Shown here piece after piece: positions 1-64,000 of a DNA stretch of 64,000 nt. The first letter of the stretch is position 1. Each line of letters opens with the position of its first letter. Source of the DNA: Rebecca billardiae RCC1528 (taxonomy: Eukaryota; Protista; Haptophyta); contig OZ251232.1 in NCBI GenBank assembly GCA_965240325.2, forward strand, positions 62,001-126,000. The letters run 5' to 3'. Made by a program: the position numbers and the translations under genes. The notes beneath the pieces were generated by a model. That model was not told where the DNA came from. It saw only the letters and a program-made list of their open reading frames with translations, and did no database searches.

Positions 1-10014: not shown

Positions 10015-13000
10015 ATGCCGCCGGCGCATCAGATGCACGCGGACGACGCGGCGGACGCGCTGCTCGACCCGGAGCGCTGCTTCGACGCGGCGCGCGCGGC
10101 GCGCGGGCGGACGCTCTCGCTCCTCGCGCGCGCCCTCGAGCGCCCCGCCGCCTCGGCGGACGGCGGCGTGCGCGCGCTGCGCGCGCTGTCGCTGCTGCTG
10201 CCGCTGCACGCCGAGCTGCGCGCGCCCGCCGCGCGCTTCGTCGCGAGCTCCGGCGTGCTGGAGGCGCTGGCGCGCCGCGTCGGCGGCGCGTGCGCCGAGT
10301 ACGCCGCCGCGCCGCCCCCCTCGCACCTCCCGCGCCGCCCCTCGCGCGACGGCGCCGCCCTCTCCGCCGCCGAGGTTGGGAGCGCGTGCGCCGCGCTGCT
10401 CGACGCGCTCTGGATTGCGTACCGGCTGCTCGCGGCGGACGCGTTCGCCGAGGCGGACGCGGGGCTCGCGCCGAGCAGCGCGTGGGCCGCGGTCGCGTAC
10501 CCGCCGCTCGCGCTCGCCGCGCAGCACGCGCACCCGCCGCCCGCCGGCCGGCCGGCGGCGGCGGCGGGCGCGGCGCCGCCCGGTGCGCCGCCGAGCGGCG
10601 GCGCCGCGGCCGCGGCCGTCGGCGGCGGCGGCGGCAGCGCGTCGCTCGCGCTGCCGGCGCTGCTCGCGCTCGCGCCGGCGGGCGTGCGCGTGACGAGCGT
10701 GGCGCTCGAGGTCTGCGCCCTCCTCCACCGCCTCGGCCCCGCCGAGGCGGCCGCGATGCGGCGCGCGTGGCTGCCCGCCTGCTGGCGCGCGCGCGCGCAC
10801 GCCGCGTGGGTGGGCGAGTGCCGCGCGCTGGCGGAGGCGTACGCCGCGCGCGCCGCGGCGCTCTTCGACGGCTCGGGCGCGTTCCCCGACGCCGACGCGC
10901 CGCTCGGCGCGCCGCCCGCCGAGCTCGGCGCCGCCCAGCCCGCGCCGCCCGCCCCCGGCGCCGCGCCGTCGCGCGAGGCGCGCGACGGCGCGCGCGCCCG
11001 CGCCGCGCCGCGCGGCTACGCGGTGCTGGGCGGCGTGGAGGTGGCGCTGGAGGGCGGGCCGGGGCCGGCGGAGGCGCCGCCGCGCGTGGGCGCGCCGGGC
11101 GGGCTGGTGCGCACGGCGGAGACCGAGGCGGCGCTCGGCTCGCTCGCGCGCGCGCTGAACGGCAGCGTGCGCCGCCCGATCGCCCTGCTCGGTCCGCCCG
11201 GCTGCGGCAAGTCGGCGCTGGTGCGCGAGGCGGCGCGCTGCCTGGGGTACGGCGGGCTGCTGAGCGCGCTGCACCTCGACGCGTCCGTCGACGCGCGCGC
11301 GCTGCTCGGCAACCACGTCGCCACCGGCCGGCCCGGCGAGTTTGCGTGGGCGGCGGGCGCGCTGACCGCGTGCGCGCGCGCGGGCGGCTGGCTGCTGCTC
11401 GAAGACCTGCCGCTCGGCTCCGGGGCGCAGGAGCCCGGGGGCGGCGGCGCGGCGGGCGGCGTGGGCGTGGGGAGCGACGTGCTGCCGCTGCTGCTCAGCG
11501 TCGTCGAGTCGCGCACGCTGCCGCTCGCCGCGGCGGGCGCGGGCGTGGCGTCGGAGGGCGTGCCCGCGCGCTTCCGCCTCTGGGCGACGCTCACCACGTG
11601 GGAGGCCAAGGGGGGGGAGGCGGGGCGCGCGCGCCCGCCGCCGCTGCTGCGCGGCTGGCGCGCGCTGCGCCTGCCGCCGCTGAGCTACCGCACCGCCGCC
11701 GCCATCGTGCGCGCCAAGTACCCCGCCGTGTGCGGCGCGCGGCCCGCGAAGCGCGGCCGCGCGCACGAGCGCGCGCGCGGCGCCACCGAGCACGGCGCCA
11801 CGCGCGGAGGCGCCGACGCGGAGGGCGGCGGCGGCGGCGGCGGCGAGCTGCTGCTCGCGGCCGCGTTCCGCGAGTACGCGCGCGCGGTGGGCGGGCTGGG
11901 CGCGCAGCTGGGCGCCGAGCCGGCCGGCGGCGCGGGCGTGCGCGCGGCAGCCGCACCCGACGCGCGCGGCGGCGGTGCCGACGGGGCGGACGGCGCGGAT
12001 GGCAACGGCGGCGCGCCCACCGACCTGCCCACCGACCGCGCCGCCGAGGCCGGCCCCTTGCCGCCGCCCGACTGGCTGGACGAGCCCACGGCGCACGCCA
12101 CGCTCTCGCCCGCCTTCGCCGCGCGCGCGGCGGTGCTCGCCGCGTCGGCGCGCGTGGCGGACGCGGACGCCGCCGCCGAGGCGGCGGGTGGTGACGACGG
12201 CGCCGCCGGCGCCGCGGGCGGCGCGGACGGCGCCGAGGGCGCGGCGGAGGCGGCGGCGGGGTGCTGCGCCGGCGGCGGCGTCTCCTGGTTCCGCCCGCTC
12301 TCGGCGGCCGATCTGTTCCGCTGGGCGGCGCGGCTGCACGCCGCGCTGCGCGCGCGGCCGGGCGCGCCGCTCGACCCGCGCACGCCCGCGTGGGCCGAGG
12401 CGTGCTACGCCGAGGGCTTCGACGTGCTGTGCGCGCCCGCGCGCGCGCCGAGGTTTGGCGAGGCGCTCGGCGTGGCGCTCGCGCGCGCGTGCGGGCTACA
12501 GCCAGCGCACGCGCGCGCGCGCGCGCGGCACCACCGGCCGCGGCTGGGCGTGGAGGGCGAGGGCGAGGGCGAGGCTGGCGGCGCGGGCGGCGGGCGCGCC
12601 GTGCACGCGGGCCGCGTCACGCTGGCCGCCGCCGAGTACGGCGGCGGCGCGAGCGCCGAGCCGGGCGGCGCGCGCGCGGCCTCGCTCCTCGCGCACACGC
12701 GCTGCGCGCTCGTGCTGAGCGAGCAGCTCGCCGCGTGCGTGCGCGCGCGGGAGGCGGCGCTGCTGGTGGGCGAGTCGGGCTGCGGCAAGACCACCGCAGT
12801 CTCCGCGCTCGCCGCCGCACTCGGCGTGCGGCTGCACGTGCTCAACCTCTCGCAGCAGTCGGAGGCGGCAGACCTGGTGGGCGGCTTCCGCCCGCTGCCG
12901 CCGCGCGCGCTGTGCGTGCCGCTGCACGCGCAGTTTGCGCGGCTGTTCGGCGCGTCCTTCTCGCAGCGGCAGAACGGCGCGTTCCTCGAGGCGGCGGCGG

Positions 13001-15741
13001 GCGCGGCGCGCGCGGGGCGCTGGGCGCGGCTGCTCCGGCTGCTGCGCGCGGGCGTGGCCGCGGCGCTCGGCGCGGCCGGCGGCGGCGGCGCGCGCGCGGA
13101 GGGCGGCGGCGGCGGCGCGGAGGGCGCCGAGCGCGCGGCGCAGCGGCAGTGCGTGCTCGCGCCCGCGCTGCAGCGGCAGTGGCGCGCGCTCGACGCCGAG
13201 CTCGCCGCCGCCGAGCAGCAGCTGGCCGCGCCGACGCCCACCGCGCCTGCGCCCGGCGGCGGCGCGCCCAGCGCCGCCGCCGCCGCCGACGCGCCCGACG
13301 GTCCCGACGGCGGCGTCGCCTTCCGCTTCGTCGAGGGCGCGTTGGTGCGCGCGATGCGGCTGGGCGAGTGGCTGCTGCTCGACGAGATCAACCTCGCGCC
13401 GCCCGAGGCGCTGCTCCGGCTGGTCGGCGTGCTGGACGGCGGCGCGGCGCACGGGGGCGGGGGCGGGGGCGAGGGCGGGGGCGGCGCCGCTGCCGGCCTG
13501 GGCAGCCTGACGCTGCTCGAGGCAGGCCAGACCTCAGCGCTGCGCGCGCACCCGCACTTCCGGCTGTTCGGCGCGATGAACCCGCCCACCGACGTGGGCA
13601 AGGCGGAGCTGCCGCTCTGCCTGCGCGCGCGCTTCGCCGAGCTGTGGGCGCCCGCCGCGCTGGGGCGCGCCGAGCTGGTGGACGTTGCGGCGCGGCTGCT
13701 GCGCGCGGCGACGCCCACGCCGGGGCCCGCCGCCGAGCTGGCGGCGGGCTTCTACCTCGAGATGCGCGCGGCGGGCGCGCGCGGCGAGCTCGCGGCCGAG
13801 CCGGCCGAGCTCGGCGGCGCGGGCGGCGGCGCGCCGAGCGCGCCCGCGCGCGCGCCCGCGCACTCGCTGCGCGCGCTCACGCGCGCGGCCGCGTACGCGG
13901 CGGGCTGCGCGGGGCGGTACGGGCTGGCGCGCGCGCTGCGCGAGGGGCTGCACGTCGCGCTGGTGTGCGCGCTGCCGCCACGCGCGCGCGCGCGCGCCGA
14001 GGCGCGGCTCGACGGCGCGTTCGCGGCCGCCGCCAGGCCGCCGCCCGGCGCGTCGCGCGCGGCGGGCGCGGGCGGCGGCGCGCTGCGGCTGCCGCCGTCG
14101 CTCGAGCGCGCGCCGCAGCCGCCGCCGGCGGCGCGCGCGGGCGGCGGCGGCTGGGCGGAGGTGGAGGGCTTCTGGCTGCCCGTCGCGCCTTCCGGCCTCG
14201 CCGCCGCCGGCGCGCCGCCGCCGCCCTCCGCGCCCGCCGCGCTGCGCGCGCGCCACGCGCGCGCCGCCGCGGCGGTGGGTCGGTACGTGCTCACGCCCAG
14301 CACGCGCGCGCGGCTGCGCGACCTCGCGCGCGTGCTCGCGGCGAGCGCGCCCGCGGCGGTGCTGCTCGAGGGGCCGACGGCGGCGGGCAAGACGTCGGCG
14401 GTCGAGTACATCGCCGCGCTCCTCGGCCGGCCGCTCGTGCGCATCAACAACCACGAGCACACCGACCTCGCCGAGTACGTCGGCAGCTACGCGCCCACGC
14501 CCAGCGGCGCGCTCGCGTGGCGCGAGGGGCCGCTCGCCGCGGCGGTGCGGCGCGGCTGGTGGGTGGTGCTCGACGAGCTCAACCTCGCGCCGGCGGAGGT
14601 GCTCGAGGCGCTCAACCGGCTGCTCGACGACAACCGCGAGCTCCGCGTCGGCGAGACCGGCGAGCTCCTCGCCGCCCACCCGGACTTTTGCCTCTTCGCG
14701 ACGCAGAACCCGGCGGGCGGCGCGTACGGCGGGCGCAAGCCGCTCTCGCGCGCCTTCACGTCGCGCTTTGTGGAGCTGCGCGCGGACCCGGTGCCGCCGT
14801 CGGAGCTGGCGGCGCTGCTGCACGCGCGCGGCGGCGGGCGCACGCCGCTCCCCTTCTGCCAGCGCATCGTCGACGTCCTCGCCCACCTCCGCCGCCTCCG
14901 CGCCGCCTCCAACGTGTTTGCGGGCTCGGACGGCCTGGTCACGGTGCGCGACCTCTTCCGCTGGGCGGCGCGCGAGCCAAGCACGTACGACGAGCTGGCG
15001 GCGGCGGGGGCGGCGCTGCTGTGCGAGCGGCTGCGGGACGGGGCGCAGCGCGAGGTGGTCGAGGGCGCGCTGCGCCGCTGCATACCCGCCGCCTCGCCCG
15101 CCGCGCTCGCGCCGCCGCCGCCGCCGCCGCCGGGCGCGGCCGACGCGGACGGCGCGGCCGCGAGCGCGCCGCGCGGCCGCGTGCGCGTCGTGTGGACGGC
15201 TCGGCTGCGCCGGCTCTTCGGGCTGGTGCGCGACTGCGTGGCGCACGCCGAGCCGGTGCTGCTCGTCGGCGAGACCGGCTGCGGCAAGACCACCGCCGTC
15301 CAGCTCCTCGCCGCGCAGGCCGGCGTCCGCCTCCGCACCCTCTCCTGCCACGCGCACACCGAGGCCGCCGACCTGCTCGGAGCTGTCAGGCCCGCGCGCG
15401 GCAGGCGCAGGCGGCACGCCGCGCTGCGCGACGAGCTCGACGCGGCGGTGGGCGCGGCGCGCGCGCTGGACGAGGCGGCGGCGGCGGCGCTCGGCGCGCT
15501 CGCCGACGCCGCGCCCGCCGACGCCGCCCACGCGCGCGCCGATGACGACGGCGCCGCCGCCGCCGCTGCGGGCGCGACGGCGGCGCGCGCCGCCAAGCGC
15601 GCGCGCACGCACGCGCGCGCCGACGGCGCGGCCGCCGAGCGCGCGCACACCGAGGCGTGCTCGGATGGCGAGGCCGAGGCCGCCGCTGCCGGCGGAGGCG
15701 AGGACGACGACAGCTCCTCCTCCGCCTCCGACGCCGAGTCC

Positions 15742-15772
<31 letters not shown>

Positions 15773-15963
15773 GCGGCGACTGTCGGCGCGCTCGGGCGGG
15801 CGCGGAGGCGGCGGAGGCGGAGGCGGAGGCGGAGGCGGAGGCGGAGGCGGAGGCGGAGGCGGAGGCGGAGCGCACCCTCGCCGCCATCGACGCGCTGCGG
15901 GCGGCGCTGCGCAGCGCGGCCAAGGCGGCGCTCGCGCGCGTGGCCGCGCTCGCCGAGGCCGAG

Positions 15964-16002
<39 letters not shown>

Positions 16003-19000
16003 TCGAGCGCGGGGGCGCCCGCGGCCGCGCCCGCGCCCGCGCCGCCGCCCACGCACCGCCGGCGCAAGAAGCGCAGCGCGGCGGGCGGCGGCGGCGGCGC
16101 GAACGGCACGCCCGCCTCGCCCGCCAGCGCCCCCGCCGTGCGCGACCCGCCCACGCGCGCCGCGCTGCGCGCCTTCCACGCCGCGCGCGCGCGCGCCCGG
16201 CGCGCGTCCGCGTCGTGCGCGGCGCTCTTCCGCTGGGCGGACGGGCCGGTGGTGCGCGCGATGCGCCGGGGCGAGTGGGTGCTGCTCGACGAGGTGGCGC
16301 TGGCGGACGACGCGGTGCTCGAGCGGCTGAACGCGCTGCTCGACCCGGCGCGCACGCTCTCGCTGCCCGAGCGCCCGGCCGGCGGCGCGGCCAACGACGG
16401 CGGCGGCGGCAGCGGCTGGTCCGACCTCTGGCTGGGCGAGCACGAGGAGGTGGCGGCGCACCCCAACTTCCGGCTGTTCGCCACGATGAACCCCGGCGGC
16501 GACTACGGCAAGCGCGAGCTCTCCCCCGCGCTGCGCAACCGCTTCACCGAGCTGTGGGTGCCTTCGGCGTCCAGCGCGCACGAGCTCACGCCCATAGTGG
16601 CCGACGCGCTCGAGCATGCGGCAAGCGCGGCGGCCAAGGCGGCGGGCGGCGCGCGCGGCGAGGGCGGGGAGGAGGGCGGCGGGCTGGGCGCGTGCGCGCT
16701 GCGCCGCGCCGCGCCCGTGATCGTCGGCGCGGTGCGCTGGGCGCGCGCCGACGCGCAGCTGCGCACCTCGCCGCTGGGCGGCACCGCCTCGCTGCGCGGC
16801 GCGCTGCAGTGGGCGGAGTTTGTGGGGCGCGCGGCGCCTGCGCTGGGCTCGCTCAGCCGCGCGGTGCTGCACGGCGGCTGCCTCGTGCTCGCGGACGCGC
16901 TGGGCACGGAGGGCGGCGCGCAGCGCGACGCGCTGCGCGCGCGCGTGCTGCGCACGCTGCACGCGATGGCCGCGCACCTCGACGCGCCCGACGGCCAGCC
17001 GCCACCCGCGCTGGCCGCCCACGACGCGAGCGCGGTGTGCGCGCTGCCCGCGCCGCGCGCGCCGGTGGGCTGGTCGCTCGACGAGCTCGACGGGCGCGTG
17101 GTGCTCGCGCGCGACGGCGCGTCCGGCGCGCTGCGCCTCAGCGCGCCGCCCTTCGGGCTGGGCGCGCTACTGCCGCCGCCGCCGCCCGGCGCCGCGGCGG
17201 GCGCGGGTTGCGCCGTGAGTGTGCAGCTGCCCGCACCCGCGGCCGCCGACGGCTCGGCCCAAGCCGGCGGCGGCGGCGCGGGCGCGTACGCGCTCGACGC
17301 GCCGACGACGGGCAGCAACGCGTTCCGGCTGATCCGCGCGCTGCAGCTCGCGCGCCCCGTGCTGCTCGAGGGCTCGCCCGGCGTGGGCAAGACCTCGCTC
17401 GTCGTCGCGCTCGGCGCGGCGGTGGGCGCGCGCGTGGCGCGCGTCAACCTGTCCGAGCAGACCGAGCTGGCGGACCTGGTGGGGCAGGAGCTGCCCCGGC
17501 AGGGGGGAGGGGCGGAGGGGGAGGGCGGCGTGCGCTTCGAGTGGGCGGACGGCGTGTTCCTCACGTGCGTGCGCCGCGGCTGGTGGGTGGTGCTCGACGA
17601 GCTCAACCTCGCGCCGCAGCCGGTGCTCGAAGGGCTGAACTCGGCGCTCGACCACAGGCGCACGGTGCACGTGCCCGAGCTGGGGCGCGCGTTCAGGGCG
17701 CACGCGGGCTTCCGCGCGTTCGCGTGCCAGAACCCGCTCTCGCAGGGCGGCGGGCGGAAGGGGCTGCCCAAGTCGCTGCTCAACCGCTTCACGCGCGTGT
17801 GGCTCTCCGAGCTCGAGCGCGCAGACCTCGCGCACGTGCTCTCCGCCAAGTTTGGCGACCGGCTGCGCGCGCGAGGCGGTCGCGGCCGCGCGCTCGTGGC
17901 AGGGATGGTCGGCGCCGCCGCCGCGCTCAGCGCCGCGCTCGCGCCTACCGCCGGCCGCGCGCGCGTGGGCGGCAGCGGCGCGCCCTGGGACGTCAACCTG
18001 CGCGACCTCACGCGCTGGGCGCAGCTCGCGCTCGCCACCGCGCCAACGCCGGGCCGCGCGGCGCCGGGCTCGCTCGTGCCCGCCGTGCTGGGCGCGCGCA
18101 TGCGCACGGCGCGCGACCGCGACGCCGTGTGCGCCATCGCCGCCGCGGCGCTCGCGCGCGCCGCCGCCGACGCGGTCGCCGCCGACGCGCCCGCGGGCGA
18201 CGGCGCGGGCGCCGCGCCGCGCGGCGCGTGCGCCGACGCCGACTCCGACAGCGCGGGCTCGGGCTCGGAGGAGGAGGCGGAGGCGGAGGCGGGCGCGGGC
18301 GCGGGCGCGGGCGCGGAGGGGGCGCGGCTGCTGCTCACGCCGCGCTGGGTGCTCGCCGGCTCGGCCGCGCTGTGGCGCCCCGGCGCGCTCGAGCCGCCGC
18401 CGCCGCCCGCCGCGCGCGCCGCGCCCGCCGCCGACGCGGGCGCGGACGCGTGCGCGCACGCGGACGCGGACGCGGACGCGGCGGCGGACGACGAGGACGC
18501 GAGCGCGCACCCCCTGCCGCGCGCGCTGCTGCCGCGCGCGCACGGCGCGCTCTCCGCGCTCGCGCACGCCGCGGCGATGCGCTGGCCCGCCGTGCTCACC
18601 GGCCCGCCCGGCAGCGGCAAGACCAGCCTCGTCCTCGCCCTCGGCGCCGCGCTCGGCCAGTCGCGCGGCCGCGCGCCCGTCACGCTCTGCCTCGGGCCCG
18701 GCACCGACACGTCCGACCTGCTCGGGGGCTACCAGCAGCTGCCGCCGAAGAGGGGCGCGCGCGAGGCGGGCGCGGCGGCGAGGCGCGCCGCGTGCGCCGC
18801 CGCCGCGCGCGCCGCCGCCGCGCTGCTCGTCGCGGGGCCCGCCGCGCGCGGCGGCGCGGCCGCGGACGCGCCGGCCGCGCTGTGCGCGGCGCGCGCGGCC
18901 GAGGCGCGCGTGCGCGCGCTCCCGCCGCCCGCGCCCGCCGACGCGGAGAGCGCCGAGGGCGGCGGCGGCGGCGGCGGCGCGGCGGCGGCGGCGGCGGAGG

Positions 19001-22000
19001 TCGACGCCGCGCTCGACGCCGCGCTCGGCGCCGCGCGCGCGCTGCTCGCGCAACTGCCGCCCACGCCGCCGCAGCCGCCGCAGCCGGCGGCGGCGCCGGG
19101 CGCGCCGGGCGCGGCGCCGCCGGCTCGCTCCGCGGCCGCGCTCGCCGCCGCGGGCGCGCGCGCCGCGCTCGCGCGCGCCGAGGCGGCGGTGCGCGCGTCG
19201 CGCGCCGCGCGCGCCGCCGAGGCCGCGCGCGGCCCCTCGCCCCGCGCGTGCGCCGCGTCCTTCGCGTGGGTCGACGGCCCGGTGGTGCGCGCGATGGCGC
19301 GCGGCCGCTGGCTGCTGCTCGAGCGGCTGGGCGCGTGTCCGGCCGCGGTGCTCGACCGTCTGAACGGGCTGCTGGAGCTGCCGCCGTCGCTGGTGCTCAC
19401 CGAGCGCGGCGGCGGCGCGGCGTGCGACGGCGGCTGGGACGCGCCGCTGCAGCCCGCCCCGGGCTTCTGGCTCGTCGGCACCGCGTCCGCTGCGGACGGC
19501 GCCGAGCTGTCGCGCGCGCTGCGCAACCGGTGCGCTGAGATCTCGCTCGCGCCCGCGGCCCAGATCGCGATCTCCGCAGCCCGGATGGCCATCTCGGCAC
19601 CGGCGGCGGCGGCGGAGGGCGCGGGCTCGGCCGCGCAGGGCGCGGCGCAGGGCGGCGCGGAGGGCCCGACGCGCGCGGCGCGCCGCGCGGCCGCGCGCGA
19701 GGCGGCGGTGCTGGCCGCGGCCGGCGGCGACGGGGTGTTGCGTCTGGGCGCGGCCGCGCTGAGCGCGCTGCTGCAGGAGGCCGCGGTGGCGACGGGCGCG
19801 GACGGGCTGCTCGGCGTGCCCGCGGGCGTGCCCGCGCGCGCGCCGCCCGCGCTCGCCGCGCTCGGCCACGCCGCCGCCGAGCCGCCGCGCCCGCCGCTCG
19901 ACGGCCCGCTGGCGGTGGCGCTGGCGCTGGCGCTCTCCGCAGCAACGCGCGGCGGCGGCGGCGGCGGCGCGCTCGCGGGCGCGCTCGGCGGCGGCGGCGG
20001 CGGCTGCTGCTCGCTGCTCGAGCTGTGCGCGGCCACCGAGCGCGACGCCGCCGGCCGCGCGCGCCCGCCGCGCACCGCCGAGCGCGCGGGCGCGGAGGCG
20101 AGCGCGCTCGCGCGCGGCGCGTCCGCGCCGGCGCTCGCGTCCGCGCTCGCGCGCGCGGGCGCGGACGCGCTCGCGGCGTGCGGCGGCGCGGACGGCTGCG
20201 GCGTGGGCGCGGACGCGGCGGAGACGGGCGCGCTGCTCGCGATCGCGCTGCGCGCCGTGCGCGCCGCCGCGGCCGACGCCGCCGGCGTCGCCGACGAGGC
20301 CGACGGGGCGGAGGCGGCGGCGTCGGACGATGGCGCCGGCGGCAGCGCTCGCGCGCGGCGGCGCGCGCCGCCGGGCGGCTGCCTTGCGGGCGCGGGGTGG
20401 GCGCGGCAGGGCGCGCTCGCGTGCGCGTGGGCGGCGGCGCTGCTGCCCGCCACCGCGCCCGCGCTCGCCCTCTCGCAGCCGCTGGCGCACGGGCTGCGCA
20501 GCGCGCTGCCGCCGGTCGAGCACAGCGTGTGCGCGCTGCTCAGCGCCGTGCGCGCGTGCGGCTCGCTGGGCGTGGGCGCGCGGCAGCTCTGCCTGGCCGC
20601 GCTCGGCGACGCGCACGCGCACGCGCACGCGCCCGAGGACGAGGCGGAGGCGGAGGCGGAGGGCGGCTCCGAGGAGGAGGGGGAGGAGGAGGAGGGGGAC
20701 GCGCGCGGCGCGGAGGCGGCGCAGCCCGCGGAGGACGAGTCGCTCGCCCGCCGCGTGCGCGCCGCCCTCTCCCGCCTGAGCGCGCTCTGCGCCGTGTGCC
20801 GGTGCGCGCTGCTGCTGTATGCGGAGGGCACGGCGCACGCGGCCAGGGGCGTGCGCGCGCACGCGCTCAGGGCGGTGGCGCACGCGGCGGCGCGCGCGCA
20901 CGCGGCGGCGGGCGGCGGCGGCGAGGAGGACGGCGGCGCGGCGCGCGCCGTGTGCGCGGCCGTGTGCGCGGCCGCGTCGTCGCTGGACGGCGGCGACGGC
21001 GGCGACGGCGGCTGCGCGCACGCGCTCGCGGCGCGCGCCGTGCGGCTGCTGCGCGCGCCCGCGCACGGCGGCGGCGGCGGCGGCGGCGCGGCGGTCGATG
21101 CGGTGGAGGAGGAGGACGATGAGGCGGAGGCGGAGTCGCTGGGGCCGTGGCTGCCGTGGGCGGCGCGCACGCACGCGCCGGAGGCGCTCGAGCGCGCGCT
21201 CGGCGCCGCCGCCGCGGCGGACGCGGACGGCGGCGCCGCGCGCCGCGCCGCGCACCGCGCGTGCGCCGCGCGGCTGCGCTGCGCGCTGCGGCTGGCGATC
21301 GCGCCGCCGGCGCTCGCGCAGCCGGGCGGGAGCGGCGGCGGGCGCACGCTCGCGCTCGCGCGCGCGGCGCGCGCCGCGGTCGACGCCGCCGCGCGCGCGT
21401 GGCTCGTGCGGCCGAGCCCGGCGCCGCGAGCCGCCGCGGCCGGCGCCGCGGCCGCGCTGCGGCGCGCGTGCGCGGCGCTGCTGCGCCTCTCGGCGGCGCT
21501 CGGCCGGCTCGAGGCGTGCGCGGCGCTGGGCGCGCTGCGCGCCGACGCGGGCGCCGGCGCGCGCGCGGCCGAGCACGCCGCCGCCGCGCGCGCCGCCGAC
21601 AGCGCGCGGCTGCTGCTCGCGGTGCACGCGGCGCGCGGCGCGCGCGACTCGGCCGAGGACGCGTGCGCGCGCGCCGACGCGGCCGCGGCGGCCGGCGCCG
21701 GCGCCGGCGGCGCGGAGGCGGGCGCGGGCGCGGCGCTGCTGCCGCCGCCGTGCGCCGCGCTGCTCGCGCAGCTCGAGTCGAGCGTGGGCTACGCCCCCGC
21801 GCTGCTCGTGCACACGCTGCACGCCGCGGGCGCGTGGCCGGCGTGGCCGCGCGCGCCGCGCCGCGCGGCCGCGCTGCGCCGGCTGCTGGCGTGCGGCGCG
21901 GCGCTCGAGCCGCCAGCGCACGCCACCGCGAGCCTCGGCGCGGCGATCGACGCGGCGTGCGGCGGCGAGGCGGAGGAGGAGGGCGAGGGCGCGGCCGCGG

Positions 22001-24404
22001 ACGCGGACGCCGCCGCCGAGCGCGCGCACGCCTCGCCGCCGCAGCCGCCGCCGCAGCACGCGGGCGCGGCGCGCGCCGCCGAGCGGCTGTCGTTGGTGCG
22101 CGCCGCCGCCGCGCCGCCGCGGTGCGGCCGCATGGCGGCGGAGGGCGCGGCGGCGCTGCTGCACGCGGCGGCGGCGCGCGCGGCGGCGGCGCGCGGCGCG
22201 CTGGTGGGCGCGCCGCGCGCCGACGCCGACGCCGCCGACGCCGCCGAGCTCGCCGCCGCCGCCGCCGCCGCCGAGGTGCCGCGCGCGCTGCGCGCCGCGC
22301 TGCGCGCCAGCCGTGCGCAGCAGCTGGGGCGCGCGCCAGCCGGCCGCGAGCGCGCGCGCGCGCACGCGGCCGCGGCGTTGGCGACGTGGCGGGCGGAGCG
22401 CGCGGCGGCAGCGGCGGCGGCGCTCGCGCCCGCCGCCGCCGTCGCCGTGCTCGCCGCGGCCCTCGAGCTGCGCCGCGCGCTGCGCGCCTCCGCGCCCGCC
22501 GCCGCCGCGGCCGCGGCCGAGGTTGCGCTCGCGGCCGCGGCCGCGGCCGCGCTCGCGCCGAGCGGCGCCGAGGGCGGCGGCGTGAGCGTGGCGGAGGCTG
22601 CGGCGGCGCAGCAGGCGGCGTGGGCGCTCGACGCTCGCCTCGCCGAGCCCGCCGCGCCCGGCGGCGCCGCCGAGCTCGGCGCGTGCGCCGCCTCGCTGCG
22701 GCTGCTGCTGCTGCTGCGCGCGGCGTCGCCGCTCGCGCCCGCGCCCGCGCGCGCGCCGGCCGCGTCGGCGGCGGCGGGCGGCGCGGAGGCGGAGGGCGAG
22801 GCGGCGGCGGCGGGTGGCGCGGAGGGCACGGGCCTCGCGCAGCTGCTCGCCGCGCCGCGCGCGCGCAGCACGCTCGCGCTGCTCGCCCACGCCACGCAGC
22901 GCGCGACGCTGCGCACGGCGCACCCCGCGGCCGCCGCGGCCGCGCGCGCCGCGCGCGCGCTGTGGCTGCGGCGCGCGCCGGCGGTGCGGCGGGCGCTGGG
23001 CGGCGCGCGCGGCGCGGACGCGCTCGCGCTGCGCGCCGAGACGACGCGCCTGCTCGCGCCCTTCGCCGCCGCCGCCGCCGACGGCGGCGCGGCGGCGCGC
23101 GCGCTCGCGGCGTGGGCGGCGGCCGCGCGCGCCGCCGCCGGGCCGGCGGCGCCGCCGTCGGCCGCGGCCGCGGCGCCCGCGGCCGCGGCCGCGGCGGCGG
23201 GCGCGCTCGGCGCGGCGGCGGGCGCGGCGGGGCTGCGCGCGCACGCCGTGCCGCTGCTCGAGCCGCTGCTCCGCGCCGTCGCCGACGCGAGCGCGCGCGC
23301 CGCCGCGGCGGACGGCGCGGCGCGCGGCGGCGGCGGCGCGGCGCGCGCCGCGCTGCGCGCCGCGGCCGCGTGCGCGCGCGGCCGCGCGTGGGCGGCGCTG
23401 GGCGGCGCTCGCCTCGCGCTCGCCGCGCCGCCGCTCGCGCTGCACCCGGCGGCGGCGGACGGCGCGCGCGCGCGCGAGGCGCGCGCGCGCGCGCGCGCGC
23501 TCCTCGCCGAGCTCGACGCGCGCGGCGCGCACGCGGCGGTGTGTGGCGGCGCGCCGCTCGGCGCGGCGGCGGGCGGCGACGGCGCGGCGCCCGCGCTCGC
23601 GGCCGCGGCGGCGCGCGCGGCGGCCGAGGCGGACGCGGCGGAGGCGGCGGCGGCGGGCGGCGGCGGCGCGTCGGCGGACGGCGGCGGCGCGGCGCTCGGC
23701 GCGCTGCGCGCCGAGCTCGCCCGCTGGACCGACGGCGTCGGCCAGCCAGCGCGCGTGTGCGCGCTCGTCGACCGGCTGGCGGCGGCGGCGGCGGCCGCGC
23801 CCGCGCCGGGCGGCGCGGGCGGCGGGCGCGCCGGGCGCGCGGCGCGCGCCGCCGCGCGCGCGGAGGCGGCGGCGGCGCTCGCGGCGGAGGCGGCGTGGCA
23901 GCGCGCGGCCGCGGCGTTCGAGGCGCGCCTCGTGCGCGCGCACACGACGCTCGGCGTGCGCGCGCCGCCCGCCGCCGCCCTCGGCGGCGCGAGCGGCGGT
24001 GGCGGCGGCGCCGCCGCCGCCGCCGGCGCGGCGGCCGGCGCCGCCGGCGCGCGCTTCGGCGCGGACGCCGCGCTGCGCGCGCTCGGGCCGCGCGGCGGCG
24101 CCGACGCCGACGCCCCTCGCGCGGTCGACGTGGGCGAGCCTCTGGCGCTCGCGCTGTGCGAGCTGCGCCACGGGGTGGCGACGCTAAGGGAGGCGGCGCA
24201 GAGCGCAGCGGCGCGCGGCGCGCACGGCGGCGGCGGCGGCGGCGCGCACGCGGCCGCGCTGCTGCTGCGGGCGCTGCTCGCGCCGTGCGCGCCGCCGCCG
24301 CGCAGCGGGCACGCGGCCGCCGCGCTGGCCGCCGCGCCGCTCGGCGCGGCCGCGGTGCGCGCGCTCGACGCCGCCTCCTCCCTGGGCGGTCTGCGCGCAC
24401 TGCT

Positions 24405-24473
<69 letters not shown>

Positions 24474-26350
24474 GCACGGCGCGGGCGCGGCGGACGGCGC
24501 GGAGGGCGGCGCGGAGGGCGGCGCGGAGGGCGGCGTGGGTGCCGGCGCGCTCGTCGCGGCGCAGGCGCGGCTGCTGCTCCTCCCGCTCGCCGCCGCGCAC
24601 GCGCGCGTCGGCGCGGGCGGCGGGCTGTGCGCGCGCGGCGCGCACACACTGCGGCGCGCGCTGCGCGCGGCCGTGGCCACCTGGCGGCTGCTGCAGGAGC
24701 GGGCGGCGGAGCTCGAGGCGGCGGAGGGCGCGGAGTTCGCGACGCGGCACTCGGGCGCGCGCGCGCGCGACGAGGCCGAGGCCGCGCGCGCGGGCGGCGC
24801 CGCCGTGCGCGCCGACGACGACGACGGCGCGGCCGTATTTGCGGGCGGCGCGGCCGAGGCGGCGGCGGCGGCCGAGGCGGCGGCGAGGGCGGCGGCCGCG
24901 GCGGGCGATGACGCGGCCGCCGAGTCCTGGCAGCTCGCCGCGCTGTTCCCGGACTACTCGGCCGAGCTGGCCGCGGGCGCGCCGCTGCCGCACGCGCCGG
25001 GCGCGGCCGCGCTGCTCGCCGCCGAGCACGCCGCGGCGGGCGGCGCCGACGGCGCCGACGGCGCGGCCGCGCCGCCGCCGCCGCCGCCGCCGCCGGCCGC
25101 CGCGGTCGCGAGCGCCGCGCGCGCGCGCCGCCTCGCCGCCGGCTGCGTGCTCGGCGCGCTGCAGGCGTCGCACGCCGCGGTGTTCGAGGCGCTGGGCGGC
25201 GCGCGCGCGGGCGGGCGCGGCGGCCGTGCGCGCGCGCTCGGCGCGCCCGGCCTCGCCGACGGCTGCGGCCACGAGCGCGCCATCACGATTGGTCAGCTGC
25301 TGCTGCTGCTGCCGCGCACGGCCGCGGCGCCGGCCGGCGGCGCGGCCGGCGCCGCGGCCGGCGGCGCGCTGGGTCGGGCGCCCTCCGCCGCGGCGGCGCG
25401 CGCCGAGGTGTCGCGCCGCGCGGGCCTCGCGTGCGCGTACGCGTGCGCCGCCGAGCTCTGCCACGCGCTCGACGGCGCAGCGGCTGCGCGCGGCGGCGGC
25501 GGCGGCGGCGGCGGGCTGGGCGGCGGGCTGGGCGGCGGGCTGGGCGCGTGCGCGGCCGTGTGCGCGCTCGCGCGCGCAGACGACGTGGACGGCGGCGGCG
25601 GCTCGTCCGAGGAGGAGGAGGAGGAGGATGATGAGGCGGCGTCGGGCTTCGAGCCGACGCCCCGCCCGCCGCCCCGCGGCGCGGCGTGCGCGCCCGCCGC
25701 GCTCGCGCACCTCGCCGCGTGCGCGCGCACGCGCGGCGCGCTGTGCGGCCGACTGCCGCCCGAGCTGGCGGGCGGCGCGGCGCGCGGCAGCGCGGAGGGG
25801 CTCGCGCTGCTCGCGGCGGCGGGCGCCGCGCCGCCCGCCGACCCGTTCCGCGCGCCGAGCGCGCTCGAGGCGCAGCGCGCGCGCGCCCCCCTCCTCGCCG
25901 CCGCCGCGCGCTGCGCCGCGCTGCTCGCGCAGCACCCAGCCCACCCGACGCTGAGCCAGGCGCGCGCGCTGTGCGGCCGCGTGCTCGGCTTCGAGCTGCT
26001 GAGCACGCCGCTGGCGAAGCTGGCGTGCGGCGTGGAGATGGTGGCGGGGTGGCTCGAGGCGTGGGACGCGGACGCGCCCGCCGCGCTGCGCGCCGCCGCC
26101 GAGGGCGCCGCGCTGCGCGCCCTCGTCCTGCGCTGGCGCCGCCTCGAGCTGCGCGCGTGGCCGCAGCTGCTCGGCGCGCGCCGCGCGGCGCACGAGCAGG
26201 AGGCGCGCGCGCGCTGGTGGGTGCGCGTGCACGCGGCGGTGGAGGAGGCGCTGGCGCACGCGGGCGGCGAGGCGGGCGCCGACTCCGACTCGGAGGACGA
26301 CGACGACGACGACGGCGACGACAACGACGACGACGCCATGCGCGACGACG

Positions 26351-26383
<33 letters not shown>

Positions 26384-26959
26384 CGGCCGCGCGCCAAGTC
26401 GGCGCCTCTCTCTACGCGACGACGTACGCGCTGCTGGCCACGGCGGACGGCGGCGCGCTCGGCGTGCTCGTGGGCATCGCGCGCCAGTTCGCCACGCAGA
26501 TGGACGTCGAGGCCGCCGCCGCCGCCGAGGCCGCGGCGCGCGCGCGCGGCGCGCGCCGCGCGCCACGCGCCGCCGCGCGCCGGCGGCGGCACGCGGTCGC
26601 GGCCGCGTGCGCGCGCGGCCTCTGGGCGGCGCACGACGCGCACGCGCCGCTGGTGGGCGTGGCGGAGGCGCGGCTCGCGCGGCTGCGCGCGCCGCTCGAG
26701 GCCACGCTGCGCGAGCGCGCCGCCGTCGCCGGCTGGTCCTCGCACAACGTCGCGGCCGTGCGCGACGCGTCCGCGCGCGCGCGCCGCGAGCTCAACAAGT
26801 GTGCGCGCGGCTGGGAGGCGGCGCTGCGCACGCCGCTGCCGACGCTGCTCGGGCTGGGCGGCGCGGCGGGCGGCGGGCGGGCGGAGGCGGCGGCGGCGGC
26901 GGCGGGCCTGCCCGTCGAGCTGCGCGCGCCCAAGCCCTCGCCGCGCCCCGCGCGGCTCG

Positions 26960-26999
<40 letters not shown>

Positions 27000-29021
27000 G
27001 GCGGGCGGCGGCGCGCGCCGCGGCGGGCGCGCGCGCAAGGGAGGCCGCGCCAAGGCGGGCGCGGCGCCGGCGGGCGAGGGGCTGAGCGCGCTGCAGCTGC
27101 TCGCCGCCGACGCCGCCGCCGGCTGGCGCGCCGACGCCGCCGCCGCCGACCCGGCGGGCGGCGCGGCCGCGGCCGCGCGCCGCGTGCCGCGCGCGGCGCT
27201 GCGCGCGCTCGGCGCCGCGCGCGCCGCCGCCGACGCGGCCGCCGCCGCCGCGGGCGCGCCGCCGGCGCGGCGGCAGCTCGAGCGCGCGCCCGAGCCGCTC
27301 GCGCGGCGCGTGTGCGAGCTGCTCGCGCGCGCGGCGCTCGGCGCGCACCCCGCGCGCCACCACCCGCCCCCCGCCGCCGCCGCCGCGGGCTGGGTGCGCG
27401 CGCGCGCGGCGAGGCTGGCGCTCGCGCGCGGCCTCGCCGCGCACGCGCGCGCGGCCGCGCGCGCGCTCGCCGCGCCCGCGCCGCGGCGCGCGCGGCCGCG
27501 CAAGGCGATGCTGCTGCGCGAGCTGCTCGGCACGCTGCGCGACGCGGGCGTGCCCGCCCTCGCCGCCGACGCCCTCCCCGAGCAGGCCGACTTCGCCGCG
27601 CTCGCCGCCTCGACGCCGCACGCGGCGGCGCAGCGCGGCGGCGCGCTCGCGGACGCGCTGTGCGGCCTCGGCGCGCACCCCGCGCACGCGGCCGCGCTGC
27701 AGCGCGCGTGGGACGGCGCGGACGCGGCGCTGAGCGCGGCGCTGCGGCACGTGGACCGCGTGCGCCACGCCGCGCGCGCCGGGCGGCACGCCGGCCTCTC
27801 CGCGCGCGACGCCTCCCGCGGCGTCGGGCTGGTCGAAGGGCTGCTGGGCAGTGCGCTGCGAGGGCGCGGCGCGCTGTGCGGCGCGGCCGACGCGTGCGCG
27901 GCGGCGGGGGCGCAGCTGGCGCACGGGCTGGGCGTGCGCTTCGGCGCGGGCGGCGCGGGCGCCGCCGCGCACCTGCTCGGCGCCGCGGCGGCGCGCGCGG
28001 ACACGCGCCTCGTGCCGCAGCGCGCGCTGCGCGCCGCGCTCGCGGACGGCCGCGCCGCGCTCATCGCCGGCGCGCACGCGTGCCTGGACGCGCGCGCTCT
28101 GCTGGACGAGTGCTGCGCGGCGCAGGCGCAGGCGGGCGCGGGCGGCGGCGGCGCGGCGGACGCCGAGGCGGCGGACGAGGCCGCGGGCGTCGGCACGGGC
28201 GTGCCGGCCGCGCTGCGCGCCGCGCGCGTGGACGGGGGCGCGCTGTGCGCCGCGCTCGGCCGCGCGGCCGCCACGCTGCTGGCGCATGCGGACGCGCTCG
28301 GCGCGGCGCAGCCCAGCGCGGAGTGCGCGCTGCTGCGCGCGCACACCGCCGGGCTGCTGCTCCTCCGCGCGCTCGACGCGTCCGACGCCGTGCTCCACGC
28401 CGCCGCGCAGCTGCTGCCGCCACCGCCGCTGCCGCCACCGCCGCGCGCGCGCGGCAGCGGCGCGGCCGCCGCCGACGCGGCCGCCGACGCCGACGGCGCC
28501 GACGCCGACGTGGCCGCGGCCGTGGCCGCGCTGGCCGCGGCGTCGGCGCCCGCGTCGGCGGCCGCGGCCGCGGCCGCCGAGCCGGCGCTCGCGCCCGCGC
28601 GCCGCGCGCTCGCGCACACGCGCGCCGCGGCGCGCGCGATCCGCGCGCGCGCCGCCGACCTCGTCGAGCCTGCGCTCGCGGCGCGCGGCAGCGCGGACGC
28701 GGACGCGGACGCGGGCGCGGAGGAGGCGGGCGGCGCGGCGGGCGGGAGCGCCGCGCTCGCCGAGATCGCCGCGCGCGCGGAGGCGACGGTGAGCGCGCTG
28801 ATGCTCGCCACGCAGGCGACGCGCGCGCGCTGGGCCGACGCGCCCGCCGACGCGCACGCGGGCGGCGCGGACGCTTCCGGCGACGCGCTGGCCGCGGCCG
28901 CGCGAGTGCTCGCCGCCGCCGGCGCCGACGACGCCGACGACGACGGCGGCGGCGAGGCGGGCGAGGGGCAGGGCGCGGACGCGCCCGGCGCGGCCACGGC
29001 CGCCGAGGCGGGCGCGCCCGC

Positions 29022-29056
<35 letters not shown>

Positions 29057-32000
29057 GCGCGTCTGCGGACGCGCTGCGCGCCGCGGCCGCCGACCTGCGC
29101 TGCGCGCGCGTCGGCGCCGAGTGCGCCGCGCTCGCCGCGGCGGCGCTCGGCAGCGGCGGCGGCGGCGGCGCGCGCTCGGTGCGCGGCGCGCTCGGCGGGC
29201 TGCTGCGCGCGTGCGCCGCGCCCGCCGCCACGTCGGACGAGGCCGCCGCGCGCGCGGCGCCGGCGCTGCTCGACGCGCTCGCGCCCGCGCTGTGCGCGCA
29301 CGGCCGCGCGCACGCGCTGGGCGTGGTCGCGCTGCTCGAGCACCACGCGGCGACGCTGGAGCTGCTGCTCGCGGTGGCGCCCGCGGTGGCGGAGGCGCTG
29401 TCGGACGGGCTGCGCTGCGCGGACGAGGAGCAGGACGACGCCGACGCCGGCGGCGCCGAGCAGCCCGGCGGCGGCGGCCCTCTCGAGTCGGGCGTGGGCA
29501 TGGGCGAGGGCCAGGGCGCCACCGACGTGACCGAGCAGATTGAGTCGGCGCAGCAGCTCGAGGGGCTGCGGGACGAGCCGGGCGCGGCGCAGCAGCGCGA
29601 CGAGGAGGAGCAGGGGCCCAAGCCGCCGCCGGGCGGCGACGAGCCCCGCAAGCCCGGCTTCGAGATGGACGACGACTTCGAGGGCGGCGAGCTGGAGGCG
29701 GTGCCCGAGGCGCAGCAGCAGCAGCAGCGCGGGGGCGAGGGCGAGGACGAGGAGGAGGAGGAGACGCAGCCGCCCGCGGAGCGCATCACGCACAACGCGG
29801 AGGAGGAGGCGGGCGCGGAGGTGCTCGACGAGAAGCTGTGGGACGGGCAGGACGACGACGACGACGGCGACGACGGCGCTGACGGCGCGCCCAAGCCGCC
29901 CCCCGCCGTGCAGGACGGGCCGGGCGTCGCGCCCCAGCTGGGCGCGGACAGGCTGGACGCAGCGCCGCACGAGGCGCAGCGCACGGACGCGGACAAGGAC
30001 GGCGCGGACGAGCAGACGCAGCCGCAGCAGCCGCCGGACAAGGCGCGCCCGGACGGCAAGCCGCCGCCCGACGAGCCCGCAGGCGCAGAGGGCGAGGCCT
30101 CGGGCTCGGAGCCGGACGAGGCCGAGGAGGCGGCCGAGGAGGCGGGCGGCGCCGACGGAGCGGAGGGCGAGGGCGGCGCCGCGCAGCCAGCGCGCGTCGA
30201 GCCCAGCACGCGCATGCCGCCGCGCGCGCCCGACGCGCCCGACGACGACGGCGACGCGGCGGCGGGCGCGCCGGGCGCGGATGCCGAGGCCGAGCTGCCC
30301 GACGCGGACGCGCTCGGCCAGCTCGACGATGGCTCCGACGCCGACGGCGCCGACGACGCGGAGCCGCCGCCGCCCGACCCGTCCGAAGCCGCGCCGCCAG
30401 AGCGCGCGGACGGCGCGCGCGCGGCGGAGGCGGAGGAGGAGGAGGGCGCGAGGCCCTTCCCCACGCAGCCGCGCGCGCGCGACGAGCGCGGAGACGCGGA
30501 GGAGGGGGCGGACGAGGAGGAGGGCGGCGAGGACGCCGAGGCTGAGGGCGAGGGCGCCGAGGCGGAGGCCATGGACGTCGACGACGACGGCGGCGCCGCC
30601 GCCGAGGGCGCGGCGCGCGACGCGCCGCCCGGCGCCGCGCCCGGCGCGGACGGCGCGGACGCGGACGCGGACGCGGACGCCGCCGATGACGCGGACGCCG
30701 CCGATGACGCCGCCGACGACGGTGATGACGGTGGCGGCGGCACGGTGGATGGCGCGGCGGACGCGGCGGCAGCGCCCGGCACCGAGGCCGCCGCGGCCGA
30801 GGGTGCACACGCCGAGCTCGACGGCGCAGCCGCGGAGCGCGAGGCCGCGCCACTCAACGACGGCGCGGCCGCGCGCGGCGCCGCGGCCGCGCAGCACGCC
30901 GCGCCGCCCGCCGCGGCGGCGGGCGCGGACGCGGCCGCGCCGGCCGCGGCCGAGCGCGCCGGCGGCGCGGCCGGCGGCGAGGCGGCCGCCGCGCACGGCG
31001 CGCCCGCGGCCGAGGGCGAGGACGAGGCGGCGCGCGCGCCGCCGCGCGCGCGCGCCGCCTCGGCCGTGCCGCCCGCAGCGGTGGACGGCAGGCGCGGCGC
31101 GGACGCGGGCGCGGCCGCCGCCGACGCGGACGCGGCGGCCGGCGCGGACGAGGCGGAGGCGGCGGCGGCGGCGGTGGTGGCCACGGCGGCGGAGGGCACG
31201 GGCGGCGGCAGCTACGCCGACGCGCCGCCCTCCTCCGCGCCGCCCGGCGCGCACCGCGCGCCGCCGCCCTGCCCGCCGCCGCGCGCCGCCGCCGCGGGCC
31301 GCTCGCTGGGCGACGCGCGCCGCTTCTGGCGGCAGCGGCTGGACATGCTCGCGCAGGCGGACGCGGAGGCGGAGGCGGGCGCGGAGGCGGAGGCGGAGGC
31401 GGAGGCGCCGCCGCGCGGCGCGGAGGCCGAGCCGCCGCACGACGACCCCGCCTCCGCCGCCGCGGGCGCGCACGCGTTTGCCGCGCCGCACGAGGCGGCG
31501 GCCAGGCAGCTGCTGGCCGACGCCACCGCCGAGCAGAGCGCGCAGCAGAGCCAGGCGGCGGCGGACGCGGCGGCGCGCGCTGCCGAGGAGGAGGAGGAGG
31601 GCGGCGCGGGCGGCGGGGCGGAGCCGGCCGGCGGCGCGGCCGGCGCGCCGGCCGCCGAGGCCGACGGCGCTGACGGCGCGCTCGCCGAGAGCGCGCCCGC
31701 CGCCGCCGCGGCCGAGGGCGGCGGCGCGGACGGCGGCCGCGCGGCGCGCACGCACACGCGCGCGCAGCTCGGCGCCGCGCCCGCCGCGCCGCGCGGCGGC
31801 GGCGCGGCGGGCGCGCGCGACGTGGGCGCGCCGGGCGCGGACGAGGCGGCGGGCGGCGCGGAGGCGGACGCGCCGGCGCCCGACGACGCCGACGCCGACG
31901 CCGAGTCCCTGCTCGGCGCGCTCGCGCGGCGCGCGGAGGAGGCGGCGGCGGGCGCGCGCGCGCGCGGCGGCGCGGGCGACGACGACGACGGCGACGGCGG

Positions 32001-33614
32001 CGTCGGTGGCGGCGGCGCGCTGGCGGATGCGGAGGCGCGGGCGGGCGCGCCCGCGGCGGGAGAGGAGGAGGATGCCGAGGGCGCGGACGAGGCGGCGCCA
32101 TCGTCGGCGGCCGAGGTGCGCCGCGCCGCGCCCCCGTCAGCGCGCGCGCGCCGCTGGCTTTCGCACCGCACCGCCGCACCGCCGCGCGGCGCGCGCCGCG
32201 GCGCGCCGGCGCGCGCTCACGCGCGCGCGCCCTCGCGCGCGCGCGGCGCCGCGCAGGCGGCCGCCGCGCTGCTCACCGACGAGGCGCGCGCCGAGGCGGT
32301 CCGCGCGGCGCTCGCCGAGCAGCTCGGCTCGGAGCGCGCCTCCCCCGCCTCCGCCGCCGCCAGCGCGCGCGGCGAGGCCCTGCTCCGCTCGCTCGAGCGC
32401 GTGGCCGCGCCGCTCTCGCGCGAGCTGTGTGAGGCGCTGCGGCTGGTGCTCGAGCCGACGCACGCGACGCGGCTGCGGGGGGACTACCGCACGGGGAAGC
32501 GGCTCAACATGCGCAAGGTGCGCGCGCGCGCGTCCGCCGGCCCGGCGCGCCGCCGCAGCACAGCGCGCCGCCGCCGCCGCCGCCGCCTCACCGCGCGCGC
32601 GCTGTGTGCGCGCGCTGTGTGCGCGCGCGGTGTGCGCGCCGTGTGCGTGCCGTGCCGCAGGTGGTGCCGTACATCGCGTCGGGGTACCGGCGCGACAAGA
32701 TCTGGCTGCGGCGCACGCGCCCCTCCGCGCGGCGGTACTCCGTCCTCCTCGCCGTCGACGACTCCGCCTCGATGGCGCACACGGGCGCGGCCGCGCTCGC
32801 GCTCGAGTCTGTGGCTGTGATCATGGGCGCGCTGCAGCAGCTCGAGGTGGGCAGTGTGGGCGTGCTGGCGTTCGGGGAGGGGGCGAGCCTGCTGCACTCG
32901 CCGGACGAGCCGCTCTCGGACGCGGCGACGCACGCGGTCCTCGGCCGCTTCACCTTCCGCGCGCAGCACACCTCGATGGCCGCCACGCTCGAGGCGGCGG
33001 TGCAGCTGCTGCTCGCGCAGCGCGCGCGCGCGCACGCGCCGGGCGGCTCTGGCGCGGAGCAGCTGCAGCTTCTGATTGTCATCTCGGACGGCCGGCGCAC
33101 GCCGACGTGGGGCGAGCCGGGCGCGCTCGTGCAGCTCGCGGCCGCGCAGGGCGTGCGCGTCGTCTTCCTCATCCTCGACAACCCGCCGCCGCCCGCCGCG
33201 GCGCAGCAGCCGCAGCCGCAGCAGCAGCCGCAGCAGCAGCCGCGCGCGCCGGGCGCGACGCCGACGCCGCCGAGCGGCGGCGCGGCCGGCGCGCGCGGCG
33301 AGCGCGAGGCGGGCGAGGCGGGCGAGGCGGGCGCGGCGGCGGCGGCGGCGCCGCTACGCGGCGCGCGCGGCGCAGCCGCCGCGCGCGCCGCGCGCGAGGC
33401 CGCGGGCGGCGGCGGCGGCGGCTCGCACGAGGGCAGCATCACGCAGCTGCAGTCTGTGTCCTACCCGAACGGGGTGCTCACGATCACGCGCTGGATCGAC
33501 CGCTTCCCCTTCCCGTACTACGTGCTGCTGCGCGACGTGCACGCGCTGCCGCACACGCTCGCCGACACCGTGCGCCAGTGGGTCGAGCTGCACGCCGCGT
33601 CGCAAGGCCGCTAG
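10015..33614 (+). CDS. MDN1: Midasin (Rea1) AAA+ ATPase with C-terminal MIDAS/VWA domain (exons 10015-32115, 32257-32517, 32661-33614; ~7,770 aa)
   Basis: Six Walker A motifs (GPPGCGKS, GESGCGKT, GPTAAGKT, GETGCGKT, GSPGVGKT, GPPGSGKT). Signature segments RINNHEHTDLAEYVG, TQNP..YGGRKPLSRAF, MNPGGDYGKRELSPALRNRF, GGGRKGLPKSLLNRF, GMGEGQG. Acidic D/E region, then LRGDYRTGKRLNMRK-VVPYIASGYRRDKIWLRRT and MIDAS DDSASM...ISDG. The first intron (141 nt, in frame) is inferred from its splice signals. Confidence 0.97.
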
Positions 33615-33964
33615 CCGAGCAATGAGGGCCAGCCGGCCTACAGGCCGCTGGTCCGCCATCGTTCTGTCCGTGAAGGCTCGCAGGGATCTGCGCGCGGATC
33701 TCGCGAGGGCACGTGCCAGCAAGGTCAGAAGCAAGCGTTTACCCCCATACGGCTATCCCGCTTTCCATAGCAGGCCATCATCGGCCGGGTATTATTGCTC
33801 GCGATAGGAGATAGGATCGCTCGGAAGGGGCGACTCGCAACTTCCGCCCGACCGACGCGCATTACGCGCGCGCGCGCGGCGGCAACTCCCAGGCGCCTCC
33901 ATTTCTGCCCTCGCGTCGTCGGCCGCCCGGCGCGCGCGCGCTGCCCACCCGCGCTGCGCCGACG

Positions 33965-35857
33965 ATGGGGCACGACCGCGCCGCGGAGGCGCTGATGCTC
34001 GAGAAGCTCCCGCTCGTCTTCTCGGACAACGACCACATGTCCGAGGTCGACTGGCTCTACTTTGCGCTGTGGATCCTGGTGGACTCGCTCAACATGCTGA
34101 TGAGCGTCAACATCTGCCGGAGCATCCTGCACCGCGCGGTGGAGGCGCGCTCGCGGCAGCGCTGGGTGGGCTCGCTCGCGCTCGAGCGCGTCGCCGTCGT
34201 CGTGCCGTGCTACCTGCCCAACGAGAAGGCCATCATCTTCGAGACGATCGAGCACATCACGTCGAGGCTCGACTACGGCGGCGAGCTCGTGCTGCACGTC
34301 GTGTACAACACGCCGCGGCCGATGGAGCAGGTGGAGGCGCGGCTCGCCGCGCTGCACGGCACGACGCACGGCGCGATGCGCCGCCGCGTCTTCGTGCACA
34401 AGGTCGACGGCTCCTCCTCCAAGGCGGAGAACCTCAACCACGTGATCGGCGTCGTGCTCGACCCGGCGGTCGAGCGGTTCGTCGCCATCTTCGACGCGGA
34501 CCACCACCCGGACGCGGCGTGCCTCACGACGCTGATGGCGTTCCTGCTGCAGCACGAGGTCGACTGCGTGCAGGGCTCCACCTACATCCGCAACCGCGCG
34601 TGGGCCGCCCACGCCTCGCGCCGCTGGGGCGTGCCCGCGCAGCTGCTCGCGTGGCTGCTCGCCAACTTCATAGACGCAGAGTTCTTCATCACCTACTTCG
34701 TGTGGATGCCGGCGATCGAGCTGATCGGGCGCACGGGCTTCTTCGGCGGCTCGGTGGCGCTCTGGAGGTACGACTCGCTCGCGCTCTACACCTTCTCCAC
34801 GCAGATGCAGACCGAGGACATCGACGCGTCCGTGAGCGCGCGGCCGGCCGCGCGAGACCGCGCGAGACATCGCGAGCGCGCGCGACCGGCGCGCGCCGGA
34901 GCGCGCGCTCGCACGCCGCCGCGCGAGCCTTGCTCACGTGCGCGCGGCGCACGCCTCCCCCCCCCCCCCCCCCTCCCCCTCCTTGGCGCAGGCGCGCGCG
35001 GTGCTCGGGCGGCAGAAGATCCGCTTCTGTCCCGAGGCCCGCTCGGGCGAGCTCTCGCCCGCCAACCTGCGCGCCTTCTGGCGGCAGCGGCAGCGCTGGG
35101 CGATCGGCTGGGACCAGGTCTCGCTGCGCTACCTGCGCGCGATCTCGCAGTCGCAGCTGTCGTGCCGGCAGAAGGCGGGGCTGTACTACGTCTTCCCGGG
35201 CAGATGGGTCGCCTGCACGTGCGCGCGCGCCGCGCCGCGCGCGCGCCGCGCCGCGCGCGCGGCGCGCGCTCACGCGCGCGCGCCCACGCGCGCCGCGCGC
35301 CCCGCCGCAGCATCGGCCTGGTGGCGGGCATCGTGCACCCGATCATCGCGTACGTGTACCGCGGGTACCCGTGGGGCCCGTGGCTCAACGGCGCGCTCCT
35401 CTTCGGCTTCTTCTTCTACGCGCTCTCCACGCTGATGATGCTGTCCCAGACGGTGTACCACCGCGAGCTGCAGGCGTGGCCCTTCATCGTCGCCTTCTAC
35501 TTTGCGGGCCCCGCGTACGTGCTCTGGCAGTTTGTGCTCGTGGTGCAGAGCATGGTGCGCATCCTGGTGGGCAGGGACTCGGGCTGGGTCGTCACGCAGC
35601 GCGCCGCCGCCGGGCCCGGCGCCGCCCCCGCCAAGTCCTCGCTCGTCGTGCACGCGGGCAACGGCGAGCTCGAGACGCCCAAGAGCCCCGAGCAGCGCGC
35701 GCGCGCAGACTCTGCGGTCGACATGATCGACATCTCGCTGTACCACTACTACGCGCCAGACCGCACCGACTCGGTGCCGGTCGGGCTCGACCAGCTCGGC
35801 GGGCAGAACGGCGCCGCCGAGACCAACGGCTCGGGCCGGTACCAGCGCATGCTATGA
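33965..35857 (+). CDS. Processive GT2 glycosyltransferase, cellulose-synthase-like (exons 33965-34831, 34992-35218, 35311-35857; ~546 aa)
   Basis: KAENLN, DADH, TED and QRQRW (D,D,D,QxxRW). QxxRW appears only after splicing two GT..AG introns. One N-terminal and several C-terminal TM segments. Confidence 0.9.
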   Translation: MGHDRAAEALMLEKLPLVFSDNDHMSEVDWLYFALWILVDSLNMLMSVNICRSILHRAVEARSRQRWVGSLALERVAVVVPCYLPNEKAIIFETIEHITSRLDYGGELVLHVVYNTPRPMEQVEARLAALHGTTHGAMRRRVFVHKVDGSSSKAENLNHVIGVVLDPAVERFVAIFDADHHPDAACLTTLMAFLLQHEVDCVQGSTYIRNRAWAAHASRRWGVPAQLLAWLLANFIDAEFFITYFVWMPAIELIGRTGFFGGSVALWRYDSLALYTFSTQMQTEDIDASVSARPAARDRARHRERARPARAGARARTPPREPCSRARGARLPPPPPLPLLGAGARGARAAEDPLLSRGPLGRALARQPARLLAAAAALGDRLGPGLAALPARDLAVAAVVPAEGGAVLRLPGQMGRLHVRARRAARAPRRARGARSRARAHARRAPRRSIGLVAGIVHPIIAYVYRGYPWGPWLNGALLFGFFFYALSTLMMLSQTVYHRELQAWPFIVAFYFAGPAYVLWQFVLVVQSMVRILVGRDSGWVVTQRAAAGPGAAPAKSSLVVHAGNGELETPKSPEQRARADSAVDMIDISLYHYYAPDRTDSVPVGLDQLGGQNGAAETNGSGRYQRML

Positions 35858-36533
35858 TGCCGGCGGGCGAGGGAGGCCGCGCGGGGGCGCGCGGTCGGTC
35901 GCGCGGCGGCGCGGTGCGGCGCCAAGCTGGCTGCCCGCTGCTGCGCGCGCGCGCGCACGCAGGCCCATTCTATTCTCACCGCACCCGCGATCAGCCTTGG
36001 AGCTCGGCATGGTGATGGTGGCCATCGTGCGGATGGCACGGCGTGCAGCTGCGGCCCACCCGGGCATCGACCGTCGTCGGCGACGTCGCCGCTATGGCGC
36101 ATGACGACAGAGCAGCGGCCGCGCGTCCGGCCGCTTACGCGACGAGCGCTTCGCGCGCAGGCGGCGAGCCATCGACTGATTCACTCACGGATGGTCGTAG
36201 TACGCGTGTTAATTATTCTCGCTGCTGCTGGGCGCTGGCGCCTGCGCGTATATATATGTACGACTATTCTACTACAGGTACTACGTGCGATCAGTACTAC
36301 TACAGTAGTCAAGTAAGCTTGATTGATAGCATAAGCATATATATCTGAGCGGCGCGCGTCATGTCATCGCTTATAATAATTGCCGCTTGAGCCTTATTGA
36401 CCCGTCGTTGACCGAGACCGCCGATCCTCGAGTCAGGCACTGACTCAGTCTCACTCTCAGTCGTCATCAGGATTATACATCGTCAGGCCGATCGAGTTGC
36501 GGCGGCCAAGGCGGCCGGCGCATTGGCGATTGG

Positions 36534-37409
36534 CCGGCCCGCGGAGGCGACCCGTTGCACGGGTGAGTAACCGTGAGCGTATGAAAAAACGACATGCGTA
36601 TGAAATGTCGGTTTTGTCACTCGCGCTGCCGCATGGCTGACGCCCGCGCCGATCCGAGCGGAATGGGGCATTGCGAAGCCGATTCGCAATGCCCCAATCC
36701 AATCGGCATGTCAATCGACCCAACCGTCGCTGAGAACGAACGACAAAACCCAAGGCAGGTGCCCACCAAGGCCCGCGCGCCGGCAGCGTGAACGCGCGGT
36801 CGCGCAGAGGTGGCCAATGCAGAAGGCATCAGCCAATGCTGCTGCCTTCGGCAAGCGCGCCACCTCAGCGTCAGCATCGGGTGGGACCGTGACGATATAT
36901 GCCCTGGGTGCGGCTCCAGCCAAACGCCCTCGACACGGGGAGCCGCCATCGGCAGCGAGCGCGCCACGGATACATACACGTGCTGTCCTCGTGAACGAGG
37001 ATTCAGGAGACGAGGCGCCGGCGGCTCGGCCCGCGATGCGCAGGCAGGCTGGAGTGGCTCACGCTGCAATCGCGTGTACGGGTACAGAAGGCGTGCGCAC
37101 GCAACAACACCGCCTACGTGAAGCGAGTGGGCAAGCTGCTGAAGCTCTCACGATGCGTGCGCGCCTTCCTTCTCACCTCTGCGCTCGCCGACCGCTGCCT
37201 TCCGCGCGGCAGACAGGGGACACCTGCCACCTGGCGCGCACGACGCAGCGTGTAACGCAGAAGGTGGTAGATCCGCTGCCACGCTCCCGCTGCCGCTGCT
37301 GCCGGCGGCAGCGGCATGCCCGAGGCGGCGACGGTGACTATCACTGCCAAAGTGTCGTTTTTTCGGCGCTCACGCGTGCAACTGGTCAGGCGCATTATTC
37401 GCGGACCGG
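36534..37409. mobile_element. 876-bp non-autonomous TIR DNA transposon (MITE-like), 3-bp TSD TGG
   Basis: Left end CCGGCCCGCGGA vs right-end reverse complement CCGGTCCGCGAA (10/12). Next block GACCCGTTGCACGGGTGAG vs GACCAGTTGCACGCGTGAG (17/19), then GAAAAAACGACA (12/12). TGG at 36531-36533 and 37410-37412. Confidence 0.7.
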
Positions 37410-37853
37410 TGGGGGCGAAGAGTAAGGCATGATGGAATTTCGTCAGGCCTGGCTAGCCGAAAGCGGGCAACATTGCCGACACGCGCCTGGCGGCTGCGCC
37501 GCAGCGCGGCTCATTCGCGAGGGCCCGCGGGGCGCCGAGCCACTGGCCTGGGGGCCAACCGCACCGTTGAGTTGAGGGTATCCCGGGCGCCGTTGTGTCG
37601 TCGAGCCGAGCATTACCGAGCATGACATGCATCACCGACGACAGTCGTCACGGCGGACAAGCGCACCTGATCCGGGACCCGCGTACTTCTCACGCCGCCT
37701 GCGGACGCAGCCCGCGGCTCGGAAGGCCTCCATCGTCGCGGATTTCTGGGACGCCGGCACGCCGCCGAAACCTTGCCGAAACGGCCGGTGCCCTTTGAAA
37801 AGGCGCCGCGCGGCCGTCAATGCGTCAACTTCCGTGACGCCCACCCAAGTCAT

Positions 37854-39935
37854 ATGGCGCTCGGCTCCACCGACGTGCTGCTCGAGGCGCGCCGCCGGCT
37901 GGCGCTGCCCGCGCGCGCGCCGCTCGCGCCCGCGCCGCCGCAGCGCGAGGTTCTCGAGCCGTCCCACCGCGCCGCCCACCCGCCAAAGCCCGCCGCGCAC
38001 GCCTCCGCCGCCGCGGAGGACGCCGAGGCCGCCGCGGTGCGCTCGCAGCTGGCCGACGCGCTCGAGCGCGAGCACGCGCTGCGCGCGCAGCTGCGCGAGG
38101 CGCACGCCGAGCTCGACCTGCGCGCGGACGAGGCGGATGCGCTCGCGCGCGAGGCGCACGCCGCGCGCGAGGCCGAGCTGCGCGAGAACTCCGCCGCCGT
38201 GCGCGCGCGCCAGTGCGCGCTGGACTCGCGCGGGGCCGAGCTGCTGAGCCTCGTCGACCGCCTCGTCGCCAAGGACGGCGCGCTCGACGCGGAGCGCGCC
38301 GAGAGCACGCGCGCGTGCGAGCAGCTCGACGCGCTGGCGCGCGCGCTCGCCGACGTCGCGCGCGAGCTCATCGGAGTGCCGCCCGAGCGCGCGCGCGGCG
38401 CCGACGACGACGGCGGCGCCGGCGGCGCGCGGCGGGGCGGCGCCGCCGCCGCCATGCCGCCGGGCGCGCGGCTGGCGCGCTGCGTGATGCGCGCGGAGGT
38501 GGGCGCGCGCGCGCTGATGGACGCGAGCCGCCTCGCCGTCGAGCGGCTGCGCGCCGACGCGAGCGCCACCGCCGCCGCGCTCGAGGAGGCGCGCGGCGCC
38601 GCGCGCGCAGACTCGGCGCGCGCGGCCGCGCTCGCGACGCAGCTGGCGGACAGCGAGGCGGAGGCGCGCGCGGCGCTGCGGCGCGCGCAGGCCGCGGCGG
38701 ACGAGGCGGTCGCCTCCGCCGCGGTCGAGGTGCAGCGCAGCCGCACGCGCGAGCAGCAGGCCACCGCCGCCGCCTCCGAGCTCCGCGCGCGCGCCGCCCG
38801 CGCGTCCGAGCTTCTCGAAGACGCGGCCGCGGCGCGCGCGCGCGCCGCGGCCGCAGAGGACGCGTGCGCGGGCGCGCACGAGCAGCTGCAAACGCTGCGC
38901 GCGGAGTGCGCGAGGCTCGAGCGCGAGCTGGGGCGCGCGCGCGGCGCGGGGGGCGCCGAAGCGCACGACCGGCGCGCGCTCGCGGGCCGGCGCGAGCTGG
39001 CCGACGCCACTGCCGCCGAGGGCGCGCGCCGCAGCGCCCGGGACAGCGGCCGCGCCGAGCCGCGCGGCCGCGGCCGCGCCGTGCGGGCGGAGGGAGCCGC
39101 ACCCACCGCAGCCGAGCCGCGGCCGCCAGGCGCGGCGGCGTCCGCCAGCTGGGCGGCGCTGCTTGCGCCGCACGCGGCCGCGGCAGCAGACGCGCACGCA
39201 GCCGCCGCCACGGCGGAGGCCGCGCCGGGCGCCCGGCCCGGCGCCGAGTCCCCCGCCGCACGAGCCGAGGGCTGGGCGGCGGCCGAGCCCCCCGCCGAGC
39301 AGAGCCTGCCCGCGCCGCCGCCCTCCCCACTCGTGCCCTCGCTCCGCGCGCCGCCGCGCGCCGCCGACGCGCACGCCGGGGGCGGCAGCGCCGTGGGCGC
39401 CCTCGCCCCCCTCCCTCTGCCTGCGCACGGCAGCGCCCAGGCCTCAGCCCAGGCCTCAGCCCAGGCCTCAGCCCAGGCCTCAGCCCAGGCCTCAGCCCAG
39501 GCCTCAGCCCAGGCCTCAGCCCAGGCCTCAGCCCAGGCCTCAGCCCAGGCCTCAGCCCAGGCCTCAGCCCAGGCCTCAGCCCAGGCCTCAGCCCAGGCCT
39601 CAGCCCAGGGGTCAGCGCTGGCCACAGGGCTGGACAGCCTCTGGCAGCTCGTGGCCGCGCTGCCCGCACCGCCGGCCGTCGGGCCGGCACCGGCGCAGCC
39701 CCGCGTCGGGGCGAGCGGCGAGGGCGACGAGATGGCGCCTCTGCACGACGGCGCGAGCTCGCCGCCAGCCGTGCGCGCCGGCACGGCCCTCAGCCCGGAG
39801 CCATCCGCCGGTCGGCGGCCGCCGCACGCTCGCGAGCCGAGCCTGAGCCCGGCCGCGGCGAGCTCGAGGCGCCGCAGCAATCGGTCGCGCCGCCACCGAC
39901 CCGTCGTCGACTCGGACGTCGAAGGGGCGCCCTGA
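37854..39935 (+). CDS. Hypothetical coiled-coil protein with SAQA tandem repeat (693 aa)
   Basis: Long ORF with heptad-like E/A/R/L composition and the same GC3-rich codon style as neighbouring genes. First ATG at 37854. No family recognised. Confidence 0.7.
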   Translation: MALGSTDVLLEARRRLALPARAPLAPAPPQREVLEPSHRAAHPPKPAAHASAAAEDAEAAAVRSQLADALEREHALRAQLREAHAELDLRADEADALAREAHAAREAELRENSAAVRARQCALDSRGAELLSLVDRLVAKDGALDAERAESTRACEQLDALARALADVARELIGVPPERARGADDDGGAGGARRGGAAAAMPPGARLARCVMRAEVGARALMDASRLAVERLRADASATAAALEEARGAARADSARAAALATQLADSEAEARAALRRAQAAADEAVASAAVEVQRSRTREQQATAAASELRARAARASELLEDAAAARARAAAAEDACAGAHEQLQTLRAECARLERELGRARGAGGAEAHDRRALAGRRELADATAAEGARRSARDSGRAEPRGRGRAVRAEGAAPTAAEPRPPGAAASASWAALLAPHAAAAADAHAAAATAEAAPGARPGAESPAARAEGWAAAEPPAEQSLPAPPPSPLVPSLRAPPRAADAHAGGGSAVGALAPLPLPAHGSAQASAQASAQASAQASAQASAQASAQASAQASAQASAQASAQASAQASAQASAQASAQGSALATGLDSLWQLVAALPAPPAVGPAPAQPRVGASGEGDEMAPLHDGASSPPAVRAGTALSPEPSAGRRPPHAREPSLSPAAASSRRRSNRSRRHRPVVDSDVEGAP
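39435..39609 (+). repeat. 12-bp tandem repeat (GCCCAGGCCTCA) x14 plus a partial copy, encoding (AQAS)n
   Basis: Perfect copies read directly. Confidence 0.97.
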
Positions 39936-40111
39936 GCCCGATCGTGATCCGGCCTGACGAGCGATCGAGGTGGGCGAGGGCGACGAGGCGCCATGCTGAT
40001 GCCTGTTTGCTGACGTCTGGCGCATGCACACTGAGTGCCGTTGACAGCCGAACGGCGCTGACGGTTGTGAGCACCGGCGGCAGGCGGCCCGGCGCGCGCG
40101 GCACCGGCCGG

Positions 40112-40951
40112 ATGGTGCACATCGACGTGGGCTCGGGCGTGCCCGGCGAGCCCGTGGACACCGGCGGCTCGCGCTTCACCTTCCACGCGCTCCCCGCCAC
40201 CGAGTTCCACGTGCAGCAGGGCGGCGCGGCCCTCGAGCGCCTCAAGAAGTGGGACCTGTCCGGCACGATGGTGCTGCGCGCGTTCCGCTTCGACCAGCAG
40301 CTGCAGCGCGCGCAGATCGACGCGTTCATGCTCGACCTGTTCAACGACCCGAACGTCGCGGCGGCGCTCCCCGTGTGCACCGGCCGCGGCGCGTGGGGCC
40401 CGCTCGGCCGGCCGGTGAGCGCGGTGCGCAAGTCTGAGGTGCCGACCACCGCCGTGCGCACCGACCTCTTCGACCGGCTGTACGAGCACGGCATCGCGGC
40501 GCGGCCGCGCGCGGGGGAGGAGGGGGGCGGGTACATCGCCAAGTGCCTCGACCAGCCCCTCGCCGACGGGCTCGTCGCCTCCGACCGGCTGCGGCTGCTG
40601 CTGTGCGACGAGGGCTCTGACGAGTGGGGCCTGTACGCGGAGGGCGAGCGCGCCGAGCTGCTCTTCCGCTGCCTGCGCCACGTGTGCGTCGGCGGCGGGC
40701 TGTGCCAGTACGAGGACCGACTGGGCCCGCTGCTCGACGCGACGAAGGCGCTGTACCGCGACCTCGTGCGCGTGCGCAAGAACGGCTCCACCGGGCAGCT
40801 CGAGGTGGGCTCGTGGACGTACGCGCTGCACGGCGCGGACGGCACGCAGCTCTGGGCGCGCGAGTCGCCGCACAACTTCTGGTACGTGAGCGTCGACCCG
40901 CTCAAGCGCCACGTCGTCGTCTGCGCCAACACGTACATACCCATGTTCTGA
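40112..40951 (+). CDS. CFAP300: Cilia- and flagella-associated protein 300 (C11orf70/DUF4498), dynein-arm assembly factor (279 aa)
   Basis: LKKW, LFDRL, SDRLRLLL..E.SDEW.LY...ERAELLFRCLRHVCVGGGLCQYED..PLLDATKALYRDLVRVRK and HNFWYVSVDPLKRHV match the family pattern. Confidence 0.9.
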   Translation: MVHIDVGSGVPGEPVDTGGSRFTFHALPATEFHVQQGGAALERLKKWDLSGTMVLRAFRFDQQLQRAQIDAFMLDLFNDPNVAAALPVCTGRGAWGPLGRPVSAVRKSEVPTTAVRTDLFDRLYEHGIAARPRAGEEGGGYIAKCLDQPLADGLVASDRLRLLLCDEGSDEWGLYAEGERAELLFRCLRHVCVGGGLCQYEDRLGPLLDATKALYRDLVRVRKNGSTGQLEVGSWTYALHGADGTQLWARESPHNFWYVSVDPLKRHVVVCANTYIPMF

Positions 40952-41289
40952 CGACGCTGTGCCGCGGGGGTGCGCTGGGACGGTTGTGCCGTGGGCCGCC
41001 GGCGCAGGTCAGCCGGCCTGCCAGCCCTGTGAGCGCGCCGGCACGGCCTGCGCCGTCACTGCGCGGTCCGACTGCACGGCGGGTGGCCGATCGGTCCGTG
41101 CCGGCCCGCGCTCAATAAATAGTAGTCGCGCGACGATGATCATCATATCGTCGTCATCATCACGACTGATATGCGATGCTGATGATGACTATCGGGCGGT
41201 CGTTGTCGTCGGGCACGGTCCGCGGGACCGTCGGCGGGACCCGCGGGTTAGGGTACGGTGGCGGCATTATTAATTAATTATATATATAT

Positions 41290-43928
41290 CACAGTGCCGC
41301 CGGAAAACTGCTCAGGGTGACGTTTTAAGTTGTCCGCACCACTAGTCGAATCATCGGACAATTCTGAAGCGGTGCGCCTAAATTCGGCGCACCATAGGCG
41401 CGTCGAATCGTGGCACAGACCTTGGTAGCAGGCCACACCTGAGCGCGCTGCGCGCGCCGACGCGCGCTCGGCGCGGGCAAAAAATCATGCGCCGTTGGCA
41501 TTACGCAGCCCCGCGCAGCGCTGTGCTCGAGCTCGGCGGCGGCGAAAGCGGGCGGGCGCACACGGCGGTGCCCGTGCGCGCTGCTCCGAGCGCAGCTGCG
41601 GCCACCCCGGCGGCATACCGCCGGTCGAGGGCACGAAAACCGATTTTTCGGGAAAATGCAGAGCAGCGGCGCCCGAGCGCGCCCGAGCTCGTCGCAGCAC
41701 AGTCTCCTGGTGGCTGCGCCCCGTGAAGCCACGCCACGCGGGGCGCTGGCGTGCGCGTGGCCTGCGCCCACCGTGCGCTGCCCGATCATGGCCGTCGACC
41801 GCTCCGAGCGCCTCACCACGCGTGCTCGAGCCCACCGATACTGACGCCCGAGCACGGTGCCGGCAGCGCTCGCAGGTGGGCGTCGGAGAAAACACGCCGG
41901 CCGAACGAGCTTGAAGCGTCCGCCGCGATGCCAACGGCAGCGGACGACGTGCGCGCCACCTCGGCGCCAGTCGCCCAGCCCTTGCGCGGCGGTGCGGGCT
42001 CGCTCGTTCGCCGCCATCAGCTGCGCGCGCGCAGCCCGATCACTGCCCGCTGGTTCTGTTGTCGAGCAGCTGCGGCCTGCCACGCGCACTGCCGGACATT
42101 GAGCCACAGCGCGAGCACGCGCCTCGTCTGGCACGCGCGAGCACTCAGCATCGTGCGTGGCCACCATGACGCGCCCATCTGCGCCAGCAGCGATGAGCAC
42201 GCCGCCGTTCAGCTCGCATCGGGCTCGCTCGCGACGCAGCAACGCGCGGCCGTAGCGGCAGCAGCGGCGCCGTCGAGCACGCGCAGCAAACAAATATGCA
42301 GCGCGGGCGAGTCGACGGTCTGGAAAATGCGCGATCACGCCTCAGCAGGCTGGCAGAGCCCGCCCGAGCTGCAGCATGCCGTAGGTGCTGCCCCAAGCTC
42401 TCGACTGCCCGTAAGCGGCGGCATGTGCGGCGGCGCCGGCGGCGGCCATGCTGCCACGCCGTTGCGCGCCGCGGGGCGCCGTCGGCACCTCTGTGGTGAA
42501 GCGCACAGAGCTCGAGCCCACGGGGGCTGGCGACCGTCAAACCGACACCCCATGACGCGGGGCTGCGTGCGCCAGCTGCGCGCACTCCGTGGGCCCACCT
42601 AGCCCGCTCGAGCAGCTCGCCTTGGGTGCGCGCAGCGGCTCGAGCACACTGGTATGGGACGCCTGCCTGCGGTGCCGCCGAGCACATGCGGCCGACGGTC
42701 ACTCAGCACGGGCGACTCGACGGCGGCGAGCAGGCGCGACGGCCTCGCCGCGCCGCGGAAAAGCCTGCCCGGGCTGCAGCACGCCGTAGGAGCAGCCCAG
42801 CGCCCTCCTCCGCCCTCCAGCTTCGGCGCGCGCAGCAGGCCCGGCGGCGGCCATGCTGGCGTGCCCAAGCATGAAGATGGGCGCGGCCGGCCGCGCCGTC
42901 GCAAAGCGCGCAGAACTCGAGCTCGGGGGGGCGGACGGCCGCCAAACTGGCGCGGCAGGACGTGGCACTGCGTGCGCCAGCTACGCGCACCCGCTGCGCC
43001 CGCGTGGCCCGTGCGAGCGCCGCGCCTCGAGCACACGCAGCTGCTCGACACAGCCACGGCAGTGTGGCTTGTGCGCGTGCACGTGATCAGTCTCAGCTCT
43101 GAGGCGCGCGCTCAGGAGGGCTGCGGCCGGGCCGAGCGCGATCTGCGCGGACGGTACAGCCTGGCGGCTCATGCCAGCCAGCCCAAAGCCCGCTCCGCCA
43201 TCCGCGTCATGGCGCTCCAGCCTCTCGCGTGCTGCGCTGCAGCCGCGCTCGGCAAAGACGTCGCCCAGCCCGCCTTGCACGCGGCTGAGCAGTGGCAGCC
43301 AGGCGAAGCGTCGTCGCGGGCGAGGCTGCGCTGGGTGATGCGGCTCGGGTCGGTGGGCAAGTCGCACCCCGCCGTCGGTCGCCTCCACGCCTCAGGCTCG
43401 CTCGAGGTCAAAGACAACTGCGCGGCGCGGCGTTTGCGCGGGCGGGCCGCGGGCGTGGCGGGGTGTACGCGTGCAATGTCACAGCCTCCCACACAATTTC
43501 AGGAGGGTGAGACGCACCGCCAGCGGCACCCGCACACAATCCCACCCTGCGCGAGCCACCTGCCGTGTCGACTGAAGCATCAGGCTCGGGCGCAACCGCG
43601 GGCGGTGCATGCAAGAAGCTCGCGAAACGCACCGCGCGCGCCGTGAGGGCGAAAGGAGAGCACCCGTCAGGGCGGCGAGGAACTTGATGCCCAGCGCCAC
43701 GCGGAAGACGACCCCAGCCCGCGTCGACGCATAGTCGGGCCCGCGAGCAGCCTCGTCGGTCTTCGCCGAGTAGATCGCGCCGCGAGCCGAGGCACCGCTC
43801 GTTTGAGGCTCCGTCCGCCGCGAAGTCGCGGCTTCCACCCGAGTTCCACTGTCCGGCCGAGACCGGATTCGCTGACTCGAGCTGCGGACCGTCCGAAGCG
43901 TCACGGAAAATTCCAATCCTGCACTGTG
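41290..43928. mobile_element. 2,639-bp non-autonomous DNA transposon with CACAGTGC termini (CMC/Chapaev- or Transib-like), TSD ATAT
   Basis: CACAGTGC at 41290-41297 and GCACTGTG at 43921-43928. Both ends share inner blocks GGAA, GTGACG-N9-GTCCGCA and AGTC..GAATC. ATAT lies on both flanks (41286-41289, 43929-43932). No intact transposase recognised. Confidence 0.8.
42360..43040. repeat. Diverged internal tandem duplication with a 405-bp period
   Basis: Three blocks align at exactly +405: 42369/42774, 42436/42841 (18 nt identical), 42563/42968. Confidence 0.85.
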
Positions 43929-44082
43929 ATATATTATTCGTTCATATATAGCTAGTTATTGGCGCGGGTCGAGTGTCCGTCCTAAGCAGCCGCATGTATC
44001 ACTGTCGTCTGTCGAACAGCCAACGGTCGGTCAGCCAAGGGTCCTGGTCCGCCCGGTCCGTTGGTCGTGCCCGGCTCTGCAG

Positions 44083-47000
44083 CTACGGGCACGAATAGCA
44101 ATACGGCGCAGCGCGCAGCCGCTGGGGCGAGACGTCGGCCAGCCGCTGCTGCGGCCCGTCGTCGGGCACGACCAGCTGCACGCCGCCGTCCTCCGCCAGC
44201 CGGAGCACCTCGGCCGAGCCGCCCACGTCGTAGTAGCGCGAGAGCCAGAAGAGCGTGGCGGCGGTGCACACCTCCTGCTGCTCTGCCAGCTCGGAGAGCC
44301 GCGCGCCCGATGCCGCGCGGCGCGCGCGCTCGGCCGGCGGCGGCGCGGGTGCGGCCGCGCGGTCGCGCGGCGGCGGGGAGGGCGGCGGCGACGACGGCTG
44401 GGCGCGCGCAGCGTCGGCGGTCGCGCGGCCGCTCGCGCCTGCCGCGTCGCCACCCGCACTCCCCGCGACACCCTCACGCGCCGCGGCCGGGCTGGCGGGC
44501 GGCGGCGTGCCGTGCGCGCGTGCGCTCGGCTCTTGCCGCGCCGCCGCCGCGCGCTCGGCGCGCATGCTCGCCAGCTCGGCGCGCAGGTGGCCGAGCTCGG
44601 CGGCGAGCTCCGAGTGCAGCGCGGCGGCGCCGGCGGTGTCCGCGCGCGCGGCGGGCGCGGGCGAGGCCGCGGCCGGGACGGCGGCCGCGGCGGCGTGGCC
44701 GCCGTGCGCGGGCGCGGGCCCGGGCGGCGGCGTGTGCGCGGCAGCGTGCGGCGGCGGCTGCCATGGCGGCGGCTGCACGAGCGGCGAGGCCGCGCCGCCC
44801 GGCACCGCGGGCGGCTGCGCGAGCCGCGCGTGGTGGTATGGCGGCAGTGCCAAGCCGAGCGCGGCGCCGGGCGCCCCGCCCGCGCCGCTCGGCCCGTGCT
44901 GCCACGCGTCGCCGCCCGGTGCGCGCTGCCAGTGCCAGTGCTCCGCGCCGGGCTGGGGGTCGGGCCGGGGGCTGGTCTGCGCGCCGAGGCTGCGCGTGTC
45001 CGTCGCCTGCACGCCCACGCAGGCCACGCTCGGCCCGCCGGCGCTGTGCGCGCACGCAGGCCAGGGAGGGGCGGCGGCGGCTGGTGCGATAGCAGGCGGC
45101 GGCACGGCCGCGCGGAGCGGCGCGCCGGCCGCAGCGGCCGGGTGGGCGGCTGGCGGCTGCGGCGCCGTCGGCGCCGCGGCCGGCACCGAGCTCGGCGCGC
45201 GCGGCGGCGAGTCGGCGGGCGCGCGCGCCTGCGCGCCCACCGCGCGCGTCGCGGCCGTCGCCTGCGCGCCCACGCTGCGCGTCTCCGCCGCCGCCACCGC
45301 CGCCGGCGCCGCCTGCTCCTCGGCCGCCTGCACGCCGACGGAGCACGGCCGCGGCGCGCGCGGCGGCGTCGTCTGTGTCGACGCGGCGGCGGGCAGCGGC
45401 GCTGTCTGCACCGCCACGCTGGGTGGCGGCGGCGGCGGCGCGTCGACCTGCACCGCGGCGGCGACGCGCGGCGGCGGCGGCGGCGGCACCGCCTGCACGC
45501 CCTGCTCGCGCGCCGCGCCGCGCCGCGCCCAGCCCTCGCCGCCGGCGTCGGTGCCCGCGTCGCGCGTGCGCGCGCACGCCTGCTCGCCCGCGTCGCGCGT
45601 GCGCGCGCACGCCGTCTGCGTGTGCGCCGCGCGCCGCGCCGCCGCGCCGCCCGTCTGTGTGTGCGCGTGCGCTGCGCGCGAGGGCGGCGGCGCCGCCGCG
45701 GCCACCCCGCCGCCGGCGTCGGTGGCGGCGTCGACCACCGCCGCCGCGTCCGTCTGCGAGCGCGCGTGCGCGCAGCGCGGTGCGGCCTGCGTGCCGCGCG
45801 CAGCCACGGCCGCCGCGCGCGCCGCCGGCCGCTCGGCGGCGGGCTGGGCGGCGGGCTGGGCGGCGGGCTCGGCGGCGGGCTCGGCGGCTGCCGAGCCGGC
45901 GCTGCCGTCGGCGGCGGCGGCGGCGCGCGGCGTGTCGCGCTCGGGCCGCGCGCTTGCCGCCTCCGCCCCCGCCTCCGCCTCCGCCGCGTGCGCCAGCGCC
46001 GCGCACGCCGCCTCCAGCTCGAGCGCCACGCGCAGCGCGCCGCCCGCCTCGGCGCGCGCGGCGTCGGCGATGCCGCCCACCGCCGCCAGCGCGGCCGCCG
46101 CGTCGTCGCGCGCGCGCGCGGCGCCCTCGAGCGCGTCGGCGGCGCGCGCGGCGTCGCGCGCGCGGCGGGAGCCGTGCTCGTGCGCGGACGCGTCGGCGCG
46201 CGCGCGCGCGGCGCTCAGCTCGGCGCCGAGCGCGGCCGCGCGCCGCTCGGCCGCGCGCGCGCGAGCGTCTGCGTCCGCGCGCGCCGCCGCCTCCGCCGCC
46301 GCCTCGCGCCGCGCCGCGCGCAGCGCCGCGTCGCGCGCGCCGTCGGCGTCCGCGGCCGCGGCGCGCTGCGCCTCCGCCGCGGCGAGCGCGGCGCGCGCGC
46401 CGCCGAGCGCGCTCTCGAGCGCGGCCGCGGCGTCCGCGGCGGCGCGCGCCGCCTCCGCCGCCTCCGCGCGCGCCGCCGCCGCATCGGCCGCGCCCGCGTC
46501 CGCGCGCGCGCGCGCCGCGCCCGCCTCCGCCTCCGCCGCGGCGCGCGCCGCCTCCGCGTCCGCGGCGCGCGCGCGCTCCGCGCCGAGCTGCGCGCTCATC
46601 GCGCCGAGCAGCGCAGCGTGCTGCTCCGCCGTCGCGCGCGCGCCCTCCGCCTCAGCCGCGCGCGCGGCCGCGTCGGCGCGCGCCGCCTCGAGCGCAGTGG
46701 CGTGCACGCCCAGCTCGGCTCGCGCGCCGTCGAGCGCGCGCCGCGCTGCGGCCGCTTCCTCGCGCGCGGCGCCGAGCTCGGCGGCGCGCGCGCCCGCGGC
46801 CGCCGCCATCGCGCCGAGCGACGCGCGCAGCGCCAGCCCCTCCGCCGCGGCGCGCTCCGCCTCGGCGCGCGCCGCGCGCGCGGCGGCCGAGTCCGAGTCG
46901 GCGGCACCGCCGCCGCCGGCCGCGCGTGCCGCGTGCGCGCGGTGCGCGTGCGGCGCGGTGCGCGGCGCGCGCGCGGCACGCGCCGCCGCCGCCGACGACG

Positions 47001-49260
47001 ACTGCGGCGGCGGCGGCGTGCAGACGGCCGCATCGGCGCGGAGCGGTCGCACGCCGCCGCCCGCGCTCTCCGGCGCTGCTGCCACGGAGCGGCCGCGGCC
47101 GCGCGCGCGGACGGCGCCGCGCGCGCGCGCGCCCGCGCCTGCGTCGACGCCGCCTTCGGTGCCGCGGGCTTGGCCGCCGTCGTCGAGCTCGCCCTCGTCG
47201 GCGCTGCCGCCGGTCTCGGCGCCGACACGCCGCCCCGCGCGCTCGGCCTCTGCTCGGTCGTCCTCGCCGCCGCCGCCGCCGCTGTCGCGCGCGCGCGTCC
47301 GCACGCGTGCCGCTGCGGAGCGTGTGCGCTCTGTGCGCGTGCGTGTGTGTGGCGCCGCTGCTGCTGCTGGGAGTGGGCGTGTGCTGGGGCTGCTGCTGCG
47401 GCTGGCCTCCGACAGGCCGCCGCCGCTGCTGCTGCTGCCGCCGCTGCCGCTGCTGCTGCCGCTGCTGCTGCTGCTGCTGTCGCCGCCCTCTTCGCCGGAG
47501 GCGTCCGGGCCCTCCGCGCACGCGCACGCCCTGCGCCGCGCCGCCGCGCGAGCCGCCTCGTCCGCGGGCGCGCGCTCCGCACCGGGCGCGCGCTCCGCAC
47601 CGGGCGCGCGCGCAGAGGCTGGGCTGTCCGCGCCGCGGCGCGCGCGCCCGCTGCGCCGTCCGCCGTCCGGAGCCGCGCCGGGGCGCGCGCGCCGCGGCGT
47701 GGCGGGGCCGGGCGACCGCGCGCGCGGGGGCGAGGCCTGCGCTCCCGCCTCCGCTCGCCTCCTGCCGCTGCCACCGCCGGGCGGCGTGTGCGCGCTCGGC
47801 TGCGGCGGCTGCGGCTGCGGCGGCTGCGGCTGCGGCTGCGGCTGCGGCTGCGGCTGCGGCTGCGGCGGCTGCGGCTGCGGCTGCGGCTGCGGCTGCGGCT
47901 GCGGCTGCGGCTGCGGCTGCGGCTGCGGCTGCGGCTGCGGCTGCGGCGTGGCCGGCGCGGCGGCCGCCTCGTGCGCCACGTGCGCGGAGAGCGCAAGCAC
48001 GTGCACCACCGCGAGCGACTCGCCCGCGCTGCTCACGCCGGCGCCGCCCGCGCGCGCGCGCGCGGGCGTGTGGTCACTCGGCGCGGCGCCCGCCACCGCC
48101 GCGCCGTCGCTGCCGCCGATCGCGAGGGCGACGGCGAGTGGCGGCGCGCCGTCGGCGCCCGGCTCGTCCGCGCCGGGCGGGAGCAGCACCGCGCCCGCGC
48201 GCACGCCCACCAGCGCGTGTTTCAGCCGCGCGCCCGGCGCCTGCCCCGCCGCCGCCAGCGCGTGCCACGTCAGGCTCTCGAGGTCGAGGCAGCTCAGGTC
48301 AGCCAATGGGAGCGCGCCGCCCGCCGACCCGCCGTGCACGAGGGCGTAGCGGCCGGCGGAGACGACGAGCGCGGCGGCGTTGTACCGCGGCGCGACGCGG
48401 CCGCGCGTGTCGCAGCGCGAGAGCGTCGCCTCGCTCAGCGGCGAGCCGCCGCCGCCGCCGTCGCGACCGGCCGACGGCGGCACCGCACCGCCGCCGCCGC
48501 CGCCGCCGCCGCGCTCGCCCTCGCGAGGCGGCCGCGCGTGCACGTGCAGCGCGAGAAGCTCGGCGACGGCGCGGCCGTCGACGGAGCCGCCGAAGACGTA
48601 CATCGTCCACGGCTCCTGCTCGCGCGCGAACGCCACCGCGCCCAGCCGCCCGCGCACGTCCGACGCGCCGCCGCCGCCGCCGCCGCCGCCGGCCGCGCTG
48701 GGCGGCGGCGCGACGCGCGGATACCGCCACGCGCCGCGCGGCGAGGCGGCGCAGGGCAGCTCGAGCGCGACGAGCTCGCGCGAGTAGTGCCCACCCGCCG
48801 AGCCCTCGGGCGCGACGAAGCCGCCAAAGTACAGGATCGCCTGCGCGCCCAGCGCCGAGTCTGCGCGCGCGGGCAGCGCGCACGCGCAGTGGCCGACGCG
48901 CGCGGCGGGCGCGCGCCCCTCGGCGCGCACGGGGCGCCAGGCGAGGCGCGGCACGTCGAGGCAGTGGGCGTCGCGGAAGATCGTGCCGCCGTCGCCCCCG
49001 CCGAACACGTACAGCTCGTCGCCCACCAGCGTCGCCGCGTGCCACGCGCGCGGCGCCGGGAGCGGCCCGGCGCACGGCGCGTGCGCCCACCGCATCGAGC
49101 GCACGTCGAGCACGGCGAGCTGCGCGCCGCTCGCCGGCGCGCCGCCGAGCACGAGGAGGCGGTCGTCGTACGCCGAGACGCTGTGCCCCATCCGCGGCCC
49201 CGGCGCCGCGCCCACCGTCTCGGCCGCCGCCCACTCCGCGCGGAGCGGCGGGCGCGCCAT
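44083..49260 (-). CDS. Kelch beta-propeller + coiled-coil protein with an array of TQT-like motifs (~1,725 aa)
   Basis: N-terminal kelch repeats (PRMGHS..LLVLGG, PRAWHA..LYVFGG, RVGHC..ILYFGG, MYVFGG, LVHGG, RLKHA). Then a PQ repeat, an Ala/Glu/Arg coiled coil and the motif array. First ATG at 49260 (the track start is GTG). Confidence 0.85.
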   Translation of the reverse strand: MARPPLRAEWAAAETVGAAPGPRMGHSVSAYDDRLLVLGGAPASGAQLAVLDVRSMRWAHAPCAGPLPAPRAWHAATLVGDELYVFGGGDGGTIFRDAHCLDVPRLAWRPVRAEGRAPAARVGHCACALPARADSALGAQAILYFGGFVAPEGSAGGHYSRELVALELPCAASPRGAWRYPRVAPPPSAAGGGGGGGGASDVRGRLGAVAFAREQEPWTMYVFGGSVDGRAVAELLALHVHARPPREGERGGGGGGGGAVPPSAGRDGGGGGSPLSEATLSRCDTRGRVAPRYNAAALVVSAGRYALVHGGSAGGALPLADLSCLDLESLTWHALAAAGQAPGARLKHALVGVRAGAVLLPPGADEPGADGAPPLAVALAIGGSDGAAVAGAAPSDHTPARARAGGAGVSSAGESLAVVHVLALSAHVAHEAAAAPATPQPQPQPQPQPQPQPQPQPQPQPQPQPPQPQPQPQPQPQPQPPQPQPPQPSAHTPPGGGSGRRRAEAGAQASPPRARSPGPATPRRARPGAAPDGGRRSGRARRGADSPASARAPGAERAPGAERAPADEAARAAARRRACACAEGPDASGEEGGDSSSSSSGSSSGSGGSSSSGGGLSEASRSSSPSTRPLPAAAAAPHTRTRTERTRSAAARVRTRARDSGGGGGEDDRAEAERAGRRVGAETGGSADEGELDDGGQARGTEGGVDAGAGARARGAVRARGRGRSVAAAPESAGGGVRPLRADAAVCTPPPPQSSSAAAARAARAPRTAPHAHRAHAARAAGGGGAADSDSAAARAARAEAERAAAEGLALRASLGAMAAAAGARAAELGAAREEAAAARRALDGARAELGVHATALEAARADAAARAAEAEGARATAEQHAALLGAMSAQLGAERARAADAEAARAAAEAEAGAARARADAGAADAAAARAEAAEAARAAADAAAALESALGGARAALAAAEAQRAAAADADGARDAALRAARREAAAEAAARADADARARAAERRAAALGAELSAARARADASAHEHGSRRARDAARAADALEGAARARDDAAAALAAVGGIADAARAEAGGALRVALELEAACAALAHAAEAEAGAEAASARPERDTPRAAAAADGSAGSAAAEPAAEPAAQPAAQPAAERPAARAAAVAARGTQAAPRCAHARSQTDAAAVVDAATDAGGGVAAAAPPPSRAAHAHTQTGGAAARRAAHTQTACARTRDAGEQACARTRDAGTDAGGEGWARRGAAREQGVQAVPPPPPPRVAAAVQVDAPPPPPPSVAVQTAPLPAAASTQTTPPRAPRPCSVGVQAAEEQAAPAAVAAAETRSVGAQATAATRAVGAQARAPADSPPRAPSSVPAAAPTAPQPPAAHPAAAAGAPLRAAVPPPAIAPAAAAPPWPACAHSAGGPSVACVGVQATDTRSLGAQTSPRPDPQPGAEHWHWQRAPGGDAWQHGPSGAGGAPGAALGLALPPYHHARLAQPPAVPGGAASPLVQPPPWQPPPHAAAHTPPPGPAPAHGGHAAAAAVPAAASPAPAARADTAGAAALHSELAAELGHLRAELASMRAERAAAARQEPSARAHGTPPPASPAAAREGVAGSAGGDAAGASGRATADAARAQPSSPPPSPPPRDRAAAPAPPPAERARRAASGARLSELAEQQEVCTAATLFWLSRYYDVGGSAEVLRLAEDGGVQLVVPDDGPQQRLADVSPQRLRAAPYCYSCP
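47798..47947. repeat. (GGCTGC)n coding hexamer repeat, poly-(PQ) on the minus strand
   Basis: Direct reading. Confidence 0.95.
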
Positions 49261-49433
49261 CCCGCGGCAACCCCCGTGCTGCAGCCAGCAAGGCTGGGCC
49301 GCTCGCCACCGGTCATTCCAGCCACCGGCCACCCGCCCCGCCAGTCCGGGGGAGGCGCCGACCGAGGCGAGGAGGCCGCGGCCGGCTCGACTCGACGTCC
49401 CGCATCGGTCTCGGCCGTGGCCTGCCCATCAGC

Positions 49434-49576
49434 ATGCTGCTCACGCGCGCGCTCCGCATCGGCGCGGCGGCGAGCGTGTCGATCGCCGCGGCGGCGGCCG
49501 TCTCGCACGGCGCGCCATCGTTCTGCGCCACCGACACGCCCGGCAGCGGCCTCGCCCTCTCGCGGCTGCGCGCGGC

Positions 49577-49607
<31 letters not shown>

Positions 49608-50488
49608 GCGGCCGCACGTGCGCCGCGCTTCGGCGGCAAGACGTTCATCGTGACGGGCGGCACGTCGGGCGTGGGCGAGGCGGTGGCGACGCGGCTCGCG
49701 TCGGAGGGCGCCGCGGGGATCACCATCGTCGGGCGCAGCGCCGAGCGCGGCGCCGCCGTCGTGAGCAAGCTGCAGGCGCTCGGCTGCCGCGCGCAGTTTG
49801 TGCGCGCGGCCATGGACGTGGTCGCGGACGTGCGCGCGGTCGTGCCGGCGCACGAGAAGGCGTTCGGCTCGGTCGACGGGCTCGCGAACTGCGCGGGGGA
49901 CACCTCGCGCGGCGGCCTTCTCGACCAGTCCGTCGAGTCGTGGGACACCCTCTTCGCCGTGAACGCGCGCGCCCCCTTCCTGCTGATGCAGGCGTCGTGC
50001 GAGCTGATGAAGCGCACAGGCAAGCAGGGCGCCATCGTGAATGTCATCACGATCACGAGCCACGGCGGGCAGCCGTACCTGTGCGGGTACGCGGCGTCGA
50101 AGGGCGCGCTCGTCACGCTCACCAAGAACGCCGCGCACGCGCTGCGCCGCGAGCGCATCCGCGTGAACGGCATCAACATCGGCTGGACGGCGAGCGCGGC
50201 CGAGCACCGCACGCAGGTGGCGAGCGGTGCGGGCGAGGACTGGCTGGAGAAGGCCAAGGAGAAGGAAAGCGCACGCGGGCGCGCGCGCGGGCGCGGGCGG
50301 GCGCGCGGGCCTCACGCCGCGTCCCGCTCGCCCTTCCCCGGTGCCCCACGCCGCAGGTGCCGTTCGGCAAGCTGGTGCAGCCCGAGGACATCGCCGCGCT
50401 GAGCGCCTTCCTCCTCTCCGCAGAGTCGGGCGTGATGACCGGCTCGGTGATCGACATGGACCAGATGGTGATCGGCGGCTACGACTGA
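49434..50488 (+). CDS. Classical short-chain dehydrogenase/reductase, bacterial-type, with N-terminal targeting-like extension (exons 49434-50264, 50357-50488; ~320 aa)
   Basis: TGGTSGVG, NCAG, YAASK, IRVNGINIGW. The C-terminus PFGKLVQPEDIA...TGSVIDMDQ is in another frame, so an intron is required. Confidence 0.9.
50265..50356 (+). other. Probable non-canonical GA-AG intron (92 nt)
   Basis: Donor AAG|GAAAGC, branch-like CCTCAC at 50310, acceptor CCGCAG|GTG. The only in-phase GT alternatives delete the DWLEKA helix or leave no usable intron. Confidence 0.6.
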
Positions 50489-51173
50489 GGCCCCAGGGCG
50501 GGCCGCGCGGGGCGGCTGCTGCGGCGCGCTCGCGCGAGGCCGCCATCATCCTCGCGCGAAGAGCCCGCCGCCGTATCAATCGCGTGTGGTCGTCGTGTCG
50601 TCACCGGAGCTGAACTGCGCTTGTGGGTCTTGTGGCCAACGCGTCCGCGGCTCCCCGAGGCCGAGCCGCCCGATACCGAGGGAGGACCGCGGTGACGTGC
50701 ACCGGCGGCGCCTCGCCCAGTAGATGAGCTAGTGTGTGTACAGTAACTAGTACTGAATGCGTCGGATGTGTCTGAACGGCGGCAAGAACCCCGGTGGCGG
50801 CCGGGCCGACAGCCAACTGCTCCCGACGCTAGTACTGAGCAGACTCCGGTCTATGCGTACTGTACAGAGCCGTCTGCGGTCTAAGCGAAGCGTGCGGCCG
50901 TGCGCGTTGCGCCGGCATGAGGCGCCACGGACCGGGAGCAGCACCGACCATGGTCGGCCGCGTGACAATCGAGGAGTGCAACGGATGGCAGACCGCAGCT
51001 GGGCACGGCGAGTCGCGACCACCGAGCACGCCGACGCGTCACAGGCTCCACGCGCCCTTGGCGCCACCACGCAGGGATGGCCAAGCGTCGCGGCCGAGCG
51101 CGCGCTGTGCGCCGTCGGCCGCCGCCGAAGGTACGGAGGGGCCCGGCCGAGGGCGTCGCTGGCGCCGTGCGGC

Positions 51174-51446
51174 TCACTTGCTCATCGCGCGCTTCGCGCC
51201 CTCGAGCACGTGGTTCTGCTGCGGGTACAGCTGCGAGATGAGCGCCTGCCTGCGCACCATGTGCAGCTGCCGCTCCGCCTCCGAGAGCATCGCGCCGACG
51301 GTCGCGCCGTCCTTCTCGCCCATGTGCTCGCGGAAGCCCAGCCGCACGCGGCGCAGCGCGTACTCGCGGAAGTTGTAGTTGCTGAACTGGCTGCTCGTGC
51401 GCATCAGCTCGCGGAAGAGCCGCAGGGCGCGTGTGCGGTTCTCCAT
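51174..51446 (-). CDS. LYRM4: LYR-motif protein 4 (ISD11), Fe-S cluster assembly cofactor (90 aa)
   Basis: LRLFRELMRTSSQFSNYNFREYALRRVRLGFRE...LHMVRRQALISQLY. Confidence 0.93.
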   Translation of the reverse strand: MENRTRALRLFRELMRTSSQFSNYNFREYALRRVRLGFREHMGEKDGATVGAMLSEAERQLHMVRRQALISQLYPQQNHVLEGAKRAMSK

Positions 51447-51723
51447 GCCGGCTGCCGCGTGGTGCACCTCACCGCTTGTTTGCCCGCCGCCGCGACGACG
51501 CTTCCGAACCGCGGACGGCGAAGGCCAGTGCGCTGCGCCGTGAAGGATCCTCCTCGAAGATTCGACGGGATTCCTCCGCTGCGGTGAGTGAGCAGCGCCA
51601 AGTCACAGCTTCACGAATCACGATGGCGGCCGTGCGCCGCGCGCGGCTCGTGACTAGTAACTACGCGTCAGTCGTCAGTGCATCGCGGGGCGTGTTGATG
51701 CACGTGCCGGCTGCGAGGGCGTG

Positions 51724-54514
51724 TCAGCAGAAGAGGTAGGTGCGCTGCTCGCCCTCGAGCATCTCCGCCGCGCGCGCCGGCCCGACCGCGCGCTGCAGCT
51801 GCAGCGCGTCGTACGCGCAGAAGAGGCTGAGCACGGTGTGGCTGCCGCCGCCGCCGCCGCCGCCGGGCGCGGCGCCGTCGGGCGCGCCGGCGTGCGCGGC
51901 GCGGATGAGGTTGGCCACCTCGGCGAAGAAGTGCGCGAAGAGCGGCAGCCCGTAGAAGCACACGTGCCGCACGCCGCGCACCGGCGTGCGCGAGAAGAAG
52001 TGCGCGCGCTCGGTCGTCAGCAGCACGCGCTTGTCGCCGCGCGCAAACGCGGCGCGCAAGCGCGCCGCGTCCCTCGCGGCCGCGTACTCGGAGAGCTCGG
52101 CGAGCTCGAGGTCGGCGGCGCGCAGCCGGTTGCGCAGGCGCACCCAGTCGAAGTACGAGGGCACGAGCACCAGCGTCCCCGCGCCGCGCGTGCCCAGCCT
52201 GTCCTCGAGCAGCGGCAGCACCTGCGCGCGCAGTCACGCGCGCACGAGCGCGCCCGCACGCCGCGCGCGCGCGCACGAAACGGGTCGGCGCGAGCTCGCG
52301 CGCGATTGCGCGCGCTTGCGCGCGGAGGGTGGCGGCGGGCGTCGGCGCGCGGCGGCGGCGCGCGCGCACCTGCTCGACGAAGGCGTTGAAGCGCGCGTCC
52401 GCCACCTCGGCGGGCGTGCGCGCGCCAAACCGGCTGAACACGAAGCGCAGCGCGGGCGAGAGCGCCGCGCGGATGTGGCCCGCGCCCGGCGGCGCGCGCA
52501 CGCGCACGAGCCCGCCGACCGACGCGCAGCGCACGCGCATCAGCGCGGAGGCGTCGGCGGAGGCGTGCTCGGCGAGCAGCACGGTCTGCCGCACGTGCCG
52601 CCCGAGGCCCTCCAGGCAGTACCGGTGCACGCGGCCAAAGTCCGTCTCGCCCACGACGCTCGGCACGCGGTTGCACGCGCCCAGCGCCGCGTGCACGTGC
52701 GCCCAGTTCTGCATCGCGAGGCAGCACGCGGGCCAGAGCAGCGCGAGCTCGATGGAGGAGAGCGCGGCGGAGGCGGGGCCGGGGCCGGCGCCGTCGCCGA
52801 GCAGCTCGCGCCACACGCCGAGCGGCGAGGCGAGCAGGATGTCCGCGCGGCCCGCGGGCGCGTACGGGCGCAGCGCCCGGCGCGAGAGCCTCAGCCCGAG
52901 CACAAAGCAATCGTCACAGTTGCGCGCACGCGCCCTGGCGCCGCTCACGGAGCCGTCCGCGCGCACGGCGCGCGCGCCGCCGAAGAGGGAGACGTAGTCG
53001 AGCGGGCGCGGCGCCTCGCGCGCGGCGCGCCGGCGCTCGAGCGCGCGCGCCTGCTTCTTGCTCAGCGCCACGCCCGCCGCCGCCGCCGCCGCCGCCGCCG
53101 CCTCCAGCTCGTCATCGCCGTCCGCGCCCGCCGCGGCGGCGGCGCCGTCCGCGTCCGCGCCGGCGGCGTCGTCGTCGTCCGCGCCGAACTCGGCGCGCAG
53201 CCGCTCGGCCTTGAGGACCGAGACGCCCTCCACGCCCGCGCCGCCGTCCTTCGGCCGCCGCCCCTTCCGCCCCGCGCCGCCCCCGTGCGCGGGCAGCAGC
53301 GCGGCAATCGCCTCCGCGGCGGCGAGCGCGTCTTGCCTGAAGGGCAGCAGCAGCAGCACGCGCGCGCGGCTGAAGCCCTGGTCGCGCGCGCCGTCGCTCT
53401 CGGCGTCGGAGTCGGGGTCCGGGGCGGAGGGCGCGGGGGCGCGGGCGGGCGCGGCGCCGCCCGCCGCTTCGCCCGATTCCGAGTCCGAGGCCGCCGCGCC
53501 CGCCGCGCCGCCGCCGCCGCCGCCACCCGCGCGCGGCGCGCGCGCGCCGCCCTGCGCACTCGCCGCGCGCGCGCGCGCGCGCCGCTCGACCGCCTCCGTG
53601 TTGGCGAGCACGCGGCGGCGGGGGCGCGTGACGTGGTCCGCGGCGTACGCGCAGAGCAGCGGCACGAGCTCGTCGCGCATCCGCTCGTAGCACCCCACGC
53701 CGCCCAGCGTGCCGTGCAGGTCGGCCAGCTCGACGTCGTGCCCGGCGCGCAGCCAGCCGCCAAGCTCGGCCTGCGCGCGCGTGAGCTGCGCGCGCCCGGG
53801 CCGCGAGGCGCGCCACCGCGCCGCGACGTCGGGCAGGACGAGCTCGTCGATGGCGCGCAGCGGCGGCGGGCCGCCCTCCGCCGGCGCCTCGCGCGTGCCG
53901 TGCAGCGAGCACTCGCCGAGCGCCGCGCTCCACCGGGCCACCGGCGCGGCCGCGCCGCCGGGCTCGGCGCCGCCCCCGCCATCCGGCGTGCCGCGCGCGG
54001 CGGCGATGCGGCCGGGCTCCTCCCACGGCGCGCAGAAGCGGCGCTCGTACCGCTCGTCCGACGCGCCCGCCGCCGCGTCCGCGCCCTCCTCGCTCACCAG
54101 CTCCGCGCTCGCGGCCGCGCGGTCCGCCTCGGCTGCGCCCGCACCCGCCGCCGCCTCTGGCGGCGGCGGCTGCTGCTCCGCGCGCGCGGCCGTGGGCGCG
54201 CGCGCGCGCTTGCGCCCGCGCTCGCGCGCGAAGGAGGACATGAGCTGCGTCAGCGGGTCCACCGCAGGCAGCGCGTCTCGCGCGTCGTCCTCGCCGCTGC
54301 TGCCCGCCGCGCGCTCGTCGCCGCCGTCGTCGCGGTCGCCGCCGCCGGCTGCGCCCGCGCCGAGCGCGGCGCGCGAGGCTTGCGCGCGGTCGAGGGCCTC
54401 CTCGTCGAACTTGGCGAACACGCCGCCCTCGGGCGCGCTCAGATCCACGCCGCCGTCGTCAGCCCGCCCCTTGGGCTTCTTGCCCCGGCGCGACGACGCT
54501 CCCTTGGCGCCCAT
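51724..54514 (-). CDS. UTP25: U3 snoRNA-associated protein 25 (DEF/DIEXF) (exons 54514-52370, 52221-51724; ~880 aa)
   Basis: RDQGFSRARVLLLLPFR, DDCFVLG, ADILLASPLG, LSSIE, MQNWAHV, VPSYFDWVRLRN, LLTTERAHFF, FYGLP. Phase-0 GT..AG intron 52369-52222. Confidence 0.93.
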
Positions 54515-54662
54515 CGCCGTTGGCTTGCTCGCGGATGCGCGTGGCCACGCGGCTTTGCCCAGCCGCAGCAACGCGCCGGCACGCGAGTGCTGCGCGGGGC
54601 AGGGGCCGCAGCCACGTCCGGCCAGGCAAGGGGAGGCCAGGCCTCCATCCAGCGAGGCGTGC

Positions 54663-55529
54663 ATGCCGGCGACGACTCGCTGGCGCGCAAAGCGCAGGGC
54701 GGGGCGCGTCGGCCACCTGCCGCCCAGGCCGGCGCGCGCAGCGCTCGCCAGTACCGCGCCCCCGCGCCCCGCCACGCCCATCCCGGCGCCTCTCCTGCGC
54801 CGCTACCTCCACGCGGCCGCCCTGCCGGAGGCGGGCGCGCCGGGTGACAAGTCCAAGTGGTACGTGTACGCGCACCCGCTGGGCCCGCTCCGCGAGATCG
54901 CCCTCGAGCACCGGCGGCAGCTCGCCGCCATCCTCGGCCGCGCACGCGCGCACGCCGGCTGCGCGCGCGCCAACAGCTTCCACTTCCCGGCCGCGCACTG
55001 CACGCTCGGCTCCTTCTGCGCGCGCACACGCGAGGACGCGCACCGCGCGTGGGCGGAGCTCAGCGGGGTGCTCACGGCGGCGGCGCCGGGCGACGCGCGC
55101 GCGGACGGTCCGCCGCGCGCGCGGTGCCTGCCCCCCAAGCCCGACGGCCTCTTCGTCGCCGTGCGAGCGCCGCTGCTCGCGCGCGCCGCGGAGCGTCTGT
55201 CCGCGCTCGCGCCCCACGCGCCCCAGCTCGGGCTGAGCAACCTCACCTGCAGAGATGCGCACGGGCTGCACGTGACGCTCGCGTGCGACTACGGGCCTCT
55301 CTCCGACGCGCAGCGCCAGCGCGTCAGCGCGCTCGCCGCCGAGACCTCGGCGCGGCTCGCCCGCCTCTCCGCCGCTGACGGCTGGCTGCAGGTGCAGCGC
55401 TGGGACGTGCTGCTCTGGCGCCGCGCGGGCTACCGGGAGGGCGCAGGCGGCAACTCGGCGGGCACGTGGTCCGCAGAGCGCTGGCTGTCCAAGCTTATTC
55501 TCCCTCATCATGCCGGTGGCAGCCCTTAG
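54663..55529 (+). CDS. Stand-alone 2H phosphoesterase resembling the UBASH3/Sts 2H domain (288 aa)
   Basis: Two H-x-T motifs (AHCTLGSF, LHVTLA), N-terminal WYVYAHPLGPL and C-terminal WDVLLWRR. Confidence 0.7.
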   Translation: MPATTRWRAKRRAGRVGHLPPRPARAALASTAPPRPATPIPAPLLRRYLHAAALPEAGAPGDKSKWYVYAHPLGPLREIALEHRRQLAAILGRARAHAGCARANSFHFPAAHCTLGSFCARTREDAHRAWAELSGVLTAAAPGDARADGPPRARCLPPKPDGLFVAVRAPLLARAAERLSALAPHAPQLGLSNLTCRDAHGLHVTLACDYGPLSDAQRQRVSALAAETSARLARLSAADGWLQVQRWDVLLWRRAGYREGAGGNSAGTWSAERWLSKLILPHHAGGSP

Positions 55530-55917
55530 CGGCCTTGCTGTGTTCCTCGCTGAACAGCGGCAGGCGACCGTAGATGTGACCGAACATACGTCGCCCGGTA
55601 GTACTATCGGTAGGCGGCGGAGTCATCACTGGCGGCATCACTGACTGTCGCGTCCGGGACGGACTCAGCCGGCGCGGGCCGCTGGCTGCTGTCCACGACC
55701 GCCCGGCCCCGGGCCCGGGGCCGGGCCTCGCCGATCGCGCCAGGGGACGTACCGCGGTCATCCGTCAAGCACCGCCGCCGCCGCTAGTATAGGAGTATAC
55801 TGCCTAGATACTACAGCGCGCTACTTAGTACTTCATCGCTCCGCGCCGCGCATCAGTGTTCTGTCGTGCTGTTGATGCCAATCGACATCACTGCTATCGT
55901 CAGCACGCCGACCCGGG

Positions 55918-57630
55918 CTAGGCACCGCCTGATGCGGCGGACGAGGCCCAGTCATCAGCCCAGGCAGGGCTGGGTCCAGTCTTGGCCATCGGGCGGCCGC
56001 ACGAGAAGCCGCCGCCAAACTCGAGCGCTCCCATCTCGAGCGTGGAGCTCTGCACGGTCTTCCATTTGTAGCCGCCGCCGCTCGTCGGCAGCCATTTCCG
56101 GAGCATGCTGGGGCTCCCGCGCGGCAGCGCCTTCAGGAGTGCACCCGCGATTGGCGGGCGCACCAGCGCCGACACTCGCATCCGCGCGCCGTGCGCCTCC
56201 GAGCACCCCGGGTTGTCGCTGAAGCCGTGCTCGGTCGGCACAAGGAGCGGGGGGCCGAAGTTGGCGCGCGCCGCCTCCACGCGCAGCCGGAGCTGCCGCG
56301 TGCCGTCCAGCGAGACGGCGCGGACGGCCAGCCTGCCTCTGCACGCGTCGCGGTACACGCTCAGCCGGTCGCCGTCCGTCGTGCGGAAGTCCCAGCGCAG
56401 CGCGGCCGAGCGCGCGCCGTGAGCGCCGGTGCTGCCCGCGGGCGCGCCGTAGGCGAGCACTGATTGGCTCGTGAGCACGCCGCCCACGTTGAGCAGCACA
56501 CCCGCCGCGAGGAGGAAGGTGCCGTTCGGGGCGGCCTGCGGAGGCTCGCGCTGCCGGCGCCGCGCGTCGGGCACGAGGCGTCGAGCGGCGGCCGCGCGGC
56601 GCCGAGCCGCCCGCTGGTGGCCCGGCGCGGCAGGCCAGTCCACGCCGAGCGCGTGCACCCAGTGCCAGCCCAGCGGAAACCCGGAGCCGTGGTTGCCTTC
56701 CATGTGCACGCGCGCGCGGAAGGAGGAGGCGAGCGTGGGCGCGCGCAGCGCGGCGAGCGCGGCTTCGGCCGCGCTGGGGGGCTCGGCGCTGGCCCGCCTC
56801 GCGCTCGAGCCGTTCGGCTCGGCGGCGAGGCTCGTCCCTCCAAGGGTGCTCCCTCCCTCAGCGCCAGCGGCCAGAGGCAGGCGCGCGTTGCTGCCGCCAC
56901 CGGCCGCTGGAGCGCGCACGCGCACCGTGGCGGGCGAAGCGAGGGAGTACACAAAGTAGCGACACGGCAGCACCGTGCCAAACTTGCTGGCCCACCCCTC
57001 GACCCCTGCACCCTCTCTCCGCGCGTCCCACGCCACGCGCGCGTCTGCGCCCAACTCGATCGCGAGCCCCGGGAGCGCAAAGCTGCAGCTCACGTGCGAG
57101 CCGTGCACGCGCAGCTCGCCGGCGGCGGGGTGGCCGGGGGCGACGCGCCAGACGAAGTTGAGCATGCGCCCGCTGCCAAGCGGCGCGATGTAAGGCCTGG
57201 ACGGCTGCGTGCTCCACGCGTCCACCGCGCCAGCTGGCAAGAGCGCGTGCTCGATGATGTGCGTGTCACCCTGGTGGTACTGCAGCAGCACGAGGTGCTC
57301 GGTGAAGTTGCTCTGAGCGCGAGGCGAGGACGAGCCGATGACGATCATCGCTACCCCCATGTCCGCGGCCACTGCGCGGAAGGCCCAGCCCTCAAAGTAC
57401 GCCGTGCCCCATGGCGCGTGCTGCAGCACAGGATGCGACGGAGGCAGCGCTTGCGTCGCAGCACGCGTGGCGCTGCCGATGGGATCGCTGTCGTCAGCCG
57501 AGGCGCCAATACGGCGGCCACTACGCCCACTCGCAATGACGCCAGGCCCATGCAAGAGCAGCGGCCATGACGCCGCCAGCTCAAGACAGGCCGCAGCCGC
57601 TACGAGCAGTACCAGGCTCGCGTACGGCAT
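55918..57630 (-). CDS. Tocopherol cyclase (VTE1)-like protein with signal-peptide-led presequence (570 aa)
   Basis: YFEGWAFR, EGW...LPCRYFVYSLAS and HMEGNHGSGFPLGWHWVHA (compare EKNWG.SFP..W.W). Hydrophobic N-terminus MPYASLVLLVAAAACLELAASW. Confidence 0.75.
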   Translation of the reverse strand: MPYASLVLLVAAAACLELAASWPLLLHGPGVIASGRSGRRIGASADDSDPIGSATRAATQALPPSHPVLQHAPWGTAYFEGWAFRAVAADMGVAMIVIGSSSPRAQSNFTEHLVLLQYHQGDTHIIEHALLPAGAVDAWSTQPSRPYIAPLGSGRMLNFVWRVAPGHPAAGELRVHGSHVSCSFALPGLAIELGADARVAWDARREGAGVEGWASKFGTVLPCRYFVYSLASPATVRVRAPAAGGGSNARLPLAAGAEGGSTLGGTSLAAEPNGSSARRASAEPPSAAEAALAALRAPTLASSFRARVHMEGNHGSGFPLGWHWVHALGVDWPAAPGHQRAARRRAAAARRLVPDARRRQREPPQAAPNGTFLLAAGVLLNVGGVLTSQSVLAYGAPAGSTGAHGARSAALRWDFRTTDGDRLSVYRDACRGRLAVRAVSLDGTRQLRLRVEAARANFGPPLLVPTEHGFSDNPGCSEAHGARMRVSALVRPPIAGALLKALPRGSPSMLRKWLPTSGGGYKWKTVQSSTLEMGALEFGGGFSCGRPMAKTGPSPAWADDWASSAASGGA

Positions 57631-58210
57631 TGCCAGTCGATTGCCAGTCCACTCTCGGAATCTCGGATCCACGACGTCAGGCGGTGCCGGCGGGGAGGTC
57701 CGTGGAGACGCCAGGGCCGGCGGGAGCGGCACGGTGGCAGCGCATCTACCGTCTACGTAGTACGTACAGTACTTACCGTAGTGTACAGTAAGTACAGTAC
57801 TGTACAGTACATTGATCTGTACCTACAATCACCTTCCGTGTGGCGTGTCGGCGTGTCGCGCGCTGCGCCACGCGTGCCGGGGGCCCCCGGCCCGCCGCAG
57901 CAGCAGTCGGCGAGTGAAGAGGCGATGACCGCAACGCAGACGCAGTGCAGTACGGCCTGCATCAGCTTGCCGCCGCCGGCGCGGTAGTTGCCCTTGCAGC
58001 GCTCGCGCTCGGCGAGCCGACTAGCGTGCTGCTGCTCAGGCATGGCGCATGCCAAGTGCGCGTCTCGTCGGCGTGCTATCGCCTGCCAACTCGTGCACCC
58101 GTGCCGGCAGCTTCATTATCTCCATGAGGGCTGCTGCTGCTGTCGCCATCCTCCCCATCACCTGAGTCGCGCAGCGCGCCGGCCTTGTAGCGGCTGTGCG
58201 CCGCGCAGTG

Positions 58211-59335
58211 TCAAGCGACCAAGCTGTATGTACCATTCAGCAGAGACTTGAGCACAGCTGCCCCGATCAAGTTGACGCCGCTCAGCAGCTGCATGCGTGA
58301 CACGTCCTTGCCAAACCTGCGAAGGGCATACGCATACAGCTGGAGGTCCACTGCAGTGAGCCTCCGGATCTTGGCCAGCACTGGCTCTGACAGCTCTGCT
58401 GGCGAGTGGGCAGGCACGCCATGTGTGATATGCGACTGCCCAGCGTCTGCCTTGCCCACAGCGGCGAGGCACCTGGCAGAGACCACTCCGCGGGCCATCC
58501 ACTCCAGCAGGCACAGGGACTCTGAGTAGAACTCGGAGATCAGCACGACTGGCGTGCTGTCAATGCGATCCCTGAGGACATCGATTCGTGGACTCAGATG
58601 CCCTGCGCAGCCAGCATGCAACTTCCCACCATTGCAACCGCACTCGGACCCATTCGCAGCCAGGGCTTCAATGTAGCGCGCCTGGAGGTTCCACGGCACA
58701 TAGCACCTGAACTGGTCGATGACGCAGCCGTCCGGTGAGCTCTGGGCTGGCATGTGCCCCAGACGCCCTCCCTGACCACGCGCCTTCTCCCAGCGCAAGT
58801 AGACGTCAAGCCAGCGCCCCAAGCCAGAGTAGGGCACGTCATCACGCCCCCTGGGGAATCCTGTGAGCTGTGTTTGCCTGCGGCCCCACTGGCTGTATTT
58901 GCACTCCATGAACTGTGAGTAGACATGCGCTGTGGGGTGACGCACGAAAAGGACCATCCGTGCGCAACGCGAGCCACCCGCTGCCTCCTGATGCAGTTTT
59001 CTTTGCACCCACAGCCACGACTTCTCCCCGCCCCTCACCCATGCATCAGGCGGCACGTGGCGTGGCGCGTCGAGCGCGAACGACGAGCCCGCTGTCTTGG
59101 GAAGGTGCACATTGAAGTAGTAGGCCCTCGCCCAGTCACACGAGCCTTTGGGCTCACTCGGTGAGTGCCAGCTGCCAACGGCTGCGCCTGACATGTTTGT
59201 CCCAGGGCGCCAGATGCCGTCCTCGTGACTGAGGCGGCGCGCACGAAGGGAAAGGGGAGCTGTGATTGCGCCCTCAAACGGCATCAAGCGCGAGGTGCGC
59301 ATGACGTGCAAGGTGCACAACGCCACAGACATCAT
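58211..59335 (-). CDS. Sulfotransferase family 2 (carbohydrate sulfotransferase-like), 374 aa
   Basis: 5'-PSB motif HLPKTAGSSF, 3'-PB-like FVRHPTAHVYSQF, NLQARY, ISEFYSESLCLL, DLQLYAYA. Confidence 0.8.
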   Translation of the reverse strand: MMSVALCTLHVMRTSRLMPFEGAITAPLSLRARRLSHEDGIWRPGTNMSGAAVGSWHSPSEPKGSCDWARAYYFNVHLPKTAGSSFALDAPRHVPPDAWVRGGEKSWLWVQRKLHQEAAGGSRCARMVLFVRHPTAHVYSQFMECKYSQWGRRQTQLTGFPRGRDDVPYSGLGRWLDVYLRWEKARGQGGRLGHMPAQSSPDGCVIDQFRCYVPWNLQARYIEALAANGSECGCNGGKLHAGCAGHLSPRIDVLRDRIDSTPVVLISEFYSESLCLLEWMARGVVSARCLAAVGKADAGQSHITHGVPAHSPAELSEPVLAKIRRLTAVDLQLYAYALRRFGKDVSRMQLLSGVNLIGAAVLKSLLNGTYSLVA

Positions 59336-60101
59336 TATCGCCTGGACTGCTTCTGCGGCGTCCGCTCTGCCACCATGTATACACTACGCGCACTGCGCGC
59401 AGGGCTCCTCCATCGCCGGTCGTGGCGTCCGCCGGCCGCTGGCGCTGACGAAAGTGGCAGGATGCGATCAGCAAGCAGTATCGTACGTGCAGTACAGTTT
59501 ACTGTACGGTACAGTTTACTATCATCAGAATAGGAGACGCACACAGCTCAGGCAGGCGAGATTGACGCCCGCCAACTGTCACCGCCCATGAAGCCGTCGC
59601 CACAGCACCCCCTTGTGAAGGATGATCGATCACGACAGTATCATGTATCATCATGTCTCTGTCACTCGGATGGCCATGCAGTTGCACCTTGCCACCGGGC
59701 ATCACGGTTGACTGACGATCAATATTATAGTACGTGAATAATAACATATATATCACTATATACCTCAGACTCGCGTCGACACGGACTCGACAGTCTCTTC
59801 ACATCAGCAGTAGCAGACGTATTATAGTACTTACTACTAAGAATTAGCCGCCGCCGGCGCTGTACTGACCGGTGACCCGGCGCCGCGGCGCTTCCATCCG
59901 ATGCCACTGCGCCGCCTCTCTCCCAGTCTCTGCCTCGGGCGTTCCCCTGCCGTCACCGCTGTCTCCACGCAGCTTGCGACCGGCATGTGCGCGAGCGCCG
60001 CTCCGCCTGGCGGCCGGGGCTATCCGCGCGAGGTGCGTGCGGGCAAGGTCAGACCGCCACGGGCGCCACCGCTCTGAGCCAGCAGATTGCTCTGAGCCGG
60101 A

Positions 60102-61106
60102 TCAGCGCCGACGGCGTCTCCGCCGCCATTGCTTCTGGACGTACGCGCGGACCTGCTCCAGGCAGGCCCGCTCTGTGAGCGACAGCACGAGCCCGGCCGT
60201 GACGGGCGCCACCGCCTCCACGCCCATCTCCGCCGCGCTGCCGGACCATCGGCGCGCACCAGACCCTGGCAGGCCGCCAGCGGCGCCGATCACGCGCTCG
60301 GCGATGGTGCGCAACAGCCCGTGCTCGTGCGCCTGGCGGTAGCGCTCCTGCCCGAAGATGCCGGTCAGGTGCACCACGAGCGACTGCTCCAGGGCGCGCG
60401 AGTAGCTCATGCCCGAGCGCTCCATCACGGCCGCGTCGGGGAACGGCGAGATTGCAATCTCGGGCGCGGGGAGCGCGAGGTCTGGGTGGGCGCGCGCGAG
60501 CTGGAGGGGCACGTCGCACGAGGTGCGGTCCCACTCGCTCGGCTTGAAGCCGCGCGCGTACGCCCGCCGCCACAGCGCGAAGATCGGCGCGCCCTCCCTG
60601 CCGAGCAGCACGCCGTTGTTGAGCTTCTCCACGCCAGAGGCGTTCTCGTACCCGCCGATCAGGCCCGCGCCGCACTGCCGCACGTCGTCGAGCGGGCGGA
60701 GCACGAAGGCGTCGTGGTCGATGTACATCCCGCCGTGCTCCTCGAGGAGCTCGAGCCGCATGTGGTCCGACTGGTGCTCCACGCGGCGCACGCGCGCCCC
60801 GTCGAAGAAGGTGCGGTTGCGCGGCGCGCGCCGTACGAGCTTGTCCGCCATCGCGAGCGCGCAGAGCCACGTGGGCGAGGCCGGCGGGAAGCGGTCGTAG
60901 TAGAGCAGGTACGCATCGGGTCGCAGGATGTACCGCACGCTCATCATCGCGAGCACGTGCTCCCAGCGCATCGTGCCGCCTCCGAGCCAGGGCTGGTGGA
61001 CCACGTTGGGGATGGGCGCAGCCGACGTGTCCGCGAACCGCGCGGGGCACGCGAACGCGGCGGCGGCGGCGCGGAGGCAAGCCACGGCCAGCAGGAGGGC
61101 GGGCAT
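60102..61106 (-). CDS. DXD-motif glycosyltransferase (GT32/alpha-1,4-GT-like) with signal peptide (334 aa)
   Basis: IPNVVHQPW, HQSDHMRLELLEEHGGMYIDHD, LNNGVLL. N-terminal MPALLLAVACLRAAAA. Confidence 0.85.
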   Translation of the reverse strand: MPALLLAVACLRAAAAAFACPARFADTSAAPIPNVVHQPWLGGGTMRWEHVLAMMSVRYILRPDAYLLYYDRFPPASPTWLCALAMADKLVRRAPRNRTFFDGARVRRVEHQSDHMRLELLEEHGGMYIDHDAFVLRPLDDVRQCGAGLIGGYENASGVEKLNNGVLLGREGAPIFALWRRAYARGFKPSEWDRTSCDVPLQLARAHPDLALPAPEIAISPFPDAAVMERSGMSYSRALEQSLVVHLTGIFGQERYRQAHEHGLLRTIAERVIGAAGGLPGSGARRWSGSAAEMGVEAVAPVTAGLVLSLTERACLEQVRAYVQKQWRRRRRRR

Positions 61107-61367
61107 GGCCAGAGGGCGAGCAGCGCGAGTCGTCACCTTGGCGATGGCTCGCGGGGCTCGCCCTCGCCCCGTCGTCGTCGACGTCGTGGCCCCCCTTGCC
61201 CGAATCGTCGCGTCCAGTCGTCGACAGTCGAGTGAGTCGACACAGATTTGCATGTGAGTCGGTCCTGGGCGGGCGCGGGCCGCGCGGCGCGGCGGCGGAT
61301 TCTCTTCGCGTCGTCGTCCCGCGCCGCGGGGCGCGGGCACCACCTCGCCGCCCGCGGCGTGCGCGCC

Positions 61368-62393
61368 ATGCTCGCGCTCGTGGTCGCGGCGCTGCTCGGC
61401 TCAGCCCCACCGGCCTCGCAGCCCGCCGAGCCGCGCCGCTTGCCCGGGCCCGCGCCGCCGCTCCTCGCGCGCCGCCCGCCGCTCGGCTCGTCTCTGGTCG
61501 CGCGCGCGCGGGGCGGCAGCCGCCTGTCCAACCGCCTGTCCGCCGACAAGCTGCTCACCGTGTCGGGCCTCGCGCACGCGGAGCTGCCGGCGGACATGCT
61601 CGCCGCGCTCGCCTCCGGCCACCTCTCCGCGCAGCACCTGCGCAACTACGCGACGCTCATCTCGTTCCTCGACCTCGACCTGCCGCCGGTGCGCGCGGCG
61701 CTGCGGTGCGCGCTGCGGAGGCGCTTCCTGCGCAACCGGCTGCTGCTCAACCCGCAGCTCGCGTCGATCCTCGCGATCGAGATGAGCGTCGGCCTTGCCA
61801 CGCGGCTCTTCGCCGAGGCGCGCGCGCGCGGCGCCAGCGCCGCCACGCAGTGGGACGCGCCGGCGCTCGCGCTCGCGCTCTGGACCAACGTTGCGCTGGT
61901 GGTGGCGCTCTCGCCCGCGGCGCGCATCGGGCCGCGGGCGCAGCGCGGCGTGCGCGGCGCGCTGGGCCGGATGCCCGCGTCGTGCTTCCAGCCGGGCGAC
62001 TTCACCCCCGCCCAGCGCGCCTGCTGCCTCCTCTTCAAGGCGCTCAAGTTCGGGCTGGGCGGGCTCGGCTCGCACCTCGCGAGCTCGGCCGCGCGCGCGG
62101 CCATCGGCCGGCTGCACGTGCTGCTGGGCGGCGCCGTGCTCGGCGCGCGCCGCCGGGGCGTGGACCGCCGCGCGGCCTGGCGCGCCGGCCTGGCGTACGG
62201 CTCGTTCGTCGGCCTCCTCGCCTCGACGCGCTACCAGCTCGTCAACGCCGTCGAGGCGTCGCTCTTCCCCGCACTCGGGCTGCCCTCCACCGGGCCGCTC
62301 GCCACGCTCTGCTCGGCGGCGGTGCGCGTCGCCAACGCGTGGGTGGGCGGCACCACGTGGGTGCACTGGAATCGGCTGCTCGGCGCGTGCTGA
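61368..62393 (+). CDS. RETICULATA-related (DUF3411) plastid envelope protein (341 aa)
   Basis: RNRLLLNPQ..LAIE, AEARARG, LVVALSP, PASCFQPG.FT..QR...LLFK, YG.F.G.....RYQLVNAVE, VRVAN..VGG..WV...R..G. Signal peptide plus Pro/Arg/Ser-rich transit-like segment. Confidence 0.85.
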   Translation: MLALVVAALLGSAPPASQPAEPRRLPGPAPPLLARRPPLGSSLVARARGGSRLSNRLSADKLLTVSGLAHAELPADMLAALASGHLSAQHLRNYATLISFLDLDLPPVRAALRCALRRRFLRNRLLLNPQLASILAIEMSVGLATRLFAEARARGASAATQWDAPALALALWTNVALVVALSPAARIGPRAQRGVRGALGRMPASCFQPGDFTPAQRACCLLFKALKFGLGGLGSHLASSAARAAIGRLHVLLGGAVLGARRRGVDRRAAWRAGLAYGSFVGLLASTRYQLVNAVEASLFPALGLPSTGPLATLCSAAVRVANAWVGGTTWVHWNRLLGAC

Positions 62394-62668
62394 CGGCCCG
62401 CAGGCGGCGGGCTCCGGGCTCCAGAACGAGCCGGCGATACGAGCAGACGGACGGGCGGTTATTCGTCTAGATGATGGCGGAAGGCGCTCGTCCGCGCGTC
62501 GATCGTCGCGGAAATATCATCGTCGCCGTGAGCGAAGGTGGGGCGGCGGCGGGCCATCAGCATTATCACTCTGCATTGTCAACGACGCGACAATTATTTA
62601 TTCATCCAGCGCGCGGCGGGCGTCGTCGCGCGCACTGGAGTACGCGAATGCGCTGCCCAGGCCGAGGC

Positions 62669-62794
<126 letters not shown>

Positions 62795-63172
62795 ACATAA
62801 AATAATAATAATAAGTCATCGTCTGCTGACGTATACGGACTTACGCGGATGATCATCATTGGCTCAGCATATTGCTGTCGTCGTCATACAACTCATAGTG
62901 ACGAGCGTCATACGCATCAGCATCAGCATCATCGTCGTGATCATCAGCACGCATCGTCTCACTCAGTGACGGGCGCTGAATACGTAAGCGCGCAGTGTCA
63001 ATACTGAATATATATATATATAAGCGACGAGCGAGCGAGCACGAGCAAAGAAGCACGCGACGACGAACGAGATGGGGCCTCGTTTGCTGATGATGAGGCA
63101 AGGGGCCGACTGGCCGTAACTGATGAGCAGCTTGTGAGCTCGGCGCGAAAGGCCGTACATAAAGTGCCGATA

Positions 63173-63579
63173 TGTGTGAGCTCGACTGGTTAGTTGCTTG
63201 ATGAACTGGAAAGCTGCCACTCGGGCTGCAGATGATCTTGGATATGATCTCGAGCGCCGAATGGAAAGAGGAGCAGATGCAGAAGGAGCCACAGCCAGCG
63301 GCAGCGTGATTGGCAGATATACAAAAGCGGCAGCGGCCGTGATGACGATAACGGAAAGCTTGTCCGAGGGATGGTGTGTGTGAGCTCGACTGGTTAGTTG
63401 CTTGATGAACTGGAAAGCTGCCACTCGGGCTGCAGATGATCTTGGATATGATCTCGAGCGCCGAATGGAAAGAGGAGCAGATGCAGAAGGAGCCACAGCC
63501 AGCGGCAGCGTGATTGGCAGATATACAAAAGCGGCAGCGGCCGTGATGACGATAACGGAAAGCTTGTCCGAGGGATGGT
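63173..63579. repeat. Tandem duplication, 204-bp period (63173-63375 and 63377-63579)
   Basis: Two apparently identical 203-bp copies in a lower-GC intergenic island. Confidence 0.95.
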
Positions 63580-64000
63580 CTTGGGAAAGGACGCGCTGGT
63601 ACAGCTATCCGGATTGGGTACCAGCACGTAGCAACTACCTGCAGGATCAGGTAGACGATGGAGGCCCGCCTTGGCCTTGGCTGTCAAGACACTGCGACGC
63701 ATCACCTTCCAGCCTCCCGACACATTCGGTTATAACTGCGTTATAAGTATAACGCCACATATAAGCGGCGGCGGCGGCGGTCTCAGAGTACTGCCATATA
63801 TATATCCTGCGCATATGATGTATATATATATTCGTCGATCGCCTTGGTCTGTCGTCACGGACACGGCTGACGACGACGTCACGACGTCGACTGGCGGCGT
63901 CGCATTGACTGCGCGGCACCGCGCGCCGGCTTCACGAGCGCGCGCCACTGTCGTACCACTGCGTGTCACGCGGCGGCCAGCCAATCGGCGCGCGGGCAGC

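Follow-up and report, generated by a model that had tools for sequence, protein, structure and literature searches.

The 2.6-kb block described here occupies positions 41290-43928 of the window, that is, of the whole 64-kb stretch of DNA that was analysed, and lies in the tail-to-tail spacer between a CFAP300 gene and a gene for a kelch-repeat protein. The CFAP300 gene (40112-40951, plus strand) is the upstream neighbour and is intronless. The kelch-repeat protein gene (44083-49332, minus strand) converges on it. The spacer between the two genes extends over 40952-44082; the original prediction had equated the block with this whole gap, which proved too generous, because 338 nt of ordinary flank separate the CFAP300 stop codon from the left end of the block, and 154 nt separate its right end from the stop codon of the kelch gene. 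Most 1-kb bins of the window have a GC content of 70-90%. At least 15 genes are found in it, mostly without introns and with a GC3 of about 0.98. The CFAP300 protein is 54-58% identical to proteins of Pavlovales sp. CCMP2436 and Diacronema lutheri, and it is 100% identical, over the 279 residues of the query, to the protein encoded on a Logan contig from run ERR14847151. The host is a haptophyte related to Pavlovales. This group is known for very high GC contents, with a value of 73% for D. lutheri (PMC8379373).

The two ends of the block are inverted relative to each other. The left terminal inverted repeat zone (41290-41359, plus strand) starts with 5'-CACAGTGC at 41290-41297, and the right zone (43850-43928, minus strand) starts with the same 8-mer on the minus strand, which is read on the plus strand as GCACTGTG at 43921-43928. 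Both 8-mers directly abut AT-only runs. Counted inward from the left terminus, CACAGTGC (positions 1-8) is followed after 4 nt by GGAA (13-16), after a further 11 nt by GTGACG (28-33), after 9 nt by GTCCGCA (43-49), after 5 nt by AGTCGAATC (55-63), and after 1 nt by CGGACA (65-70). At the right end, CACAGTGC (1-8) is followed after 6 nt by GGAA (15-18), after 6 nt by GTGACG (25-30), after 9 nt by GTCCGCA (40-46), after 5 nt by AGTCAGCGAATC (52-63; AGTC-AGC-GAATC), and after 10 nt by CGGACA (74-79). The order of the blocks inside the termini, namely GGAA, GTGACG-N9-GTCCGCA, AGTC..CGAATC, and CGGACA, is thus common to both ends. The inverted ends are about 70-80 nt long and consist of exact blocks in conserved order. 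The terminal 8-mers and the blocks up to AGTC..GAATC had been predicted, and all of them were found at the predicted positions; CGGACA is an additional shared block. As also predicted, the distance from the terminus to GTGACG differs by 3 nt: it measures 27 nt at the left end and 24 nt at the right. This offset is recovered within AGTC..GAATC, and CGAATC is located at 58-63 from both termini.

In the bipartite motif GTGACG-N9-GTCCGCA, the starts of the two half-sites are separated by 15 nt. A pattern scan of the window gave two matches even with one mismatch allowed, where 0.2 would be expected by chance; they are the left copy (41317-41338, plus strand) and the inverted right copy (43883-43904, minus strand). 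The terminal heptamer is similarly rare. CACAGTG or CACTGTG occurs three times on both strands of the 64-kb window, and two of the three occurrences are the block ends. The third, at 1873-1879, has no adjoining AT run.

The left flank (41266-41289) is an AT-only run of 24 nt, ...ATATATATAT, which ends in (AT)5, and the right flank (43929-43938) is an AT-only run of 10 nt, which begins with ATATATTATT and starts with (AT)3. The composition switches sharply from these runs to an interior of about 72% GC, exactly at the inverted ends. The two flank sequences are ATTATTAATTAATT(AT)5 on the left and (AT)3TATTCGTTCATATATAGC on the right; when joined, they form one AT island, which would then lie 338 and 154 nt past the two stop codons. 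AT-only islands with (TA)n cores recur in other spacers of the window, for example at 1444-1562 and 62671-62791. The rejoined flanks fit a TA tract that was already there when the block was inserted, and the predicted location in a short TA run with ATAT on both sides was confirmed.

The two AT-only runs might contain the left and right copies of a target-site duplication (TSD), which would be AT, ATAT, or ATATAT. Over every possible boundary, only lengths of 2, 4, or 6 bp were possible; duplications of 3, 5, 8, and 9 bp are ruled out, unless the microsatellite changed after insertion. In addition, up to 6 nt of the AT run could belong to the inverted repeat itself. Since (AT)n is self-complementary, the terminal inverted repeat (TIR) and the TSD are inseparable at this site. 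If the ends are set at 41289 and 43929, for example, the flanks become TA/TA, which are the same letters as those of the microsatellite. The TSD length is accordingly as ambiguous as had been anticipated from the TA context, with 2, 4, and 6 bp all matching.

Plain local alignment did not distinguish the two ends from other sequences: the 100-nt ends gave a score of 18, compared with 15 ± 3 for random pairs, in agreement with the claim that the spacers between the blocks are unrelated. Moreover, the block-chain score of the ends was attained by 1.2% of random position pairs drawn from the whole GC-rich window. For these two reasons, a test with independently chosen boundaries was needed. The boundaries were taken from the inner edges of runs of at least eight A or T, paired at distances of 60 nt to 10 kb (n = 51). 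Eight out of eight complementary bases from the edge were found in one pair of the 51, 41290/43928, and the next best pair had five; the chance expectation for such a match is about 1e-3, by our estimate from 0.26 per position and 51 pairs. The colinear exact blocks, with the terminal 8-mer left out, add up to 25 nt. This sum was equalled in none of 20,000 dinucleotide shuffles, and in 3 of 30,000 composition-matched pairs, drawn from low-GC segments elsewhere in the window (about 1e-4). The excess of block chains among random pairs (1.2%) stems from low-complexity GC-rich coding repeats. Finally, at 53% identity over about 78 columns, the ends share at least five exact runs, each 6 nt or longer; this has a probability of about 2e-4 if an originally perfect repeat decayed uniformly. 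The description of the TIRs as "modular" is justified. By the edge, shuffle, and decay tests, the inverted ends are real and exceed chance, as is generally expected of TIRs.

The interior of the block (41360-43849) has no coding capacity. Its GC content is flat at about 72% without three-base periodicity, whereas the flanking genes show a spread of 0.3-0.5. Translations of its open reading frames are rich in Arg, Ala, Cys, and Trp and are not protein-like. No Pfam family was found in 19 ORFs of the element (74-337 aa); a single weak match to the CHASE domain (E = 0.23) was regarded as noise. The 337-aa ORF had no match among 1.84 billion protein representatives, and the 330-aa ORF had none in a word-indexed protein search. 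An Rfam search at E <= 1 gave two sub-threshold matches only. The element encodes no transposase. It should be noted that ordinary spacers of the window are likewise 60-72% GC and non-coding, and for this reason GC composition alone is no mark of a foreign origin of the block.

The sole internal structure found in the element is an old tandem duplication of about 400 nt (42264-43052, plus strand). Its units, 42264-42648 and 42669-43052, are about 385-405 nt long and about 70% identical. Such internal tandem duplications are common in non-autonomous elements. Repeated short subterminal motifs were also sought, and no k-mer common to both ends was enriched. Two subterminal hairpins, at 41371-41393 and 43817-43832, were given no weight, stems of at least 7 bp being present at 13.5 per kb across the window. 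No long terminal repeats or other direct terminal repeats were found. A Helitron was also considered and rejected: the sequence starts with TC after A, but it lacks the CTRR 3' end and has TIRs.

The block is a single copy in the sequences searched, and no autonomous partner turned up in them. A blastn search of the element against the 64-kb window recovered its own internal duplication and no second copy, and a search of the window with lenient scoring gave only composition-driven alignments. A composite pattern of the ends had no match in viral contigs. In metagenome contigs it had four matches, all of them unpaired and without an AT flank or the other blocks, and these were judged to be chance matches. 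A search with the C-terminus of the kelch protein, in which low-complexity words swamped the results, found no contig crossing the site, and no record matched the neighbouring SDR protein exactly. Two Logan contigs of the same species (L001 and L006) reach no further than position 40972 of the window, which leaves 318 nt to the element; the sequence of L006 differs from that of the window by about 1%. Around CFAP300 in D. lutheri and Pavlovales sp. CCMP2436, there was neither an empty site nor any of the element motifs, and no synteny is retained downstream of CFAP300. In D. lutheri, the spacer between CFAP300 and the next gene, which is convergent and unrelated, is 200 nt.

These observations are best explained if the block at 41290-43928 is a cut-and-paste DNA transposon with TIRs, either non-autonomous or long dead, which is located in a (TA)n tract of the CFAP300/kelch spacer and is known from one copy. 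We consider this explanation to be probable, and a non-autonomous DNA transposon, as originally predicted, is the best single explanation of real modular inverted ends placed at a composition break in a TA tract around a non-coding interior. It is supported by the edge match of eight out of eight, unique among the 51 pairs, together with subterminal blocks that were rarely equalled, and by the absence of the bipartite motif and the near-absence of the heptamer elsewhere in the window. The lack of codon periodicity, Pfam families, and protein relatives in the interior points in the same direction. So does the rejoining of the AT flanks into an island like the intact ones in other spacers. The blockiness of the ends, unlikely under uniform decay, and the presence of the internal tandem duplication further support this explanation. 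On the other side, the element is a single copy, no empty site was seen at the loci examined, and its TSD cannot be distinguished from the TA microsatellite.

The arrangement of the ends suggests how such a transposon might have moved. A DDE-type transposase encoded elsewhere may have recognised the subterminal blocks, and GTGACG-N9-GTCCGCA seems to be the best candidate for its binding site. Cleavage would have taken place at the CAC/GTG termini, and for integration the TA tract might have been cut with a short stagger. Since the sequences between the blocks are unrelated, the protein-contacting modules might be all that was retained.

The mirrored ends could also be understood without any mobility of the block, as cis-elements serving the two convergent genes, for example signals for 3' ends, termination, or boundaries, at the borders of an ordinary intergenic segment. 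Since the genes converge, any downstream signal would look like an inverted repeat, and each gene meets the same series of UTR, AT island, CACAGTGC, and GTGACG-N9-GTCCGCA. A single copy without relatives in the window or in viral and metagenome contigs would fit such signals, and so would an interior similar in composition to the other spacers. The window, however, speaks against them, because its other gene ends carry none of the mirrored motifs. Although it contains at least 15 genes, the bipartite motif appears at no other site even with one mismatch, and the one further CACAGTG (1873-1879) has no AT run beside it. In addition, it is not obvious what role 2.6 kb of spacer would play between signals of this kind. 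A pair of cis-signals is thus considered to be unlikely.

The terminal heptamer, CACAGTG, equals the consensus of the V(D)J recombination signal sequence (RSS), as predicted, and CAC is the conserved cleavage-proximal triplet (PMC1131882). The ends might be regarded as organised like an RSS, with CACAGTG as the heptamer of cleavage, a variable spacer, and GTGACG-N9-GTCCGCA as a bipartite site for binding. It is quite improbable that the element is, with such ends, the first representative of a hitherto undescribed superfamily or deep branch from haptophytes near CMC or Transib. If this were true, it would represent an independent heptamer-spacer-binding-site architecture outside animals.

A Transib/RAG-like element with RSS-like ends, which would be a haptophyte branch of the lineage behind V(D)J recombination, is very unlikely. 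Transib elements have 5-bp TSDs, GC-rich targets, and TIRs of the type CACAATG-23-AAAAAAATC, in which a spacer of 12 or 23 bp separates a CACAATG-like heptamer from an A-rich nonamer (PMC1131882). The heptamer of the block agrees with CACAATG at six of seven positions, in addition to being identical to the RSS consensus (PMC1131882), and the distances from terminus to motif (27 and 24 nt) are unequal at the two ends. However, a difference of 3 nt is unlike that between 12 and 23, and the 12/23 asymmetry of the RSS is missing. The nonamer position for a 23-bp spacer is occupied by ACGTTTTAA on the left and CTTCGGACG on the right, and that for a 12-bp spacer by TGCTCAGGG and TTTCCGTGA, respectively; none of these is an A-rich nonamer, as the original prediction had also remarked. 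The 5-bp TSD is excluded by the 5-nt flanks, TATAT and ATATA, and even lengths alone match at any boundary. The preference of Transib for GC-rich targets (PMC1131882) contrasts with the location of the element, as judged from this single site, in a pure A/T run (24 + 10 nt); AT-only tracts are few in this window, most of which has a GC content of 70-90%. Moreover, no transposase is encoded in the element. The RSS/Transib-like character proposed earlier is not upheld by the TSD, the target, or the nonamer positions. The resemblance to the RSS is confined to the seven terminal nucleotides, and CAC..GTG ends are common to several superfamilies. The finding would bear on how V(D)J recombination arose only if a RAG1/Transib-like transposase with matching ends were found, and the evidence does not lead in that direction. 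Least likely of all is a chance coincidence spotted by eye in a 64-kb window, as the ordinary alignment score and the 1.2% of random pairs might suggest, for the boundaries were set independently by the AT-run edges, the subterminal chain was nearly absent from the controls, and the 1.2% is inflated by coding repeats.

If the transposon is confirmed, it would add a DNA-transposon family to a lineage with hardly any catalogue of mobile elements. In a published genome analysis of a pavlovophyte, Diacronema lutheri, only LTR and LINE elements were named as the main annotated repeat classes (PMC8379373). Confirmation would also mean that the rare intergenic (TA)n tracts of these extremely GC-rich, compact genomes can accept insertions.

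Among the known superfamilies, Chapaev/CMC is characterised by invariable 5'-CAC...GTG-3' termini and a TSD of 3 to 4 bp (PMC4079192). The block has such termini, with CACAGTGC at 41290 and GCACTGTG ending at 43928. With respect to the TSD, a 4-bp ATAT fits and 3 bp fails (TAT and ATA), whereas 2 and 6 bp fit equally well. The Chapaev3 subgroup, in which a TWA duplication is inserted between A and T (PMC4079192), is excluded by the flanking triplets TAT and ATA. The earlier suggestion that the 4-bp match favours Chapaev/CMC over Transib agrees with the data in that the CAC..GTG ends and ATAT are compatible with Chapaev/CMC, but a TSD of 2 or 6 bp, or a TA shifted by one base, explains the flanks equally well. 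A DDE transposase with CMC-specific residues would mark a member of this superfamily; in the element, no ORF has a Pfam match. The terminus of CACTA elements differs from that of the block, which has CACAG. In CACTA-like elements, a short perfect terminus is typically followed by subterminal motifs.

The insertion in a TA tract also resembles that of Tc1/mariner/pogo elements. If the ends are moved outward by one base, they become TCACAGTG...CACTGTGA and are flanked by TA/TA. The Tc1 inverted repeat starts with CAGTGC, and CAGTGC is located 2 nt inside the terminus of the element. On the other hand, the usual TA|CAGT junction is missing, since TC or CA intervenes; no transposase is present, and a TA duplication would be indistinguishable here from the microsatellite. 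For non-autonomous elements, the superfamily rule of Repbase is based on the TSD length and the match of terminal positions 1-11 (PMC4455052). These criteria do not settle the assignment here, because there is one copy and it lies in a microsatellite. As far as the sequence goes, the ends appear equally compatible with the CMC group (TSDs of 4 bp in Chapaev and 2 bp in Mirage) and with a TA-targeting family having the ends TCACAGTG...CACTGTGA.

In organisation, the element also resembles large non-autonomous TIR elements with internal tandem repeats. Families of these are defined by many copies, whereas the present element is known from one. It is like them in its non-coding interior, in its internal duplication of about 400 nt, in its TIRs, and in its location in a gene-poor spacer. 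As a probable non-autonomous DNA transposon it is of a common type, from a lineage that has received little study.

The alignment of the window with L006, a Logan contig of the same species from the run ERR14847148, was interrupted at a 12-nt microsatellite, (GGCCTCAGCCCA)n, which lies inside a coding ORF upstream of the CFAP300 gene (about 39483-39610 of the window; 560-608 of L006). This break suggests that the length of the array is unequal between the two sequences. The identity of L006 to the window was 99.1% downstream of the break and only 94.6% upstream of it; this divergence indicates that the public data include a second haplotype or strain.

L006 (at 1947) and L001, another Logan contig of this species (at 1368), terminate at the identical base, corresponding to 40972 of the window. 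This common end is located 21 nt past the stop codon of CFAP300, and the two contigs are derived from different runs (ERR14847148 and ERR14847151, respectively). It could be the 3' end of a transcript, if these runs are RNA-seq; it could also be a branch point of the assembly graph, caused by a variant just downstream.

Two perfect, GC-rich hairpins are found in the probable non-autonomous DNA transposon between CFAP300 and the kelch gene (41290-43928), at 82-112 nt from their respective termini: GGTGCGCC-7-GGCGCACC at the left end (41371-41393) and GCCGCGA-2-TCGCGGC at the right end (43817-43832). Since similar stems are common in the window (13.5 per kb), the hairpins were given no weight.

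Two spacers, 56400-60400 (about 4 kb) and 35860-37670 (about 1.8 kb), with 50-69% GC, are non-coding stretches of unusual length given the compactness of the region. No Pfam match was obtained for the ORFs they contain, which measure up to 604 aa, and no terminal inverted repeat structure resembling that at 41290/43928 was seen in either spacer. Long AT-only islands, (TA)n for the most part, are present at 1444-1562 (119 nt) and 62671-62791 (121 nt), sharply set off from the surrounding window, which is mostly 70-90% GC. Shorter AT islands occur in several other spacers (36209-36381, 59721-59753, 63007-63023, and 63796-63832).

In the short-chain dehydrogenase gene (49434-50402, + strand), about the last 45 codons of the frame are Arg/Gly/Pro-rich and not protein-like, suggesting that an intron or a change of frame lies near 50270. 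If so, this gene would be among the few interrupted genes of the window.

The ORF at 9781-32820 (+ strand) consists of 7,680 uninterrupted codons with a GC3 of 0.97. Residues 4001-7679 showed no Pfam match at E ≤ 1e-5. Residues 1-4,000 contain five AAA_5 (dynein-related) stretches together with Midasin AAA-lid domains; on this domain content, the ORF is identified as a homologue of midasin (MDN1/Rea1), apparently free of introns and of unusual length.
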